NCBI GenBank assembly: GCA_028279365.1
Contig: JANQNX010000011.1
Span: 16,118 to 80,117, forward strand
Source of the DNA: Gammaproteobacteria bacterium
GTDB lineage: Bacteria > Pseudomonadota > Gammaproteobacteria > Eutrophobiales > Eutrophobiaceae
Direction of reading: 5' to 3'
Length of the DNA: 64,000 nt
Part shown: positions 1 through 64,000 of the stretch, piece after piece
How positions within the stretch are numbered: position 1 is the stretch's first letter
Layout: every line of letters begins with the position of its first letter
Translations under genes and position numbers: made by a program
The notes under the pieces: model-generated
The model's database searches: none
What the model was told of the DNA's origin: nothing
Seen by the model: the letters and a program-made list of their open reading frames with translations, nothing else

Positions 1-1408
1 TCGGATTTGCCTTACCTTGTGATTGTTTCATCACCTGACCCACAAAAAAGCCGATTAATTTTGCCTGTTTTTCAGGCGGACTGGCGAGATATTGTTTTAC
101 CTGATTATCATTTTGGCTGATGACATCATCCACCAATTTTTCTATCGCACCGGTATCGGTTACCTGTTTAAGGTTTTTCTTTTCGATAATTTCGTCGGCA
201 GTGCCTTCGCCATTCCACATGGACTCGAAAACCTGCTTGGCAATCTTGCCGGAAATGGTGTCATCATTAATACGTATAATCATGTCGGCCAACATCTCTG
301 CGGTAACGTTTGATTGATTAATGTCTTTATTTTCCCGATTAAGCGCAGCGGTTAATTCACCATTAATCCAGTTTGCACATAATTGTGCTGAGCTGTTTAC
401 TTTTTTTGCGCAGCTCTCGAAGTAATCAGCCAGATCATTTTGTGCTGTCAATATTAAGCTGTCATTTTCGTTAAGACCATATTCCTTGATAAATCTTTCT
501 CGTTTGGCATCGGGTAGTTCAGGTAATTCCTGACGAATGCTTTCTATTTGTTCAGCACTTATGCAGATAGGTAATAGATCCGGATCAGGGAAATAACGAT
601 AGTCGTTGGCTTCTTCCTTACTGCGCATAGAACGAGTTTCATTTTTATCTGGATCGTAAAGACGTGTTTCCTGAACCACCTCGCCACCGTCTTCAAGCAA
701 ATCAATTTGTCGTTCAACTTCAAGATTAATTGCCTGCTCGACGAAACGAAATGAATTAATATTTTTTAATTCAGCTCGTGTTCCAAATTCCTCCTGACCT
801 TTGGGACGAATCGAAACGTTGGCATCGCAGCGAAATGATCCTTCCTGCATATTGCCGTCGCAGATCCCAAGATAGCGAACTAACGAATGTATCTTTTTCA
901 TATAACTCACGGCTTCTTCAGCACTGCGCATATCGGGTTCTGAGACAATTTCAAGCAACGGCGTGCCAGCGCGGTTCAAATCGATACCGGTATTGTCACC
1001 AAATCCTTCATGCACCGACTTGCCGGCATCTTCTTCCAGGTGCGCGCGGGTAATACCAATCCTTTTACTCTTTCCATCTGCAAGCGTGATATCAATATGC
1101 CCATTGGCTACGATGGGCAGTTCAAACTGACTGATTTGATAACCTTTCGGTAAATCCGGATAGAAATAATTTTTTCTGGCGAATACCGATTGCTCCGGAA
1201 TAGTGGCATCTATCGCCAGTCCAAATTTGATGGCCATGGTGACCACTTCCCGATTTACTACCGGCAATACACCAGGTAGGCCCAGATCTACCGCGCAGGC
1301 CTGAGTATTTGCTTGCGCGCCATATTCAGTTGCTGCACCGGAGAATATTTTACTGTGGGTTGCAAGCTGGGCGTGAATTTCCAGGCCAATGACAGTTTCC
1401 CATTCCAT
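1..1408 (-). CDS. gatB: Asp-tRNA(Asn)/Glu-tRNA(Gln) amidotransferase subunit B (3-prime end runs off the window)
   Basis: Absent from the ORF track because it is open at the window edge. My reverse translation from the ATG at 1408-1406 reads [16 protein letters not shown]..., a GatB-type N-terminus. The start overlaps the gatA stop (TAATG). It sits in gatC-gatA-gatB order. Confidence 0.9.
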
Positions 1409-2862
1409 TATGCAAAGGCCTCAGGTGTACGTTGATGCCAATCAGTAGCAAGTTGGAATTGATGCGCTACGTTCAATAATTGTGACTCTTTAAAATAATT
1501 ACCAATTAATTGTAGTCCAATTGGCAGGCTACTAACGAAACCTGCCGGTATTGAAATAGCGGGTATGCCGGCAAGATTAACCGATACGGTATAAATATCG
1601 GATAAGTACATGCTCACTGGGTCATTGATTTTTTCATTGAGTTTGAAAGCCGGTCCGGTCGCTGTCGGACCAGCGATAATATCCACCTCATTAAATGCGG
1701 TCTGAAAGTCATCGCGAATCAGGTGTCGGATTTTCTGTGCTTTAAGATAATAAGCATCATAGTAACCGGCTGATAACACGTAGGTGCCTATCATGATGCG
1801 TCGTTTTACTTCATTACCAAACCCTTCAGCCCGGCTGCGGCAGTAAAGGTCAGACAGATCCTTCGGGTCTTCGCAACGATAACCAAAACGTACACCGTCA
1901 AATCGTGACAAGTTGGATGAACACTCTGCTGGTGCGACAACATAATAGGCCGGGATTGATAGATGTGTATTGGGTAATTCTATTTCCTTACATATCGCAC
2001 CCAGCTTTTCGAGTTGTTTAATGCTGTCTTCAATAACGCTGGCAACCTCAGAATCCAGACCGTCATCAAAATATTGTTTCGGTAAACCGATCTTGATCCC
2101 TTCAATCGGGTTGTTTAATCGTTCCGTGTAATCTTCGACAAGTTGATCACTTGAAGTTGAATCTCGTTCATCGAAACCGGCTAACACATTCATCAATAGT
2201 GCTGCATCTTCAGCTGAGCGCGTCATTGGACCGCCTTGATCAAGGCTGGAGGCATAAGCAATCATGCCGTAGCGCGATACCCGACCATAAGTCGGCTTTA
2301 AGCCGGTAATACCGCACATTGATGCCGGTTGCCGAATGGAACCACCGGTATCGGTACCGGTTGCGGCCGGGCAAAGCATGGCGGCTACTGCACTGGCGGA
2401 ACCACCGGAAGAACCACCTGGTACATGGTCAAGATGCCAGGGGTTTTTGACAGCGCCGTAATAACTGGTTTCATTGGATGAACCCATCGCGAACTCATCC
2501 ATGTTGGTTTTACCCAAGGAGATTAAACCTGCCTGATTGATTTTTTCGACAACGGTGGCGTCATAGGGTGCGATGAAATTGTCCAGCATCTTTGACCCGC
2601 AGCTGGTTTTAATCCCATTGGTGCAAAAAATATCTTTATGCGCAATGGGTATGCCGGTCAAACGGGACGCACTATCAGTGCCGATAATATTATCAGCATC
2701 CTTAGCCGCAGCGAGCGCTTGTTCTTCATTGATGGTGATGAAACAGTTCAACTGCTCGTTATGTTTCTTGCAGCGTGAAATGAAATGCTCAGTGAGCTCG
2801 GTACTGCTGATTTGTTTTGAACGAAGCGCCTCTGACAAACCTGCCAGTGTTGATTGATGCAT
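1408..2862 (-). CDS. gatA: Glutamyl-tRNA(Gln) amidotransferase subunit A
   Basis: 484 aa with the amidase signature [13 protein letters not shown]. Lies between gatC and gatB. Confidence 0.95.
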
Positions 2863-2874
2863 GGATAAGCCTGT

Positions 2875-3162
2875 TTATTCTATGACTTTGGGAACGAGGT
2901 AATAGCCATCTTCGGTCAGCGGTGCGTGTTGCTGGAAACGTTCGCGCTGGTCGGTCTCCGTCACGGCGTCCGCTCGCAAACGAGTCACCATATCTAACGG
3001 GTGGGCAATGGCAGAAACCTGGCTGGTATCGGCCGCATCCATCTGTTCGACTAAATCCAGAATGCTTGATAGTTCTTCACTAAAAACTGTGTTTTCCTGG
3101 TCATTAGTTTCAAGTCGGGCCAACCAGGCAATTTTCTCAACTTCTGATTTATCGAGGGACAT
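2875..3162 (-). CDS. gatC: Glutamyl-tRNA(Gln) amidotransferase subunit C
   Basis: 95-aa acidic protein directly upstream of gatA, divergent from mreB as in Pseudomonas. Confidence 0.9.
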   Translation of the reverse strand: MSLDKSEVEKIAWLARLETNDQENTVFSEELSSILDLVEQMDAADTSQVSAIAHPLDMVTRLRADAVTETDQRERFQQHAPLTEDGYYLVPKVIE

Positions 3163-3397
3163 AAAGTACGAGTTCTTATTTATTGAAAAAATAGGAATTT
3201 ATCACATTCCATAGCTTGCCCAAAGCGCCACCCATTGCTAAAGTTACGTTTTTCATCGAAGAGTGATCTGAGCGAGGTTCAGTGTCGCTAAACATACGAA
3301 AAATAAGAGCTTTGAGGAATTCAGCGTTAGACAGGCGCTTACTAATCCTTCCCCTAAAGTTTACTGTCTCAACATAATATCTAACTTGCTGGTTTAA

Positions 3398-4447
<1,050 letters not shown>

Positions 4448-4468
4448 CACTTACGGCGGAGGTTTACC

Positions 4469-5326
4469 ATTAACACCCTGTTTCAAAGAAGTGCTTCTGC
4501 GAATATACGGTTTGTGGTGTTTAGCCTTTTGTCTGTTGCCTTAATGGTAGTGGACCATCATAAAGATTATCTTGCCAATGTACGCTCCATGCTTTCCGCG
4601 TTGGTGTATCCGCTGCAGTATGTCGTCAACCTTCCGTTTGATGCAGCAGAGTGGGTAACCGATCAGATGGTCACCCGACAAAGTCTGGTTGCCGAAAACG
4701 AGCGCTTGAAACAGGAACAGCTGCTGTTCAACTCCAAATTACAACGCTATGAAATTCTTGAAACCGAGAATCAACGCTTAAGAGAGTTACTTGAGTCTTC
4801 ATTCAGGCTAAATGACAAAGTGTTGATTGCTGAATTGATTGAAGTACAGCTGCAATCATTCAGGCGACAGGTTGTGATAAATAAAGGCAAGCGTGAAGGT
4901 GCGTATGATGGTCAGCCCATCGTGGATGCTGCCGGTATTATGGGACAGATTATTCATGTCGGACCGTTTTCCAGTACCGTGTTGCTGATTACCGATCCTA
5001 ACCACGCTCTTCCTGTACAGGTTAATCGCAATGGTCTGCGAGCGATTGCCGTTGGCACTGGCCGTGACGACCGGTTGGTATTGGAGCATCTACCAAACAA
5101 TGCTGATATCCAGGTTGGTGATCTGATCATCTCATCCGGCTTAGGCCGACGTTTTCCTTCCGGTTATCCGGTGGGACAAATAGAACAGATTTCATTAGAC
5201 CCGGGCGAATCATTTGCAAAGGTCACGATACGTCCCAGCGCGCAGTTAAGTCAGAGTCGTGAAGTGTTAATGGTGTGGCCGTATCAGCATAATCAGCTGG
5301 ATACTGAGGAACTCGCAAGCAAATGA
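4469..5326 (+). CDS. mreC: Rod-shape determining protein MreC (proposed ATT start; the ORF-track start is GTG at 4514)
   Basis: Coiled-coil plus beta-barrel MreC-like sequence. The conserved cytoplasmic N-terminus (TLFQRSASANIRF, compare E. coli PIFSRGPSLQIRL) lies upstream of the GTG. GGAGG at 4458-4462 sits 6 nt before the in-frame ATT at 4469. Confidence 0.85.
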   Translation: MNTLFQRSASANIRFVVFSLLSVALMVVDHHKDYLANVRSMLSALVYPLQYVVNLPFDAAEWVTDQMVTRQSLVAENERLKQEQLLFNSKLQRYEILETENQRLRELLESSFRLNDKVLIAELIEVQLQSFRRQVVINKGKREGAYDGQPIVDAAGIMGQIIHVGPFSSTVLLITDPNHALPVQVNRNGLRAIAVGTGRDDRLVLEHLPNNADIQVGDLIISSGLGRRFPSGYPVGQIEQISLDPGESFAKVTIRPSAQLSQSREVLMVWPYQHNQLDTEELASK

Positions 5327-5817
5327 TCCCCGCTAATCAGCCTCAACACGGTAGTGGCATTATTTTCTTTAGTTTCGTGATTGCCATCATGTTGACAGCC
5401 ATGCCCTTACCGGATTGGGCGACCAATTGGCGTCCAGCCTGGGTACCGATTGTGTTGATCTACTGGTGTATGGCGGTGCCGGATAGAGTTGGGGTGAGTG
5501 TGGCCTGGATGTTGGGCTTAATACTCGATGTGATGCAAAGTAATATCCTGGGACAGAACGCGCTGGGTCTGGTGTTGATCGCGTTTATTACTTTACAGTC
5601 TTATCAGCGCATGCGTGTTTTCCCGTTAGCGCAGCAAGCGGTACTCGTCTGTTTTTATCTGTTGTTATATGAACTGATCATGCTTTGGATCATGATCAGC
5701 ATCGGTACTAATACTCAGGACTGGACCTACTGGATGCCAGCGATAACCAGTATGTTGATCTGGCCCTGGTTATTTATCGTACTCAGAGATTTGCGAAGAA
5801 AATTTCTCATATCGTGA
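5323..5817 (+). CDS. mreD: Rod-shape determining protein MreD
   Basis: 164-aa polytopic membrane protein. Its start overlaps the mreC stop (ATGA). Position is conserved. Confidence 0.85.
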   Translation: MIPANQPQHGSGIIFFSFVIAIMLTAMPLPDWATNWRPAWVPIVLIYWCMAVPDRVGVSVAWMLGLILDVMQSNILGQNALGLVLIAFITLQSYQRMRVFPLAQQAVLVCFYLLLYELIMLWIMISIGTNTQDWTYWMPAITSMLIWPWLFIVLRDLRRKFLIS

Positions 5818-5832
5818 ATTAATGTATTTTGA

Positions 5833-7695
5833 ATGGCGAGGGAATTTAAACTCAAAGACAACGAACACGAAGCATTATTAATAGCAAGGCGTGTCTATTT
5901 TTCTGCGGCAATCGTTATCTTGCTAATACTGATGATTGTCTCCAGGGTATTTTACCTCACTGTTATTCAACACGATCATTTCACTACTTTAGCCAAATCC
6001 AACCGGGTCAAGATCACGGCAGTCCCGCCAATCAGGGGATTAATTTATAGTCGTGACGGTGTGGTGCTTGCCGAGAATAAGCCGTCATTCAGTTTGCAGG
6101 TAATTCCTGAACAAATAAATGATATTGATGCTGTGATTGAAGAATTGCGGCAGTTGATTGTTATCGAAGATGAAGATATCAAGCGTTTTAAACAGGCGAT
6201 AAAGAAACAACGTCGATTTGAAAACGTGCCGTTACGTTTTAATTTGAATGAAGAAGAGGTCGCCATATTTTCGGTCAATCGCCATCGATTCCCGGGCATT
6301 GAAGTGATAGCCGGTTTAAACCGTTTTTATCCTTATCGTGATGAACTGGTTCATGCTATCGGCTATGTTGCCAGGCTAGACGAAGATGATTTTCAACGCC
6401 TTGATCAATCAAACTATCGGGGGACAACCCATGTTGGTAAGTTGGGGATCGAAAAGGCATACGAATCAGTCTTGCATGGAGAAGTCGGTTATCAACAGGT
6501 GGAAGTCAATGCCCAGGGTAGGCTGATTCGTGTACTCGAACGCAGCGCCCCCAAGCCGGGGGAAAACCTACATCTCACCATTGATGTAAAACTGCAGAAA
6601 ACGGCGATTGATGCCTTAGCCGGAAGAAAGGGCGCGATTGTTGCCATGGATCCAAATAACGGTGACGTGCTGGCGTTCGTGAGTACGCCGGGTTATGACC
6701 CGAACAAATTTGTCAATGGCATCGATAACAAATCCTATCAGTCATTACTTGCTTCAAAAGACAAGCCGCTAATAAATCGTGTTACCCAGGGTAAATACCC
6801 ACCTGGCTCGACTATTAAACCTTTTATGGGACTGATTGGAATGGAGAACGGAATACGTACCTTCGAAAATGAAAGTTGGTGCCCGGGCTGGTATTCGTTA
6901 AAAGGTCATGAACATCGCTATCGTGACTGGAAAAAGCAAGGCCATGGTTATACTGATCTGCATAAAGCAATTACTCAGTCTTGTGACGTTTATTTCTATA
7001 TTCTTGCCTATGAGTTGGGTATTGATCGTATTCATGCTGGTATGTCACGGTTTGGCTTTGGTCAACCGAGTGCGATTGATATCAGTGGTGAGTCAAAAGG
7101 CTTGCTGCCCTCCAGAGACTGGAAACGCCAGGCATTGGGGCAGCCCTGGTATCCGGGAGAAACTCTTATTATGGGGATTGGTCAGGGTTACGCGCTATCG
7201 ACACCAATTCAGTTAGCTAAGGCAACGGCAACACTGGCGAATAAAGGTAAAGTTGTGACGCCCCGGTTGGTTGCCTCTACCAGCAATGTCATGACCGAAG
7301 AAAAACAAACCATACCGGCTAAACCTGAAAAACAAATAAAAATAAATAATGAAACTTATTGGGACGATATTATTGGTTCTATGCGTGATGTGGTGCATGG
7401 TCCCGGCGGCACTGCCTGGCGCAGCGGTTTGAACGCGCCCTATGAGTTTGCCGGTAAAACCGGCACGGCACAGGTCATTGGTATTGCTCAGGATGAAGAG
7501 TACAACAAGGATGAGATCGCGGAAGAGTTTCAGGACCACGCACTTTTCATTGCCTTTGCCCCGGTCGAAAACCCGACAATAGCTATTGCCATCATTGTAG
7601 AGAATGGCGGCGGCGGCTCGAAAACGGCCGCGCCGATTGCCCGTAAGATGCTGGATCAATATATGTTAAGACCGGAAATGGTATCGAAAGGCTAG
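5833..7695 (+). CDS. mrdA: Penicillin-binding protein 2 (elongasome transpeptidase)
   Basis: 620 aa with an N-terminal TM anchor and the motifs STIK (SxxK), SCD (SxN/D) and KTGTA. Confidence 0.93.
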   Translation: MAREFKLKDNEHEALLIARRVYFSAAIVILLILMIVSRVFYLTVIQHDHFTTLAKSNRVKITAVPPIRGLIYSRDGVVLAENKPSFSLQVIPEQINDIDAVIEELRQLIVIEDEDIKRFKQAIKKQRRFENVPLRFNLNEEEVAIFSVNRHRFPGIEVIAGLNRFYPYRDELVHAIGYVARLDEDDFQRLDQSNYRGTTHVGKLGIEKAYESVLHGEVGYQQVEVNAQGRLIRVLERSAPKPGENLHLTIDVKLQKTAIDALAGRKGAIVAMDPNNGDVLAFVSTPGYDPNKFVNGIDNKSYQSLLASKDKPLINRVTQGKYPPGSTIKPFMGLIGMENGIRTFENESWCPGWYSLKGHEHRYRDWKKQGHGYTDLHKAITQSCDVYFYILAYELGIDRIHAGMSRFGFGQPSAIDISGESKGLLPSRDWKRQALGQPWYPGETLIMGIGQGYALSTPIQLAKATATLANKGKVVTPRLVASTSNVMTEEKQTIPAKPEKQIKINNETYWDDIIGSMRDVVHGPGGTAWRSGLNAPYEFAGKTGTAQVIGIAQDEEYNKDEIAEEFQDHALFIAFAPVENPTIAIAIIVENGGGGSKTAAPIARKMLDQYMLRPEMVSKG

Positions 7696-7703
7696 ATTGA
7701 TTA

Positions 7704-8795
7704 ATGGAACAACAAACTCTAGGCCAGCGTTTGCATATCGATTTCCCTTTATTATTGGGTATTGTTGCACTGTGCAGTATTGGTTTGGTGGTGTTGTACA
7801 GTGCCAGTAATCAAAATATTGATTTAGTCTACCGACAGGCAATTAAACTGGTGATTGCCATGGTTATTATGTTGGTCGTTGCGCAGTTACCTCCCGCTGA
7901 CATTGCCCGTTCTTCACTATGGCTTTACCTGATCGGTATTGTGTTGCTGATTCTGGTGTTATTTTATGGCGATGTCGGTAAGGGCGCACAGCGTTGGCTT
8001 GATCTGAAAATATTTCGTTTTCAACCTTCCGAGCTAATGAAGCTGTCAGTGCCGATGATGATTGCGTTTTATTTGTCGGATAAATCTTTGCCGCCTAACT
8101 TCTCCAGGATACTGCTGGTCTGTGTGTTTATTGTGGTACCGGTGTTGCTGATTGCCAAACAGCCTGATTTGGGTACGGCCTTGCTGGTTGGTACCGCCGG
8201 GTTTGCGGTGCTTTTTATTGCCGGTATTTCCTGGCGATTATTGATGGCGATGTTCGTTCTTGCCGCTGCCGCAGCACCATTACTTTGGTATTCGATGCAT
8301 GATTATCAAAAAAGACGGGTGTTAACATTTATTAACCCTGAAAATGATCCTTTAGGCGCCGGTTATCATACGATTCAATCCAAAATTGCAATCGGATCCG
8401 GCGGCTTTTATGGTAAGGGCTGGCTAGAAGGAACACAGTCGCATCTGGAATTTTTACCTGAGCGCTCGACCGATTTTATTTTTGCCGTATTTTGTGAAGA
8501 ATTCGGGATGCTGGGAGTATTATTGTTACTATGCATCTATTTATTTATCATTGCTCGCGGTCTGTATATCGCGGTTAATGCGCAGCATACCTACGGCCGC
8601 TTATTGGCCAGTGCACTAACCTTAACATTTTTTGTCTATGTTTTTGTCAATATGGGTATGGTGACGGGGCAACTCCCTGTTGTGGGTGTGCCTTTACCCT
8701 TAGTCAGTCACGGCGGGACATCGATAGTTACATTAATGGCGGGGTTTGGTATCTTGATGGCAATACACACACATAGACGTTTTCTTTCATTCTAA
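7704..8795 (+). CDS. rodA: SEDS-family peptidoglycan glycosyltransferase RodA
   Basis: 363-aa, roughly 10-TM FtsW/RodA-family sequence immediately after mrdA. Confidence 0.95.
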   Translation: MEQQTLGQRLHIDFPLLLGIVALCSIGLVVLYSASNQNIDLVYRQAIKLVIAMVIMLVVAQLPPADIARSSLWLYLIGIVLLILVLFYGDVGKGAQRWLDLKIFRFQPSELMKLSVPMMIAFYLSDKSLPPNFSRILLVCVFIVVPVLLIAKQPDLGTALLVGTAGFAVLFIAGISWRLLMAMFVLAAAAAPLLWYSMHDYQKRRVLTFINPENDPLGAGYHTIQSKIAIGSGGFYGKGWLEGTQSHLEFLPERSTDFIFAVFCEEFGMLGVLLLLCIYLFIIARGLYIAVNAQHTYGRLLASALTLTFFVYVFVNMGMVTGQLPVVGVPLPLVSHGGTSIVTLMAGFGILMAIHTHRRFLSF

Positions 8796-8797
8796 TC

Positions 8798-9793
8798 ATG
8801 CTGAAACGAGTAATCATTCTTTGTATTTTATCTGGTTTGTTAACGCCAACTTTGTTTGCTAACGAGTCCATTTTAGTCAATCAGGATGAGTTTGTGTTAC
8901 ACATGCAAACTGAGCATGATTTTGCCGTGTCTGATCTCACTGCTCTACTGAGCAAAGCAAAAGTATCACAATCCATTCTTGACGCCATATCCAGGCCGGC
9001 TGAAAAAAAGTTGGTTTGGCATGAGTATAAGAAGATTTTTATCAAGCCAAAGCGGATTCAACAAGGTGTTGATTTCATGCAACAACATGCCGCTACGTTT
9101 GAACGGGCAGAGAAACAATTTGGTGTACCAAAAGAGATCATCGCGGCAATTATTGGTGTAGAAACTTTTTATGGCAGGATTACTGGTAACTATCGTGTTA
9201 TTGATGCGCTCAACACGCTTGCGTTCCATTATCCAAAACGGGCAAACTTTTTTAGAGGAGAACTTGAGCAGTTTTTGCTACTCTCTCGAGAGCAAGGTTT
9301 TGATCCACTCACACTAACTGGTTCCTATGCCGGCGCAATGGGCATGCCGCAGTTTATTTCCAGCAGTTATCGGCACTATGCAATCGACTTTGATGATGAT
9401 GGTGTTATTGATATCTGGAATAATCCGGTCGATGCGATTGGTAGTGTCGCGAATTATTTTGTCGCGCATCACTGGCGAAAAGGCGAAGCAATAATTGATA
9501 AGGTCGAAGTGACTGGCGAAGACTATCGTACTGCCTTGACCAAAGGTTTGTTGCCTGATCTTGATACAGGAGACCTGGCTAAACTGGGTATCTCCAGTCC
9601 AGTGAATTATTCAGATAATGAAAAAGTTAAGTTATTGGCATTTACTCAAAAAGACGGTGATGAGTATTGGTTAGCCAGAAAAAACTTTTATGTCATTACC
9701 CGCTATAATCATAGCGAGCTTTATGCGATGGCGGTGTATCAATTATCACAACGAATTAAAGAACTGAGTCAGCCATCGCTGGCATCACATTGA
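8798..9793 (+). CDS. mltB: Lytic murein transglycosylase B
   Basis: Signal peptide present. MltB/SltB-type motifs GVETFYGR and GAMGMPQFISSSY. Position matches sltB1 in Pseudomonas. Confidence 0.85.
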   Translation: MLKRVIILCILSGLLTPTLFANESILVNQDEFVLHMQTEHDFAVSDLTALLSKAKVSQSILDAISRPAEKKLVWHEYKKIFIKPKRIQQGVDFMQQHAATFERAEKQFGVPKEIIAAIIGVETFYGRITGNYRVIDALNTLAFHYPKRANFFRGELEQFLLLSREQGFDPLTLTGSYAGAMGMPQFISSSYRHYAIDFDDDGVIDIWNNPVDAIGSVANYFVAHHWRKGEAIIDKVEVTGEDYRTALTKGLLPDLDTGDLAKLGISSPVNYSDNEKVKLLAFTQKDGDEYWLARKNFYVITRYNHSELYAMAVYQLSQRIKELSQPSLASH

Positions 9794-10632
9794 TGAGATA
9801 CCTGACGTTAAACTTGATCAAGCTGGCCATATGGATCGTGTTAAGTGTGTTATTTGCAGCGTGCAGCCAACCAGCAAAGAAAGCAACGGTTTCTGATTCG
9901 GCCCCGGAAAAATCAATTGATGTCAGCAAGATACCTGATGCGGTACCCCGCAATGAACCCAGGAGCCGTTACGGCAATCCTGAGTCCTATGAAGTGTTTG
10001 GTAAACGTTATTATGTCATGGAAAGCAGCCAAGGTTTCGTCGAACGTGGGGTTGCTTCCTGGTACGGTACCAAGTTTCATGGTCGGCGTACTTCAAGTGG
10101 TGAAACCTATGATATGTATGCCATGACAGCAGCGCATAAAAATTTACCGCTGCCGACCTATGTCAAAGTGACAAACCTGAAAAACAACAGGCATGTTATT
10201 GTCAAAGTGAACGACAGGGGGCCGTTTCATGAGAATCGGATTATCGATTTGTCTTATACCGCTGCAACCAAACTCGATATTGTCAAACAGGGTACTGGTT
10301 TGGTTGAGGTTGTTGCATTAGAACCTGGTCAGCCTTTACCTGTTTCGAGAGATGAGGGTGCGCCGGTAGTTGATACGTCGATTCAAGACAGTGAAGTCTC
10401 CGGTTTTTATATACAAGTCGGTTCTTTTTCTGAATTGACCAATGCACAAAACATGAAAAGAAGGCTCGACGCATTGGCAGGGCAACAGGTAAACATTAGT
10501 CCAATTGAACTCGCCGGGAAAACGCTATACCGAGTTCGTATTGGTCCATTAACCGATATTGATACATCGGATGAAATCGTCTCGCAGCTACAACAGTACG
10601 GTGTATCTGAGCATCGCATTGTTGTAAATTAA
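9790..10632 (+). CDS. rlpA: Septal ring lytic transglycosylase RlpA (DPBB plus C-terminal SPOR domain lipoprotein)
   Basis: Lipobox LFAAC. The DPBB segment SWYGTKFHGRRTSSGETYDMY...VNDRGPF is present. The C-terminal region is SPOR-like. Confidence 0.9.
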   Translation: MMRYLTLNLIKLAIWIVLSVLFAACSQPAKKATVSDSAPEKSIDVSKIPDAVPRNEPRSRYGNPESYEVFGKRYYVMESSQGFVERGVASWYGTKFHGRRTSSGETYDMYAMTAAHKNLPLPTYVKVTNLKNNRHVIVKVNDRGPFHENRIIDLSYTAATKLDIVKQGTGLVEVVALEPGQPLPVSRDEGAPVVDTSIQDSEVSGFYIQVGSFSELTNAQNMKRRLDALAGQQVNISPIELAGKTLYRVRIGPLTDIDTSDEIVSQLQQYGVSEHRIVVN

Positions 10633-10658
10633 TTCACACCGCTAAGTTTATTTATATT

Positions 10659-11804
10659 GTGACTATGAAATCTTTTTTGATCGCCAATTTATTTGGTTTA
10701 TTTATTTTATCCCAGTCAACGCTGGCAAATACCATGATTATCCCTGCGCCGCCGAAGATAAAGGCGTCGTCTTATCTGATCATGGATTTTGCCAGCGGCG
10801 ATTTCCTGGTAGAGGAGAATATTGACGTTGCCTTACCGCCAGCCAGTCTGACCAAAATCATGACGGTCTATGTTGTAGCCAGTGAGCTGAAAAATGGCAA
10901 GATTAGTCTGGATGATGAGGTTTTAGTCAGTGAAAAGGCCTGGCGCACCCAGGGTTCAAGGATGTTCATTGAAGTGAATAAGCAGGTCAAGCTGGATGAT
11001 CTGCTAAATGGCGTGATCGTGCAATCCGGTAATGATGCTAGTGTTGCGTTGGCAGAATATATTTCCGGCACGGAGAGTGTGTTTGCTGATTTGATGAACA
11101 AACATGCCGAACGTCTGGGTATGACGAATTCAAATTTTCGAAACAGCACCGGACTGCCAGACGATAACCATTACACCACGGCCAGAGATTTGGCCATTCT
11201 GGCTAATGCTTACATACGTGATTATCCGGAAATATACGCAAGGCATAAGATTAAGGAATTTACCTTTAACGATATCAAACAGCATAATCGTAATAAGCTG
11301 TTGTGGCGTGATCGCAGTGTCGATGGGATCAAAACCGGCCATACCGAAGCGGCGGGCTACTGCCTGGTCGCCTCTGCAGTGAGAGATGACATGCGTCTGA
11401 TCTCGGTGGTCATGGGTACCGATGGTGCCAATGCTCGAGCCAAGGCAAGTCAGGCATTACTGAATTACGGTTATCGTTTTTATGAATCACATAAGCTATA
11501 TAGCAAAGGCGATACGATTACCAATGTGCCGATATGGAAAGCCGATACTGAGACGATCAATCTTGGTATTGATGAAGATGTATTTGTTACCATCCCTCGT
11601 GGTCAATATGAAAAGATTGAACCTATTGTAGAAATTGATAATCGTGTCATCGCACCGGTTACGCAAGGCGACAAAAAAGGCATGCTCAATATTCAACTTC
11701 AGGATAAAACACTGGCATCAATCCCGTTGATTGCACTGGAGTCAGTCTCGGAAGGCGGGCTGATCAATCGGGTAAAAGATAACATCCTGTTAATGTTTGA
11801 ATGA
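10659..11804 (+). CDS. dacA: D-alanyl-D-alanine carboxypeptidase (PBP5/6 family)
   Basis: Signal peptide present, with SLTK (SxxK), SGND (SxN) and KTGHT motifs. The track start is GTG at 10659; ATG at 10665 is an alternative. Confidence 0.9.
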   Translation: MTMKSFLIANLFGLFILSQSTLANTMIIPAPPKIKASSYLIMDFASGDFLVEENIDVALPPASLTKIMTVYVVASELKNGKISLDDEVLVSEKAWRTQGSRMFIEVNKQVKLDDLLNGVIVQSGNDASVALAEYISGTESVFADLMNKHAERLGMTNSNFRNSTGLPDDNHYTTARDLAILANAYIRDYPEIYARHKIKEFTFNDIKQHNRNKLLWRDRSVDGIKTGHTEAAGYCLVASAVRDDMRLISVVMGTDGANARAKASQALLNYGYRFYESHKLYSKGDTITNVPIWKADTETINLGIDEDVFVTIPRGQYEKIEPIVEIDNRVIAPVTQGDKKGMLNIQLQDKTLASIPLIALESVSEGGLINRVKDNILLMFE

Positions 11805-11807
11805 GTC

Positions 11808-12647
11808 ATGTCACTGGTTTATCTAAATGGCGAGTTTAAGCCGCTTGAATCAGCAACGCTCAATGTATTGGATAGAGGTTTTACTTTTGGGGATGGCGTC
11901 TATGAAGTCATCCCTGTTTTCAATCGTAAAGTGTTTCGTTTTGAGCAGCATATGCAGCGACTGACAAATAGCCTTGAGTCTATTTATATGTCGTTAGACA
12001 TCACCAATCAGCAATGGCAGGAAATATTTACTCGATTAATTGACGACAGCCCTGACCCGCATCAATCAATCTATTTGCAGGTTACGCGTGGCGTCAGCCC
12101 GCGCGACCATGATATTGACCTGGCCGATGAACCAACCGTATTTGCGATGTCGCGACCCATTCAGAAAAAAGATTTGTCTGCCGGTATCAAGGCGATCTCG
12201 CATGAAGATATTCGTTGGTCACATTGTGATATCAAGGCAATTACGTTATTACCTAGCGTTATGTTAAGACATCGGGCAAAACTAAAAGGCGCGAAAGAAG
12301 CAATATTGTTCAGGGATAATATGCTGACCGAAGGTGCCGCTAGTAATGTGTTCATAGTAAAGTCTAATATTGTTTATACCACACCGAAAAATCACCACGT
12401 GCTCCCGGGGATTACACGCGACTTATTATTGGAAATACTGGAACGTGCCGGCGTAGAGTATCAGGAACAGTCGGTCTCCCTTGAGTTTGTTAAAAATGCC
12501 GATGAAGTCTGGGTAAGCAGCTCGACCTGGGAGATTGTACCCGTGACCCAACTTGATGAGGATACGATTGGTGATGGAAAACCTGGCGCGCTTTATGAAA
12601 AGATTAATCGACTCTATCTAGACTATAGAGATAACGGTGTCAGCTAG
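11808..12647 (+). CDS. dat: D-amino acid (D-alanine) aminotransferase, fold-type IV PLP enzyme
   Basis: Blocks [46 protein letters not shown] and LPGITR match my recollection of Bacillus Dat. Confidence 0.8.
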
Positions 12648-13003
12648 TGGAGATATTCAAACTTTTCACGATTGAAGCGGCACATCGCTTGCCTAATTTA
12701 CCTGCAGAACATAAATGCAGTCGCTTGCACGGCCATTCGTTTCAGATCGAAGTGCATGTTGAGGGAGACGTCAGCCCGCATACTGGCTGGGTGATGGATT
12801 TTGCAGAGATCAGTAAGGCGTTTAAACCGATATTTACTACTTTGGACCATCATTACTTAAATGAAATTGAAGGGCTGGAAAATCCGACCAGCGAAAACCT
12901 GGCAAAGTGGTTATGGCAGCGCTTAAAACCGGAGTTACCCCTGTTATCGTCAATCGTGGTCAGAGAAACTTGCACCTCAGGCTGTATTTATAAAGGGGAC
13001 TAA
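12647..13003 (+). CDS. queD: 6-carboxy-5,6,7,8-tetrahydropterin synthase
   Basis: 118 aa of PTPS/QueD type: [27 protein letters not shown]. Confidence 0.85.
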
Positions 13004-13008
13004 GCCCG

Positions 13009-13782
13009 TTAGTTCTTGATACCAATCCCTTTGTTTAATAGATATAGCGATATCGCAAACAGGATAGTGGTAAAGATCGTCAAAATGGCAAATGCGGTAG
13101 AGATATTAATATCCGATACACCTAACATGCCATAGCGAAACGCGTTCACCATATACAAAATCGGGTTAAAGCTGGATACGGTTTGCCAGATGTCCGGCAA
13201 TAGATTGATTGAATAAAAGACGCCGCCAAGATAGATCAGCGGCGTCAATACAAATGTCGGTATGATAGAGATATCATCAAATTTCTTGGCAAATATCGCG
13301 TTTATCATACCGCCTAATGAGAACAAGATAGATGTCATCACTACCACTGCAATGGTAATGGGCCAGCTATGCACGCTGAGTGTGGTAAAGCACATTGCCA
13401 CCACGGTTACCACAATGCCGACCATAAAGCCCCGGATGACACCCCCTACAACGTAACCCAGTAAAATAATAATATTCGGGATGGGCGCGACCAACATTTC
13501 TTCTATATGGTTTTGAAATTTTGCGCCGAAAAAAGACGAGACAACGTTGGCGTAGGCATTGTTGATAATCGACATCATAATAATACCCGGTGCGATATAG
13601 TTGATGTAATCAATACCGTCCATCTTGCCAATCCTGGAACCGATCAGGCTACCAAAGATAACAAAATATAATGTCATGCTAATTGCTGGTGGGACCAGAG
13701 TCTGCACCCAGATGCGCATAAAGCGTGATATTTCCTTAATCACGATCGTGTTGAACGCAATTAAGATCGGGTGCTTAGTCAT
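13009..13782 (-). CDS. ABC-2 type transporter permease (YadH-like)
   Basis: 257-aa six-TM ABC-2 permease. Its start overlaps the upstream ATPase gene. Confidence 0.8.
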   Translation of the reverse strand: MTKHPILIAFNTIVIKEISRFMRIWVQTLVPPAISMTLYFVIFGSLIGSRIGKMDGIDYINYIAPGIIMMSIINNAYANVVSSFFGAKFQNHIEEMLVAPIPNIIILLGYVVGGVIRGFMVGIVVTVVAMCFTTLSVHSWPITIAVVVMTSILFSLGGMINAIFAKKFDDISIIPTFVLTPLIYLGGVFYSINLLPDIWQTVSSFNPILYMVNAFRYGMLGVSDINISTAFAILTIFTTILFAISLYLLNKGIGIKN

Positions 13783-14686
13783 TGGATAAAATCTTCATAA
13801 ATAATTCTTCCAGTCGGTTTGACTTGTTTCGCATGCTGCATACCTGGATATCTTCAGACGATAATAAGTTGAACAGGGTATTGATATCCTGCTCACGGGC
13901 AATCTCAACTTCAACTGTTTGCTCATCTATCAGGTAAGCGTTAAAGCCATTAAGTATAGGTAAACTAGAAAGAGGTTTTACTAAATCAAGCACAAATGTC
14001 TCTTGATTGAGTTTAGCGAGTAATTTTTTGATTGATGTGTTTTCGATAATCGACCCCTTGTCTATTATCGCAATGTTTTTACACAGTGACTCGGCTTCTT
14101 CCAGGTAGTGTGTGGTTAATACTATGGTAATACCCGATTGATTAATTTCTGTCAGAAACGTCCACATTGATCGACGTAGTTCAACGTCCACGCCAGCAGT
14201 CGGTTCGTCGAGAATTAACATTCGTGGTTCGTGGATGAGTGCCCGAGCAATCATTAACCTTCGCTTCATCCCACCGGACAAATCTCTGGAACGTTCATGG
14301 CGTTTTTCCCACAAGCCGAGTTGGGTTAGATATTTCTCAGCACGCTGCATCGCCAGCTTACGGGTAATGCCGTAGTAGCCGCCCTGGTTGACCACAATCT
14401 CAAGACAGGTTTCAAACTGGGAGAAGTTGATTTCCTGCGGGACAATGCCGATGGCTGCTTTTGCTGCCCGTGTTTCGCTATCGATATTGTGCCCAAATAT
14501 GTTGACTGTACCGGATGTTTTATTGACCAGCCCACAGAGAATGCCAATGATGGTCGATTTACCGGCGCCGTTCGGTCCCAGTAGCGCAAAAAAATCACCT
14601 TCTTCAACGGCAAGATCGACATCACGTAGCGCAACCAGTTTATTGCGATAGGTTTTGTTTAATTGTTTAATTTCCAGCGCTGACAT
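13775..14686 (-). CDS. ABC transporter ATP-binding protein (YadG-like)
   Basis: Walker A GPNGAGKST, signature LSGGMKRR and Walker B LILDEPT. Confidence 0.85.
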   Translation of the reverse strand: MSALEIKQLNKTYRNKLVALRDVDLAVEEGDFFALLGPNGAGKSTIIGILCGLVNKTSGTVNIFGHNIDSETRAAKAAIGIVPQEINFSQFETCLEIVVNQGGYYGITRKLAMQRAEKYLTQLGLWEKRHERSRDLSGGMKRRLMIARALIHEPRMLILDEPTAGVDVELRRSMWTFLTEINQSGITIVLTTHYLEEAESLCKNIAIIDKGSIIENTSIKKLLAKLNQETFVLDLVKPLSSLPILNGFNAYLIDEQTVEVEIAREQDINTLFNLLSSEDIQVCSMRNKSNRLEELFMKILSND

Positions 14687-14771
14687 GCGAAATCAAAAAA
14701 AGATTAACAGACATAAGAGTACTTGATGTACTTCATGATTAGAATAAAAAAGACGACAACAGCGCTCAGAT

Positions 14772-15632
14772 TCAGTGCTTGAGTTTAGCGCGCTCCTTAT
14801 TTTGCGCCTGACCTGCTTTTAACAGGGAAATAGCCAGCGAGCTATCCCGCTTTAAAGCCAGTTTAAAGTATTCCTTAGCGACTTTTATCAGACGTGTTTC
14901 ATCATCAGTACGAACATAGGCATTTCTGCCACCAGAGGATCCTGGCATTAAGGCCTGCTCACCAAAATAATCGCCGGGTTTGAGTTTTGCCAATATATTA
15001 ATCTTGCCATCATCATCCATAACAAACACTTCAACCATGCCGTCTAATACTATGTAGAGATGTTCACCCGGCTCGTTTTCCTTAATCACAAAATCACCCG
15101 GACCCACAGTCATGACTTCGGTCCAGTTGTGATAGTTGTTTAATTCCGGTTCGGTGAGTGATTCAAACAAACGCAATTCGCCCAGCAGTTTCCTGACTTC
15201 GGATTGTTCCGGGCTGAAGGCGGGTACAGTGACATCTTCTGATTCTTCCACACCGCCGATATTGAGTAATACGTGTTTTTTGTTGATACGGAACAGTTTG
15301 CTTGGATGCAACGCGCGAACACTGGCATTTCTTCTGCCGGTACCACCGGGTAGTAAGGACTGTTCACCAAAAAAGTCGCCCGGGCGTAGCGTGGCAATGG
15401 TAATTTCCCTGCCGCCAGAACCGCCACGAATCGAGACCTCAACCGTGCCTTCTAGGATTACATACATACATTCGCCAATTTCTTCTTCGCGAATAATGCG
15501 TTCTTTCATTTCGAACGCTTCATAACCATTGTCCGCTGAATTAATAATACTTTCTAATTCGGCCCGGTTTAGCGATGCAAAGATGGGTACTGCTGCCAAT
15601 AGCTCAGGTTTGATGATGTTCTCGTCGTTCAT
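14772..15632 (-). CDS. Protein with two tandem cyclic-nucleotide-binding (CAP effector) domains and no output domain
   Basis: Two repeats of the FGE..L......R.A.V.A phosphate-binding cassette (FGEQSLL...RRNASVRA and FGEQALM...GRNAYVRT). Confidence 0.75.
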   Translation of the reverse strand: MNDENIIKPELLAAVPIFASLNRAELESIINSADNGYEAFEMKERIIREEEIGECMYVILEGTVEVSIRGGSGGREITIATLRPGDFFGEQSLLPGGTGRRNASVRALHPSKLFRINKKHVLLNIGGVEESEDVTVPAFSPEQSEVRKLLGELRLFESLTEPELNNYHNWTEVMTVGPGDFVIKENEPGEHLYIVLDGMVEVFVMDDDGKINILAKLKPGDYFGEQALMPGSSGGRNAYVRTDDETRLIKVAKEYFKLALKRDSSLAISLLKAGQAQNKERAKLKH

Positions 15633-15776
15633 TGTTAATCTAATCTTTTGCAGTGAATATAGGAAAATCTCGTTATTAAATCCTGATTATAGAGATATTT
15701 TGCAAATGACATCACATGCTGCTGCCAAAATTTGTTAAACAATAACGTTTTTTTACCATTTTTACCGAAACCGGGC

Positions 15777-16169
15777 TTATTTCTGTTCTTCGTTATCATC
15801 GTTCTGTTCTTCAGCCGTTTTACTCGCGGTTTTTTTGCTGGTTTTTTTCTTGCTGATTTTCTTTGTTGCAGATTTAGTCTGCGTTTTTGCTTTCTGTGGC
15901 CACGGGCTAAATGGAAAAGGCCGCTCTTCTGATTTGAACGTAATATAGAGAAGTATTTGCGAGACGTATTGGGTCAGTGAATCGCTGAATTCGAGCAATT
16001 GATCGTTCAGCTCAGTGGTGATTAATTTCATCAAAAACTGGAATATGACCACCAGCCAGATCAGAAAAAACAGGAAGTAAAAGATGACGGCATAGATCAG
16101 TATGAATAAACCCCGGGTCCAGACATCTACGTTTTTGGCGTTTTCTTTAATATCCATGCATTCCTCCAC
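15777..16169 (-). CDS. Small two-TM membrane protein, DUF4389-like, with a Lys/Ser/Thr-rich then acidic C-terminal tail
   Basis: Core WTRGLFIL...IFQFLMKLITTE...ERPFPFSPWP resembles my recollection of DUF4389. Tail is KAKTQTKSATKKISKKKTSKKTASKTAEEQNDDNEEQK. Confidence 0.5.
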   Translation of the reverse strand: MEECMDIKENAKNVDVWTRGLFILIYAVIFYFLFFLIWLVVIFQFLMKLITTELNDQLLEFSDSLTQYVSQILLYITFKSEERPFPFSPWPQKAKTQTKSATKKISKKKTSKKTASKTAEEQNDDNEEQK

Positions 16170-16229
16170 AAGAACTTGCCTGATTGATCGAATTGTAACT
16201 CTTCTAATATGTAGGCAAACCCAGAAAAA

Positions 16230-17165
16230 TCAATCCAGTTCAGTTAAAAAGTAGCTTTTATCAATACAATTATGCAGTGAAGCGAGCTGCGCTTGAAGCA
16301 GATCGATATGGTCATGGAAACCGGATTTAGCCAGTTTCCCAATATCTGTATTGGTATTCAGGCGCTGCAAGCTGGCGATTTCACGCAAAGGTTCATCATT
16401 GTTCGGTAATTCTTCCAGGCATTTTTTCACTTCGTTAATACAGTGTGAGAATGATCGAGGAAACTCCTCGCACTGTAACAAAAATTTCAATACTAACGCG
16501 CCTTTAACGCGGGTTTTGCTGTATTGCCGATACATCTGATAAGCGGTGAGCGATTTTAATACGCTAACCCATTGAATATTGCCAAACGGGGTTAATTCAT
16601 TTTCAAGTTCGGCGATCAGGTTAGCGGAGCGCACATCGATAATCCGTGTGGTCATGTCCGCACGTTCCAGATTACGTCCCAGTCTTAGAAAACAATAACC
16701 TTCATCCTGGCTCATGGTGCCGGCGAGTAGGCCGGTGATTCGGTGTACATCGCCGATGATTGAATTTAAAAAAGCATTGCGCCCGCGTTTACCTAAGGCA
16801 GTGGACATATTATTTTTAATTTTCTGATATAGATCGTTCAATAATTCCCACGATTCTCTGGGGATGATATCGCGGGTTGTACGCACATTTTCTCTGGCGC
16901 GACTAATACACGATAGTATCGAACTGGCATTGTTGGTATCAGCGATAATGAAGCGAATGACGTTTTTCTCATCCGGTTCGTCGTAGTGATCATAAAACAC
17001 ATCATCACCACCGGTGATGGAGATCGTTGATTGCCAGCCAAATGGGATCTTAACCGGTAAATCCATTAACAGGTTTTCATTCACGTTAACGATTCGAGCC
17101 ATGTTCTCAGCCCGCTCCAGGTGCCGTGACATCCAATAAAGTTCTTCTGCTACGCGCGATAGCAT
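16230..17165 (-). CDS. Alpha-E domain protein (DUF403 family)
   Basis: N-terminus MLSRVAEELYWMSRHLERAENMARI is typical of alpha-E proteins. There is a 2-nt gap to the upstream ATP-grasp gene. Confidence 0.75.
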   Translation of the reverse strand: MLSRVAEELYWMSRHLERAENMARIVNVNENLLMDLPVKIPFGWQSTISITGGDDVFYDHYDEPDEKNVIRFIIADTNNASSILSCISRARENVRTTRDIIPRESWELLNDLYQKIKNNMSTALGKRGRNAFLNSIIGDVHRITGLLAGTMSQDEGYCFLRLGRNLERADMTTRIIDVRSANLIAELENELTPFGNIQWVSVLKSLTAYQMYRQYSKTRVKGALVLKFLLQCEEFPRSFSHCINEVKKCLEELPNNDEPLREIASLQRLNTNTDIGKLAKSGFHDHIDLLQAQLASLHNCIDKSYFLTELD

Positions 17166-17167
17166 CT

Positions 17168-18619
17168 TTATTTACCACTCATATCTACGATCCAGGTATC
17201 TTTACTGCCGCCTCCCTGAGACGAGTTGACCACGATTGAGTTCTTCTTTAATGCCACCCTGGTCAATCCACCCATAGTGACATGAGTTTGTTGACCGGAC
17301 AGGATAAATGGTCTTAAGTCCAGGTGGCGCGGTTCGAGTTTGTCACCGATCAAGGTTGGCGCGGTAGAAAGATTAATCATCGGTTGTGCAACGTATTCGC
17401 GTGGGTTCTTTTTGATCATACGCGCCATTGCCGCCCGTTCTTTCTTGGTCGATTTAGGCCCGATTAACATACCGTAGCCGCCTGCTTCATTAGCCGGTTT
17501 GACCACCAATTTATCCAGGTTTTTCAGCACGTGATCGAGATCGTTTTCCCGATAGCAAAGATAAGTCGGTACGTTATTTAGTATTGAATCTTGGTCAAGA
17601 TAATATTTAATAATCTCAGGGACAAATGCATACAGCACTTTATCATCAGCGACACCGCAGCCAGGTGCATTAGCAAGGGTCACATTGCCTTTTTTCCAGG
17701 CGCGCATTAAGCCTTTCACGCCTAGGGTAGAGTCTTTGTAGAACACTTCAGGGTCGAGAAACATATCGTCAATACGACGATAGACCACATCGACTTTTTC
17801 CAAGCCATCAATGGTACGCATATAAACACAATCATCGTCACCGACAAGCAAATCCCGTCCTTCGACCAGTTCAACACCCATTTGTTGAGCAAGATAGGCA
17901 TGTTCAAAATACGCGGAATTGTAAACACCCGGTGTCAGTACCACGACTTCAGGATATTCTTCAGGTTGTGGAGAGACTGATGCTAATGTGTCAAAAAGTT
18001 GCGAGGGATAGTCATCTACTGGTTGGATTCGATACATCTCAAACAGGTCGGGAAATATGCGCTTGGATACCAGTCTGTTTTCCAACATGTAAGACACGCC
18101 AGAAGGGACTCTGAGATTGTCCTCTAAGACATAATATTTCCCATCTTTATCGCGAATGACATCACTACCGCAGATATGTGCCCAGATTCCCAGAGGCGGT
18201 TTGACTCCAATAGACTGTTTGCGAAAGTTTTTTGAACCCTCGATTAAAAAGCGGGGGACAACTTTGTCTTTCAGAATTCGTTGCTCACTATACAGGTCGC
18301 TGATGAACATATTGAGTGCATCAACGCGCTGTTTTAAGCCGGCCTGCAGAGTTTCCCATTCTTTCATGTTGATGATTCTGGGAATAATATCGAATGGCCA
18401 AATAGTCTCAACGCGACCCTGCTCATTGTATACCGTGTAGGTTACCCCCATCACGGTAATGGCCAGATCAGAGGCGGCCTTTCTTTCTTGCAAATCAGCT
18501 GTTGACAATGATTTGAGATATTTACTTAACTGTCGTGCATGAGCACGAGGCACACCTGCCTGCGTGATTAGTTCATCGTAGCAATCGTCATTTCCGTATT
18601 CTTTCCAGTTAATTGTCAT
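17168..18619 (-). CDS. Circularly permuted ATP-grasp superfamily protein (type 2, DUF404/DUF407)
   Basis: 483 aa. Size and pairing with an alpha-E gene match the family predicted to make or modify peptides. The call rests on context plus overall sequence character. Confidence 0.75.
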   Translation of the reverse strand: MTINWKEYGNDDCYDELITQAGVPRAHARQLSKYLKSLSTADLQERKAASDLAITVMGVTYTVYNEQGRVETIWPFDIIPRIINMKEWETLQAGLKQRVDALNMFISDLYSEQRILKDKVVPRFLIEGSKNFRKQSIGVKPPLGIWAHICGSDVIRDKDGKYYVLEDNLRVPSGVSYMLENRLVSKRIFPDLFEMYRIQPVDDYPSQLFDTLASVSPQPEEYPEVVVLTPGVYNSAYFEHAYLAQQMGVELVEGRDLLVGDDDCVYMRTIDGLEKVDVVYRRIDDMFLDPEVFYKDSTLGVKGLMRAWKKGNVTLANAPGCGVADDKVLYAFVPEIIKYYLDQDSILNNVPTYLCYRENDLDHVLKNLDKLVVKPANEAGGYGMLIGPKSTKKERAAMARMIKKNPREYVAQPMINLSTAPTLIGDKLEPRHLDLRPFILSGQQTHVTMGGLTRVALKKNSIVVNSSQGGGSKDTWIVDMSGK

Positions 18620-18852
18620 TGCAATTTTCAGTGATTAGCAATCCGTGAACATAATAGGTAAAAAATATTACCAATAGATTTGTAATTTGTTCCTAAGCCG
18701 GCTCAGTGATGATACAGCTGAAGGGCTTGTCCGAGGCAGCAATAGCATGTTTTTCTATCCCTCGACTAACTCGGATGTTGCTGAATTTTATCACATTATC
18801 CGTCTCATTTCTGTGCTACTCTCTATGCAGAGATTTGAATCAGTGAACACCA

Positions 18853-19125
18853 ATGGATCATTCAGAGCAAGATAGTATTATGGAATTTCCTTGCCAGTTC
18901 CCTATTAAAGTAATGGGAATGGCTGAGGAAAATTTCGACTTGTTGGTGGTGGATATTGTTCGTCGCCATGCGCCAGATATAGCAGAGGGCGCGGTAAAAA
19001 GCCGAAAGAGTGGTAAAGGAAACTATGTATCAATCACCGTTACTGTCAATGCAACCAGCAAACAACAGCTTGATAATATTTACCTGGAATTAACCTCGCA
19101 TGAAAAAGTACTGATGGCATTATGA
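18853..19125 (+). CDS. ybeD: YbeD/UPF0250 (DUF493) small protein
   Basis: EFPCQFPIKVMG...SKGNYVSITVTVNAT aligns with E. coli YbeD (EFPTPFTYKVMG...SKGNYHSVSITINAT). It precedes lipB. Confidence 0.8.
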   Translation: MDHSEQDSIMEFPCQFPIKVMGMAEENFDLLVVDIVRRHAPDIAEGAVKSRKSGKGNYVSITVTVNATSKQQLDNIYLELTSHEKVLMAL

Positions 19126-19772
19126 GTATAGAGATTAAACAGTTTGGTGTGCTGGATTATGAACAGACGTATCAGAGAATGCGTGAGTTGACTGATGACA
19201 GGATCCAGCATAAATCATCAAATGCACAGCCTGATGCAATCTGGTTACTGCAACATGCGCCAGTCTATACCTTAGGTTTGGCTGGCAAACCAGAACACCT
19301 GCTTGATACCGGGGACATTCCGGTCATTGAGACTGATCGGGGCGGGCAGGTGACGTATCATGGCCCTGGACAATTAGTTGCTTACTTAATGTTAAATCTT
19401 AACGGGCGGCCCTATTACATAAAGAAAATGGTGGCTTTCATCGAACAAGCCATCATTGATTATCTTAACGAGCTAGGGATTGATGCAGCTAGAAAAGAAA
19501 AGGCGCCAGGAGTGTATGTAGAAGGTAAAAAGATTGCAGCGCTGGGTGTTCGGGTACGAAGAGGCTTTACCTATCATGGTTTAGCCTTGAATGTCGATAT
19601 GGACTTAAGCCCGTTTAATGGTATTAATCCATGTGGTTATCCGGGGCTGGAATGTACCCAAATCAAACATTACAAAAAGGATGTGCTAATAGCGGACGTG
19701 ATGAACCGTTTATCTGAATTTCTTTTAAAGTATCTTGATCAGTCTGAATATCTATTCTCAGACGTTGCCTAG
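19122..19772 (+). CDS. lipB: Octanoyltransferase
   Basis: [14 protein letters not shown] motif. Lies next to lipA. Confidence 0.93.
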
Positions 19773-19780
19773 AGACTACT

Positions 19781-20746
19781 ATGTATCAAAATAGTCAATA
19801 TCAAAAACCGGATCCGGAAAAGCGTGGCAAATTAAAAACCGATAAGCTTCCTATCAAGGTTGTTGCTGTTGATAATAAACATAAACGAAAACCGGATTGG
19901 ATAAAAGCCAAGGCGCCCATCGATAAGAAAGTATTAGAGTTAAAAAAGCTTATTCGCGATAAACAATTGCATACCGTTTGCGAGGAAGCGTCATGTCCCA
20001 ATATTGGTGAATGCTTCGGGCATGGCACTGCGACATTTATGATCATGGGTGATATTTGTACTCGTCGTTGTCCGTTTTGTGATGTTGCCCATGGCAAGCC
20101 AAAACCATTGGATAAAGAGGAACCCATAAACCTTGCTAATGCGATTCAGTTAATGAAGCTAAAGTATGTCGTGATTACCTCAGTTGATCGCGATGACTTG
20201 CCTGATCGTGGCGCGAGCCATTTTGTTGAATGTATTCGTGCGATAAGAGATAAATGCCCGATGACGAAGGTAGAAATTTTAGTGCCGGACTTCCGTTATC
20301 GAATAGATAAAGCGCTTGATATACTGGCAACTTGTCCGCCTGATGTCCTGAATCATAACCTTGAATCGGTACCTCGACTGTATAAACAAGTACGTCCTGC
20401 TGCTGATTATCAAGAATCATTAAGCCTTATTCGAAAGTTTAAACAGCGCCATCAACACATCCCGACTAAATCCGGTTTAATGTTAGGTCTGGGCGAGACG
20501 ATTGATGAAGTAAAACAGGTACTGGAAGACCTGCGCGAACACCAATGTGACATGTTAACAATTGGTCAGTATTTACAGCCGAGTAACTACCATCATCCCG
20601 TCGAGCGTTTTGTCCATCCTGATGAATTTGCGAGCCTGGCCGAATTTGCTAATGAGTTGGGTTTTAAAAATGTGGCCAGTGCACCGATGGTGCGTTCTTC
20701 CTATCATGCTGATTTGCAGGCTGCGGGTAAAGAACTACAAGAATAG
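19781..20746 (+). CDS. lipA: Lipoyl synthase (radical SAM)
   Basis: [12 protein letters not shown] auxiliary-cluster motif and CTRRCPFC radical-SAM motif. Confidence 0.96.
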
Positions 20747-20764
20747 TCATTTCCGTCGCTAATA

Positions 20765-21535
20765 ATGAGTGCTTCTCTGGTCGGAATTATCAAAGCGTTA
20801 ATATTGCCACCAGGCATATTACTAGTACTTTTCTTTCTGTGTATTTGCCTATACCTCAAGAGAAATAAACTGTTTAGCTATTTCTTCATTTCAAATTGTT
20901 TACTGTTTTACCTTTTTTCTATGCCAGCATTTAGCCATTATTTATCATCGTTATTTGAACCTGATAAAGCCTTAACTACAGATAATATTGAAAAAGAGGC
21001 TGGAGCGATTGTTATACTGGGCTGTGGACGTTATGCGAATGCCCCCGAGTATGGTGATCAAGATACACTATCTTCGTGTGGTTTGGTTAGGCTTCGATTT
21101 GCTTCATTGCTTCAATCCAAAATGGATTTGCCAATCTTTGTCTCGGGAGGAAGTGTCCACGGAGAAGCAGTATCAGAAGCTGAACTTATGCAAAATGTAT
21201 TAGTTAACGAATGGGGAGCTGAAAACGTATTGCTGGAAAAAGCTAGCGTTAATACTATCGAGAATGCCGATTACACTTCTGCTTTCTTAAAAAAACAAAA
21301 TATCAACACAATACTTCTTGTGACCCATGCCATTCATATTAAAAGGGCAAAATATTTATTTGAAAGAAGTGGGCTGAAAGTAATTCCTGCCCCGACGTAT
21401 TTTTATTCTGTCCCAGATAGCAAAAAATATTTTTTTAATTTCATACCGTCAATGAGCGCTTTAAATATTACTACTACGGTTTTTTATGAAATGCTTGGTT
21501 ATTTATGGGTGAGGATTAAAACCTATGAATTCTAA
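20765..21535 (+). CDS. DUF218 (YdcF/ElyC/SanA-like) membrane-anchored protein
   Basis: N-terminal TM helices followed by AIVILGCG...VSGG...NTIENA...LLVTHAIHIKRA, typical of DUF218. Confidence 0.7.
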   Translation: MSASLVGIIKALILPPGILLVLFFLCICLYLKRNKLFSYFFISNCLLFYLFSMPAFSHYLSSLFEPDKALTTDNIEKEAGAIVILGCGRYANAPEYGDQDTLSSCGLVRLRFASLLQSKMDLPIFVSGGSVHGEAVSEAELMQNVLVNEWGAENVLLEKASVNTIENADYTSAFLKKQNINTILLVTHAIHIKRAKYLFERSGLKVIPAPTYFYSVPDSKKYFFNFIPSMSALNITTTVFYEMLGYLWVRIKTYEF

Positions 21536-22400
21536 AGGAATTCAATATGTATGTATAAACTGTGAAAATACATTGAAATCTTTGGAAGAAGAATGGTTGT
21601 GGCATTGTCAAAGTTGCGGTCTGGATGTGTCGTTATTAGATAATGAAAAATACAATGGTAAAGACGTGATAGGTTGGACAGAAAGTGCCAGCCTTTTTTT
21701 GAAGGAGCTACGAGAAAATAACGCCTGTAAGTTACTTGATTTGTTATCTCAATATACAGATTTAAAAGGGAAAAAACTGTTGGATATAGGTTGTGCTGCC
21801 GGTTGGTTTTTGTCAGTTGCTGAAAAATATCAATTAATTGCGATAGGCATAGAACCGGACACTGGTATTGCGCAAAAGGGCCTTGATAAAGGACTTGATA
21901 TCAAAACAGCGATATTTCCTGACGAAAGCATTATCGATAGTAAATTTGATATCGTTACCTTTAATGACGTATTCGAACATATTAAAGAACCTTTTACTAT
22001 TTTGTCTGATGTGCATCAGCAACTAAATGAAGATGGTTATTTAATAATAAATTTGCCTACGTCTGATGGCTTTATATATAGACTCTCCAGGTTCTTGTCT
22101 AAGCTATGTTACAAACCGCTATTTCATAGGCTGTGGCAAAAAGGTTATGTTAGTCCGCATCTTTACTACTATTCAAATACCAATCTCAAATCATTAGTAG
22201 AAAAGTGTGGATTTAAACTTGTTGCCAAAGATCATCTTGATATTTTACAAATAAAGAATCTTTATCAGAGAATAAATCATGAGGGAAAGATTAATAGAAT
22301 CGTATCAAGCACGCTTTATTTTTCTATTATCTTGGTATATCCGTTGTATAAATATGTGTTACCTCCAGATATTATGGTTCATATATACAGAAAAGATTAA
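21525..22400 (+). CDS. Class I SAM-dependent methyltransferase with N-terminal CxxC...CxxC zinc ribbon
   Basis: CINC...CQSC at the N-terminus. Motif I is LLDIGCAAGWF. Confidence 0.7.
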   Translation: MNSKGIQYVCINCENTLKSLEEEWLWHCQSCGLDVSLLDNEKYNGKDVIGWTESASLFLKELRENNACKLLDLLSQYTDLKGKKLLDIGCAAGWFLSVAEKYQLIAIGIEPDTGIAQKGLDKGLDIKTAIFPDESIIDSKFDIVTFNDVFEHIKEPFTILSDVHQQLNEDGYLIINLPTSDGFIYRLSRFLSKLCYKPLFHRLWQKGYVSPHLYYYSNTNLKSLVEKCGFKLVAKDHLDILQIKNLYQRINHEGKINRIVSSTLYFSIILVYPLYKYVLPPDIMVHIYRKD

Positions 22401-22418
22401 TCAATCTAATTAGCTATT

Positions 22419-23369
22419 ATGTTTTTACCCGCAGATTGTCCAGAATGGGATAATGTCGTCGCTTCGGCATATTCATTAAAAAAACAGACTATTGAGTATG
22501 ATGGCGTAAGTTTTAAGCTATTTTCGATTAAAAAAAAACCAGCCTTTTATACTAATGCGCCTTATTTGGACTCAGGTGGATTAACTTTTGATGATGATCA
22601 ATTGCCAGAAGAATTATCACAACAGCTTTATAAGTTGATCGAAAAACATCATTTAAAGTATGTGCTTTTGAAATCTTATCAAAAATTAAATCTTAACTAT
22701 CCTGGGTACTATTGTATAGATGAAGGTTATTGCACTTTCGTTCTTGATACCAAAAGCGGAATTGATGATATATGGAAAAAAAAGTTAAAAGCAAAAACGA
22801 GAAACCAAATCAGAAAAGCTGAAAAGTATGGTTTCAATGTAAGAATTGGATATACAGAGTTATTGGACGACTTCTATCGGGTAATATCTCGTTGTTGGCG
22901 TGATCTTGGTACACCTTCCCACAGCTTTGATTTTTACAGCATTATTCTCGAAGAATTCTCAAACAAAGCCATGATTATTGTCCTGTATGATAAAGAAATA
23001 CCCGTATCTACATCTATGATTTTTAATATTGATGGTGTAGTTTCTAATCCATTTGCGGGCACTTTAAATCAATATAAACCCACATCTGTAAATAACTTAC
23101 TGTATTGGACTATTATAAAACTGGCTTGTGATAGTAGTGCATCATATTTTGATATGGGCAGAAGCCGTATCAATCAGGGGACATATAATTTTAAAAAATC
23201 CTGGGGTGGAGATATTAACAGCCTTTACTATCATTATTTTTTTCATAAAAAACAAAGTGTGCCTTCTTACGATACGCGATTCCTGAGAATGGCGACTTCT
23301 ATGTGGAAATTAATGCCTTTAACTTTGGCAAAGTTATTTGGTCCATATCTAATTTATAGAGTTCTATAA
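22419..23369 (+). CDS. FemAB-like (tandem GNAT fold) putative aminoacyl-tRNA-dependent transferase
   Basis: 316 aa. Length and sequence character resemble the FemAB-related proteins that pair with DUF3473-type deacetylases in polysaccharide loci. Not verified by search. Confidence 0.55.
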   Translation: MFLPADCPEWDNVVASAYSLKKQTIEYDGVSFKLFSIKKKPAFYTNAPYLDSGGLTFDDDQLPEELSQQLYKLIEKHHLKYVLLKSYQKLNLNYPGYYCIDEGYCTFVLDTKSGIDDIWKKKLKAKTRNQIRKAEKYGFNVRIGYTELLDDFYRVISRCWRDLGTPSHSFDFYSIILEEFSNKAMIIVLYDKEIPVSTSMIFNIDGVVSNPFAGTLNQYKPTSVNNLLYWTIIKLACDSSASYFDMGRSRINQGTYNFKKSWGGDINSLYYHYFFHKKQSVPSYDTRFLRMATSMWKLMPLTLAKLFGPYLIYRVL

Positions 23370-23380
23370 AATAAACTGTA

Positions 23381-24526
23381 ATGGACAAGAATAGAAAAGT
23401 CGTTATTTCTGGTGCGGGTATTGCGGGTCTGACCACTGCTATATGGCTAGCAAGGCATGGCTTTAAACCTGTTGTTATTGAAAAGTCACCACAAATCAGG
23501 GCTTATGGGTATATCGTGTCTCTTTCGCATAAGTCTTATCATTTCGCCCGAGAGCTAGGTATCTTGAAAAAACTATGTGACAGAGGGGCAGGTATTAAAG
23601 CTTCCTGTTATTACCATAAAAATGGTCGTCCTATGTTGTCATTGGATTACCAACGACTATTTCAAGGGCTAGATATCGTGCAGATCATGCGGGATGAACT
23701 TGAGATGATATTGTATGAAGAGGCAAAAAATTTGTGTGAGTTTAGGTTCAATAATAGCTTAATGGGAATCAGTCAAGATAACGATGAAATTGAGTTCTCA
23801 CTAAAAGATGGCACAAAAGATACCTGTGACGTATTGATAGGAGCGGATGGGCTTCACTCAATTACCCGAACTCTGGCTTTTCCTGAGTCTGCAGTAGAAA
23901 AAAACTACCTTGGCATATTTTCCAGTGCTTATCGCCTAAAAAATATTCTGGGTATCAAAGACAGGTTTGAAAATCACATGGAAAAAGATCGTTACATGTG
24001 CGTTTATACGACAGGAGAAGGAGACTTGGCATGTGTATTCATATGGAAATCGGAAAATAATTATGCACCTGCACAAGAGTCAAGGTTAGACGTACTTAAG
24101 CAGGCTTACCAAGGGTGTCCAAATACTGTTCAAGCGGTAATAGAACATTGCCCTGTTGAGGAGCCAATCTATATGGACCCTTTGATACAAATCAAAATGC
24201 AATCCTGGACTAAAGGAAATGTTGTCTTGTTGGGTGATGCCGCCCATTGTTTAACGTTGTTGTCAGGACAAGGTGCATCGACTGCGTTTTGGGGGGCCAG
24301 TATTCTAGCTAAATCATTAATCAATGATCCTGTTGATATCGCATTTAAAAATTATCACAGGGAAATAATGCCCGTAACAGCAAAGATACAGCCATCGACG
24401 ATGAATGCAGCTAAATGGTATATACCAGGCAGTAATTTTAATTATCTTGCTCGAGATCTTGCTATGACATATCTGCCCAATGCATTTTTCCAGGCTTATT
24501 TCAGGAAAAAGTACTCCAATGCCTGA
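23381..24526 (+). CDS. FAD-dependent monooxygenase (UbiH/salicylate hydroxylase class)
   Basis: Rossmann motif VISGAGIAGL, DG fingerprint GADGLHS, and LLGDAAH. Confidence 0.8.
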   Translation: MDKNRKVVISGAGIAGLTTAIWLARHGFKPVVIEKSPQIRAYGYIVSLSHKSYHFARELGILKKLCDRGAGIKASCYYHKNGRPMLSLDYQRLFQGLDIVQIMRDELEMILYEEAKNLCEFRFNNSLMGISQDNDEIEFSLKDGTKDTCDVLIGADGLHSITRTLAFPESAVEKNYLGIFSSAYRLKNILGIKDRFENHMEKDRYMCVYTTGEGDLACVFIWKSENNYAPAQESRLDVLKQAYQGCPNTVQAVIEHCPVEEPIYMDPLIQIKMQSWTKGNVVLLGDAAHCLTLLSGQGASTAFWGASILAKSLINDPVDIAFKNYHREIMPVTAKIQPSTMNAAKWYIPGSNFNYLARDLAMTYLPNAFFQAYFRKKYSNA

Positions 24527-24546
24527 TCTGGATAATATCTATTCCA

Positions 24547-25410
24547 ATGATTACATTTACTCTTGATCTGGAAGATCACCGAAAAAACAATAACGATAAA
24601 AAGCGCTATCCTAAAATAACGCATGAGATACTATCTTTACTGGAAAGCCTGGAGATTAAAGGAACATTTTTTGTCGTTGGCAAAATAGTTAAGGAAAGCC
24701 CGGAATTAATAAAAGCCATAGCAGATAATGGTCATGAGTTGGCTTTTCATTCTTATGCACATAAACAGTTGCAATATGAAACTTGCGAAGGATTTAAAGA
24801 AGAAACCAGCTATGGAAAGTCCCTACTTGAAGATGTCACAGGACAAGAAGTGATCGGTTTCAGAGCACCTGTTTTTTCATTGATTGAAACAACATTATGG
24901 GTGACAGATGTGCTAAAAGAATTGGGCTTTTTATATTCCTCAAGTGTGATGCCGGCTAAAAACCCTCTGAATGGCTTTTGTAATGCTCCCGATATTCCAT
25001 TTGTCTGGCCCAATGGCCTAATAGAAATTCCTGTTCCAGTTTCGAAATTGGGACCAATAACCATCCCTTACCTTGGCGGTGTCTATTTGCGATATTTGCC
25101 GAGGTTTTTAGTAAAACAAATGATTGAAAAGAGTGGTTCAAAGCATCTTTGGACTTACTGTCACCCGTATGATTTTGATCATACAGAGCCTTTCACAAGG
25201 ATTGAAGGAGCATCATTACTGACAAGCGTCATACTATGGTTTAACAGGAAACACATGCAACAAAAACTAGAGTATTTATTAACTTTAAAAAAAGGAAGTA
25301 ATGAACCACTTACTTTTTCAGAACAATTTTATCAAGGCTGGTTTGATCAAGTTCCTGAATTTAATTTTTCTAAGGATTTTCAAGAATTAAAAAATAAGAA
25401 GCACCAATAA
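24547..25410 (+). CDS. Polysaccharide deacetylase family protein (CE4 with DUF3473-like C-terminus)
   Basis: FTLDLED (DxED-type motif 1) and HSYAH (motif 2). About 285 aa. Confidence 0.72.
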   Translation: MITFTLDLEDHRKNNNDKKRYPKITHEILSLLESLEIKGTFFVVGKIVKESPELIKAIADNGHELAFHSYAHKQLQYETCEGFKEETSYGKSLLEDVTGQEVIGFRAPVFSLIETTLWVTDVLKELGFLYSSSVMPAKNPLNGFCNAPDIPFVWPNGLIEIPVPVSKLGPITIPYLGGVYLRYLPRFLVKQMIEKSGSKHLWTYCHPYDFDHTEPFTRIEGASLLTSVILWFNRKHMQQKLEYLLTLKKGSNEPLTFSEQFYQGWFDQVPEFNFSKDFQELKNKKHQ

Positions 25411-26089
25411 GTTTAGATAGTATGCTATCAGTTTTGGTAGATTCCCAGTTTGCTATGGGTAGAATAGCCTTGCCAGTGATAGTTTTGAAACCTATAGCAT
25501 TAGCAGTAAGTTTCACAAGTGAAATTGGGTGGTTAACTATCGGAAAAATTTCTTTTCTAAAAATTAAATCATAAGAATGGAAAAGTGCATGAGATATTTT
25601 ATGTATCAACGCATCTCCATTACGCCATACAAGGATTAATCGACCTTTTTTCTTCAGCACTCTGTAAGATTCTGCTAAAAGTTGTTGTATATCTTCATGT
25701 GATTGTTGATTTAAAAACTGACAACAAACCAGGCGGTCAATTGAATTATCGATTATTGGAAGGTTAAAAGCATCTGATCTAATTGTAGTTAGTGAATTCG
25801 CGAAAGCAAGTTTACAAGCCAGCACATTGTAATCTAAACCTATTAATAAAGATGCCTGATTTATTAGAGGTTTTAGCATCATTCCCGAGCCGCAGCCAAT
25901 ATCCATAATGATTTTAGAATCAATATCAGATAAGGCGGATAGCACAACTTCTTGTTCTTTAAGAAAATAGGTATGAAATCGATAACCATTGGCCCTGGCA
26001 TCAGAATATTTTTTCTGAGTGTTATGGTATAGCTGATTGACTGATCTGCTTGCGCGATTTTTCATAAATAGATGAAACTGTATATACAA
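25370..26089 (-). CDS. Class I SAM-dependent methyltransferase
   Basis: Motif I is IMDIGCGSGMM. The 3-prime end overlaps the convergent deacetylase gene by 41 nt. Confidence 0.7.
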   Translation of the reverse strand: MYIQFHLFMKNRASRSVNQLYHNTQKKYSDARANGYRFHTYFLKEQEVVLSALSDIDSKIIMDIGCGSGMMLKPLINQASLLIGLDYNVLACKLAFANSLTTIRSDAFNLPIIDNSIDRLVCCQFLNQQSHEDIQQLLAESYRVLKKKGRLILVWRNGDALIHKISHALFHSYDLIFRKEIFPIVNHPISLVKLTANAIGFKTITGKAILPIANWESTKTDSILSKLIGASYFLILENP

Positions 26090-27029
26090 GAAACAAAAAT
26101 AGAAAAGGGATAAATATTAAAACCAATCGTGTTAATATACTTGCACTAGCTGCAAAAGCCGAAGGTAATCCGAAGAATAAAAAAATTCCCATTAACCCTG
26201 CTTCACCTATTCCTATTCCACCGATGGTTTGTAAAGGTATTAAAGCTAATGCATTATAGGCTATTGCTGAAAGAATAAGTTGAATACTCGTAAGTTGAGT
26301 ATCGAATGAGAAGAAAAGTAAACTTAATCCGCCAATGTTACAGAGCCATTTGAGAAAAGAAATACCTACTCCACGGAAGAAAATATCGCTATTTATATGA
26401 AATCTGTAATACAAACGAGCCTGTAATAATACTCTAAATAATTTTCTTACTATGCTTTTAGGGCGTCGTCTATGCCTGTAAAAAGTCGAAGCGATAAAGC
26501 CCAATATTAAATCAATTCTATATAGACCAATAAAGGTAAAAAAAAGTATAAGCACAATACTAAGAATTAGTAATTCCAAAGAAAAAAGATGATTTAAACA
26601 CAAGAAAATCAACGTCATACTTGCTAAAAATAATAAATCGATATAGCGCTGTATTATTGTATTCATGATAGCTGCACCAGCGCTTTGTTTTAAATAGTCC
26701 TGTAATAAAAAAACGACAGCAATTTCACCAAGTCTTGCGGGTAAGATGACTAGTGAAACGATGAACCAGGAACTTAATTTTGAACATCTACCTATTGAGT
26801 GGTTGCCTGGCGTGAAAGTTTTGAAACGAAGTCCTGTAAAGAAGCCTTCTAAAGCTAATACTATTATAGATAAAAAGAGCCATTTAAAAGATGTTAAATC
26901 AATTAAATTAGCTAGTTCATGAATATTAGTTTGATTGAAAATAAACAACAGCAAACCAATGCTAATAACAAAGCTTATTACCCATATGTATAGATTGCTT
27001 TTTTTTATGGTTTCAGAGAGAAACTTCAC
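26022..27029 (-). CDS. Polytopic membrane protein, LPG-synthase-TM / UPF0104 (flippase-like) family
   Basis: 335 aa with about 8 TM helices and an Arg-rich central loop (YRHRRRPKSIVRKLFR). Resembles standalone MprF-TM-region proteins that accompany GT2 genes. Called from recollection. Confidence 0.55.
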   Translation of the reverse strand: MKFLSETIKKSNLYIWVISFVISIGLLLFIFNQTNIHELANLIDLTSFKWLFLSIIVLALEGFFTGLRFKTFTPGNHSIGRCSKLSSWFIVSLVILPARLGEIAVVFLLQDYLKQSAGAAIMNTIIQRYIDLLFLASMTLIFLCLNHLFSLELLILSIVLILFFTFIGLYRIDLILGFIASTFYRHRRRPKSIVRKLFRVLLQARLYYRFHINSDIFFRGVGISFLKWLCNIGGLSLLFFSFDTQLTSIQLILSAIAYNALALIPLQTIGGIGIGEAGLMGIFLFFGLPSAFAASASILTRLVLIFIPFLFLFLVYTVSSIYEKSRKQISQSAIP

Positions 27030-28387
27030 GAGCTTGGTTTTTTTATGAGTCCGAGTTTTATTTTTGAAAAACTAATGATAGAGCACAGTATATATGCGAT
27101 AGAGATAGAATAAATAGGAGTGAGGGTCAGATTATATCTAGCAATGTTTAAAGAAAAGAATGCATGAAAAAAAACCATATACCATGCTGGCAGTGATATA
27201 AGTAATAAATGATTTCTTTGTTTTTTATCTAGTTTCACAAGCAAAATTATAAAACATATAAAACCTAACACGCCCCAATATTTGGCAATAAACATCCCTC
27301 TCCATGCCAATACTAATGTAACGGCGTTATGTTTAGTAATATCTCCGATAATTTCGTTTTTAATCAAATAACGTATTCTTTCATCTGTGCTCCTTATATT
27401 TAAATGAGTTGGTATAACATCTCTTGATTTTGAGTAATAAGAGTTTTCATCGAAGGAAAGTTTTTCATACAATTTTTTTGAAAAAATTTTCTTGGCAATG
27501 TTGTCTCCTGAATCAGGAAACCAATAAATGAAGCCTACAGCCCATTCTTTCCATGACATGTCATTATAAGAAACACGAGTGGCAAGGACCCTGTCGCCAT
27601 ACCCACTTGATAAAGCCATATCATCAAAGTGCAGGTAATTCCTTATCATCCATGGGCCTATGAAGGTCAAGTAGACCAGTATTACAATAATGAAGTTTTT
27701 AGCCTTAGTGTAATTTGGCTTGATCAACAAAAAAGAAAAGAAAATAGCAGCAATAATTGGATATAAATAATTATAACTGGGTTTGGTTAATATCAACAGA
27801 CTTAGGAATGATATAGCTAAAATTAGCCATCGAGTTTTTTTCTCAAAAATAAATTTTACTAACATTAAGCTAAATAAACTGAATAAACACATAATTAACG
27901 ATTCTGTCAGAACTAAATTAGCAAAATGCATGATTCTGCCCATGAATAAAGCAATAAAGAAAGAGACCCATGCAATTCCTCGAGATTTAAATAACTCAAA
28001 AGCAATTAGCCATATACTCCAAAAAGTCAAGATAGCTAATAAAACTTGAAACCATACTAAACGTGTTAAATCTATTGAACATAAAGTAGTATTTTTTTTA
28101 TTTTTTAGTAGGCATAAGAAATCTTTGGCAAGGTTTCTATCTAATTTTAATATAAGGGATAAATAAGCTGGATACAGAGGTGTAACCACATTGCTGGGAG
28201 TATAGTCGGTACGTGAGTTACCAAAAGTCTGATATTGATCAAGGCCTAAACTATAATCAATATACCAGTATGCATCAGATTCAGGAGTTGTAATAGCAGG
28301 TTCATAAATGAACTTTTGAAGAAAAATAACAATAATCGTTGAGACAAGTACAAACAAAAGAAAGGACTTGTTCAATTCTTTTTTCAT
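27026..28387 (-). CDS. GT-C fold glycosyltransferase (ArnT/PMT, GT39/GT83-like)
   Basis: 453 aa with more than 10 TM helices. An acidic first-loop motif (PESDAYWYIDY) follows TM1, as in ArnT/PMT enzymes. Confidence 0.65.
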   Translation of the reverse strand: MKKELNKSFLLFVLVSTIIVIFLQKFIYEPAITTPESDAYWYIDYSLGLDQYQTFGNSRTDYTPSNVVTPLYPAYLSLILKLDRNLAKDFLCLLKNKKNTTLCSIDLTRLVWFQVLLAILTFWSIWLIAFELFKSRGIAWVSFFIALFMGRIMHFANLVLTESLIMCLFSLFSLMLVKFIFEKKTRWLILAISFLSLLILTKPSYNYLYPIIAAIFFSFLLIKPNYTKAKNFIIVILVYLTFIGPWMIRNYLHFDDMALSSGYGDRVLATRVSYNDMSWKEWAVGFIYWFPDSGDNIAKKIFSKKLYEKLSFDENSYYSKSRDVIPTHLNIRSTDERIRYLIKNEIIGDITKHNAVTLVLAWRGMFIAKYWGVLGFICFIILLVKLDKKQRNHLLLISLPAWYMVFFHAFFSLNIARYNLTLTPIYSISIAYILCSIISFSKIKLGLIKKPSS

Positions 28388-28401
28388 GAATAAATTATTT
28401 T

Positions 28402-28809
28402 TTATGCTTCATTAATATTAAAAGAATTGATGATTTGCCAATTCTGGCTGATACTTTTTTTGAAAGTGGAAAAATTTTTTTCCCAACCAACACATTGTTT
28501 ATAACACAAAAATTCAACGCTACACTCTTGCCAATCTGAGTAGCAATTAACAAAAATCTCAAGATTGGTTTTGCCTTTAAGGTGTACAACTAGCTTGTAC
28601 TCAGGGCTTTCGGTGGTTCCATATTTATAGCTTGAGTCCGTAAAAATCATTCTCTCCTCTAATGCGAGTTCTTCCAAATAAAGTTTAAGATCTGAGAAGC
28701 CAGGATAAGAGATATTGAAGTTAATAGCTGCTTTTAAAAATTTATTTTGCGGATTACACGCACTCATAATGAACAGCAAAAATATCAAGCTTACCCTTTT
28801 GATATACAT
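28402..28809 (-). CDS. Small lipoprotein, unknown function
   Basis: Signal peptide with lipobox FIMSAC. Four further Cys residues. No recognisable family. Confidence 0.5.
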   Translation of the reverse strand: MYIKRVSLIFLLFIMSACNPQNKFLKAAINFNISYPGFSDLKLYLEELALEERMIFTDSSYKYGTTESPEYKLVVHLKGKTNLEIFVNCYSDWQECSVEFLCYKQCVGWEKNFSTFKKSISQNWQIINSFNINEA

Positions 28810-28827
28810 TGTTTTTACGAATTAATT

Positions 28828-29799
28828 TTAGATATCATCTAACAATACTTGTAATGGGGTGCTTGGTTTATTATCAATATCAAAGCTTAATGCAGATAAT
28901 GATAATTGCAGGCCTATGATGGTGGGTAACGCTGCATTCATTACCTGTCCAGCCGTCGCATGTAAGCCTGTTGTCACACTCAGCGTCCATTTTTCTATTC
29001 CGAAATTAACACCGTAAATAAGTAATATTGGGCCGATTATTAACTCTATTGAAGCGAGATGAAAATCACGTAAAAAATAATTATAAAAAATTCGTTTAAC
29101 AAAGTTTATAAAGTGTTTTATTGAAAACTCGATTAAACATCTAAAAACAGAAAGGCTGCTTTCTTCATTTTCATACCTTGATTCCATCGGTATATCGATG
29201 ACTAATGCTCGTAACGTATTTAATCGGAAAAGCATATCAGATTCAAAAAAGTAGCCTTTGCTGATTTTTTCTAACGGCACCATTTTTAAAACGTTGGCAT
29301 GTATCGCTGTATAACCATTATTTGGGTCAAATATTCGCCAATATCCTGTAGAAAACTTACTCATGAATGAAAGCACTGCATTTCCTAATAGGCGGATTTT
29401 TGGCATAGCAGATAAGTTTTCTAAACTAAAGAAGCGATTACCTTTTGTATAGTCTGCTTTTTTATTGAAAATTGGATCAACAAAGCGTGAGATAATAGCC
29501 GGATTCATTTGGCCGTCAGCATCTATTTTTACAATGCATGTGTTTTTATCAGCTAACGCAGCTTTATAGCCTGTTAACATTGCGCCACCAACTCCGGTGT
29601 TGTTTTCATGCCTGATAACTTTTACGCGACTATCAGAGATATTTTCTTGTATATGTTCCCCCGTTTTTTCTGGACAAGCATCATCAATGCAGTAAATGCT
29701 GGATACCATAGGAGGGATAGCTTTTATGACTTCTAGCACATGTTTTTTTGCTTTATAACAAGGTATCACTACAGCAATAGAAAAATCTGAATATTCCAT
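28828..29799 (-). CDS. GT2 glycosyltransferase with C-terminal TM helices (polyprenyl-phosphate sugar synthase type, ArnC/GtrB/DPM1-like)
   Basis: VVIPCYKAKK N-terminus, DAD (DxD) motif, and two hydrophobic helices at the C-terminus. Confidence 0.82.
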   Translation of the reverse strand: MEYSDFSIAVVIPCYKAKKHVLEVIKAIPPMVSSIYCIDDACPEKTGEHIQENISDSRVKVIRHENNTGVGGAMLTGYKAALADKNTCIVKIDADGQMNPAIISRFVDPIFNKKADYTKGNRFFSLENLSAMPKIRLLGNAVLSFMSKFSTGYWRIFDPNNGYTAIHANVLKMVPLEKISKGYFFESDMLFRLNTLRALVIDIPMESRYENEESSLSVFRCLIEFSIKHFINFVKRIFYNYFLRDFHLASIELIIGPILLIYGVNFGIEKWTLSVTTGLHATAGQVMNAALPTIIGLQLSLSALSFDIDNKPSTPLQVLLDDI

Positions 29800-29822
29800 G
29801 ATTTACCCCGGTTTTCTTATGG

Positions 29823-30647
29823 TCATTCCGTTAAAAAAAGCAGAGGATCAACGGTGGTATTGTTGAGAATAACGCTCCAATGCAGGTGCGCACCAGTGAC
29901 TCGACCCGTTAAGCCCACTTTCCCAATTAAATCGCCAGTTTTAACTTCTGTGCCTTCGGCAATATCGATTTTATCCATATGGCAATACATTGTGATTAAA
30001 CCCTGACCATGATCAATAAACACGGTATTGCCATTAAAAAAGTAGTCGCCAGTATTGATGACGACTCCATCAGCTGGCGCGACAATCGGCGTCCCTTTCG
30101 GGGCAGCAATATCCAGTCCGCTATGTGGTCGCCTTGGTTGGTTATTAAAAAAACGTTTTAAGCCAAACGGGCTACTGTAGGGTCCTTCTGTCGGTTTAAT
30201 GAAATCAAATGTTATAGCATCAGTATTTCGCCAGTGCGATTTAGCAGCGGCGATACGTTTTTTTTCTTTGACGATGCGTTGCATGTCTTGCTCGTTTGGG
30301 TTGACCTTACGTTTGTTTTTTATTGTTAAATACTGAGCTTCATATTCTTTCTTATCGACTTCAAACGCATAGCGGGTATTTACCCCTTCGGCGTTGACGA
30401 CGAGTTCATGCGTGCCTGGCTTGGCGGACAATGGAATACCGACTATCGCCTGCCATTCACCTGGTTCGCCGAGTATCATTACGTTCTTTTCATAAAAACT
30501 TGCTGATGGTTTTGAGTCAGAATTAATAGCGATAATCGCAATACCGCCCGGAACTGTAGATTCTTTAGGTAAAGACAGTGTCGTGGCATTGCAGGCAAAG
30601 CAAGCGATAAATAGTCCTAACGAAAGTAAGTAATGATTATTTTTCAT
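29823..30647 (-). CDS. M23 family metallopeptidase (lipoprotein or secreted)
   Basis: HSGLD (HxxxD) and HLHW (HxH) zinc motifs, with a signal peptide ending ...FIACFAC. I prefer the ATG at 30647 (MKNNHYLL...) over the track start at 30671. Confidence 0.85.
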   Translation of the reverse strand: MKNNHYLLSLGLFIACFACNATTLSLPKESTVPGGIAIIAINSDSKPSASFYEKNVMILGEPGEWQAIVGIPLSAKPGTHELVVNAEGVNTRYAFEVDKKEYEAQYLTIKNKRKVNPNEQDMQRIVKEKKRIAAAKSHWRNTDAITFDFIKPTEGPYSSPFGLKRFFNNQPRRPHSGLDIAAPKGTPIVAPADGVVINTGDYFFNGNTVFIDHGQGLITMYCHMDKIDIAEGTEVKTGDLIGKVGLTGRVTGAHLHWSVILNNTTVDPLLFLTE

Positions 30648-31986
30648 GTATGTTAGTGACTGATGTATCAATGTTGCCTTTTGCGAGTCGTATATTCAGT
30701 ATGTCTCCCTGATTTAACCCTGAGGATTGCCTGACGATATTGCCATTTTGTTTTTCGATCACGATTGCATAGCCGCGTTCCAGCGTCGCAATGGGGCTGA
30801 TTATATTGATTTGTTGCTGCAATGACATTAAACGTTGAGCGACTGAATTGAGTTGATACTTCATAATATGCGTAAGTTGCGATTCAACATTATTTAATCG
30901 TTGCTTATGCTGTGTAATTCGTTGAATCGGATTGTGTTGGTTTAACCGGAATAGTAATTCTGAGAGTGAATGTTTGTTTTGCGTTAACTGACGTTCTATC
31001 AGCGATATAAACTTAAATGTGTATTCGTCGGTTTTTTGCTTTAAGGATTGCAATCGTTGTTGCGGGTGAGGAAGCTGTTTTGCAAGATGATCAGTATGTC
31101 GCTGTAGTTGCGTGATCTGATTCGTTTGTATTCGAACCAGTTGCTCCTTATATCGACTAATAAGTTCCAGTAGTTTGTCAGCGTCAGGGCTGACCAGCTC
31201 AGCAGCGGCTGATGGCGTTGCCGCGCGTTGATCGGCAACAAAATCAGCTATGGAAAAATCAATCTCATGTCCAACTCCTGATACAGTTGGAATGGCAGAA
31301 TCAAACACTGCTCTTGCTACAACTTCTTCATTAAACGCCCATAAGTCTTCCAGCGAACCCCCTCCTCGGGCAAGTATCAATACCTCACACTCATTGCGTT
31401 GATTCACCGTTTTAACAGCTGCGGCAATTTTATTGCCGGCACCTTCACCTTGAACTGGAACAGGGTAGATAATCAGTTTGCCTGAAGGGTAGCGTCGGCT
31501 TAATACACTGATAATGTCTCTTATCGCGGCACCGCTAGGTGAAGTGATTACACCAATTGTTTTCGGAAAAGTCGGGACTGTTTGTTTGTTTACTTCATCG
31601 AACAAACCTTCTGCTGACAGCTTTTTCTTTAATGCCTCAAACGCCAGTTGTAACGCGCCTTCACCAGCAGGCTCCATGGATTCAATAATTAATTGAAATT
31701 CGCCACGACCTTCATACAAGCCAACATTTGCTCTGGCCAGGACTTCCATGCCGTTTTCAGGTTTAAAACGCATGCCAAATTGACGGTTTTTAAACATCGC
31801 ACATCTGACCTGGGCATTGCTGTCTTTAAGGGAAAAGTAGATATGTCCAGATGCCGGGCGCGCAAGGTTAGAAATTTCGCCCTGAACCCAGATAGTAGGG
31901 AATACATCCTCTAATACAGCACGAACCTCGCGGTTTAAGCGCGAAATGGTGTAAATGTCATTGATAGTCGGTTTTTCAACGGCCAT
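30637..31986 (-). CDS. xseA: Exodeoxyribonuclease VII large subunit
   Basis: MAVEKPTINDIYTISRLNREV...GEISNLARPASGHIYFSLKD aligns with the E. coli XseA N-terminus. The 28-codon extension in the track (to 32070) is hydrophobic and has no counterpart in XseA. Divergent from guaB as in E. coli. Confidence 0.9.
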   Translation of the reverse strand: MAVEKPTINDIYTISRLNREVRAVLEDVFPTIWVQGEISNLARPASGHIYFSLKDSNAQVRCAMFKNRQFGMRFKPENGMEVLARANVGLYEGRGEFQLIIESMEPAGEGALQLAFEALKKKLSAEGLFDEVNKQTVPTFPKTIGVITSPSGAAIRDIISVLSRRYPSGKLIIYPVPVQGEGAGNKIAAAVKTVNQRNECEVLILARGGGSLEDLWAFNEEVVARAVFDSAIPTVSGVGHEIDFSIADFVADQRAATPSAAAELVSPDADKLLELISRYKEQLVRIQTNQITQLQRHTDHLAKQLPHPQQRLQSLKQKTDEYTFKFISLIERQLTQNKHSLSELLFRLNQHNPIQRITQHKQRLNNVESQLTHIMKYQLNSVAQRLMSLQQQINIISPIATLERGYAIVIEKQNGNIVRQSSGLNQGDILNIRLAKGNIDTSVTNIHEK

Positions 31987-32094
31987 TGAGTTATGGTAAG
32001 CCAAAACATAATCTAAACAAAGCAAGACACAGCTTGCTGTCATCGTCGTTCTGACTATAATTAGCGCCACTTTCGCTCAGCGCATGGATTCGTC

Positions 32095-33555
32095 ATGAAA
32101 ATTGTTGAAGAAGCCTTAACATTCGATGATGTACTTCTGGTTCCAGATTACTCTGAGGTGCTGCCGCGCGAAGTGTCTTTGAAAACCCAGCTCACTCGCG
32201 AAATCGAGTTAAACCTTCCTTTACTCTCTGCCGCCATGGATACAGTAACCGAATCCGGTCTTGCTATTGCGTTGGCTCAGGAAGGTGGCATCGGCATTAT
32301 TCATAAGAATATGAGCCCCGAGCTGCAGGCAAAAAACGTGCGCCGCGTAAAGAAATACGAAAGCGGTGTGATTAAAGAACCCTTAACTGTCGGACCTTAC
32401 ACCAGTATTCAGGAAGTGATAGAGCTAACCACCGAAAAAAATATCTCCGGGGTACCGGTGGTAGAAGGAGAAGAATTAGTCGGTATTGTGACCAGTCGAG
32501 ATTTGCGGTTTGAGAAAAAACCTGATGATCCTGTACGTAATATTATGACGCGTAAGGAAAATCTGGTCACTGTCCGCGAGGATGCCAGCAAAGACGAAAT
32601 ACGTGATTTATTACACGAACATCGGATTGAAAAAATATTAGTGGTCAATGATAAGTTCCAGCTGGCCGGTCTGGTAACGGTAAAAGATATTCAAAAAGCA
32701 TCAGAATTTCCCAATGCCTGTATTGATTCTTCGGAACGTTTACGCGTTGGTGCCGCTGTCGGCGTGGGCGAGGCATCGATGGAGCGTGTTGAGCAACTTG
32801 TGGCAGCGGGTGTGGATGTGATTGTTGTTGATACGGCGCATGGCCATTCAAAAGGCGTGCTCGACATGGTTAAGTGGGCAAAAACCAAATTCAAGGATAC
32901 GCAAATTATTGGCGGTAACATTGCGACCGGCGAAGCCGCATTGGCATTAGTCGATGCCGGTGCTGATGCGGTTAAAGTCGGGATTGGCCCGGGTTCTATC
33001 TGTACAACACGCGTTGTCAGTGGAGTCGGCATGCCACAGATTTCTGCAGTCAAGAATGTTGCTGCTGCACTGAAAAATAAGAATGTTCCGTTAATTTCAG
33101 ACGGTGGTATTCGTTATTCGGGTGATATTGCGAAGGCTTTAGCAGCAGGTGCACACTGTACGATGATTGGTGGACTCTTTGCCGGTACAGAAGAAGCACC
33201 CGGCGAAGTAGAACTGTATCAGGGGCGTTCCTATAAATCCTATCGCGGTATGGGTTCGCTGGGCGCGATGTCGCAACAGCACGGTTCATCTGATCGCTAC
33301 TTTCAGGAAAATGATGAGATTGAAAAACTTGTACCAGAGGGAATTGAAGGGCGTGTGCCTTATAAAGGTCCGGTCGCGGCAATCATTCATCAATTGAACG
33401 GCGGTATAAGAGCTGCCATGGGTTATACCGGCTGCAGCAGTTTGAAAGAACTGCGTGAAAAAGCAAAATTTATCCGTTTAACGAGTGCGGGTTTTACTGA
33501 AAGTCACGTACACGATGTGACGATTACTAAAGAACCACCCAACTACCGAGTGTAG
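32095..33555 (+). CDS. guaB: IMP dehydrogenase
   Basis: 486 aa with a CBS pair and the catalytic loop [11 protein letters not shown]. Confidence 0.97.
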
Positions 33556-33615
33556 TTAAAGAGACTTTTCTTACTCAGAGTTTTCTCTGAACATTATTTA
33601 AGTAGCGAGAATTTA

Positions 33616-35193
33616 ATGACTGCTGATATTCATTCAGAACGCATTCTGATCCTAGATTTCGGATCACAATATACACAACTCATTGCCAGACGCGTACGCG
33701 AGGCAGGCGTCTATAGTGAAATTCATCCGTTTGATATGCCTGAGTCAGAAATCAGAAACTTCAATTCTAATGCTATCATTCTCTCCGGTGGACCAGAGTC
33801 GGTGACTGAAATGAACGATGTGCGAGCACCGGAATGTGTGTTTACGCTGGGCTTGCCGGTATTAGGCATTTGTTATGGTATGCAAACCATGGCGGAACAG
33901 CTTGGTGGTAAGGTCGCCACTTCCAATAAGCGCGAGTTTGGCTATGCGCGAATTCGTGCGCGTGGCCATTCGAATTTGTTAAAAGATATTCAGGATGAAA
34001 CCAATGATGAAGGGCATGGTTTACTTGATGTATGGATGAGTCATGGTGATCGGGTTGAAGCCTTACCAGAAGGATTCAAAGTTATTGCTTCGACAGACAA
34101 TGCGCCGATTGCCGGCATTGCCAATGAAGACAAGAAATTCTATGGCTTGCAATTTCATCCGGAAGTGACGCACACGAAACAAGGACAAACTATATTACAG
34201 CGTTTCCTGCATGACATAGTTGGCTGTGCTTCACTTTGGACGACAGCAAACATTGTTGAAGATGGCATTGCTCGGGTTAAAGAGCAAGTGGGTGAAGATA
34301 AAGTGTTGTTAGCGCTATCAGGAGGCGTAGATTCATCAGTAGTAGCAGCATTACTACATGAAGCCATCGGCGATCAGTTGGTATGTGTCTTTGTTGATAA
34401 TGGTTTACTTCGATTGCATGAAGGCGATCAAGTGATGGAAACCTTTGCTGAACACATGGGTATCAATGTGATTCGTGTCGATGCCGAGCAGCGTTTCCTT
34501 GATGCCTTAAAAGGTGTTGAGGATCCGGAAGCCAAACGGAAAATTATTGGTGGCGAATTTATCAAAATATTCGAAGAGCATGCACATGACTTCGAAGGAA
34601 TAAACTGGTTAGCGCAAGGCACTATCTATCCTGATGTGATTGAATCAGCCGGTGCAAAAACCGGTAAGGCACATGTGATTAAGTCACATCACAATGTGGG
34701 TGGCTTGCCTGATACGATGAAAATGGAATTAGTCGAGCCATTAAGAGAATTGTTCAAAGATGAAGTCAGACGCCTGGGTGTTGAATTAGGGTTACCAAAA
34801 GAGATGGTATACCGTCATCCTTTCCCTGGCCCGGGACTCGGTGTCCGAATTCTTGGTGAAGTGAAAAAGGAATATGCTGATCTATTACGTCTGGCAGATA
34901 ATATTTTTATTGAAGAGTTACGCAAAAAAGATCTCTATGATCAAACGAGTCAGGCCTTTGTTGTGTTCCTGCCTGTACGTTCAGTGGGTGTCATGGGTGA
35001 TGCACGAAAATATGACTATGTAGTATCGCTTCGCGCTGTCGTCACTGTTGACTTCATGACCGCGCATTGGGCAGAACTGCCTTACGATTTTCTTAGCCAT
35101 GTATCGAGCCGTATTATTAATGAAGTCGATGGTATCTCTCGTGTGACTTATGATATTTCAGGTAAGCCGCCGGCGACGATTGAGTGGGAATAA
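33616..35193 (+). CDS. guaA: GMP synthase (glutamine-hydrolysing)
   Basis: GATase motif GICYGMQ, PP-loop SGGVDSSV, and C-terminal ATIEWE. Confidence 0.97.
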
Positions 35194-35379
35194 AGACGGA
35201 TAAAAAACTGTCTTTTTTCGCGATTAATATGCCGTTCCTTTTAAATTTTATACGGTAAGCTTCGCCAATAGCCGTACTCAAATCCTCATGTATTAAATAT
35301 ACACTCCGGTTTTACATGCGGTATTGTCTCGCTCTCACAAAAAAATACTATTTTTTTATTAAGCCTTTAAAATAGGCTA

Positions 35380-35838
35380 ATGGGAACCCATCTTGGATAC
35401 ATGCAACGTGCTTTCGAACTCGCACAACTGGCCAAACAACATGATGAAGTTCCGGTAGGCGCCGTTATTGTATATGAAGATAAAATAATTGGCGAAGGCT
35501 GGAACCAACCTATTAAGACTAGTGACCCCACAGCCCACGCCGAGATAATTGCGCTTAGACAAGCTGGCGTGAATCAAAATAATTATCGACTACTCGGGGC
35601 TGATTTATATGTCACGCTGGAACCATGCTGTATGTGCGCTGGTGCAATGATTCATGCAAGAATCAATAAAGTAATTTTTGCTGCAAGCGATCCTAAAACA
35701 GGAGCATGTGGCGGTAAGTTTAACTTGCTTAACTCAGACGAGCATAACCACCAAGTTCAAATCGAACAGGGTTTGATGGAACAAGAATGCAAAACACTGT
35801 TGCAAGATTTCTTTCGGGAAAAGCGGGCCAGATCATGA
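35380..35838 (+). CDS. tadA: tRNA-specific adenosine deaminase
   Basis: HAE and PCxxC (PCCMCAG) zinc-deaminase motifs. 152 aa. Confidence 0.9.
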   Translation: MGTHLGYMQRAFELAQLAKQHDEVPVGAVIVYEDKIIGEGWNQPIKTSDPTAHAEIIALRQAGVNQNNYRLLGADLYVTLEPCCMCAGAMIHARINKVIFAASDPKTGACGGKFNLLNSDEHNHQVQIEQGLMEQECKTLLQDFFREKRARS

Positions 35839-36329
35839 CGAATACGACAAGTGCGCAAGCCGAGCAACTAGCTGAATTATGTCTTAAAACATCAAAAAAA
35901 CTGGTGACTGCGGAATCCTGCACCGGCGGTGGAGTGGCTGAAATCTTGACGCGCATACCGGGAAGCTCTGGCTGGTTTGAGCGCGGCTTTGTGACTTACT
36001 CGAATGCGGCAAAACAGGAATTATTAGGTGTGCCACTCGAAACACTTCAACAATTTGGTGCCGTCAGCGAGGAAACAGCGGCGGCGATGGTCATCGGCGC
36101 GGTTAAAAACAGTCATGCACAAATTGGTGTATCGATCACTGGCATTGCGGGGCCGGATGGTGGCACACCAGACAAACCGGTGGGTACGGTTTGTTTTGGC
36201 TGGTGTTTTGCAGAAGATAATGTCAGAACGACTCGAATAGTTTTTGACGGCGACCGGCAATCAGTCAGAGAGCAATCCTGTTTATTAGCCTTGCAAGGTT
36301 TATTAGATGGGATAGAAACCTACCTGTAA
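35835..36329 (+). CDS. pncC: Nicotinamide-nucleotide amidohydrolase (CinA C-terminal domain)
   Basis: TAESCTGGGVAEILT and GIAGPDGG motifs. I place the start at ATG 35835, overlapping the tadA stop (ATGA). Confidence 0.85.
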   Translation: MTNTTSAQAEQLAELCLKTSKKLVTAESCTGGGVAEILTRIPGSSGWFERGFVTYSNAAKQELLGVPLETLQQFGAVSEETAAAMVIGAVKNSHAQIGVSITGIAGPDGGTPDKPVGTVCFGWCFAEDNVRTTRIVFDGDRQSVREQSCLLALQGLLDGIETYL

Positions 36330-36333
36330 TTTT

Positions 36334-37491
36334 ATGGAACAAGATCAACTCAAGGAAATTGCCGAGCTACTTGATCCTGTCGATCTAATAATCTGCCTGA
36401 TCAATTTTAATAGGCAAACTAAGCAATATTTGTTGCAAACAACATTTAACAAGAAACACGATACGTTTAATACATATAACCAAGCATTTAGCGTGGCAGA
36501 TGAATTAAAAATCGATGCACTTATTGTGATAGAACCCTTCGACTCAATACTGAGTGATACCAGTTTTTCATTTATTCATTCTTTAACGACTTTCTATAAA
36601 GACACATATTTGGTTACGGTTGTTAACCATCCAGAGCCTGGTCAGCAACAGCTGTTAAAAAACACTATCCAACTTACTATTGAAAATTATCTACTCAATA
36701 AAAAACTCGAAGCACAAGAAAAAAAATATCAGGCTTATCTCCAGGAGGTTAAAACAATAAAAGAAAAGTTGTTACCTTCTGCAGAACACACGATTGAAGG
36801 TCTGGACTATGCGACGTATTACAAACCGAATATTGGTGGTGGTGGGGATTACTTTGACATTATGGACCTGCGTGATGCCAGGCGCCGGGCAGGTTATGAA
36901 GATACACCATTAGTCTGGGGCGTCGGTTTAGTGGATGTGTCCGGGCATGGTCCTGGAGCAGCAGTAGAGGTGGCAATGGTTGATGCCATTTTACGTACCT
37001 TTCAAGGACAAATTGGCACAGTGGCATCAGATGTCATGGCATATCTGAACCAACATTTCTTTACCAGACAATCACGCGGTGGATATTGCACGGCATTTTT
37101 ATGTAACTACGATGCCGAAGCCGATCTTTTTTCCTACTCGTCGGCTGGGCATTTGCCGGTATTAATCAAGCATCATGAAGGCCATGTGACTGTGTTGGAA
37201 AGTGAAACGGGTATTCCGATCGGGATAGATCGTGATGCGACGTGGGTGACCGAGACCACCCAGCTTGAACAAGGCGATACGATAATTTTATATACCGATG
37301 GAATTACCGAAGCGGAATCAGTGTCTGGCGAACAGTTTGGATTTGAACGGTTAAAACAGGTATTGGAAGACAGTCCTGCAGGATCGGCAGAATTATTAAT
37401 GTCGCATTTTATGCATGATTATCATCAGCATATTGATAATTCAACCAAGCAGGATGACCAAACCTTAATTATGGTAACGATTTCAAGCTGA
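36334..37491 (+). CDS. PP2C/SpoIIE-family serine phosphatase with an uncharacterised ~150-aa N-terminal domain
   Basis: GGGGDYFDI, DVSGHGPGAA, LYTDGITEAE and DDQTLIMV match the SpoIIE/RsbU catalytic core. Confidence 0.8.
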   Translation: MEQDQLKEIAELLDPVDLIICLINFNRQTKQYLLQTTFNKKHDTFNTYNQAFSVADELKIDALIVIEPFDSILSDTSFSFIHSLTTFYKDTYLVTVVNHPEPGQQQLLKNTIQLTIENYLLNKKLEAQEKKYQAYLQEVKTIKEKLLPSAEHTIEGLDYATYYKPNIGGGGDYFDIMDLRDARRRAGYEDTPLVWGVGLVDVSGHGPGAAVEVAMVDAILRTFQGQIGTVASDVMAYLNQHFFTRQSRGGYCTAFLCNYDAEADLFSYSSAGHLPVLIKHHEGHVTVLESETGIPIGIDRDATWVTETTQLEQGDTIILYTDGITEAESVSGEQFGFERLKQVLEDSPAGSAELLMSHFMHDYHQHIDNSTKQDDQTLIMVTISS

Positions 37492-37510
37492 GCTAAGTGT
37501 CAGTGAAGAT

Positions 37511-38380
37511 TTAAGCAAACGCCCAACTGGCAAAGGGTTCGATCTCATCGCGGTTTAATACGATCAATTGAAACTGTTTTGGGTCTTGCGAATGGTCAAT
37601 GGACGTATCCACTGATAACTGACGCAACAAATAGCCAATCAATGCACGTCTTAATTTCACTTCAATGACATCATCGTTGGCATTGTAATCGATCAATAAA
37701 CTGGTTTGTTGTTTGTCATCCAGTTTTGGATGAGGTGATAGTTTCAAGGTGATCATTTCCGTCCAGTCCTCGTCATAACTCGCGCGTGATTCGGCATCGA
37801 TGCTCAGACAATTCGCTTCCTCAAAACGTGATAAGACAAAATCACGAAAATCAAACGTATCCTGATTGTAAGCACGGACATGCCAGCGAAATCCGGTATT
37901 CACTAATGAGTGTGGCTCAATCACACGCGATGAGTTTTGCTTATCGCTGAGGGAGCGGTAATTGACCTTGAGTTGTTTATGTCCATAAATTGCCCGTGTG
38001 ATTTGGCACAGCACTTCTTTAGTCGGCAAACGATTGGGTAATTGCAGATTCGTTGTCGGTATTTCAAAGACGGATTCATCAGGGTTCGGGCTACCTGAGA
38101 CGGTCTGATTTGCTTCCAGCAAGGGCAATACGGTGGCTGGGGACAAATCTGTAAATGCAGGACTAAATGCGTTAGTCGGCACGAAACCAAACACACTGTG
38201 CTTGTATTGCAGGTTTTCTGGCGCGATATCACTATAGAGTTTCAGGTCTTTCGTCGCCGCGGCATCCGAAATCGCAAAGGCCTTGGCGATATCGCTGCGC
38301 GTCACCACACCACAAAAGTAAGCCATCACTTCGATGAATTGCATTCGCTGGCGTGTTGCCCATTTCATTTCGTTCAACAT
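37511..38380 (-). CDS. WYL-domain transcriptional regulator (wHTH - WYL - C-terminal extension)
   Basis: N-terminal HTH-like RQRMQFIEVMAYFCGVVTRSDIAKAFAISDAAATKDLKLY. Central segment LKVNYRSL...RVIEPHSLVNTGFRWHVRAYN is typical of WYL domains. Divergent from recA. Confidence 0.7.
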   Translation of the reverse strand: MLNEMKWATRQRMQFIEVMAYFCGVVTRSDIAKAFAISDAAATKDLKLYSDIAPENLQYKHSVFGFVPTNAFSPAFTDLSPATVLPLLEANQTVSGSPNPDESVFEIPTTNLQLPNRLPTKEVLCQITRAIYGHKQLKVNYRSLSDKQNSSRVIEPHSLVNTGFRWHVRAYNQDTFDFRDFVLSRFEEANCLSIDAESRASYDEDWTEMITLKLSPHPKLDDKQQTSLLIDYNANDDVIEVKLRRALIGYLLRQLSVDTSIDHSQDPKQFQLIVLNRDEIEPFASWAFA

Positions 38381-38456
38381 GGGAAAATTATACAGGCTAG
38401 AGCAAACTCTAATAAAAACTATTAGATAGTAAAAAATACTAAGGTGATAAAAAATA

Positions 38457-38485
38457 TTGACATCTAAAAAAGTATTGCCTATAGT
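38457..38485 (+). promoter_or_regulatory. Near-consensus sigma70 promoter for recA (TTGACA-17 nt-TATAGT)
   Basis: TTGACA at 38457-38462, a 17-nt spacer, and TATAGT at 38480-38485, 78 nt upstream of the recA ATG. Confidence 0.5.
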
Positions 38486-38562
38486 TTCACCATCAGCGCA
38501 TTAAAACTGGCGCAGAAAAAGAGATTCAATGTTTACATTCAAGGGTTAAATGGAGAAGCAAG

Positions 38563-39624
38563 ATGGCAACAGCAAACGTAGAAGATGATAAAAAACGTGC
38601 ACTCAACATGGCGCTAAGCCAAATCGAAAAACAATTTGGTAAGGGTTCCGTCATGAAAATGGGCGACCAACCAGTAGCGAAAGTGCCAACGGTTAGTACT
38701 GGTTCATTAGGCCTGGATATTGCCCTCGGCGCAGGTGGATTACCCTATGGTCGAATTGTTGAAATCTACGGGCCTGAATCATCAGGTAAAACCACACTCA
38801 CTTTATCCGCTATTGCCGAAGCACAACGACAAGGCAAAACCTGTGCGTTTATCGATGCAGAACATGCTCTGGATCCGGTTTATGCAGAAAAACTCGGCGT
38901 GAATATTGATGACTTATTAGTTTCGCAACCGGATACTGGCGAACAAGCCTTGGAAATCTGCGATATGTTAGTTCGTAGTGGTGCGGTTGAACTGGTGGTG
39001 ATTGACTCCGTTGCCGCCTTAGTCCCGAAAGCGGAAATTGAAGGGGAGATGGGCGACTCACACATGGGGCTTGCTGCCAGATTGATGTCGCAAGCATTAA
39101 GAAAACTCACGGGTAATATCAAACGCGCGAATTGCTGTGTGATATTCATTAACCAGATTCGTATGAAGATTGGTGTGATGTTTGGTAGTCCGGAAACCAC
39201 GACTGGTGGTAACGCATTAAAATTCTATTCGTCGGTGCGTCTGGACATTCGCCGTATTGGCGCAATCAAAAAAGGCGATGAAGTTGTGGGTAATGAAACA
39301 CGAGTGAAAGTCGTTAAGAACAAGATTGCTCCTCCATTTAAGCAAGCGGAATTTGATATTCTTTATGGTGAAGGAATTTCTCGTCATGGTGAGATTATTG
39401 ATCTGGGTGTGAAAGAAGGGCTGATTGATAAGGCCGGGGCTTGGTATAGCTATGGAGACGAACGTATCGGTCAGGGTAAGGATAATGTACGAACCTATCT
39501 GAAAGAACATCCGGAAATGTCAGATGAGATCGAAGGGCTGATTCGTCAAAAACTCCTGCCGACCTTACCGGCTAATGAGGAAATGGAAGATGATATGAAT
39601 CAGGATGAAGAAGCGATCGCCTAA
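38563..39624 (+). CDS. recA: Recombinase A
   Basis: 353 aa with Walker [10 protein letters not shown] and an acidic C-terminal tail. Confidence 0.98.
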
Positions 39625-39642
39625 TCAACTTGAGGAAATAGC

Positions 39643-40083
39643 ATGAGTATCGAACGCCAGGAAGTCTTACAAAAGGCTTGTGACTTCCTGGCGCGGCGCG
39701 AACATAGCCGTAAAGAACTGGCGCATAAACTGAAACGCGCTTGTGATGATGAAAGCCTGATAGAAGAATTATTGGATAAGCTGGCCGATGAAGGCTTACA
39801 AAGTGACGAACGCTTTGCCGAAAGTTTTATTCATCATCGTTACAATAAAGGTCAGGGTCCGATGAAGATTCAGCAGGAATTGCAGCAGCGCGGAGTCTCA
39901 TCGGAACTTTTCGAAGGGTTCTTGTATTCTGAAAAATATGACTGGTATGAGATGGCAGAGCAGACCCGGTTAAAAAAATACGGTGAAGCCATTCCCAAGG
40001 ATTACCAAACTAAGGCAAAACAGTCTCGATTCCTATATAGTCGCGGTTTTAATGGTGAGATAATAAACGAACTGTTTAAATAG
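39643..40083 (+). CDS. recX: RecA regulator RecX
   Basis: 146-aa helical-repeat protein immediately downstream of recA. Confidence 0.9.
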
Positions 40084-40091
40084 CGGCTGTA

Positions 40092-42698
40092 ATGAAAACC
40101 AGTAACGAAATACGCCAGTCCTTTCTGGACTTTTTTGCATCGAAAGATCACACAGTTGTGTCGAGCAGCTCGTTAGTGCCAGCAAACGATCCAACCCTGT
40201 TATTCACCAATGCGGGCATGGTGCAATTTAAAGATGTCTTCCTTGGTAGAGAAAAACGCGATTATAAAAGAGCGACGAGTTCACAACGCTGTGTGCGTGC
40301 TGGCGGTAAACATAACGATCTGGAAAACGTCGGTTACACTGCTCGGCATCATACGTTTTTTGAAATGCTGGGCAATTTCAGTTTTGGCGATTACTTTAAA
40401 AAAGAAGCGATTGCCTTTGCCTGGGAATATCTCACCGAAGAATTAAAGATACCGGAATCACGCTTGTGGGTAACAGTATATGATGATGATGACGAAGCAG
40501 CGGATATCTGGTTGAAAGACATGGGCGTATCACCGGAACGTTTTAGTCGTTGTGGAAAGGCCGATAATTTTTGGTCGATGGGTGATACCGGACCTTGTGG
40601 CCCTTGTAGTGAAATTTTTTATGATCACGGCGAAGCCATACCCGGTGGCCCGCCCGGCAGTCCAGATGCAGATTTGGATCGCTATGTCGAAATCTGGAAT
40701 CTGGTGTTTACCCAGTATGATCGAGATTCAGATGGCACCCTAAAGCCGATCCCGCACCCGTCAGTTGATACCGGTATGGGCTTGGAACGTATCACTGCCG
40801 TTATGCAGGATGTGCATAACAACTACGAGATTGATTTATTCCAACAGTTAATTGATGCGATTAAGCAAACCTTAGGCGAACAAGATATTGAATTAACGTC
40901 TAGTCGTGTCGTTGCCGATCATATTCGTTCCTGTGCCTTTTTAATTACCGATGGTGTGGTGCCGACCAATGAAGGGCGTGGTTATGTGTTACGTCGAATT
41001 ATTCGGCGCGCAATTCGCCACGGAAACAAACTCGGATTTAAGGAACCGTTTTTCCACAAACTGGTTGACGCATTAGTTCAGGTCATGGGCGAAGCCTATC
41101 CGGAATTAACACAGGCAAAACAACATGTCGAAAAGGTTCTGTTAAGTGAAGAGCAACGATTTGCCGAGACCTTGGAGCAAGGCTTAAAAGTACTGGATGA
41201 CATTGTCACTAAACTCGATGGCAACAAGATTATCTCCGGCGAAGATGTATTTCGCTTATACGATACGTATGGCTTCCCGGTCGATTTAACTGCCGACATT
41301 GCCCGCGAAAGACAACTGCAAGTAGATCTGGATGGGTTTAATGAGGCCATGGCAGAGCAGCGCAAACGCGCCCGCGCCGCGAGTAAATTCGATGTCGGTA
41401 TCTCGGTGAATACCGATGATTTGGTGACCGATTTCACCGGTTATGATCGTCTGCATCAAAAGACCACCGTCATCGGTTTATTCCAGGATGGTCGTAATGT
41501 TCAGTCTTTACAACATGGTGACATCGGCGGTGTTATTTTGTTGGAGACACCTTTCTATGCCCAATCTGGTGGACAAGTAGGGGATAGAGGAGAGCTGTTC
41601 GAAGGCGATGTGTTCTTCGAAGTGGAAGACACCAAGCAACAGGGCCAATCGCATATTCACCTCGGAGTATTGCGAACTGGCACATTGAAAGTGGGTGATA
41701 TCGTCACAGCCAATGTGGATGAATCACGTCGTGCGGATATAAAACGTAATCACTCGGCAACACATTTACTGCATGCCGCGTTGAGAAAAATACTGGGCGA
41801 TCATGTCGTGCAAAAAGGATCATTGGTTGCTGATGATCGCTTACGTTTTGACTTTTCTCATAGCGACCCACTGACAAGAGAAGAATTGTTATCTATTGAA
41901 CAACTCATCAATGCTCAAATCCTGAGCAATGAAGAAACGCATGTACAAGTCATGTCGTTGGATAAAGCAAAAGAGTCCGGCGCAATGTCATTATTCGGTG
42001 AGAAGTATGAGGACACGGTTCGCGTATTAACCATCGGTGGCGATTTTTCTTGTGAGCTATGTGGCGGGACACATGTCGAGCGTGCTGGCGATATAGGGTT
42101 GTTTAAGATCATATCTGAAGCCGGTATCGCTGCCGGGGTGCGCCGTATTGAGGCGGTGACGGGGAGCGGTGCTTTGGCCTGGGCTGAAAATGCCGAGTTC
42201 AAACTTCAGCGAGTGTCTGAATTACTGAAAACCGATATTGATTCCATCGATATCAAGCTATCGGTTCAACTGGAGAAAAATCGCAAGCTGGAAAAAGAAC
42301 TGGAACAGTTAAAAGGGAAATTAGCCAGCAGTGCCGGTTCCGACATGGCCGAGCAAGCAGAAACTATCGAAGGCATTCATGTGATTGCGAAAAGTCTGGA
42401 TGGTGGCGATCCGAAAACGCTCCGGGATACCGTTGATCAATTGAAAAACAAACTGGGCACTGCTGCTATTATTCTGGCCACCGTTAATGACTCCAAAGTT
42501 AGCCTGGTTGCTGGTATTACTCAGGACAGCACCGACAAGATTAAAGCCGGTGATTTGGTTAACTTTGTCGCAACTCAGGTTGGTGGCAAAGGTGGGGGCA
42601 GACCCGATATGGCACAGGCCGGTGGTAATGACCCATCAGCATTGGAAGGTGCACTGAAACAGGTTCCCGATTGGATTAAAGCTCAACTTTCAGCCTGA
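40092..42698 (+). CDS. alaS: Alanine--tRNA ligase
   Basis: 868 aa with [17 protein letters not shown], the editing-domain HxxxH...CGGTH motif, and a C-terminal DHHA1 [12 protein letters not shown] motif. Confidence 0.98.
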
Positions 42699-42758
42699 CA
42701 TCTATTTCCTATCACTCTCAGTTCAGCTAGAATCGCCGCTTTTTTAACAGGAAGCGAC

Positions 42759-43994
42759 ATGGCCTTAATTGTCCAAAAATACGGTGGCACCTCGGTCGGC
42801 ACAGTCGAGCGTATTCAAGCCGTTGCGGATAAGGTCATTGAGACCAAAAAACAAGGTCATCAAGTCGTGGTCGTTGTTTCGGCGATGAGTGGAGAGACGG
42901 ATCGTCTGGTTTCACTGGCGAAAAGCATGTCACATACACCAACACCACGTGAGCTCGATGTTTTATTATCGACGGGTGAGCAAGTGACGATTGCCTTGCT
43001 GAGTATGGCGTTATCCGAGAAGAAACATCCAGCAGTATCTTTCACTGGTGGGCAAGTGCATATTCGTACCGATAATTCGCATAATAAGGCGCGTATTGTC
43101 GATATCGAAGCGGCCCGGGTTCACAAAGCACTGAACGATGGCAATATTGTTGTGATTGCCGGTTTTCAGGGAATAGATGAAGATGGCAATATCACCACGC
43201 TTGGACGCGGTGGATCAGATACCACCGCAGTGGCGATGGCGGCAGCGTTAAACGCTGACGAATGTAGAATCTATACCGATGTGGATGGCGTCTATACGGC
43301 CGATCCGCGGATTGTCGAAGATGCGCAGCGTATGCCTGTCATTACTTATGAAGAAATGCTGGAAATGGCGAGTCTAGGCTCGAAAGTGTTGCAGATTCGT
43401 TCAGTCGAATTTGCCAGAAAATACAATGTTAATTTGCGCGTGTTATCCAGCTTCGAGGATGGTCCGGGCACATTAATTACAGATGAGGATGAGAATATGG
43501 AAGCGGCATTGATATCCGGTATCGCCCATAATCGCGATGAAGCGAAATTAACCATCGTTGGCGTGCCTGACCAACCCGGTATTGCGTCACAAATTTTGGG
43601 ACCAATAGCAGATGCAAATATTGAGGTTGATATGATCGTGCAGAATGTGGGCCTGGATAACACCACTGACTTTACCTTCACTGTCAATCGGGCCGATTTC
43701 GATAAAGCGCTGAAAATACTGGAGAAAACCTCTACAGAGATCGGTGCGAAAGATGTATCCGGTGATAACAAGATTGCTAAAGTGTCAGTCGTGGGCGTCG
43801 GAATGCGCTCCCATGCCGGGATTGCGAGTAAAATGTTCAAGGCGCTGGCGGATGAGGGTATCAATATTCAGATGATTTCTACCTCAGAGATAAAGGTTTC
43901 TGTTGTTTTGGCCGAAAAGTATCTAGAGTTAGGCGTCAGAACATTACATTCCGCTTTTGGACTGGAAAACGGCGTGTTGTCCGAAACAAACTGA
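42759..43994 (+). CDS. lysC: Aspartate kinase (411-aa Pseudomonas-type with ACT domains)
   Basis: VQKYGGTSV N-terminus, GRGGSDTTA motif, and two C-terminal ACT repeats. Confidence 0.93.
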   Translation: MALIVQKYGGTSVGTVERIQAVADKVIETKKQGHQVVVVVSAMSGETDRLVSLAKSMSHTPTPRELDVLLSTGEQVTIALLSMALSEKKHPAVSFTGGQVHIRTDNSHNKARIVDIEAARVHKALNDGNIVVIAGFQGIDEDGNITTLGRGGSDTTAVAMAAALNADECRIYTDVDGVYTADPRIVEDAQRMPVITYEEMLEMASLGSKVLQIRSVEFARKYNVNLRVLSSFEDGPGTLITDEDENMEAALISGIAHNRDEAKLTIVGVPDQPGIASQILGPIADANIEVDMIVQNVGLDNTTDFTFTVNRADFDKALKILEKTSTEIGAKDVSGDNKIAKVSVVGVGMRSHAGIASKMFKALADEGINIQMISTSEIKVSVVLAEKYLELGVRTLHSAFGLENGVLSETN

Positions 43995-44109
43995 ATTCAG
44001 GAGAACTTGAATCGTCTACAGGATGAGAACTATTGACGGGGAAGTAGTCGTACTAAGGCTATAGCAAAATATTAATTATTAAGATTATGGAAGCATCAGG
44101 AGATAAATA

Positions 44110-44301
44110 ATGCTGATATTAACAAGACGAGTTGGTGAATCACTCATGATCGGTGATGAAGTCAATGTAACCGTCCTCGGTATACGTGGTAACCAGGTGA
44201 GAATTGGTGTCAATGCACCTAAAGATGTCGCCGTTCACAGAGAGGAAATTTACGAAAGGATTCAGAAAGAACAATCTGGTGAAGGAGAATCATCAGAATA
44301 A
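44110..44301 (+). CDS. csrA: Carbon storage regulator (RNA-binding global regulator)
   Basis: [52 protein letters not shown] is near-identical to canonical CsrA/RsmA. Confidence 0.96.
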
Positions 44302-44385
44302 GATAACGCTACACTTTTTCGGCCTTTACGCTGATTATCAGCGGAGGTATGCTTATGCACTTAAATTAGCAATTCTATATCGACT

Positions 44386-44413
44386 AAAAACACGGCATTA
44401 TTGCCGTGTTTTT
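44386..44413 (+). terminator. Rho-independent terminator after csrA
   Basis: Arms AAAAACACGGCA / TGCCGTGTTTTT with a 4-nt loop and a trailing T-run. Confidence 0.7.
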
Positions 44414-44432
44414 AGTTTAAAATTATAAAAAC

Positions 44433-44524
44433 GGAGAGGTGGCCGAGCGGCTGAAGGCGCTCCCCTGCTAAGGGAGTATACGGTTTATCCCGTATCGAGG
44501 GTTCGAATCCCTCTCTCTCCGCCA
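44433..44524 (+). tRNA. tRNA-Ser (anticodon GCT), class II with long variable arm, CCA encoded
   Basis: Folded by hand: acceptor GGAGAGG/TCTCTCC, anticodon arm CTCCC-CTGCTAA-GGGAG, long variable arm, T arm GAGGG-TTCGAAT-CCCTC, discriminator G, then CCA. Confidence 0.95.
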
Positions 44525-44533
44525 ATAAATAAC

Positions 44534-44557
44534 AAACCCCGAAACGCGGGGTTTTTA
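44534..44557 (+). terminator. Rho-independent terminator after tRNA-Ser
   Basis: AAACCCCG...CGGGGTTTTT hairpin followed by a T-run. Confidence 0.7.
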
Positions 44558-44576
44558 TTTATTTGGAAGCAGAGGC

Positions 44577-44602
44577 TTGATGAGAACCCTTTGGTTCGAC
44601 AA
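44577..44602 (+). repeat. Direct repeat copy 1 (TTGATGAGAACCCTTTGGTTCGACAA)
   Basis: Matches 44754-44779 (TTGATGAGAGCACCTTGGTTCGACAA) apart from a few substitutions in the centre. Confidence 0.75.
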
Positions 44603-44677
44603 TCTTCCGTAGGAAGATTGGACAGACGAACGGAGAGAGTCTGCCCCGAAGGGGTGAGTAAATGCCACAAGCATTTA

Positions 44678-44702
44678 CGAATCAATCCCTCTCTCTCCGC
44701 CA
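44678..44702 (+). repeat. Copy of the tRNA-Ser 3-prime end (CGAATCAATCCCTCTCTCTCCGCCA)
   Basis: Identical to tRNA-Ser 44504-44524 except for a 4-nt insertion (AATC). Ends in GCCA. Confidence 0.85.
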
Positions 44703-44711
44703 TAACAAAAT

Positions 44712-44733
44712 AACCGGCTTTTGCCGGTTTTTT
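44712..44733 (+). terminator. Rho-independent terminator directly after the tRNA-end copy
   Basis: AACCGGC-TTTT-GCCGGTT followed by a T-run. Confidence 0.65.
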
Positions 44734-44753
44734 ATTGTGTGGAGTTTGAGAAT

Positions 44754-44779
44754 TTGATGAGAGCACCTTGGTTCGACAA
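44754..44779 (+). repeat. Direct repeat copy 2 (TTGATGAGAGCACCTTGGTTCGACAA)
   Basis: See 44577-44602. The two copies start 177 nt apart. Confidence 0.75.
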
Positions 44780-44893
44780 ATCGGCAGAACGCCTACATGG
44801 ATGTAGGTGATAGAGCGAAGCAGGAGCCAGAGCCGAACAGCCGATTTGCACATTGCCTTAGCAATGCCTAAAAGGCAAACTGCAAGAATATAG

Positions 44894-44910
44894 CGAATGA
44901 GTCCCTCTCT
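44894..44910 (+). repeat. Second, more degenerate copy of the tRNA-Ser T-loop/acceptor end (CGAATGAGTCCCTCTCT)
   Basis: Shares CGAAT..TCCCTCTCT with 44504-44520 but has lost the CCGCCA end. Confidence 0.5.
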
Positions 44911-44953
44911 GTTGATATCCCAAAATGTAACTAAACTCCTTTAGGGTTTTGTG

Positions 44954-45811
44954 CTAAGGATTACAAAATTGACATCGGCCTGGGTCGGCTTTTTTCATAC
45001 CATGTTTGGGTGGTTTTGATTCTTTATATCCGCATTTTACACAGCCGTATATTTCGAATTTTATTTCGTTCGTTTTTGCGCCGCATAATTCACATTCAAG
45101 CCCTGTCTCAATAGAGATTTGACCCCATCCAGGCGCATTACACGATGGGCAGGTTGTACTTAATCTTTTAGCCATCGTTACAGCTAACTCAGAAATGATT
45201 TTCATACGCGAGGGATTCACATGCGCTCGCATATCCGTCTCGATCCATGCACTGCTATCATCGGAAAGACTGCATGCATGATGAAATGCATGTTCTAAAT
45301 CATCCTGGTTCTGAAGTCCCTTGACTATGTGTTGATTATCTCTTGGGGCATTCGGTCTTATGATCAAAGCATGTGAGGGAAACTGCGCCTTTTCGGCAAA
45401 TTCATTTAGCGACGCTAATGAATCAATTGTCTGCATCTGGTAATTCGTATTGGTTGATGTTTGTGAGAGATGAAGCTGGAGATCGCGTTCTCTATCAATG
45501 AAGTACAGGACTTCTACATCTCCGGGTAAAAACGGCATTTGAGGATGCGGGCCAAAGCTGCCCTCGCTGGCTATGCCGAACTGGCTATCCGCCTTATCCA
45601 TTCCCCATTCGCATTTTCGCTTGACGCAGCTAAGTACATCACCCGCGCGCTCAATCTCCCCGGTAAACGTACCAAGCTGATCGGTATCAAGCAGGTTAGT
45701 GATAAGCCTAGCTCCCAACACGGATGAAAATGCAGGTTCAATAGCCTTGTCTTTATCATGCTTGGAGGTCAGTACTATATCTTTACCCGAATAGGGAGAA
45801 TCGATAGCCAT
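44954..45811 (-). CDS. Hypothetical protein with four C-terminal CxxC motifs (double zinc ribbon)
   Basis: 285 aa with CPSC, CELC, CVKC and CQFC in the last 70 residues. The N-terminal ~200 aa has no motif I recognise. Lies between tRNA-Ser and tRNA-Arg. Confidence 0.6.
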   Translation of the reverse strand: MAIDSPYSGKDIVLTSKHDKDKAIEPAFSSVLGARLITNLLDTDQLGTFTGEIERAGDVLSCVKRKCEWGMDKADSQFGIASEGSFGPHPQMPFLPGDVEVLYFIDRERDLQLHLSQTSTNTNYQMQTIDSLASLNEFAEKAQFPSHALIIRPNAPRDNQHIVKGLQNQDDLEHAFHHACSLSDDSSAWIETDMRAHVNPSRMKIISELAVTMAKRLSTTCPSCNAPGWGQISIETGLECELCGAKTNEIKFEIYGCVKCGYKESKPPKHGMKKADPGRCQFCNP

Positions 45812-45964
45812 GTCTAATCCGAGTTTGATTAACTACAATGCAGTTGATTTTATAAATCAATAACTTATAAGTAAATTGAATTAATTATGTTTATAATAAT
45901 AGTGAAATAGCTGAGTGATTTGACTAAATGGCTCAGTCCTATAATATTCCCGGCTCAAAACAAC

Positions 45965-46041
45965 GCGCCCGTAGCTCAGCTGGATAGAGTACCTGGCTAC
46001 GAACTAGGGGGTCGGAGGTTCGAATCCTTCCGGGCGCGCCA
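45965..46041 (+). tRNA. tRNA-Arg (anticodon ACG), CCA encoded
   Basis: Acceptor GCGCCCG/CGGGCGC, D arm AGCTCAGCTGGATAGAGT, anticodon loop CTACGAA, T arm GGAGG-TTCGAAT-CCTTC. Confidence 0.95.
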
Positions 46042-46067
46042 TTTATAAGGCTTTCAAATCATTTTAA

Positions 46068-47498
46068 TTATCTTAAAAAGCCAAATCGTAAGGCTCTGAA
46101 CATTAGGTCACGATTCTTTAAGATGAAGCTATTCTTTGGTAACCATGATTTAGATTTCAGTACGGTTTTGGCTTTTGAGAAGGTTAAGAAACCCTCATGA
46201 CCGTGATAATGTCCCATACCAGAATTACCGACACCTCCAAACGGGGCATCATCTGCCGCAACATGCATGGCTGTATCATTAATCGATACTCCACCACTAT
46301 GTGTATTTTTCAAGATATTATCAATCAGCGAGTCATTGTTAGACATGATATATAAAGCCAATGGTCGTGGTCGTTCATTGATATAGTTAATTACTTTATC
46401 AATGTTTCTATAGGTGACAACAGGCAAGATAGAGCCAAATATTTCCTCATGCATGATCTTCATATCTTCACTCACATTGGTAATGATATGTGGAAAGATC
46501 AATCTACCATCAGTTTCTTTATATTCTTTTACAGAATGAATTTTCGCATTCTTAGCTTTGGCATCTTCCAGAAATTCTTTTAGCCTTTGAAATTGTCTAT
46601 CTGAAACAATATGAGTTTGTGTATTTTTATTATCACCTGATAAATAAGTATCTGTATATCGTTTGATAAATGTATCAACAAATTTTTTTTCTCTAGTTTC
46701 AGGTACAAACACATAATCAGGGGCAACACAAATTTGTCCTGAGTTGAGTGACTTTCCAACCATCACTGCATCAACAGCAGCATCCATATTAATATCTTCG
46801 TCAATAATAGTTGGAGATTTACCACCCATCTCTAGTGTAATAGGCGTGAGATTGTCAGCAGCCGACTTTGCTACCAATTTACCAACAGTCGTGGAACCAG
46901 TGAATATTAAGTGATCAAATGGCAGTGAAGAAAACTCAGCACCTACATTGGCTTCTCCTTCAACAATGATTATGTGTTCAGAAATATCCTGAACAACTTT
47001 GCGTAATGCTTTATTGGCATTAGGCGTAAATTCACTCATTTTAATCATTACGCGATTTCCAGCCGCCAGAGCTTGTATAGCAGGGCCCAGTGCTAAAAAG
47101 AATGGAAAATTCCATGGTGTTATCACACCAACTACACCTAAAGGTTGGTAATGAACTGTGACGGTCGAAGGAGCGAGAAATATTCCAGCATGACGTTTGG
47201 ATGGCTTCATCCATTTTTTTAGATTTTTAAGGGAATAATTGATCGCCATGACACTTGGTAATACATCCGCAATTAATGTGTCAAACTCACTACGATATCC
47301 ATAATCTTGCTTTAACGCATCATAGATAGCTTGTTCATTTTCTATTAATGAAGCTTTTAGTTTGGTTAGTACTTCCTTTCGTTCATTATAGTTAGGATAA
47401 AGCGCATTGTTATAAGACGCTTTCATCATTTCAAAATCATTTTTGAGTGATGATGTTTCCGGTGGGCTATCAAATTCTCCTTTTACTATATTATCCAT
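46068..47498 (-). CDS. NAD(P)-dependent aldehyde dehydrogenase (class 3 / coniferyl-aldehyde DH-like)
   Basis: Catalytic Glu block LEMGGKSP and Cys block NSGQICVAPDY. About 476 aa. Confidence 0.9.
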   Translation of the reverse strand: MDNIVKGEFDSPPETSSLKNDFEMMKASYNNALYPNYNERKEVLTKLKASLIENEQAIYDALKQDYGYRSEFDTLIADVLPSVMAINYSLKNLKKWMKPSKRHAGIFLAPSTVTVHYQPLGVVGVITPWNFPFFLALGPAIQALAAGNRVMIKMSEFTPNANKALRKVVQDISEHIIIVEGEANVGAEFSSLPFDHLIFTGSTTVGKLVAKSAADNLTPITLEMGGKSPTIIDEDINMDAAVDAVMVGKSLNSGQICVAPDYVFVPETREKKFVDTFIKRYTDTYLSGDNKNTQTHIVSDRQFQRLKEFLEDAKAKNAKIHSVKEYKETDGRLIFPHIITNVSEDMKIMHEEIFGSILPVVTYRNIDKVINYINERPRPLALYIMSNNDSLIDNILKNTHSGGVSINDTAMHVAADDAPFGGVGNSGMGHYHGHEGFLTFSKAKTVLKSKSWLPKNSFILKNRDLMFRALRFGFLR

Positions 47499-47537
47499 GG
47501 TTATTCTCCTAATAAGTTTTGTTTAAAATTAAAAAAT

Positions 47538-48098
47538 TTATTTGTTCTCTTCATCAACTACACTTTCGATAATTAAGGACATGTCTTTAAGAAATTGACT
47601 TCTGGATGTTTCTTCCAGTAGCAGACCTTTTCCTGCTGATATCAATGCGAAAGCCATTCCTAATGCTTTATTGTTTGATGCCAAATTATGACGTTCTAGA
47701 AATTCTGCTAATCTAGTTCTATATCGTAATGGCCAGTCTTCTTGGGAAGCATGCGTTGCTTTCAATGCATCATTAAAAACCTCTGCTCCATGTGGGTTGT
47801 TAACAATTTCTACCGCTTGACCTATGAAAGTATCGAATACATTTATAAGAGTTTTTAAGGGTGGTGTTTCATCATTACTTAAATCAGTAAAAATTGATGA
47901 ATACATTCCAGATAGATAAGTATGGATGCTCCATTCATAACACTTATCCTTAGAGCCAAATTTTTTATATATAGATTGTCTGGAAACACCCATGGCACGA
48001 GCTATGTCTTCCATCGACGTTTTTTGAAATCCGTATTGAGCAAAAGTAGCAAGAATATCTTTCGCCTTCGCATTGTCGTTTTTTACTGTATCTAACAT
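47538..48098 (-). CDS. TetR/AcrR family transcriptional regulator
   Basis: N-terminal HTH TSMEDIARAMGVSRQSIYKKFGSK. Lies upstream of the ALDH on the same strand. Confidence 0.85.
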   Translation of the reverse strand: MLDTVKNDNAKAKDILATFAQYGFQKTSMEDIARAMGVSRQSIYKKFGSKDKCYEWSIHTYLSGMYSSIFTDLSNDETPPLKTLINVFDTFIGQAVEIVNNPHGAEVFNDALKATHASQEDWPLRYRTRLAEFLERHNLASNNKALGMAFALISAGKGLLLEETSRSQFLKDMSLIIESVVDEENK

Positions 48099-48450
48099 TG
48101 ATTTGCTCCTAAATGTAAATCAAAAGTTAACAAAACACATAGATTTTGTAATAAGAATAATTACGAATATTACAATAAAAATACAATATGTCAATATTTG
48201 AGTTTACAAATATTGCTCATAATGTAAATATAAAGAGAAATACATAATAAAATTAGTAAGTTACGAAGCCAGAATTGTGTTTTTAGTGACTGATAAATTT
48301 AGTTGTAGAACAACCTTTTTGTTCCATCGCTAATATCATCTACAAGGTATTTCAGGTATTTATACACCTGAAATTTAGTTATTTATGGGGCATTTATTAT
48401 TTGTAAACAGATGTATGTTATGGTTTTCGAGTATTAGACTAACTATCTAT

Positions 48451-48487
48451 GAACTAGGGGGCGAAAGTTCGAACCCTTCCGCACCCA
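48451..48487 (+). repeat. Degenerate direct repeat of the tRNA-Arg 3-prime half (att-like remnant)
   Basis: GAACTAGGGGGCGAAAGTTCGAACCCTTCCGCACCCA compared with the tRNA at 46001-46041, GAACTAGGGGGTCGGAGGTTCGAATCCTTCCGGGCGCGCCA. Confidence 0.75.
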
Positions 48488-48518
48488 TAGGGCATAAAGG
48501 CACGCCATTTTTTATACT

Positions 48519-49829
48519 TTATCTCTCAATGTGTAATTTTTGGGTATAGGTGAATTCCAGCCCACCTTCTGCACGGTTCTTTAAACTGATTTTTCCATTG
48601 AGTTGTTCAGCAATCTCACTGCAAATCGCTAAGCCAAGACCACTGCCAGGTTCAGTATTACCTTCGATTCGATAAAATGGCGTAAATACTTTATCAATAT
48701 ATTTTTCTTCGATACCAGGACCGCTGTCGATTACTTTGAATACAGCGTATCCATCATTATTAGATAAACTCACATCAATTTTGCCGCCATTCGGGGTGTA
48801 ATAAATAGCATTAGAAATGGCGTTTTCAAATAATTGGCTTAATCCACCATTAAAATCATCTAGTTCAGTCTCTATAGATTCAGTAACACCAAGGTCAATC
48901 GATTTTTTTTCGGCCAAAGGGTAAAGCGATGTCACTGTCTCTTTCAGTACTTCATTAGCACGAACCTGACTAAAGGAATCAGCCCCGACATTACGTAAAC
49001 GCGCGAACTTTAGCAGTTGATTAACGAGTGAGTTTAATCGAATTAGACTTTGATGTAATAATTTGAATCGTTCATCGCGTTCTGATTCAGTTTGGGCAGC
49101 GTATACATTCTCGGATTGTATGGTTAATGCCGCGACAGGAGTACGAAGTTCATGTGATGCATCGGCTATGAAACGGCGCTGATGTTTGATTGTTTCTCCC
49201 GCACGCGCCAGTAATCGGTTAATAGCTTCAATAAATGGTATGATTTCAGTTGGTATTTTTTCAACTGGTAATGGGTTCATGTCATCGACTGATAAATAAT
49301 CTACGTTATGTGCTAATTGTTTGATAGGTTTCATTCGGCTCCAGATAATCCACGTTATAGCGGCAAGTAGTATTGCTGCCATGATAATGATTGGTAACAT
49401 TGCACTTATTGCATTCGCCCATGCAATCTCATCTCTGAGCTCTGTTTGTTGCGCAATGACGAAACGTTGATTCGATGGTTTAGTTATCAGATAGATTCGC
49501 CAGGATGTATTGCCATATTTAATTGTTGCAAATCCGTCAGCTTGTTCTGGATCAATGTCTAATGATTTATTCTTTAAATCATTTAATGGCTGCACAATGA
49601 TATTGGAATCATTTTGGCGTGAACTCCAATTATTTGAATTACCGGCGGTGTCAATTGAAATGGTTCGGGCAATTTGAACCAAAATCTCATCTTGCATTTC
49701 ACGCGCTTCATCAAATGCCAATAAACCGGCGATTAAGCCGGCCAAAATCGCAACAGTGATTGTCGTAATGAAGATCCAGCGTGTCAGTTCTCTGAGTAAG
49801 GATCTCGGTTCTATTTTTTTACCATCCAC
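48519..49829 (-). CDS. Sensor histidine kinase (QseC/PhoQ-like, two TM helices)
   Basis: H-box ASHELRTP, N-box NAISNAIYYT, G-boxes DSGPGI and GSGLGLAI. Confidence 0.88.
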   Translation of the reverse strand: MDGKKIEPRSLLRELTRWIFITTITVAILAGLIAGLLAFDEAREMQDEILVQIARTISIDTAGNSNNWSSRQNDSNIIVQPLNDLKNKSLDIDPEQADGFATIKYGNTSWRIYLITKPSNQRFVIAQQTELRDEIAWANAISAMLPIIIMAAILLAAITWIIWSRMKPIKQLAHNVDYLSVDDMNPLPVEKIPTEIIPFIEAINRLLARAGETIKHQRRFIADASHELRTPVAALTIQSENVYAAQTESERDERFKLLHQSLIRLNSLVNQLLKFARLRNVGADSFSQVRANEVLKETVTSLYPLAEKKSIDLGVTESIETELDDFNGGLSQLFENAISNAIYYTPNGGKIDVSLSNNDGYAVFKVIDSGPGIEEKYIDKVFTPFYRIEGNTEPGSGLGLAICSEIAEQLNGKISLKNRAEGGLEFTYTQKLHIER

Positions 49830-50467
49830 CCTAAGCCTCGAACATTTTTAATTGCATCTTTGCCAAGTTTTTTTCGTAATTCATGAATGATGACTTCCAC
49901 TGCATTACTGGCAATTTCTTCATTCCAACCATAGATTTGTTCTTCCAGCTCTGATTTAGAAAGTATTCGACCTGGCTTAATTAATAATAATCTTAATAAA
50001 GCAAACTCACGGGCTGATAGGTTGAATGTATCCTCGCCTTTAGTTAACTCACCTGTGGCATTATCTAACGTTAGCTCCCCGTTGGATAGAATTGAGCTGG
50101 CTGCACCTTGGTTACGACGTGTGACAGCCCTTGTTCTTGCAAGCAGTTCATCGATAGAGAATGGTTTAACTAAAAAATCATCTGCACCTAGGTCAAGACC
50201 TTTAATTTTATCTTCAATTGCATCTTGCGCAGTGATTATTATCACTGGAGTTTTGGAATTTTCCTCTCGAAGTGTAGATAGAATCTCGAAACCATTCTTT
50301 TTAGGGAGACCTAAGTCAAGCAAGATTAAACTATAGTCTTCTATCTGCGCCGATGCTAAACCAGACAGACCGTCTTTAGTCCAATCAATGGAATAAGATG
50401 CATCTTTCAGTGCTTGTTGTATAGCCGTGCCGATTAAAGGGTCATCTTCTATTAGTAATACTCTCAT
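49811..50467 (-). CDS. OmpR-family response regulator
   Basis: Receiver MRVLLIEDD...LILLDLGLP followed by a winged-helix C-terminus. Overlaps the kinase gene by 19 nt. Confidence 0.9.
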   Translation of the reverse strand: MRVLLIEDDPLIGTAIQQALKDASYSIDWTKDGLSGLASAQIEDYSLILLDLGLPKKNGFEILSTLREENSKTPVIIITAQDAIEDKIKGLDLGADDFLVKPFSIDELLARTRAVTRRNQGAASSILSNGELTLDNATGELTKGEDTFNLSAREFALLRLLLIKPGRILSKSELEEQIYGWNEEIASNAVEVIIHELRKKLGKDAIKNVRGLGWMVKK

Positions 50468-50480
50468 ATATTCTTGTGCA

Positions 50481-50503
50481 GCCCACCTTATATAAAGGTG
50501 GGC
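50481..50503. other. 9-bp perfect hairpin between the PepSY and response regulator genes
   Basis: GCCCACCTT-ATATA-AAGGTGGGC. There is no clear T-run on the transcribed (minus) strand. Confidence 0.35.
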
Positions 50504-50532
50504 TTTGAGTATATTTATGTCAATCGAATAAA

Positions 50533-50874
50533 CTAATCATCATCACGTTCATTTTCAAGAATGGCTCCGCTATTGGCGTCAATCTCAAATTCATAGACCT
50601 GATTTTGATTATTGACGATTTCTATCTCCCATACTACCAAGCCATCATCTTTTTCGATTTCGGCCTCAATAACTTTTCCTGGTGTATCAGCTAATGCAAT
50701 CTTCATGGCTTCATCGATTCCCAATGTCGCATTTTGTACCAGACTGACAGCATCTGAATCACAGTCATCAGAATCTCTTTTTCCATGATCTTTATTTGCT
50801 AATACGGTAGCCGAGGCTCCTAGTATCGTAAGAACAGTGATGCCAGTTGCAAGAGTTTTGCTTGATATTTTCAT
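50533..50874 (-). CDS. Small secreted PepSY-domain protein
   Basis: Signal peptide present. PGKVIEAEIEKDDGLVVWEIEI...YEFEIDANSG is PepSY-like. Commonly found upstream of OmpR/HK pairs. Confidence 0.7.
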   Translation of the reverse strand: MKISSKTLATGITVLTILGASATVLANKDHGKRDSDDCDSDAVSLVQNATLGIDEAMKIALADTPGKVIEAEIEKDDGLVVWEIEIVNNQNQVYEFEIDANSGAILENERDDD

Positions 50875-51158
50875 GGTTTATCTCCAGTTTCAGTAAGTTT
50901 TTTTAACGTAATCATTTACGCTATGTGGGAGTAGCATAGTCATCAATACTTAGCTGAAAATTAGCAAATTGTCGATTTACTGGAATTATTACTTTCCACC
51001 TTCTATTCCATAATTTCTGAAAAACTATTGGTAACTAAAATAGCATCAGGGATTTACACCTAAAATCATCAGGATTATTTCACTGTTTTCATTTAACTCA
51101 TATAAATTATTAATTATCTGATTTATATTCCGCATTTTAGATAGCACGTTAAAATTAA

Positions 51159-51689
51159 ATGTTAGTCAGTATTCATCAATCTGAAAATAAGGTGAAAAAA
51201 AACACTCGATATTTTAAAGGCTGGAACAGCAAAAGCAGCGTGGATTTCGAGCTAAAAACTAAAAAGGATATTCTTTTAGTCGTAGCTATTGGTCTTATTG
51301 TGTTTTTTTCTTGTATCTGGTTAGACATTTTGTCCTTTCAGGACGCTTGGTTTGAAATAGGTGAAGTTGTTATAGCAACATTTTTTTCTTTTATATGTCT
51401 GATCTGGTTTGGTTTTACACGATGCCAAGATGCTAACTATTTTTTGAAAAAGTGCCTAAAGACTCAAGTTGAGTATGATCAAAAGGAGCAAGCGAAAATA
51501 ATTGATGCTAGAGGCTTTAAACCAGACGGAATTAACCACGATCTTGGATTAATCGGCATGCGTGAGCGAATCAAGAATTTGGGCGGGCCTTTTGAGATAT
51601 CCAGTAAAGCTAATCGGGGTGTAGATCTTCCAATATTGGCACCCCTGAAAGATATGAAAGTTAATAATTATGAATGTTATGCCGATTAA
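51159..51689 (+). CDS. Degenerate HisKA_3/NarX-type sensor kinase remnant (2 TM helices plus only the last ~45 aa of the ATPase domain)
   Basis: C-terminus DGINHDLGLIGMRERIKNLGGPFEISSKANRGVDLPILAPL equals the G2 box and the end of HATPase_c. No H-box or N-box is present. Overlaps the following LuxR-type regulator by 20 nt. Confidence 0.5.
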   Translation: MLVSIHQSENKVKKNTRYFKGWNSKSSVDFELKTKKDILLVVAIGLIVFFSCIWLDILSFQDAWFEIGEVVIATFFSFICLIWFGFTRCQDANYFLKKCLKTQVEYDQKEQAKIIDARGFKPDGINHDLGLIGMRERIKNLGGPFEISSKANRGVDLPILAPLKDMKVNNYECYAD

Positions 51690-52341
51690 AGTTCTTATTG
51701 TAGATGATCATCAAATTCTTCTTGACGGATATAAAAGTCTGTTAGAGGCAGAAGGTTTCAATGTTTCAGGTTGTGCCGAAAATGTCGATGAAGGATTTTT
51801 ACTATATAAAAAACTAAAACCGGACATATCGATTGTTGATATATCAATGCCAGGAAAAAGTGGTCTAAGTTGTATTGAAAGCATTATTGCTTATGACAAT
51901 ATGGCGAAAATCATTGTCTGTACCATGTATGATGAAGTGCAGCTTGTTATCAAGGCTATGCATATGGGGGCGAAAGGCTTTATTACCAAAACGAGTTCAT
52001 TGTCAGTGATTGCTGATGCGATAAAAACTGTTTATTCAGGTGGCTGTTATCTTTCAGAAAAACATGCGCATGATATTGCGCTTCTTGATATAAAGGATAA
52101 GAAGGAAAAAGTTAAGGAGCATTCGCATTTTAAATTAGATGAGCTCTCAGAAAAAGAATTACATATTTTTAAAATGGTTGCGCACGGCCTTAATACCAAG
52201 GAAATTGCTGAAAAAATCTCTCTTTCATCCAAAACAGTGGCAAATTATCGATCAAAGATTTTAAGTAAGATTGGAGCAAAAAATTCACGTGAATTAACAG
52301 TTATTGCCATGAAAAACGGACTGATTAAATCCGATATATAA
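51670..52341 (+). CDS. NarL/LuxR-family response regulator
   Basis: Receiver VLIVDDHQ...DISIVDISMPG and the C-terminal LuxR HTH LSEKELHIFKMVAHGLNTKEIAEKISLSSKTVANYRSKI. Confidence 0.9.
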   Translation: MNVMPIKVLIVDDHQILLDGYKSLLEAEGFNVSGCAENVDEGFLLYKKLKPDISIVDISMPGKSGLSCIESIIAYDNMAKIIVCTMYDEVQLVIKAMHMGAKGFITKTSSLSVIADAIKTVYSGGCYLSEKHAHDIALLDIKDKKEKVKEHSHFKLDELSEKELHIFKMVAHGLNTKEIAEKISLSSKTVANYRSKILSKIGAKNSRELTVIAMKNGLIKSDI

Positions 52342-52356
52342 TAATTATTACACTAC

Positions 52357-52716
52357 TTGGGAATCAAATTAATGATGTTTTATAAAAAAACTATATTGTT
52401 TTTCCTCTGCCTTTTCTCTTCCAATAATTTCGCGATGAAAATGGAATCTGAATTAGCTGATTACATTTTATTAAAAGAGATCGTTGATGCATCATGTGCG
52501 AATAAAAACGGGAAGATGATTGTGGTTGAGTCAAAAGAAAAAAATCATAGCATTGAGGTTCAGCTAGAGAGATATTTTCAAAATGTCAGGCAACCTGGAC
52601 GTTCTGTTGTCGTGTTAGAACCAGGCGACAAATATAAAAAACTCGGATGTTCGCGTGTTCTTTATGATGAAGCGGAACAAAAATGGAGGATTGTAAAAAT
52701 AAAAATTATTGAATAA
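52357..52716 (+). CDS. Small secreted hypothetical protein
   Basis: Hydrophobic N-terminus TILFFLCLFSSNNFA. No recognisable family. AT-rich context. Confidence 0.4.
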   Translation: MGIKLMMFYKKTILFFLCLFSSNNFAMKMESELADYILLKEIVDASCANKNGKMIVVESKEKNHSIEVQLERYFQNVRQPGRSVVVLEPGDKYKKLGCSRVLYDEAEQKWRIVKIKIIE

Positions 52717-52725
52717 GTAAAAATT

Positions 52726-53139
52726 TTAGCACTTTCTCGGAAAACGACTAAGAATGTAGCGTATCATTGTTGCATCGTCGTTATTAGCAATAAGATAATC
52801 TCTTTGTATTTCATACGCCTCACGTTCCAGTTTTAATCTTTCATCGCAACTAATTTCGATGGCTTTTTTGTTAAATACGATGTTCTGTATATGGTGCACT
52901 GCTTCATGAATGTAATAAGCTTGATCAGAGACACTGTTATTTAAATCCATTCCTTTACTGATAAATACTGTTTCAGTAGTGTCATTATAATAGGCAACAG
53001 CACTACATTTTTTTCCTTGGCAGACTTTCTCGAAAATAACCGTTTGTTCTACAATTTCTATTTTCGGATAAGAGACATCATGCTCAATTCCCATCATGTT
53101 GAGCACAATTAAAAAAAGTTGTTCGGCAATAGATTCCAT
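52726..53139 (-). CDS. Hypothetical 137-aa protein with an HExxH motif (possible minimal zinc metallopeptidase)
   Basis: YYIHEAVHHIQN contains HEAVH. No signal peptide. Confidence 0.45.
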   Translation of the reverse strand: MESIAEQLFLIVLNMMGIEHDVSYPKIEIVEQTVIFEKVCQGKKCSAVAYYNDTTETVFISKGMDLNNSVSDQAYYIHEAVHHIQNIVFNKKAIEISCDERLKLEREAYEIQRDYLIANNDDATMIRYILSRFPRKC

Positions 53140-53337
53140 ATCGTTTTTATCATAGTTAGATTCTCCTATCTTAAATTAAAGTTGAAAGTAAAAACTATTT
53201 TCATTTTGTTTAGGATTATTTCATGTCAAAAAAAGTGAGTTTAATAACTATTTAAATAGTTATTAAAAATGTAGTTTGTCGTTTCAAGAATAAGCATTGT
53301 ATTTCTGGTTAATAAATTAACATTTAAAAGATGTAGT

Positions 53338-53853
53338 ATGCGTTATAGATATTTATATTCTTTTTTTTATGTCTTTCTGTTAGCAGCTTGTGAGGGTGAG
53401 TCATATGATGCCAGTTATAAACCTTACTTTGAAAATGAAGCCAAAGACCTCGGTAAAGCAGGTAATGAATTAGAAAGCGACTTCATTACGTTTGCTGATG
53501 AAATAAATGAAGTTGACTGGCTGATTTTAAAAACAACTGGTTATGAACCTGATGAATATGCAGAACGTGAAGACATTAGCAGACTCCTGGAATTGCTGGA
53601 TACAGTTTACAGCGAAGATAAACGGATGATTGCAAACAGAACGGTTCAGACTGCAAAGATGTTAGAAGAAAACCAGCTTCATTTTGACTTAAAAGCTTTT
53701 TTAGAGGGGTTTGCTGAAATACCGAGCGAGGGCAGCATGACTGTTTTTGGGAGTTATTGTCAGCATTACTTTAACTTAAGAAGTAATGATTTGTCTCATG
53801 CACAAGTCATTAATTACATGGTGTCTGGTCGACGTGAAATAAACCCAAATTAG
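53338..53853 (+). CDS. Hypothetical lipoprotein
   Basis: Lipobox LLAAC. The mature part is acidic and helical. Confidence 0.5.
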   Translation: MRYRYLYSFFYVFLLAACEGESYDASYKPYFENEAKDLGKAGNELESDFITFADEINEVDWLILKTTGYEPDEYAEREDISRLLELLDTVYSEDKRMIANRTVQTAKMLEENQLHFDLKAFLEGFAEIPSEGSMTVFGSYCQHYFNLRSNDLSHAQVINYMVSGRREINPN

Positions 53854-53863
53854 TAAGGAAGTC

Positions 53864-54184
53864 ATGTTAAATAAAACAAAACTATTAAAAACCATCACTT
53901 TTATCATTTCATTTATTTTTGTTTGCAGCATTTCCGCCAACGATACGTTAGGAAAATATACAGAGGCAGGATTTCTAAAAGAAATATTAGGCAAGTCTGA
54001 AGATGTTGTTATTGAGATCCTGGGTGAACCGATAAAGATAGTCACAAAAAATAATATGAAGTTTTTTTTGTATGAATCATTAGTGCAACAAGGTGACGCT
54101 GATAAGTATTTTAAATATACGCAATTAGCCATTGTTAACGGAATCGTGCAAAACATTGGTAATTCTAATAGAGCTGCTAAATAA
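53864..54184 (+). CDS. Small secreted hypothetical protein
   Basis: Signal peptide TFIISFIFVCSISA. 10-nt gap to the preceding lipoprotein gene. Confidence 0.45.
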   Translation: MLNKTKLLKTITFIISFIFVCSISANDTLGKYTEAGFLKEILGKSEDVVIEILGEPIKIVTKNNMKFFLYESLVQQGDADKYFKYTQLAIVNGIVQNIGNSNRAAK

Positions 54185-54402
54185 GTATTAATAAAGCAAA
54201 ACGTAATAGTTGAAAGCTTAAATCCGTTGCCTTAACCACTGATTCTTGTCAGTTGAACGCTTCATTATCAATTTCACTTTTATTTTAGGGAATAAATCCT
54301 ATGCATATTGTGAACTGTTTACAATCACAATGAGAAATGAATAGTTTAAGTGATTAATTGCAGCTCTATTAAATAACTTATTCCCTATGGAATACTGATT
54401 CG

Positions 54403-54442
54403 GTTGCAACAAGTTTTCATCAGTTGCATTGGCTTTTCATAA
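54403..54442 (+). promoter_or_regulatory. Tandem 20-bp direct repeat upstream of mxaF (GTTGCA-N5-TTTTCAT, twice)
   Basis: GTTGCAACAAGTTTTCATCA followed directly by GTTGCATTGGCTTTTCATAA (14/20 identical, in two conserved blocks). Ends 36 nt before the mxaF ATG. Confidence 0.4.
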
Positions 54443-54478
54443 ATAGAATATAAGAAGATGAGTAACAGGAGGAAAATC

Positions 54479-56356
54479 ATGACAAGTGCTGTAAGACATC
54501 GTAGCTCATTCTTTGTCTTCCTCGCTCCATTAGTACTATCGCTTTTCAGTCTGAATATTTCAGCGAATGATAAGTTAGTGAAGATGGCGGAGGATGATAG
54601 AAACTGGGTGATGCAGTGTAAGAACTATGACTGTAATCATTACAGTAAAATGACTCAGGTAAATAATGCAAATGTAAAACGTTTACGTCCAAGTTGGTCG
54701 TTTTCAACAGGTCTGCTGCATGGCCATGAAGGATCGCCGTTGGTGATTGATGGCATGATGTATATTCATAGTCCATTCCCTAATAACACTTATGCGATTA
54801 ATCTTAATGAACCTGGTGTAATTGTTTGGGAACACAAGCCAAAACAGGACCCGGCTGCAAGGGCGGTGGCCTGTTGTGACCTGGTGAATCGTGGTCTTGC
54901 TTATTGGCCTGGTGATGACAAATTGCCACCGATGATTGTTAAAAGTCAGCTTGATGGCAAAGTGGTTGTGCTAAATGCCAAAACGGGCGCAGTGCATTGG
55001 GAGGTTGAAAACGGTGATATCTCAGTAGGCCAGACAGAAACCGCTGCACCTTACGTTATCAAAAACATGGTAATCCAGGGTTCTTCCGGCGCTGAATTAG
55101 GTGTTCGTGGCTATGTGACCGCTTATGATATTCATAGTGGTGAAATGGTGTGGCGTTGGTATGCAACTGGACCTGATAAAGAAATTGGCTTGCATAAAAG
55201 CTTTAATAAGGAAAACCCACACTACGGCCAGAAAGGCTTAGGTCTTGCTACCTGGGAAGATGATGCCTGGAAGATTGGTGGTGGTACTAACTGGGGTTGG
55301 TATGCCTATGATCCGGATGTCGACATGTTCTACTACGGTTCTGGTAACCCTGCACCTTGGAACGAGACGATGCGCCCTGGTGATAATAAATGGACGATGA
55401 CGATCTGGGGTCGTGATGCTGATACCGGTTTAGCAAAATTTGGTTATCAAAAAACACCTCATGATGAATGGGATTACGCTGGCGTGAATGTCATGATGCT
55501 TTCCGAGCAGAAAGATAAAAAAGGCAAAATGCGCAAGCTGCTAACACATCCGGATCGTAACGGTATTATTTATACTCTGGATCGTGAAACGGGCGATTTG
55601 GTTTCGGCAGATAAACTGGATGAGACTGCTAACTGGGTAAAGAAAGTCGATCTAAAATCAGGTCTTCCAATTCGTGACCCTGAATACAATACACGTATGG
55701 ATCATCGCTCAAAAGAAGTCTGTCCTTCAGCGATGGGTTTTCATAATCAGGGTGTAGATTCCTATGATCCAAATAAGGAATTGTTCTACCTGGGTATCAA
55801 TCACCTGTGCATGGACTGGGAACCTTTCATGTTGCCTTATCGTGCTGGTCAATTCTTTGTTGGTGCCAATGTATGGAGCTATCCTGGACCTAAAGGTGAT
55901 CGCCAGAAAGGTATTGGTTCTGGTCAAGTGAAGGCCTATAACGCAATCAGCGGCAAATATAAGTGGGAAAAGATGGAAAAATTTGCTGTTTGGGGCGGCA
56001 CGATGGCAACCGCAGGTAATCTCGTCTTTTATGGGACATTGGATGGTTTTATAAAAGCACGTCATTCTGATACGGGAGAGTTGTTGTGGAAATTTAAACT
56101 CCCTTCAGGTGCGATTGGACACCCAATGACCTATATGCATAAGGGTAAACAGTATGTCGGCATCAATTACGGTGTAGGCGGCTGGCCCGCAGTCGGTCTG
56201 GTGTTTGATTTACATGACCCTTCTGCTGGTTTGGGTGCAGTCGGTGCCTTTAAGGAACTCGCCAAACATACTCAAATGGGCGGTGGCTTCATTGCGTTCT
56301 CTCTAAACGGTGAAGGTCCTTACGATGATATTAGTCTTGGCGAGTACGAGATGTAA
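54479..56356 (+). CDS. mxaF: PQQ-dependent methanol dehydrogenase large subunit, Ca-type (MxaF)
   Basis: Signal peptide and vicinal disulfide AVACCDL. Catalytic-site block DEWDYAGVN has Ala, not Asp, two residues after the catalytic Asp (MxaF, not XoxF). Followed by mxaJGI. AGGAGG at 54467-54472 favours ATG 54479 over the track start at 54458. Confidence 0.95.
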
Positions 56357-56370
56357 TTTCATTTGTATGC

Positions 56371-56412
56371 TTAGTTCAGGGTGGTGGTCACACAATTGCC
56401 ACCCTGAACTAA
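56371..56412 (+). other. Strong 14-bp hairpin in the mxaF-mxaJ spacer
   Basis: TTAGTTCAGGGTGG (56371-56384) pairs with CCACCCTGAACTAA (56399-56412). No T-run follows. Confidence 0.5.
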
Positions 56413-56453
56413 ATTAATTCGAATAACGATAAATATCCATTGTAGTAATTATC

Positions 56454-57311
56454 ATGTTGATGAATAAATTTAGTAAGTACTCTTTTATCTTGTTTTTCTG
56501 TCTAGGTTTAAACGCAGTGAGCTTACATGCCGCCAGTAGTAAAACTACGTTACGTGTTTGTGCGGCCAAGGATGAATTGCCTTATTCAGACTATAAGAAA
56601 ACAGGGTTTGAAAATTCAATCGCCAAAGTGTTGGCAAAAAATATGAATCGTAAGCTTGAGTTTATCTGGTCAGAAAGAGCGGCCATTTTTCTTATTAATG
56701 ATTTATTAAAAAAAGGTAGTTGCGATCTCGTTATTGGTGTCGATGAGGGCGATGCAAGAGTATTAACCAGCAAGCCTTACTATCGCTCTTCTTACGCATT
56801 TATCTATAGAAAAGACAAAGGCATAGCGGTTGATAGTTGGCAAAGCCCTGATCTGCAAAAACTCAAAAAGTTTGCCTATACCCCAGGTTCACCTGCAGAA
56901 GTTATGTTGAGAAAGATTGGTAAATATGAAGAAAATTTTAATTACTTAATGTCTTTAATTAATTTCAAGTCGAGAAGGAACTCCTATTCTCGATACCATC
57001 CCGAAAAAATGGTGAATGAAGTGATCCAGGGTAATGCTGATATAGCAATATTATGGGCTCCTGAAGCTGCGCGATATGTAAACGAGGCAACAGAACTCGT
57101 TACGATGAATGTGATTAATGAAAGCAAAGTGAAATACAAAGGAGAATATATAGAGCATCACTATAACCAGTCTCTCGCTGTTAGAGAAAACGATAAAGAA
57201 TTGCTTGAGGATCTAAATGAAGCGCTGGATAAAAGCATGGACGAAATCACCAAAATTCTGAAGCAGGAAGGCGTGCCCTTGATTCAATCAAAAGATATCG
57301 CCTATCACTAA
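56454..57311 (+). CDS. mxaJ: Methanol oxidation periplasmic binding-protein-like MxaJ
   Basis: Signal peptide present, SBP-like sequence (LRVCAAKDELPYS), and a conserved position between mxaF and mxaG. Confidence 0.85.
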   Translation: MLMNKFSKYSFILFFCLGLNAVSLHAASSKTTLRVCAAKDELPYSDYKKTGFENSIAKVLAKNMNRKLEFIWSERAAIFLINDLLKKGSCDLVIGVDEGDARVLTSKPYYRSSYAFIYRKDKGIAVDSWQSPDLQKLKKFAYTPGSPAEVMLRKIGKYEENFNYLMSLINFKSRRNSYSRYHPEKMVNEVIQGNADIAILWAPEAARYVNEATELVTMNVINESKVKYKGEYIEHHYNQSLAVRENDKELLEDLNEALDKSMDEITKILKQEGVPLIQSKDIAYH

Positions 57312-57329
57312 AACCAATTATTAAAATTA

Positions 57330-57920
57330 ATGATCATGAATAATAAAAAAGAACTTAAGAGGCTATATGGCTTTGCTTTATTAACAATATTCGTAATTAG
57401 TATTTCTCTGCCTCTTTCCCATTATGCTGATGCGCAAATTATCTTTAGAAATACGCTTACCGGAGAACAGCTTGACTTCTCTTTTGCGAAAAAAGGTGAG
57501 GAAACAAAACAGCAAAAATATTTTATGTCCACAGGTTTAAATCAATATCTTGGAGATGCTGAGGCAATAAAAGTTGGTGCGGACTTGTTTTTGACAGCTT
57601 GTTCAGGCTGTCACGGTCACGAAGCAGAAGGGAAGCTGGGCCCGGCATTAGGTGATGATTATTGGACTTATCCAAAGAACACGACTGATAAAGGTTTTTT
57701 TGAAACGATGTTTGGTGGTGCCAGAGCAATGATGGGGCCGCAATATAAGCAATTAACTATTGATGAAATGTTAAAGGTGATTGCTTATGTCAGAAGTATT
57801 TATTGGGGCAGTGTAGAAAAAGCGGACTGGTTAACAGAAGAACAGAAAGCGACATTTAAGCCGGCACATATACCAAAAGATTATCTTGAGGCGCTGAAGA
57901 AACATCAGGAAAGCTCTTAA
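57330..57920 (+). CDS. mxaG: Cytochrome c-L (electron acceptor of methanol dehydrogenase)
   Basis: Single haem motif CSGCH. Signal peptide present. Position is conserved. Confidence 0.9.
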   Translation: MIMNNKKELKRLYGFALLTIFVISISLPLSHYADAQIIFRNTLTGEQLDFSFAKKGEETKQQKYFMSTGLNQYLGDAEAIKVGADLFLTACSGCHGHEAEGKLGPALGDDYWTYPKNTTDKGFFETMFGGARAMMGPQYKQLTIDEMLKVIAYVRSIYWGSVEKADWLTEEQKATFKPAHIPKDYLEALKKHQESS

Positions 57921-58048
57921 GCAAAAGTTCTAGTTTGGTTTATTAATAAATCAAACTTTAAAAGTATGCAGGACTGCATTCGGTTTTGACAGGGTATGTC
58001 ATTAAACAAGAAATAAATAACATTAAAAGTAATATCAGGAGGTAAGAG

Positions 58049-58324
58049 ATGAAGATAAAGTCAAAAATGTTAATGATCGCATTAGTTGCTGCTTTAAGTA
58101 CAGGTTCAATAGCTGTTTCAGCATACGACGGAACCAAATGTAAAGCTAAAGGTAATTGCTGGGAAGCAAAGCCAGGTTATCCAAAAAAAGTTAAAGGTAG
58201 TAAATACGACCCTAAACACAGTAAAGCTGAACTTGAAAAGCAGACCGCATCTATGATTGCTCAGGAAAGCAGAAATAAAGAACGCGCTGAAAATTTTAAG
58301 AAAACAGGTAAATGGGTTTATTAA
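58049..58324 (+). CDS. mxaI: Methanol dehydrogenase small (beta) subunit
   Basis: 91-aa Lys-rich secreted protein. The mature N-terminus YDGTKCKAKGNCWEAKPGYP is typical of MxaI. Confidence 0.9.
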   Translation: MKIKSKMLMIALVAALSTGSIAVSAYDGTKCKAKGNCWEAKPGYPKKVKGSKYDPKHSKAELEKQTASMIAQESRNKERAENFKKTGKWVY

Positions 58325-58388
58325 AATTGCTAACAGACTTTTGTCATATTTGACCTCCTCCTCGAAGGGCAGGATTTGGCAAAGTATT

Positions 58389-58422
58389 AGAGCGATGATC
58401 AATGATCATCGCTCTTTTTTTG
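58389..58422 (+). terminator. Rho-independent terminator/attenuator between mxaI and mxaR
   Basis: AGAGCGATGATCA / TGATCATCGCTCT arms followed by seven T residues. Confidence 0.75.
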
Positions 58423-58434
58423 AGGGTAAATTAA

Positions 58435-59451
58435 TTGAACAAGAACATTGATGCATGGAGAGAAAAAGCCGAGTTAATTAGAAATACTGTTGAAGGAGTT
58501 ATATTAGGACAAGAAGAACCGATTGAGTATTTATTAATAGCATTGTTTTCTCGAGGACATGTTCTATTGGAAGGTGATGTCGGCGTCGGTAAAACTACGT
58601 TGCTCAGGGTGCTCGCCAGAGTGATTGGGGGCGGGTATGAGCGTATCGAAGGCACGATTGATCTGATGCCTAACGATCTTCTCTATAACACATATATTGA
58701 CTCGGCAGGGCAGCCTGTTATGAAACCGGGCCCGGTCATTCGCCAGGATTCAGAGTTAACCACGCTGTTTTTCAATGAAATAAACAGGGCCAGACCCCAA
58801 GTTCACTCCTTATTACTAAGGGTTATGTCTGAAAGGAGTGTGCAGGCATTTGATCATAATTATTCCTTTCCACATTTACTGGTATTTGCCGATCGCAATC
58901 AGGTTGAAAGAGAAGAAACTTTCGAATTACCTGCAGCTGCACGTGATCGTTTTTTTATGGAAATAAATATTGGTTCACCAAAGGAAAAAGAAGCGATAGA
59001 GCAACTTGCTTTTGACCCAAAATATCATGATGTCGACAGCATGCTTGATAATAAAGTTGATACGGGCCTTGTTAACTATAAAGAAATAAATGAAGTGAGC
59101 GTATTAATACAAACAACGATTGATATTACAGTAGAAATAAAACGCTATATATTAGCGCTATGTCAGGCATTACGTCATCCAGAAAAAAACATGTTTGACA
59201 TGGATGGTGTTGATACGGAAAACCTGGTTGTAGCCGGAGTAAGTCCGAGGGGTATAAGCATGTTAGTCAAAGCTGCTCGAGTTTCTGCGTGGTTAAATCA
59301 GCGGATGTCAGTGATACCTGAAGACATTCACTCCGTTTTTCCGGTAATGATGACACATCGTGTATTTTTAAGTCCGGCTTACGAATATCGCGGTGATGAA
59401 ATAAAACCTCGATTAGTCGAAGCAATATTGGCTAACGTTCCATCGCCTTGA
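58435..59451 (+). CDS. mxaR: MoxR-family AAA+ ATPase MxaR (TTG start)
   Basis: Walker A GDVGVGKT and Walker B-like LFFNEINR. The first codon after an in-frame TAA is TTG at 58435, with GAGGG 8 nt upstream. Confidence 0.9.
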   Translation: MNKNIDAWREKAELIRNTVEGVILGQEEPIEYLLIALFSRGHVLLEGDVGVGKTTLLRVLARVIGGGYERIEGTIDLMPNDLLYNTYIDSAGQPVMKPGPVIRQDSELTTLFFNEINRARPQVHSLLLRVMSERSVQAFDHNYSFPHLLVFADRNQVEREETFELPAAARDRFFMEINIGSPKEKEAIEQLAFDPKYHDVDSMLDNKVDTGLVNYKEINEVSVLIQTTIDITVEIKRYILALCQALRHPEKNMFDMDGVDTENLVVAGVSPRGISMLVKAARVSAWLNQRMSVIPEDIHSVFPVMMTHRVFLSPAYEYRGDEIKPRLVEAILANVPSP

Positions 59452-59463
59452 TGGATTCAAATA

Positions 59464-60309
59464 ATGATGCCATTTGTAATTAATGAAAATGAAACGGAAC
59501 ACTTCTTTTATTCATTAAAAAGTCTGGTTAGCAATCAATCTCCGGGTATGCATAAGAGTCATGCCATTGGACCGGGTAATGATTTTTATAGAGTGGTTCC
59601 TTTTTCTCGCCATCATGATGCTAAACGAATTGATCTGCGTGCAACGTTACGCGATCCGTATAAAGAATTATATGTAAGACAATTTCGTCAACGGAGTCGT
59701 ATATCCGTAAATGTCATCGTTGATTGTTCAAGCTCGATGAATTTTTCAACCAGGCTTTATGAGATTGAGAGGTTTATTAAGTCTTCGCTGCTGTCTGCAT
59801 CAAAAGTAAAAGACAAATTTAATTGCTTTTTATGTCATGAAAAAATAACTCATATGCATGCGAATGATGTTACATCATTAAATCTCAAGGAACACCTCAA
59901 TTTGGACTTTTTGGAGAGGCAAGATGCATCAGAAAGCCTTTCAAAGGTATATCAAAGACTTCCTGCGAGAGATACGCTGGTCTTTTTTGTCTCTGATTTT
60001 CATTTTAATGATCATTTTTTATCTACTGTTTTTCACTCGTTAAAAAAACACAGATTAATACCTGTCGTTAGCTGGGCAGTGAGAGAGCAGAAATATCCTA
60101 AATGGGGAATAGCAAAACTAGAAGATGCAGAAAAAAGAGAGAGTAAAACAATTATTTTGACACCTAAAAAGAGAGAAGCGTATCAGGAGAAATGGCGTAA
60201 TCGACGAAGAAACCTTGAGCATGTTTTTTCTCAATTTGGCTTGTCAGGTTTTTTTATCAATGGTTGTTTTAATCCAAGAAAAATGACGGAGTATTTTTTT
60301 GCGCAATGA
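59464..60309 (+). CDS. mxaS: DUF58-like MxaS
   Basis: Lies between mxaR and mxaA. Has a DUF58-type vWA-like segment (VIVDCSSSM). Confidence 0.72.
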   Translation: MMPFVINENETEHFFYSLKSLVSNQSPGMHKSHAIGPGNDFYRVVPFSRHHDAKRIDLRATLRDPYKELYVRQFRQRSRISVNVIVDCSSSMNFSTRLYEIERFIKSSLLSASKVKDKFNCFLCHEKITHMHANDVTSLNLKEHLNLDFLERQDASESLSKVYQRLPARDTLVFFVSDFHFNDHFLSTVFHSLKKHRLIPVVSWAVREQKYPKWGIAKLEDAEKRESKTIILTPKKREAYQEKWRNRRRNLEHVFSQFGLSGFFINGCFNPRKMTEYFFAQ

Positions 60310-61238
60310 AAAAGGCATTATTTATCTTCTTTTTTTTCATCGAAACTGCATTTTCAGCTGAAGTTGCCATAGAAGACGTGGTGACCTCATTTGAGTTGGT
60401 GCCTCCAAAACCATACGGTGTATTTGTAGGCGATATTTTAAACTACGAAATAAATTTTACGACACGAGATCTTTTTGTTCTTGATGAAGGCAGTTTACCT
60501 CAAAAAGGAGCTTTGAATTATTGGTTAGAGTTAAAAGAACTTGATATTGAAAAAGAAAAGAATGGTGAAACATCTATATATAGGATTTCATTATATTACC
60601 AAACTTTCTATGTCCCGCTCGTTGTCACTGAGAAAACTATTCCTGAAATCAATTTACAATTAGGTAATAGCGTAAATCATGCGAAATTAGTTATTCCATC
60701 ACAGCATTTCCACATGTCACCTCTGAAGCCGGTTGTCCAAAGAGGTGTTGCTGAAGGGAGTTCTCAAGCCATGGTGCCAATGAGCGATCATTCCCTGGGT
60801 TTGAGAGGGACAAGGCATATAGTATTAAAACTGAGTCTGCTTGGGTTAAGTGTTATTTTTATCATCATGTTGTATGCCTTTAGTAGAGGGTGGTTATTTT
60901 CAATCAATAAAACTCCTTTTTTAAAAGCAAAAAAGAAAATAGTAAAGCTAAAACAAGATGAGGAAGTTAGGCAGGCTTTTCGTGCTTTACATCACGCTTT
61001 TAATGAAACTTACGGTAAAACAGTTTTCATTAGCAGTCTTGACGATTTTTTTATTAAAAATAAAGAATTTTTATCATGTAAAAAGCAGATAGAACAATTC
61101 TTTAAATCATCTTCAAGTATTTTCTATGGGCAAGAATATCACGGTGTCAAAACAGTCATCAATATTAAAGAACTGGCTGATTTTTGTCGGGAGCTGTCTG
61201 ATCTCGAAAAAATAAGTATAAACAAAAGTAGTCGGTAA
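60306..61238 (+). CDS. mxaA: MxaA (Ca insertion / MDH maturation, BatD-like)
   Basis: Signal peptide plus one C-proximal TM helix. ATGA overlap with mxaS. Call is positional within mxaRSACKL. Confidence 0.7.
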   Translation: MKKALFIFFFFIETAFSAEVAIEDVVTSFELVPPKPYGVFVGDILNYEINFTTRDLFVLDEGSLPQKGALNYWLELKELDIEKEKNGETSIYRISLYYQTFYVPLVVTEKTIPEINLQLGNSVNHAKLVIPSQHFHMSPLKPVVQRGVAEGSSQAMVPMSDHSLGLRGTRHIVLKLSLLGLSVIFIIMLYAFSRGWLFSINKTPFLKAKKKIVKLKQDEEVRQAFRALHHAFNETYGKTVFISSLDDFFIKNKEFLSCKKQIEQFFKSSSSIFYGQEYHGVKTVINIKELADFCRELSDLEKISINKSSR

Positions 61239-62227
61239 TGATGGAGTTTCGTTTTGATTTTCTTAATGCTGGCTTCTTATGGTTGTTGCCTTTACTGGCA
61301 TTACCTCTTGTTGGCAGCTTGTTGGATTTTAAAACTTATCCATGGATGAGAATGGTCGCGACAGAAAAGCAGTTCGACTTGGTCAATTTTGTCTTTGTCG
61401 TACTAGGAATGCTTGCTATAACAGGTTTGATTCTTGGTATGGCGGGATTGTATTTAAGTGAACAATCAATAGAGCGATTAGGCAAAGGCGCACACACCTT
61501 TTTTGTTCTTGATCGTAGTGGCAGTATGAACCAAACCTTTGCTGGAAAAACGCCTGATGGAGACAACGAATCCAAGGCGATGGCGGCGCAGCGACTGTTG
61601 GATGAATTCGTTTCTCAACGTACTGAAGATCACTTCGGCGTCATCGGTTTCAGTACTCAGCCATTGTTCGTATTGCCACTCAATAATCATCGCGATGCTA
61701 TTTCTGCTGCGTTTGCGGCATTAAATTCTCCAGGCCTGGCGTTTACTAACGTTGCAAAAGGTTTAGGCATGGCCCTGGAGCAATTTCGTGATCAGGCTTA
61801 TAGCGGTGCGCGGGTCATTGTATTGGTATCAGACGGTGCTGCTACCTTAGACCACAGAGCCCAAAAAGCATTACGAGCCTGGTTTAAAGAATATCGTGTG
61901 AGTCTTTACTGGTTATTTTTACGAACTGAAAATAGCCCCGGTATTTATGATGAACCGGAAGATCCCGGAGATGATAATCCCCGAGTGATGCCGGAACGTT
62001 ATTTACATGATTTTTTCAATACCCTGGCCGTTCCCTATAAAGCTTATGAGGTTGAGGATCCTGAGGCATTACGTAAAGCGATTGATGATGTTTCTAAACT
62101 GGAAAATCGTCCGGTTATTTATCAAGAAAAGATTCAGAAAAAAATGCTTGACCGTTGGTGTTTTGGATTTTCATTGGTTTTATTGAGTTTTTTGACATTC
62201 ATTAAATGGGCGGAGGTTGAATGGTGA
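61238..62227 (+). CDS. mxaC: vWA-domain protein MxaC (BatA-like)
   Basis: N-terminal TM helices and MIDAS motif LDRSGSM. TAATG overlap with mxaA. Confidence 0.8.
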   Translation: MMEFRFDFLNAGFLWLLPLLALPLVGSLLDFKTYPWMRMVATEKQFDLVNFVFVVLGMLAITGLILGMAGLYLSEQSIERLGKGAHTFFVLDRSGSMNQTFAGKTPDGDNESKAMAAQRLLDEFVSQRTEDHFGVIGFSTQPLFVLPLNNHRDAISAAFAALNSPGLAFTNVAKGLGMALEQFRDQAYSGARVIVLVSDGAATLDHRAQKALRAWFKEYRVSLYWLFLRTENSPGIYDEPEDPGDDNPRVMPERYLHDFFNTLAVPYKAYEVEDPEALRKAIDDVSKLENRPVIYQEKIQKKMLDRWCFGFSLVLLSFLTFIKWAEVEW

Positions 62228-62796
62228 ATCTGTCCCGACGTTATTTCAATCGAGGCTTACTCGTTGTTTTAGGATGTTTATTGATTTTATTTTTTCATTT
62301 TTTTTCATTGTACAACAATACAAAAAGCTATAACCAATATGTAAACAGCTCAGAAAGCCTGGATGTAGCATTAGCAAGTGATGAAAAAAGAATACTGACG
62401 GCCGAACAATGGTTTATTAATGCAACTACGTTAGCTAGAGGCGGGTACTATGAGAAAGCAGCAGAGGCATACGCCCAGTCCAGTCGACTAGCAGATAGTG
62501 AATTGCTCGTTTTTATTTACTATAACTTAGGCAATCTCTATTTAAAGCAGGCTATCTCGCAAGCTGAAAAACTCGGTATCGATAGTGCCATGGCATTTAC
62601 TGACGCTGCAAAAAGTTTCTACCGTCGCAGTCTCAGACTATCCCCATCGTTTTTGCAAGCCAAATATAATTATGAAACGGCACAGCGCCTTGTTCGTGAT
62701 TTACCTTTAAATGAAAGTAAAAGTGGAACTGAGGAAGAGGAGGTGCCTGAAGATTTATGGTCGGCAATGCCCGGATTCCCCATAGGTTTACCATGA
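62221..62796 (+). CDS. mxaK: TPR-like MxaK
   Basis: TM anchor plus a TPR-like helical region (YYEKAAEAYAQS..., YNLGNLYLKQA). Overlaps the mxaC stop. Confidence 0.65.
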   Translation: MVNLSRRYFNRGLLVVLGCLLILFFHFFSLYNNTKSYNQYVNSSESLDVALASDEKRILTAEQWFINATTLARGGYYEKAAEAYAQSSRLADSELLVFIYYNLGNLYLKQAISQAEKLGIDSAMAFTDAAKSFYRRSLRLSPSFLQAKYNYETAQRLVRDLPLNESKSGTEEEEVPEDLWSAMPGFPIGLP

Positions 62797-63836
62797 TTCG
62801 CAAATTAAAGCAGTGGCGGTTCCTACTGATCTTATTTTCGTTGATCGCTACTTCAGTGGCCTGTTTTCTACCAAAATTCACTATGCAAAGTGACGTTTAT
62901 CATTGGTTGGTAATGGTTGATATCACCCGCAGCATGAATGCTACTGACTATAAGGAAAATAATAGGCCTGTTTCAAGGTTGGAAAAAGTCAAAGCGGAGC
63001 TGGTTGAAGTATTAAATAAAATGCCTTGCGGCTCAACATTAGGTCTGGGTGTGTTTGCTGAACGTGCACCTGCTATTTTATTTATGCCGATGGAGGTTTG
63101 TGACAATTATCCATTAATTGAAACGACGGTGAATCAACTCGACTGGCGTATGGCATGGGTTGCAGATAGCAACATTGCCAGGGCATTGAATAATACGCTT
63201 AGTTTGATGGATCTGCCGGATTTAAAAAATGCCAAGTTACTTTTTATTACTGACGGTCATGAAGCTCCTCCAGTCAATCCTGATTATGAGCCAGATTTTA
63301 ATGAATATCGTACCAATGATGAGCCAATACCTGGAGCCGTGCGCCTGGCTAATCAACAAAGCGCCGCAATGAATAACCCTGTGGAATTTACGGTAAATAA
63401 GGACAGACGCTATGGTTTATTGGTCGGTGTTGGTGGATTAACTCCGACTAGAATCCCAAAGTTTAATGAAGATGGACATCATGAAGGTTTTTATACCGTT
63501 GATGACGTACCACATGCAGCACGTTTTGGTTTACCAAAAGATCCAAGCAAAATCCCTGGTTATGTGCCTCGTAATGCAGAATGGGGTTCAGAAGCACCAA
63601 AAGGAACTGAACACTTAACTTTTTTGAAAGAAGAGTATTTAAAGTCACTCTCTCAAAAAGCGAGCATGGGTTATCTGTCTCTCAACACAGCAAAAAACTT
63701 ATTTACTGCCATCACACACGATGATTTTTTGCAACGTACCCCGGTTTTAACCTGGTTAGGCTATATCCCGGGGACTGTTGCATTGTTTTTCTTATGTTTG
63801 TTTTATGTTTCAGGGCTACGTGTGTTTATGACTTAG
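62793..63836 (+). CDS. mxaL: vWA-domain protein MxaL (BatB-like)
   Basis: MIDAS-like VDITRSMNA and a C-terminal TM helix. I prefer ATG 62793 (ATGA overlap with the mxaK stop) to the track start at 62757. Confidence 0.75.
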   Translation: MIRKLKQWRFLLILFSLIATSVACFLPKFTMQSDVYHWLVMVDITRSMNATDYKENNRPVSRLEKVKAELVEVLNKMPCGSTLGLGVFAERAPAILFMPMEVCDNYPLIETTVNQLDWRMAWVADSNIARALNNTLSLMDLPDLKNAKLLFITDGHEAPPVNPDYEPDFNEYRTNDEPIPGAVRLANQQSAAMNNPVEFTVNKDRRYGLLVGVGGLTPTRIPKFNEDGHHEGFYTVDDVPHAARFGLPKDPSKIPGYVPRNAEWGSEAPKGTEHLTFLKEEYLKSLSQKASMGYLSLNTAKNLFTAITHDDFLQRTPVLTWLGYIPGTVALFFLCLFYVSGLRVFMT

Positions 63837-63890
63837 TAAAGAAAAGTGTTTTATTGAAATCAATCTGTTTATTTAATGTTAGGAGTTCAT

Positions 63891-64000
63891 ATGAAAAGAG
63901 TATTTATTTTTCTTCTGGTTGTTGTTTGTCAAACGGTTTTCGCTCATGGACCAACACCACAAAAACTCGAGCAAAGTATTTCTATTGAGGTAAAAGCTGA
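63891..64000 (+). CDS. mxaD: MxaD (5-prime part only; runs off the window)
   Basis: Not in the ORF track. AGGAG at 63881-63885, then ATG at 63891. My translation is MKRVFIFLLVVVCQTVFAHGPTPQKLEQSISIEVKA, a signal peptide followed by the start of the mature protein. The call is mainly positional (mxaL is followed by mxaD). Confidence 0.6.
   Translation, partial: MKRVFIFLLVVVCQTVFAHGPTPQKLEQSISIEVKA

Follow-up and report, generated by a model that had tools for sequence, protein, structure and literature searches.

An accessory gene cassette of a marine gammaproteobacterium with a predicted pathway to an aminoacylated envelope sugar

The window analyzed here, a stretch of 64,000 nucleotides from an uncultured marine gammaproteobacterium (GCA_028279365.1, contig JANQNX010000011.1), carries ten open reading frames (ORFs) between ybeD-lipB-lipA on the left and an M23 peptidase gene, xseA and guaB on the right. 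The ORF check agreed with the initial annotation in placing them at positions 20765 to 29799 as two convergent operons, five ORFs on the plus strand (20765 to 25410) and five on the minus strand (25370 to 29799), whose 3' ends overlap by 41 nt. The lipA stop codon lies 18 nt from the ATG of the first gene, encoding a DUF218 protein, and 23 nt separate the ATG of the glycosyltransferase gene at the other end from the M23 stop codon. The AT-rich composition described earlier was confirmed, with a mean G+C of 0.343 in the cassette versus 0.447 in the flanks, and GC3 values of 0.25 to 0.36 in the cassette genes versus 0.37 to 0.42 in lipB, lipA, M23, xseA and guaB. Recounting the G+C of the four single 60-nt lines used for that claim gave 14/60, 20/60, 36/60 and 37/60, reproducing all values but the third, previously given as 37/60. 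No integrase or flanking repeat was found at the cassette, as reported before, apart from short chance repeat matches. Pfam and NCBIfam profile searches bore out the domain calls for all ten ORFs, and the motifs named at the outset were recovered at the residues given below.

The minus-strand operon begins with a GT2 polyprenyl-phosphate glycosyltransferase of 323 aa (28828 to 29799; Glycos_transf_2, 1.7e-16), the predicted maker of a lipid-linked HexNAc donor, which has the DAD motif at residue 93 and one or more C-terminal transmembrane (TM) segments, including one at residues 246 to 264. Its best NCBIfam match, AglJ (58.6 bits), and that to the polyprenyl-P-GalNAc synthase PpgS (48.9 bits) both fell below cutoff, and its sole PDB sequence match was the Dol-P-Man synthase 5mlz (1.6e-12). 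It is followed by a small putative lipoprotein of 135 aa (28402 to 28809) that belongs to no Pfam or NCBIfam family; the lipobox-like MSAC (residue 15) is indeed there, but the gene is not a general part of the cassette, being confined to the subclade of the window (orthologues in loci L001 and L068 only, at 42% identity; none in L003, L069 or any further variant), and it may serve this GT-C subtype as an accessory. The next protein, of 453 aa (27026 to 28387), did not group with O-antigen/EPS polymerase-type or unrelated families: it has a GT-C(A) fold, with a borderline PMT_2 match (26.7 bits, cutoff 26.1) and PESDAYWYIDY at residue 35. It is mostly TM (ca. 11 to 13 segments) and has no large periplasmic domain. 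The AlphaFold2 (AF2) model (pLDDT 90.6) had PglB (7.8e-5), STT3, ArnT (4e-3), Pmt, DPY19, ALG3/12 and EmbC as fold neighbors, with TM-scores (0.41 to 0.50) so uniformly modest over all GT-C(A) families, ArnT included, that the fold search cannot tell acceptor types apart. The family comprises 581 clusters (E ≤ 1e-30). The motifs WFPDxGD and HAF..RYN are kept and Asp38 is near-invariant, standing after TM1 where the catalytic Asp of GT-C enzymes usually is (PMC11127046). The fourth protein (335 aa; 26022 to 27029) is a stand-alone LPG_synthase_TM/UPF0104 membrane protein resembling the flippase domain of MprF (Pfam LPG_synthase_TM, 2.7e-25, 89.9 bits against a cutoff of 33.4; TIGR00374 flippase-like domain, 61.9 bits), with about 8 to 10 hydrophobic segments and no match among PDB sequences. 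We predict it to be the flippase for the modified lipid-linked sugar; to our knowledge, flipping of a polyprenyl-linked sugar has been demonstrated for no stand-alone member of this family.

The remaining minus-strand gene encodes a SAM methyltransferase of the Methyltransf_11 family (MT11; 239 aa, 25370 to 26089, Pfam 8.6e-15) and forms a four-gene tailoring core with three genes of the plus strand. One of these encodes a FemAB-like double-GNAT transferase of 316 aa (22419 to 23369; Pfam FemAB, 1.3e-14, 54.3 bits with a cutoff of 24, plus Acetyltransf_6) that scored 171.7 bits with TIGR03019, whose cutoff is 260. When its family profile was compared to the PDB, the significant matches were aminoacyl-tRNA-dependent enzymes only, and the invariant FKKSWG of the family aligns with FKKVWG of Staphylococcus aureus FemX. 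The closest folds to its AF2 model (pLDDT 95.6), likewise all of aminoacyl-tRNA-dependent transferases, were Sbb17/Sba18 with bound streptothrisamine (E = 5e-14), FemX, FemA and the MprF synthase domain. A related enzyme, Orf11, aminoacylates the amino sugar streptothrisamine in a Gly-tRNA-dependent manner (PMC12945691). Sequence and model together thus point to a predicted aminoacyl-tRNA-dependent N-aminoacylation of a deacetylated lipid-linked amino sugar. The amine would be supplied by the CE4 deacetylase (287 aa, 24547 to 25410; Polysacc_deac_1, 3.8e-20), which carries a C-terminal DUF3473 domain (1.3e-26) and the motifs DLED (residue 7) and HSYAH (residue 68). It matched generic CE4 enzymes in the PDB and scored 188 bits with TIGR03006 (cutoff 276), and its predicted activity is the de-N-acetylation of polyprenyl-phosphate-linked HexNAc. 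The third plus-strand member is a class A FAD-dependent monooxygenase (381 aa, 23381 to 24526; FAD_binding_3, 1.2e-24), whose closest solved relatives are Tet(50) (7.9e-50) and 6-hydroxynicotinate 3-monooxygenase (3e-47). It is among the best-kept genes of the set (59 to 75% identity where the GT-C shows 31 to 62%) and is predicted to oxygenate the newly attached acyl or aminoacyl group. No signal peptides or TM segments were found in the deacetylase or in any tailoring enzyme, which are therefore cytoplasmic.

Two plus-strand genes are more loosely associated. The DUF218/ElyC-like inner-membrane protein (256 aa, 20765 to 21535; Pfam DUF218, 1.5e-25; NCBIfam ElyC, 67.8 bits, under the cutoff of 205), with one N-terminal TM segment, is not clearly cargo of the cassette as first described. 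Its gene also lies between lipA and M23 in three cassette-free relatives (L072 to L074), so that it is a resident of the site and the mobile unit comprises nine genes (21525 to 29799). Whether it belongs to the module is ambiguous, since it is more similar to its counterparts in genomes carrying the same type of cassette (46 to 51% identity) than to those of cassette-free relatives (35 to 39%) and, in L004, L038 and L062, accompanies the module at a site other than lipA; it may stand outside the pathway. The adjoining SAM methyltransferase (Methyltransf_23, MT23; 21525 to 22400, Pfam 3.1e-21) has an N-terminal CxxC...CxxC Zn-ribbon (CINC at residue 10, CQSC at residue 28). True orthologues, defined by more than 100 bits, occur only in L001, L068, L069, L025, L027 and the GNAT-variant loci described below, while other cassette variants have an unrelated 220-aa methyltransferase. 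Of the two methylating enzymes proposed initially, MT11 is thus tied to the core (16 of 16 complete loci), whereas MT23 is a variable accessory.

To evaluate which genes travel together, we used 41 nonredundant species-level loci in which a GT-C relative had 7 kb or more of sequence on each side. MT11, FemAB, CE4 and the FAD monooxygenase were all present in 16 of these and all absent from the other 25, so that the tailoring genes do appear to belong to the pathway, as first suggested. Among the 16 tailored loci, 15 had LPG_TM and 12 a detectable GT2; no GT2 was found within 10 kb, at the threshold used, in four Micavibrio-type loci with the tailoring set and GT-C. The module is spread over Alpha- and Gammaproteobacteria, with varying order, strand and chromosomal site (lipA|M23, carbamoyltransferase|gltX, ADH|LuxMO-LamB and, in Hwanghaeella, DeoR|LysR). 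The seven Hwanghaeella genes lie together in one compact block flanked by unrelated regulators, with no further polysaccharide genes. MT11 adjoins the FemAB-like gene in most loci, in one operon immediately 3' of GT2-GT-C-LPG_TM. Loci lacking the tailoring set have a small ArnE/F-like membrane protein of EamA/SMR type in place of LPG_TM, and related loci such as that of Kiloniella are plain three-component systems of this small protein, GT2 and GT-C. In 19 of 20 loci only one of the two membrane proteins occurred, L048 alone having both. A further variant combines CE4 with a 373-aa GNAT (L031, L050, L051 and L052) and has LPG_TM without a Fem-like gene; in L044, this GNAT gene sits on a 2.2-kb contig beside an incomplete GT-C gene. 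The same logic recurs in a Chryseobacterium locus that has the nonhomologous deacetylase YdjC, a FemAB-like protein and a GNAT beside GT2 and a GtrC-type transferase, and lacks LPG_TM. A deacetylase and an N-acyltransferase thus accompany GT2 and a transferase acting in the periplasm in three independent arrangements (CE4 with FemAB, CE4 with GNAT, and YdjC with FemAB-like and GNAT). The cassette genes are a real functional module.

The ten genes do not occupy this position in every relative with native composition. The lipA-(DUF218)-M23 site was empty in four of four equally related genomes, sampled irrespective of the cassette, and elsewhere the same site held rearranged cassette variants or a different GT-C. 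Along with the composition deficit, this supports the part of the initial annotation that saw horizontal acquisition, in the sense of an accessory locus exchanged between genomes. However, judging from sequence divergence, which in the closest relatives is equal in the cassette and its flanks, it is not a recent island.

The comparison with Arn systems held only in part. A lipid-carrier, periplasmic glycosylation logic with amino-sugar deacylation fits, since the GT2 resembles Dol-P-Man synthase, the transferase has a GT-C(A) fold and the deacetylase is cytoplasmic, but the cassette contains no orthologue of any Arn protein. ArnC is 27% identical to the GT2 over 108 aa and ArnD 24% to the CE4 protein over 80 aa (19 bits with the ArnD NCBIfam model), the hhalign probability between ArnT and the GT-C profile was 0.5%, and the NCBIfam ArnC and ArnT models matched no cassette protein. 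The tailoring set had been considered foreign to characterized versions, and we likewise found no counterpart, nor a description of such an envelope decoration, in the literature.

With moderate confidence, we consider the cassette an elaborated three-component periplasmic glycosylation system that makes an aminoacylated, further modified envelope sugar. With the substrates and in the order that we infer, GT2 would move HexNAc from a housekeeping UDP-sugar onto undecaprenyl phosphate, UDP-GlcNAc being the simplest donor, as nucleotide-sugar genes are missing from the cassette. CE4/DUF3473 would strip the N-acetyl group in the cytoplasm, the FemAB-like enzyme would transfer an amino acid from aminoacyl-tRNA onto the freed amine, and the monooxygenase and MT11 would further change the attached group, with additional action of MT23 in the window subclade. 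The MprF-type protein would then carry the lipid-linked sugar, by now aminoacylated and bulky, across to the periplasmic side, where the GT-C is predicted to pass it to a periplasmic or membrane acceptor. Several observations sit uneasily with this scheme, among them the Micavibrio-type loci in which no GT2 was found and the missing PDB match of LPG_TM. The closest solved kin of the monooxygenase use (hetero)aromatic rings, for which the module has no obvious supplier unless the amino acid is aromatic, and the highest scores of the FemAB-like and CE4 proteins, albeit below cutoff, were with XrtA/PEP-CTERM exopolysaccharide families, so the substrate could be a polysaccharide repeat unit rather than a monosaccharide donor.

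XrtA/PEP-CTERM-associated relatives of these two enzymes are presumed to act on exopolysaccharide or on an undecaprenyl-diphosphate-linked repeat unit. Two independent systems might thus share the site, the minus-strand operon being a conventional three-component glycosylation system that adds an unmodified sugar and the plus-strand enzymes (CE4/DUF3473, FemAB-like, monooxygenase and methyltransferases) modifying something else, such as a substrate of that kind made elsewhere. We regard this as unlikely: the top NCBIfam families are those of XrtA-associated exopolysaccharide loci (TIGR03019 and TIGR03006), many FemAB-like homologues are labeled PEP-CTERM-associated and the window keeps the gene sets in separate convergent operons, but both equivalog cutoffs were missed, the four genes remain all-or-none beside GT-C despite shuffled order, MT11 and FemAB mostly share the operon of the core machinery, the Hwanghaeella block stands alone and the type of flippase changes with the presence of tailoring.

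The kinship of LPG_synthase_TM to the MprF flippase domain, its almost constant linkage to the FemAB-like gene and the resemblance of the FemAB-like model to MprF synthase domains (E of about 2e-10, TMq 0.54 to 0.57) would also suit a split MprF-like system, in which a lipid of the membrane, either phosphatidylglycerol or a glycolipid that GT2 produces, is aminoacylated and flipped while GT-C and CE4 serve a side function. This seems quite improbable, as FemX and the streptothrisamine-aminoacylating enzymes are nearer to the FemAB-like protein than MprF is, by sequence as well as by fold, the GNAT variant and the Chryseobacterium locus each have one of the two partners without the other, and the perfect co-occurrence of CE4 and FemAB is explained by an amine-generating step and not by phosphatidylglycerol aminoacylation. 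Just as improbable, in our judgment, is the same pathway with a periplasmic or membrane protein as the O- or N-glycosylated acceptor. The oligosaccharyltransferases PglB and STT3 head the GT-C fold neighbors, with protein O-mannosyltransferases (PMTs) among them, but the TM-scores are equally modest over all GT-C(A) families, and no gene for a candidate acceptor protein accompanies the module. PglB and STT3 hold their acceptor-peptide site in a large periplasmic domain and PMTs carry a MIR domain, both absent from the cassette GT-C. For the aminoacylated sugar proposed here, the lack of a large periplasmic domain favors a glycolipid embedded in the membrane, for example lipid A-core or a glycan linked to a lipid, as the probable acceptor in the envelope of this bacterium.

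The cassette consists of ten ORFs in the interval given by the initial annotation, five on the plus strand (a DUF218 gene at 20765-21535, a Zn-ribbon Methyltransf_23 gene at 21525-22400, a FemAB-like gene at 22419-23369, an FAD monooxygenase gene at 23381-24526 and a CE4/DUF3473 deacetylase gene at 24547-25410) and five on the minus strand (Methyltransf_11 at 25370-26089, LPG_synthase_TM at 26022-27029, a 453-amino-acid GT-C protein at 27026-28387, a 135-amino-acid lipoprotein at 28402-28809 and a GT2 glycosyltransferase at 28828-29799), with the two convergent sets overlapping by 41 nt at their 3' ends. Pfam and NCBIfam searches agreed with every domain assignment made there, and all the motifs quoted are present. 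To the left lie ybeD-lipB-lipA and to the right the M23 peptidase gene, xseA and guaB. The gaps to the neighboring genes are short, only 18 nt to lipA and 23 nt to the M23 gene, so that each half of the cassette looks like the continuation of one of two convergent housekeeping operons. The G+C content is 0.343 over the entire interval compared to 0.447 in the flanks, bearing out a drop first noticed from spot counts (themselves correct to within one base), and GC3 is 0.25 to 0.36 in the cassette genes versus 0.37 to 0.42 in the flanking genes. No integrase or recombinase gene was found among the ten genes or in the flanks, and no significant direct repeats flank them, as the initial annotation had already remarked. 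No tRNA lies within 14 kb of the cassette, tRNA and Rfam scans found nothing at its boundaries, and the promoter/terminator scan there gave a signal not above shuffled expectation.

Relatives of the GT-C protein were collected from metagenomes and 62 species-representative genomes, and the proteins of the window were scored against all ORFs found there. The hosts included Gammaproteobacteria MAGs, Micavibrio, Rhodospirillales, Kiloniella, Aestuariispira, Hwanghaeella, Marivibrio and Roseomonas. Of the 41 non-redundant loci in which the GT-C gene had 7 kb or more of sequence on each side, 16 contained all of the Methyltransf_11, FemAB-like, CE4/DUF3473 and FAD monooxygenase genes and the other 25 none of them. 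An LPG_synthase_TM gene accompanied them in 15 of these 16 tailored loci, and a detectable GT2 in 12. The order and strand of the module genes vary between lineages, and so does the chromosomal site: the module lies between lipA and M23 in the clade of the window, between a carbamoyltransferase gene and gltX-ccm in Thiotrichaceae UBA4486-type loci, between a Zn-ADH gene and a luciferase-like-LamB pair in a high-GC gammaproteobacterial clade and, as a compact block of seven genes, between DeoR and LysR genes in the cultured Hwanghaeella sp. 1Z406. In this strain it spans positions 9782-17092 of L057 (NZ_JBLZHU010000005.1). Co-inheritance despite so much rearrangement is strong evidence that these genes share a function. 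The Zn-ribbon Methyltransf_23, DUF218 and small lipoprotein genes fall outside the invariant core. The gene membership originally proposed therefore stands for the four-gene tailoring set but not for DUF218 and the lipoprotein as core components, and the core methyltransferase is Methyltransf_11 rather than Methyltransf_23.

Some lineages depart from this composition. Four Micavibrio-type loci (L015, L018, L019 and L021) contain the GT-C, LPG_synthase_TM, Methyltransf_11, FemAB-like, CE4 and FAD monooxygenase genes, and no GT2 was detected within 10 kb at a phmmer E value of <1e-5; the gene for their donor synthase may lie in another part of the genome or have diverged beyond detection. Cassettes of the Thiotrichaceae UBA4486 type (locus L004, 11404-12210) and of the L071 type (14549-15349) carry an extra gene of 266 to 268 amino acids between GT-C and LPG_synthase_TM, which in L004 has a faint Sulfotransfer_3 match and could provide a further tailoring step.

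To follow the site itself, the lipA-M23 interval was sampled from M23 homologues, blind to cassette presence. Three loci (L072 to L074), whose flanks are related to those of the window as closely as any (lipA, 70 to 74%; M23, 68 to 70%; guaB, 88%), contain only DUF218 between lipA and M23, and in the more distant L075 lipA abuts M23. This comparison, which had been suggested together with the ten-gene reading, reveals a site that is empty in L072 to L075 and elsewhere variable in content. The same site holds the same cassette type in L001 and L068, a rearranged and far more divergent type in L003 and L007 (FemAB-like, 24%; GT-C, 44 to 45%), a third arrangement in L024 and L071 and a form with a different GT-C gene in L069; the genomes carrying these variants are as closely related to the window as the cassette-free ones.

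Variable presence and deviant composition, two marks by which mobile islands are recognized, are both found here. Cassette G+C tracks the host genome across lineages (0.32 to 0.72) and is below that of the flanks in the low-GC gammaproteobacterial clade, with the largest deficit in the window. A recent island insertion was considered and rejected: in L068 and L001 the cassette (42 to 75% identity) has diverged as far as the flanking genes (59 to 74%; guaB, 89%), so in that subclade it is old. A better fit is the exchange of entire cassette alleles at a conserved site, and we regard the locus as one for a variable surface structure, its alleles being traded between conserved flanking genes in the manner of O-antigen loci, and not as a mobile-element island. 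The horizontal acquisition put forward in the initial annotation thus survives as that of an accessory, exchanged locus, but the mode of acquisition had to be revised. DUF218 is kept at the empty sites and is therefore a resident of the site; its reading as cargo was dropped as a firm claim, and in L004, L038 and L062 it is found with the module away from lipA. Peptidoglycan and ECA synthesis both proceed via undecaprenyl-phosphate-linked intermediates. Two members of the DUF218 family, ElyC and SanA, are inner-membrane envelope biogenesis factors tied to the synthesis of these two polymers (PMC3879167, PMC8609368, PMC12176290).

Several other features of the window were recorded. A circularly permuted ATP-grasp gene (CP_ATPgrasp_2, 1e-166; 17168-18619, minus strand) adjoins ybeD; the cassette-free L072 has the same neighbor, followed by an Alpha-E domain gene. 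At 44433-46041, tRNA-Ser(GCT) and tRNA-Arg(ACG) bracket a DUF6671 gene (44954-45811, minus strand). Right after tRNA-Arg(ACG) (45965-46041) begins a second low-GC stretch (45965-57920; 0.32 to 0.39), with genes for an aldehyde dehydrogenase, a TetR regulator, a histidine kinase/response regulator pair, a LuxR-type response regulator, a PQQ-dependent dehydrogenase (54458-56356), a solute-binding protein and a cytochrome c. It looks like a PQQ-alcohol-dehydrogenase cluster and is possibly a tRNA-linked island. A Bat-like operon follows at 58435-63836 (MoxR AAA ATPase, DUF58, unknown, VWA, unknown, VWA; G+C, 0.35 to 0.41). The second low-GC region as a whole (46 to 64 kb) was considered as a locus for the acceptor glycan and rejected, since the dehydrogenase cluster and the Bat-like operon are unrelated to such a role.

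The GT2 (Glycos_transf_2, 1.7e-16) has a DAD motif at residue 93 and a C-terminal TM segment at 246-264, that is, the DXD motif and C-terminal membrane anchor of a polyprenyl-phosphate glycosyltransferase. Its sole match in the PDB sequence search was a Dol-P-Man synthase (1.6e-12), and its best curated NCBIfam matches were AglJ and the polyprenyl-P-GalNAc synthase PpgS, the latter at 48.9 bits, far under the equivalog cutoff of 370. For the GT-C and FemAB-like proteins, family profiles and fold searches were needed beyond the plain PDB sequence search. The GT-C profile had no match among PDB sequences. In Foldseek, its AF2 model (pLDDT, 90.6) had as neighbors PglB, STT3, ArnT, Pmt, DPY19, ALG3/12 and EmbC, all of them GT-C(A) enzymes using lipid-phosphate-linked donors, with TM-scores of about 0.45 to 0.5, ArnT not being favored and no polymerase or ligase appearing among them. 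Asp38 comes directly behind TM1 and is almost invariant (conservation of at least 90%), and the catalytic Asp of GT-C enzymes is usually found right after this helix (PMC11127046). The protein thus combines a GT-C fold with a candidate catalytic Asp after the first TM helix. Its family is without a characterized member and is moderately large: a first search retrieved only 19 homologues, a low count due to the word-index filter, and an exhaustive HMM scan gave 581 clusters at an E value of ≤1e-30 and 2486 at ≤1e-10. In some Rhodospirillaceae (L033, 8777-11356; also L046), an 859-amino-acid ORF has the GT-C relative as its C-terminal half and is followed by a small EamA-like gene.

Among the tailoring enzymes, the FemAB-like protein reaches 54.3 bits with PF02388 (cutoff, 24). 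The single sequence had no match in the PDB, but the family profile had significant matches there, exclusively with aminoacyl-tRNA-dependent transferases, and the best fold matches of its model (pLDDT, 95.6) are likewise aminoacyl-tRNA-dependent double-GNAT enzymes. Nearest in structure are Sbb17 and Sba18 with streptothrisamine (E value of 5e-14 and TMq of 0.61, with a sequence identity of only 15 to 17%), followed by FemX, FemA and the MprF synthase domains. Orf11, an enzyme of the same group, moves Gly from Gly-tRNA onto an amine of the amino-sugar intermediate streptothrisamine (PMC12945691). An invariant FKKSWG motif (K259) aligns with FKKVWG of Staphylococcus aureus FemX; the alignment to Weissella viridescens FemX ends before its C-terminal Lys-containing motif (Lys305), of which FKKSWG may be the equivalent. 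Profile and model together predict an aminoacyl-tRNA donor.

The FAD monooxygenase belongs to class A (PF01494, FAD_binding_3, 1.2e-24 over residues 6 to 314), with Tet(50) (7.9e-50) and 6-hydroxynicotinate 3-monooxygenase (NicC; 3e-47) as its nearest PDB matches. At 186.6 bits against a cutoff of 550 in the NCBIfam model, it is not a tetracycline destructase by that cutoff; screens for resistance genes with lenient thresholds could wrongly label it tet(X)-like. The CE4 deacetylase carries the motifs DLED and HSYAH and lacks a signal peptide. All the tailoring enzymes are devoid of TM segments and therefore cytoplasmic. The LPG_synthase_TM protein (335 amino acids, TM domain only) scores 89.9 bits with PF03706 (cutoff, 33.4) over positions 1 to 300 of 302, making it a stand-alone version of the MprF flippase domain; no PDB sequence matched it and no solved relative was found.

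Comparison with the untailored relatives indicates how these parts may fit together. A three-component system comprises a polyprenyl-phosphate sugar synthase, a flippase and a GT-C transferase (PMC11127046), and GtrA/GtrB/GtrC of Salmonella and Shigella, the Klebsiella and Citrobacter variants and CsbB/GtcA/YfhO of Firmicutes all share with our module the joint encoding of GT2, flippase and GT-C. The untailored GT-C relatives, those in Kiloniella among them, are plain systems with exactly this layout: in Kiloniella antarctica, a 113-amino-acid EamA/SMR-like protein, GT2 and GT-C are encoded in a row. In 20 loci, such a small EamA/SMR-like gene adjoins GT2 or GT-C, and LPG_synthase_TM is present as well in just one of these, so the type of flippase switches with the tailoring genes. 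The cassette differs from the classical systems in having no small flippase of the GtrA, SMR/EamA or MATE type, the candidate being the MprF-type LPG_synthase_TM protein, which is predicted to take this role, and in encoding four to five cytoplasmic enzymes predicted to remodel the lipid-linked sugar before it is flipped.

Three independent combinations pair a deacetylase with an N-acyltransferase alongside GT2 and a periplasmic transferase. Besides CE4 and FemAB-like in the window-type module, L031, L050, L051 and L052 pair CE4 with a 373-amino-acid GNAT, together with LPG_synthase_TM and Methyltransf_23 (in L044 the same GNAT adjoins a partial GT-C on a 2.2-kb contig). The third, in Chryseobacterium sp. 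Leaf394 (L070, 6905-11514), is ordered GT2, GtrC-type GT_STM0557_N, YdjC, FemAB-like and GNAT within a large polysaccharide locus. Its FemAB-like protein is 40% identical to that of the window, its YdjC deacetylase belongs to the family of Francisella NaxD, and in this locus a cultured member of the Bacteroidota arrives at the same logic independently, with partly nonhomologous parts. The high-GC gammaproteobacterial clade (L025, L027 and L061; L031, L051 and L052) has its own variable site, between Zn-ADH and the luciferase-like monooxygenase/LamB pair, occupied by either the full FemAB/FAD monooxygenase module or the CE4, GNAT and Methyltransf_23 variant. The luciferase-like monooxygenase beside the L051 cassette was considered as a replacement of the FAD monooxygenase in a "reduced" variant and rejected, since it is a flanking core gene of the clade; it, LamB and Zn-ADH are 77 to 97% identical across loci with either cassette type. 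The GNAT in place of FemAB stands. In L069 (14734-16488), an unrelated 584-amino-acid PMT_2 protein on the opposite strand replaces the 453-amino-acid GT-C, with the rest of the cassette orthologous at the same lipA-M23 site. This suggests that the acceptor-specific transferase is swappable, as expected if it and the donor-building genes are separable modules.

Several characterized pathways resemble the module in part. Its logic is shared by three pathways that modify lipid A with amino sugars, Arn (ArnC/ArnD/ArnE/F/ArnT, l-Ara4N), LgmABCD of Bordetella (GlcN) and FlmF2/NaxD/FlmK of Francisella (GalN; PMC2233673), in which a GT2 makes an Und-P-linked N-acylated amino sugar that is deacylated in the cytoplasm, flipped and transferred by a periplasmic GT-C. 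The Arn/Lgm-like reading of the initial annotation is retained for this logic but not as Arn orthology: BLASTP identity is 27% over 108 amino acids between GT2 and Escherichia coli ArnC and 24% over 80 amino acids between CE4 and ArnD, ArnT is undetectable (hhalign probability, 0.5%), and the NCBIfam models of ArnC and ArnT had no match while that of ArnD gave 19 bits against a cutoff of 382. No ArnA/ArnB-type sugar-nucleotide genes were found, nor any dehydrogenase, formyltransferase or aminotransferase domain in the ten proteins. The amine, free in the products of these three pathways, is here predicted to receive an amino acid and undergo further modification. The mycobacterial galactosamine decoration of arabinogalactan by PpgS (Rv3631) and Rv3779, which pairs a lipid-linked HexNAc with a GT-C, is brought in by PpgS as one of the two best GT2 matches, but it has no Fem-like, flavin or methyl tailoring.

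The XrtA/PEP-CTERM-associated pair, in which the same two families occur together, provides the best-scoring curated families for the FemAB-like and CE4 proteins (FemAB-like, 171.7 bits with TIGR03019, cutoff 260.35; CE4, 188.2 bits with TIGR03006, cutoff 276.2). Both scores are below cutoff, no exopolysaccharide locus or exosortase gene lies beside the module in the loci examined, and we found no biochemical characterization of that pair in the literature. MprF shares the LPG_synthase_TM domain, and in it a double-GNAT enzyme that depends on aminoacyl-tRNA is combined with a flippase that moves the aminoacylated lipid product. Here, however, the two functions are separate genes, with no fused C-terminal aminoacyl-PG synthase domain, the FemAB-like protein is closer to FemX, and the predicted lipid is a polyprenyl-P-sugar rather than phosphatidylglycerol. 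Sbb17, Sba18 and Orf11 have as their substrate a soluble intermediate of antibiotic synthesis in Streptomyces, and the setting here is a membrane-carrier glycosylation module in Proteobacteria.

Taken together, the comparative results point to a single sequence of steps, in which Und-P-HexNAc would be made and deacetylated, the freed amine would be reacylated, in this case with an amino acid from tRNA, and the product would be further modified, flipped and transferred. We lean slightly toward this reading, an elaborated three-component glycosylation module in which a lipid-linked amino sugar is aminoacylated and tailored further before it is exported. UDP-GlcNAc would be the simplest donor, because the cassette is devoid of sugar-nucleotide genes, and since GT-C lacks a large periplasmic domain, its acceptor may well be embedded in the membrane, as lipid A-core or a lipid-linked glycan would be. 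It is also quite possible, although we stop just short of favoring it, that the module represents a new class of envelope modification, with Fem-type tRNA-dependent aminoacylation of a polyprenyl-phosphate-linked amino sugar, cytoplasmic oxygenation and methylation, and export by a stand-alone MprF-type flippase. LPS or another envelope glycoconjugate would then carry a new chemical decoration, exchanged among marine Alpha- and Gammaproteobacteria as an allelic cassette like O-antigen loci. Our literature searches found no description of this gene combination.

Envelope decorations of this kind usually alter surface charge, susceptibility to phages and antimicrobial peptides, and antigenicity. 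Since there are cultured carriers, the compact block of seven genes being found in Hwanghaeella sp. 1Z406 and the analogous arrangement in Chryseobacterium sp. Leaf394, the hypothesis is directly testable. To our knowledge, tRNA-dependent aminoacylation has so far been described for peptidoglycan precursors, phosphatidylglycerol and a few antibiotics, and the stand-alone LPG_synthase_TM (UPF0104) proteins are common and uncharacterized. If the proposal is true, the former would extend to lipid-carrier-linked sugars, and the widespread UPF0104/LPG_synthase_TM-only proteins would have their first assigned substrate class, one that can be tested for orphan MprF-flippase-like proteins. A modular rule would also follow, with a constant core of GT2, flippase and GT-C into which a deacetylase-plus-acyltransferase set (CE4 or YdjC; Fem-type or GNAT) is plugged, the type of flippase changing along with it.

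Follow-up and report, generated by a model that had tools for sequence, protein, structure and literature searches.

A BrxR/CapW-type WYL protein encoded divergently from recA as a candidate ssDNA-released repressor of recA-recX

INTRODUCTION

How is recA switched on after DNA damage when its promoter carries no LexA-type box, and does the WYL-domain regulator gene that lies back to back with recA have a part in it? The sequence-only reading of the window (the whole 64-kb stretch of DNA that was analysed) answered by analogy with the activators PafBC and DriD, and held that such control would be unusual for a gammaproteobacterium. The latter point is weakened by published work, since the WYL activator DdaA has been shown to replace LexA in Moraxellaceae (PMC12392091, PMC13010146), and a takeover of the SOS response by a WYL regulator is already established from DdaA in Acinetobacter. 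So far, WYL control of recA has been known only through activators, and the BrxR/CapW regulators only as switches of phage-defense islands. Nitrosomonadaceae and Chromatiaceae have been reported to lack LexA (PMC3108266).

RESULTS

Divergent pairing of the regulator gene and recA

The locus contains the following features:

37511 to 38380, minus strand: WYL regulator gene, encoding a 289-aa BrxR/CapW-type wHTH-WYL-WCX product
38381 to 38562, unstranded: divergent intergenic region of 182 bp, common to the WYL gene and recA
38387 to 38392, minus strand: putative -10 box of the WYL gene, TATAAT, 6 nt upstream of the ATG
38457 to 38485, plus strand: recA sigma-70 promoter, TTGACA (38457-38462), 17-nt spacer, TATAGT (38480-38485)
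38493 to 38516, plus strand: weak hairpin in the recA leader, close to its 5' end (RNAfold, -5.9 kcal/mol)
38563 to 39624, plus strand: recA, the proposed target gene (Pfam RecA, E = 1.1e-144; RecA_C matches too)
39643 to 40083, plus strand: recX (RecX_HTH1, RecX_HTH2 and RecX_HTH3 all match)

The divergent wHTH-WYL gene, its coordinates and the 182-bp gap are as the sequence-only reading had given them. recX starts 18 nt past recA with no plus-strand terminator-like site between the two, and it is probably cotranscribed with recA. The gene order in the window is pncC, a SpoIIE/PP2C gene, the WYL gene, recA and recX. Two extra genes had been described as inserted between pncC and recA; that order is right here, but only the WYL gene is a conserved neighbor of recA. 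The PP2C gene accompanies pncC as a lineage-specific addition and was rejected as a member of the module because most relatives are missing it.

A search of genome contigs with one protein as the query returned 3 close loci. Among the 86 loci of the wider set, recA is divergent from the WYL gene in 74, and the remaining 12 have at most 375 bp of upstream sequence, too little to be judged. Wherever a related locus reached far enough upstream to be judged (about 80 loci, 40 to 91% identity), the divergent pairing was present, representatives at 50, 47, 46, and 40% identity included. Thiobacillus denitrificans ATCC 25259 (CP000116.1), a cultured strain, has it too; there the regulator gene occupies 2276489-2277379 and recA starts near 2277560. 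The module is likewise found in T. sedimenti and on the closed MAG contigs ERZ26962017:ctg11100 (2.85 Mb), ERZ25067879:ctg73874 (4.4 Mb), ERZ25072283:ctg173165 (2.5 Mb) and ERZ25069296:ctg24217 (1.77 Mb). An Rfam search returned two tRNAs and no rRNA. The bacteria that carry the module are abundant, mostly uncultured inhabitants of marine and sediment environments. On its far side, the regulator gene has a variable neighbor: pncC, a cupin gene, an ABC-F gene, a TonB receptor gene or a histidine kinase gene. The neighbors across the approximately 80 recA-linked loci were recA, recX, alaS, lysC, pncC, and other housekeeping genes, and defense, integrase or mobile-element genes were found at none of them. 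The nearest checked homologue without an adjoining recA (38% identity) lies within an island of integrase and type III restriction-modification genes. No report of a BrxR/CapW-type gene adjoining recA was found in the literature searched.

The regulator belongs to the BrxR/CapW clade by sequence and predicted fold

An HMM search placed a Pfam WYL domain (PF13280) at residues 122-189 of the 289-aa protein with an E value of 2.1e-14, bearing out the domain call made from the letters alone. Precomputed Pfam matches to WHD_BrxR (PF26109) and BrxR_CTD (PF26107) are present in this protein and in all of its relatives, giving the architecture expected of a BrxR/CapW protein of about 290 aa: a BrxR-type winged helix, a WYL domain and a C-terminal WCX domain. 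In phmmer comparisons with the PDB, residues 2-288 aligned with BrxR 7t8k (E = 3.5e-40) and 7qfz (BrxR; E = 1.6e-37), CapW entries 9c5g, 7tb6, and 7tb5 matched at about 1e-35, and full-length BrxR/CapW matches reach 1e-33. An AF2 model built from a 101-sequence alignment had a pLDDT of 94.7 (an earlier model from 14 sequences was dropped at a pLDDT of 60), and Foldseek searches with this model gave TM scores of 0.76-0.82 to BrxR/CapW and 0.27-0.40 to PafBC and DriD. Similarity to PafBC was confined to the WYL domain (E = 4e-5). On its sequence and modeled fold, the protein is a member of the BrxR/CapW repressor clade, not of the PafBC/DriD/DdaA activator clades, and the proposed analogy with PafBC/DriD-type activators is not supported (DriD/PafBC TM of at most 0.40).

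Several notable residues have not changed within the family alignment. The recognition helix spans S38-K47 (SDAAATKDLK), the RWHVR motif lies at R165-R169 (within FRWHVRAY, residues 164-171), and the ssDNA-pocket residues S143, R165, R169, and R185 align with S144, R164, R168, and R184 of Rl CapW; the helix, the motif and all four pocket residues are invariant. In Rl CapW, those four residues contact ssDNA and are required for induction (PMC11662680). Purifying selection on the regulator is strong, with 79% mean column identity in an alignment of 14 members, and the 14 aligned recA-linked sequences (identity of at least 45%) formed a discrete clade in 200/200 NJ bootstraps.

Promoters and known damage-response motifs

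The intergenic region has a GC content of 31%, compared with 41% for the window. The recA promoter TTGACA-17-TATAGT is confirmed at 38457-38485; it agrees with the consensus at 11/12 positions, no other match as good occurs in 37300-40200, and its -35 box is invariant across relatives. On the other side of the gap, ATTATA or GTATA(C/G) is kept at the WYL -10 position in nearly all of the 69 related regions, and judged by its sequence, 38387-38392 is a putative promoter element of the WYL gene. Because this putative -10 box lies only 6 nt from the ATG, the WYL-gene mRNA may be leaderless in this window. The hairpin in the recA leader is stronger in most relatives (-8 or lower in 58% of 67 by RNAfold), whose differing sequences adopt one common fold.

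As the sequence-only reading had noted, the gap has no CTGT tetranucleotide. ACAG is present a single time, at 38392, and we found no CTGT-N8-ACAG there with up to 2 mismatches. In the recA upstream regions of 69 relatives, this motif had only two poor one-mismatch matches, both in GC-rich DNA. LexA boxes of the alpha, Gram-positive and Xanthomonad types gave 0 matches in the same 69 regions, as did the DdaA and DriD motifs on either strand. One divergent lineage (L089) carries TTGT-N8-ACAG across its -10 box. A perfect CTGT-N8-ACAG at 63675 was rejected as a LexA site, having a GC-rich spacer and lying within an open reading frame, with about 1 such match expected by chance per 64 kb. Inspection by eye of the sequences upstream of dinB (L091) and ssb (L087) revealed no SOS boxes, and a tblastn search of 627 kb of partial genomes, with an E. 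coli LexA query, returned no lexA match, a result that carries little weight.

A conserved operator-like block covers the recA promoter

Two palindromes had been described just upstream of the -35 box, ACTAT-TAG-ATAGT (38418-38430) and TAGTA-AAAAA-TACTA (38427-38441), and both are exact. The gap contains 3 palindromes with 5-bp arms, against 0.41 expected from shuffles (P of about 0.02). The first is specific to the window and missing in relatives, and it was rejected as a conserved element. The second lies inside a block that is conserved across 69 distinct related intergenic regions, and this conservation argues against chance far more strongly than the shuffles do. The block is about 78 bp long and holds 1.22 bits per column, compared with 0.23 in its flanks. 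It can be described by these features, none of which is assigned to a strand:

38410 to 38476: proposed operator array of four A-rich 14-bp units with 17/18/18-bp spacing
38410 to 38423: unit O0, TAATAAAAACTATT
38427 to 38440: unit O1, TAGTAAAAAATACT
38445 to 38458: unit O2, TGATAAAAAATATT
38463 to 38476: unit O3, TCTAAAAAAGTATT
38442 to 38463: 22-bp imperfect palindrome, AGGTGATAAAAAATATTGACAT, with its center near -39.5 and spanning the recA -35 box

The palindromes had been taken to mark an activator-type position. They do lie upstream of the -35 box, but the conserved DNA is not confined there; it continues across the -35 box and through the promoter spacer, which carries a conserved AAA.GTAT (unit O3) and has 1.02 bits per column where the flanks have 0.23 (69 relatives). 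Conservation within the block peaks at the 22-bp imperfect palindrome; a symmetry scan found A.GT...T.AC.T paired in 86-95% of the 69 sequences, and T. denitrificans has the palindrome as well. AGGT at -50 and the T that follows TTGACA are conserved, though RNA polymerase needs neither. In Thiobacillus, the block has 30% GC amid DNA of 66% GC.

For a BrxR/CapW operator, a palindrome or pseudopalindrome of about 19-27 bp, overlapping the core promoter beside the regulator gene, would be expected; we found the conserved block with its 22-bp imperfect palindrome over the -35 box and spacer and, overall, four direct units. The symmetry scan, in which a clean BrxR-like 10-N5-10 palindrome was sought, yielded partial dyads only, and the block fits four direct units 18 bp apart with partial dyad symmetry better than it fits the clean palindromes (10-N5-10 or 19-25 bp) known from BrxR and CapW. 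The autocorrelation of the alignment was highest for an 18-bp lag, reaching 0.54 where other lags gave about 0.35; a repeat-finding program reported nothing within the gap, the A-rich units included. No variation in the helix SDAAATKDLK is seen where the block has been kept, and the sole lineage with another helix (P0146, SPPAASNTIR) also differs in its upstream sequence, a covariation that rests on one lineage. A PWM of the conserved block (TAGTAAAAAATAC..AGGTRRTAAAAARTATTGACAT) matched only the recA block, with secondary matches at +/-18 bp, across the 64-kb window and the 86 loci (627 kb). No second operator site that would point to a wider regulon was found by PWM in the window or the 86 loci; a regulon that extends past recA-recX and the gene for the regulator itself is therefore unsupported.

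DISCUSSION

The functional link between the WYL gene and recA that the sequence-only reading suspected is strongly backed by the invariant pairing, the conserved operator-like block over the recA promoter and the lack of a LexA-type box in the 69 relatives. What changes is its likely sign. We put the probability at roughly 60% that the regulator represses both recA-recX and its own gene until ssDNA detaches it from the DNA; in this reading, binding to the block, the sign of the effect, the identity of the ligand and the reach of the regulon are all inferred. In the BrxR/CapW clade, it is the ligand-free form that sits on DNA, and ssDNA abolishes DNA binding. CapW is encoded divergently from its target operon and represses bidirectionally from a site overlapping the core promoter, and the site of BrxR overlaps a -35 box.

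Under this model, a homodimeric BrxR/CapW-type wHTH-WYL-WCX factor would have been recruited to a housekeeping target, recA. In an undamaged cell, the dimer would occupy the A-rich operator array between the back-to-back promoters; units across the recA -35 box and spacer (38442-38476) would block RNA polymerase, and the upstream units would reach the regulator's own promoter, so that recA-recX and the regulator itself would be repressed. Upon DNA damage, ssDNA would bind in the WYL pocket (S143, R165, R169, and R185) and push the two wHTH domains away from each other, as has been demonstrated with CapW. The protein would then leave the DNA, and the near-consensus recA promoter would fire. The logic would be that of LexA, a repressor released by a damage signal, without RecA-stimulated self-cleavage.

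Repression is favored because an activator with the allostery of this clade would lower recA after damage, which makes no biological sense. We consider it unlikely, and less likely than repression, that an ssDNA-bound WYL protein activates recA after damage by recruiting RNA polymerase from upstream of or over the -35 box. In favor of activation, each WYL regulator so far demonstrated to act on recA (PafBC, DriD, and DdaA) works as an activator (PMC12392091, PMC13010146), the ssDNA pocket is conserved, and O1 and O2, centered near -58.5 and -39.5, lie where class I and class II activators typically bind. However, the sequence and fold are those of the repressor clade, the activators being alike in the WYL domain only (E = 4e-5, TM of at most 0.40), in BrxR/CapW proteins ssDNA abolishes rather than promotes DNA binding, and the block runs into the spacer, where bound protein would obstruct RNA polymerase. 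Nor does the recA promoter look activator-dependent: its -35 box is consensus and invariant, its -10 box is good and the two are 17 nt apart, so it should be strong unaided. PafBC-type promoters have no -35 box. It is similarly improbable that the WYL protein leaves recA alone and regulates only itself or distant genes, with the block being promoter architecture (UP element, -35, and -10) or the site of another factor, e.g., an unrecognized LexA variant or a nucleoid protein. The A-tracts beside the -35 box resemble a proximal UP element, and TAAAAAGTA, directly upstream of the -35 box, could by its sequence be an ordinary one; the dyad symmetry is weak, and the TAGTA...TACTA arms loosely resemble the Xanthomonad LexA box. 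Yet the pairing is invariant at 40-100% protein identity and across beta and gamma lineages while the other flank changes, which is hard to explain without a functional link, and the spacer and AGGT at -50 are conserved though unread by RNA polymerase. With an 18-bp spacing that is out of helical phase, the A-tracts probably do not function as curved DNA; the block matches no known LexA motif, and members of the family regulate the divergent promoter next to them.

A leftover or active phage-defense regulator that sits near recA by chance, or that raises recA in an anti-phage response, is highly improbable. The BrxR/CapW family is known only from defense islands (PMC9122601), and PADLOC WYL models do match the regulator; these are generic WYL-domain models, however, and a defense role fits poorly with the housekeeping surroundings of the approximately 80 loci, the strong purifying selection and the discrete recA-linked clade. 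We treat the association with defense as a habit of the family and not as part of its structural definition.

If the regulator does repress recA-recX, this would be the first housekeeping target for the BrxR/CapW repressor clade, a LexA-like circuit that reads ssDNA itself and dispenses with RecA-stimulated self-cleavage, and an evolutionary link between DNA-repair and antiviral regulation. Such a repressor may account for recA induction in lineages reported to lack LexA. The hypothesis is directly testable because the module occurs in cultured T. denitrificans ATCC 25259. A broader version, which we regard as doubtful, would make the protein the master repressor of a LexA- and RecA-independent damage regulon in Thiobacillaceae and many uncultured marine and sediment Gammaproteobacteria that lost LexA. 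That would amount to a further independent takeover of SOS by a WYL regulator, the first by the repressor clade, and would give BrxR/CapW and a core DNA-repair regulator a recent common origin.

Comparison with known systems

Among characterized regulators, BrxR (PDB 7T8K, 7T8L, and 7QFZ) is the best match in both sequence and structure (E = 3.5e-40, TM of about 0.8). In Acinetobacter, BrxR binds a site that overlaps a -35 box and is A:T-rich in its central 5 bp, as are O1 and O2 here, and higher-order binding by several BrxR dimers has been reported. The base-contacting SRQQ of BrxR is SDAA in the present protein, however, K64/Y66 are F64/F66, and both the 10-N5-10 inverted repeat and the defense context are absent. 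CapW (PDB 7TB6, 7TB5, and 9C5G) shares the wHTH-linker-WYL-WCX fold (E of about 1e-35, TM 0.76-0.81), the RWHVR motif, the four ssDNA-contact residues and a gene divergent from its target with a promoter region in common; by analogy, the expected logic would also be that of an autoregulated repressor released by ssDNA after damage. CapW differs in that its target is an immune operon rather than the proposed housekeeping recA-recX, whereas the present locus is chromosomal, vertically conserved and non-mobile. Its recognition helix reads S.PQ.S.D.. instead of SDAAATKDLK, and it binds a single 19-24-bp palindrome over the -10 box, in contrast to the candidate array of four A-rich units spaced by 18 bp over the -35 box and spacer.

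DdaA of Moraxellaceae/Acinetobacter is likewise a WYL sensor of the ssDNA type that controls a Pseudomonadota recA lacking a LexA box. It is nevertheless an activator of about 335 aa from a DriD-like clade separate from CapW/BrxR, a distinction drawn from its published description (PMC12392091), and its regulon is genome-wide and its motif, CGWCA-N5-TGWCG, is absent here. DriD of Caulobacter and PafBC of Actinobacteria are WYL ssDNA sensors that drive LexA-independent damage responses, and PafBC controls recA; both are activators whose similarity to the regulator is limited to the WYL domain, and neither the DriD motif (CGAC-N7-GTCG) nor the PafBC RecA-NDp promoter motif, which has no -35 box, resembles the arrangement found here. 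LexA is unrelated to the regulator, which has no S24 peptidase domain, but the proposed circuit would parallel LexA closely: recA would be repressed through a promoter-overlapping operator, repression would be relieved by an ssDNA-derived signal, and the repressor would control its own synthesis.

Results

The regulator, a 289-aa wHTH-WYL protein, is encoded divergently from recA, and the two start codons are separated by 182 bp. Features of the locus and of the wider window are as follows.

36334-37491, + strand: SpoIIE/PP2C phosphatase gene (385 aa), after pncC
37511-38380, - strand: WYL regulator gene (289 aa)
38387-38392, - strand: TATAAT conserved in front of the WYL gene, with 6 nt between it and the ATG
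38410, 38427, 38445 and 38463 (starts): four units with a consensus of about T.rTAAAAArTAyt
38442-38463: 22-bp imperfect palindrome AGGTGATAAAAAATATTGACAT, spanning the -35 box
38457-38462 and 38480-38485: recA sigma-70 promoter, TTGACA and TATAGT, 17 nt apart
38493-38516: recA leader hairpin, downstream of the -10 box and a few nucleotides past the predicted +1
38563-39624, + strand: recA
39643-40083: recX, after recA and followed by alaS
63675-63690: CTGTCTCTCAACACAG, the sole perfect CTGT-N8-ACAG of the window

The sequence-only reading had described this divergent pair, a near-consensus recA promoter, a gap lacking an SOS box and two palindromes (ACTAT-TAG-ATAGT and TAGTA-AAAAA-TACTA). These observations are confirmed, since the ORF and gap agree with the window coordinates, the promoter matches consensus at 11 of 12 positions and is the best sigma-70 match within 37300-40200, the gap holds no CTGT and no CTGT-N8-ACAG site at up to two mismatches, and both palindromes are exact. 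Two genes had also been described as inserted between pncC and recA; the WYL gene is indeed kept beside recA, but the phosphatase gene is found after pncC only in a few close relatives (loci L001, L004, L009 and L010), is missing from most others, and belongs with pncC rather than with the WYL-recA pair. The N-terminal ~190 aa of the phosphatase have no family match. Positions 1-35200 and 44000-64000 are ordinary chromosomal housekeeping surroundings (a gatA-like amidase gene, mreBCD, PBP2, rodA, mltB, rlpA, dacA, lipB and lipA; an ATP-grasp/Alpha-E cluster, xseA divergent from guaB, guaA, tadA, two tRNAs and two-component systems), with no defence or mobile-element genes among those checked.

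The WYL domain assigned by the sequence-only reading was recovered by HMM (Pfam WYL, E = 2e-14), and precomputed Pfam adds WHD_BrxR and BrxR_CTD to this protein and all of its relatives. Searching PDB sequences gave full-length matches to BrxR of Acinetobacter (3.5e-40) and E. fergusonii (1.6e-37) and to three CapW structures (about 1e-35), whereas the PafBC match (4e-5) was restricted to the WYL domain. With 14 sequences as input, AlphaFold reached a pLDDT of just 60; a 101-sequence alignment raised this to 94.7, and the resulting model superposed on BrxR/CapW at TM 0.76-0.82 and on DriD/PafBC at TM values no higher than 0.40. The equivalents of the CapW ssDNA contacts (S143, R165, R169 and R185) are invariant in the family alignment, and the DNA-reading helix, SDAAATKDLK, is unchanged in every recA-linked member down to 58% identity. 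Based on the PDB matches, domains, superposition and pocket residues, the protein is a BrxR/CapW-type regulator and not a PafBC/DriD-type one.

In 74 of 86 related loci (58-91% protein identity), recA and the WYL gene are divergent; the other 12 have 375 bp or less of upstream DNA, too little to tell. When 1.84 billion cluster representatives were searched, the group collapsed to few sequences, and the representatives at 59, 50, 47, 46, 40 and 40% identity all adjoin recA. The next homologue with resolvable context (38% identity) has an integrase on one side and a type III restriction-modification system on the other, the usual BrxR context. Fourteen recA-linked sequences (at least 45% identity) form one clade in 200 of 200 bootstraps of a neighbor-joining tree with 101 members. 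The neighbour on the regulator's far side changes (pncC, cupin, ABC-F, TonB receptor or histidine kinase). The family includes the cultured Thiobacillus denitrificans ATCC 25259, where the regulator gene is likewise divergent from recA-recX, T. sedimenti, and Thiobacillaceae MAGs.

Alignment of 69 distinct intergenic regions, anchored at TTGACA, revealed a block of about 78 bp (consensus c.taaTAaAAtaTAttAtATaGTAaAAAaTAc.aAGGT.aTAAAAAgTATTGACAT..a.AAA.GTAT.gcCTA.agT) with 1.22 bits per column, compared with 0.23 in the DNA on both sides. The -35/-10 spacer alone carries 1.02 bits per column; promoters have no need of conserved spacer sequence. Autocorrelation peaks at an 18-bp lag (0.54 versus about 0.35 at other lags), and the 22-bp palindrome is the best-conserved part. 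Across the window and all 86 loci, the block PWM matches this site alone, with secondary matches at +/-18 bp, and no sign of a regulon extending past recA-recX and the regulator gene itself was seen. The T. denitrificans block is 30% GC within DNA of 66% GC. The P0146 lineage has both a different recognition helix and a different upstream sequence, a single case of co-variation. None of the 69 regions contains a LexA motif (gamma, alpha, Gram-positive or Xanthomonad type) or a DdaA or DriD motif. The block is intact in two loci with enlarged gaps: L044 (527 bp, about five tandem 29-nt GC-rich repeats beside the WYL start) and L011 (396 bp, an insertion within the recA leader).

The leader hairpin, also present in L009, L004, L016, L027, L096 and other loci, reaches -8 kcal/mol or lower in 58% of 67 relatives, is weak in the window, and is missing from the L034-L039/L052 subclade. 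Differing sequences form one shape, such as GGCTATTC-GGGG-GAATAGCC or GCGGA..TCCGC in T. denitrificans. The hairpin matched no Rfam family and may serve to stabilise the mRNA at its 5' end. Because the TATAAT of the WYL gene lies just 6 nt from the ATG, this organism may make the regulator's mRNA without a leader; that distance differs among relatives.

The CTGT-N8-ACAG match at 63675-63690 probably does not bind LexA: it lies inside an ORF, has a GC-rich spacer, and 64 kb of DNA should hold about one match of this kind by chance alone. No lexA was found in the 627 kb examined, where flanks extended to at most 10 kb, and this carries little weight. As a lead only, Cambray et al. (PMC3108266) list Nitrosomonadaceae and Chromatiaceae as having no LexA homologues.

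Two lineages differ. In P0143 (L089 and L090, 46% identity), the RWHVR motif has decayed to SHWYAR with no WYL Pfam match recorded, and TTGT-N8-ACAG, with an AT-rich spacer and one mismatch to the gamma SOS box, overlaps the recA -10 box; with its ssDNA sensor decayed, this lineage may have returned to LexA control or never have left it. In P0145 (L091, 40% identity), the next gene downstream of the WYL gene encodes a Y-family polymerase (dinB-like, IMS domains; 1307-2698) and has two TATTGAAAA(T/A) copies in its upstream region, a hint that a translesion polymerase is also under the regulator's control in this lineage.

Discussion

Members of the BrxR/CapW clade bind DNA when ligand free and are released by ssDNA; CapW, divergent from its own operon, represses in both directions, and the BrxR binding site overlaps a -35 box. 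We consider it probable (about 60%) that the regulator represses recA and its own gene, and that ssDNA would relieve this repression. The conserved ssDNA pocket, the invariant, well-spaced consensus -35 box, and the conserved units lying on that box and the spacer all argue for this.

The sequence-only reading had instead proposed a WYL activator like PafBC or DriD, a role that the protein's BrxR/CapW type makes unlikely. Activation still deserves mention because the second and third units sit near -58 and -40 and the known WYL regulators of recA are all activators, but it would require allostery opposite to that shown for the BrxR/CapW clade. It is similarly doubtful that the block reflects the build of the promoter itself or is bound by a different factor, which would leave the invariant WYL-recA synteny unexplained.

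WYL control of recA was also thought unusual for a gammaproteobacterium. In Moraxellaceae, LexA is replaced by DdaA, a WYL activator of recA that recognizes CGWCA-N5-TGWCG (PMC12392091, PMC13010146), so a WYL regulator of recA is no longer unprecedented in Pseudomonadota; for the BrxR/CapW type, full-text searches gave no reported link to recA. The window protein resembles DdaA in its proposed target but differs in type, as DdaA belongs to a DriD-like clade, and it differs from BrxR in its recognition helix, which replaces the SRQQ motif. Judging from sequence, what appears new is that a member of an ssDNA-sensing repressor clade would act on a housekeeping gene of DNA repair, in a pairing that is broadly conserved and testable in a cultured organism.
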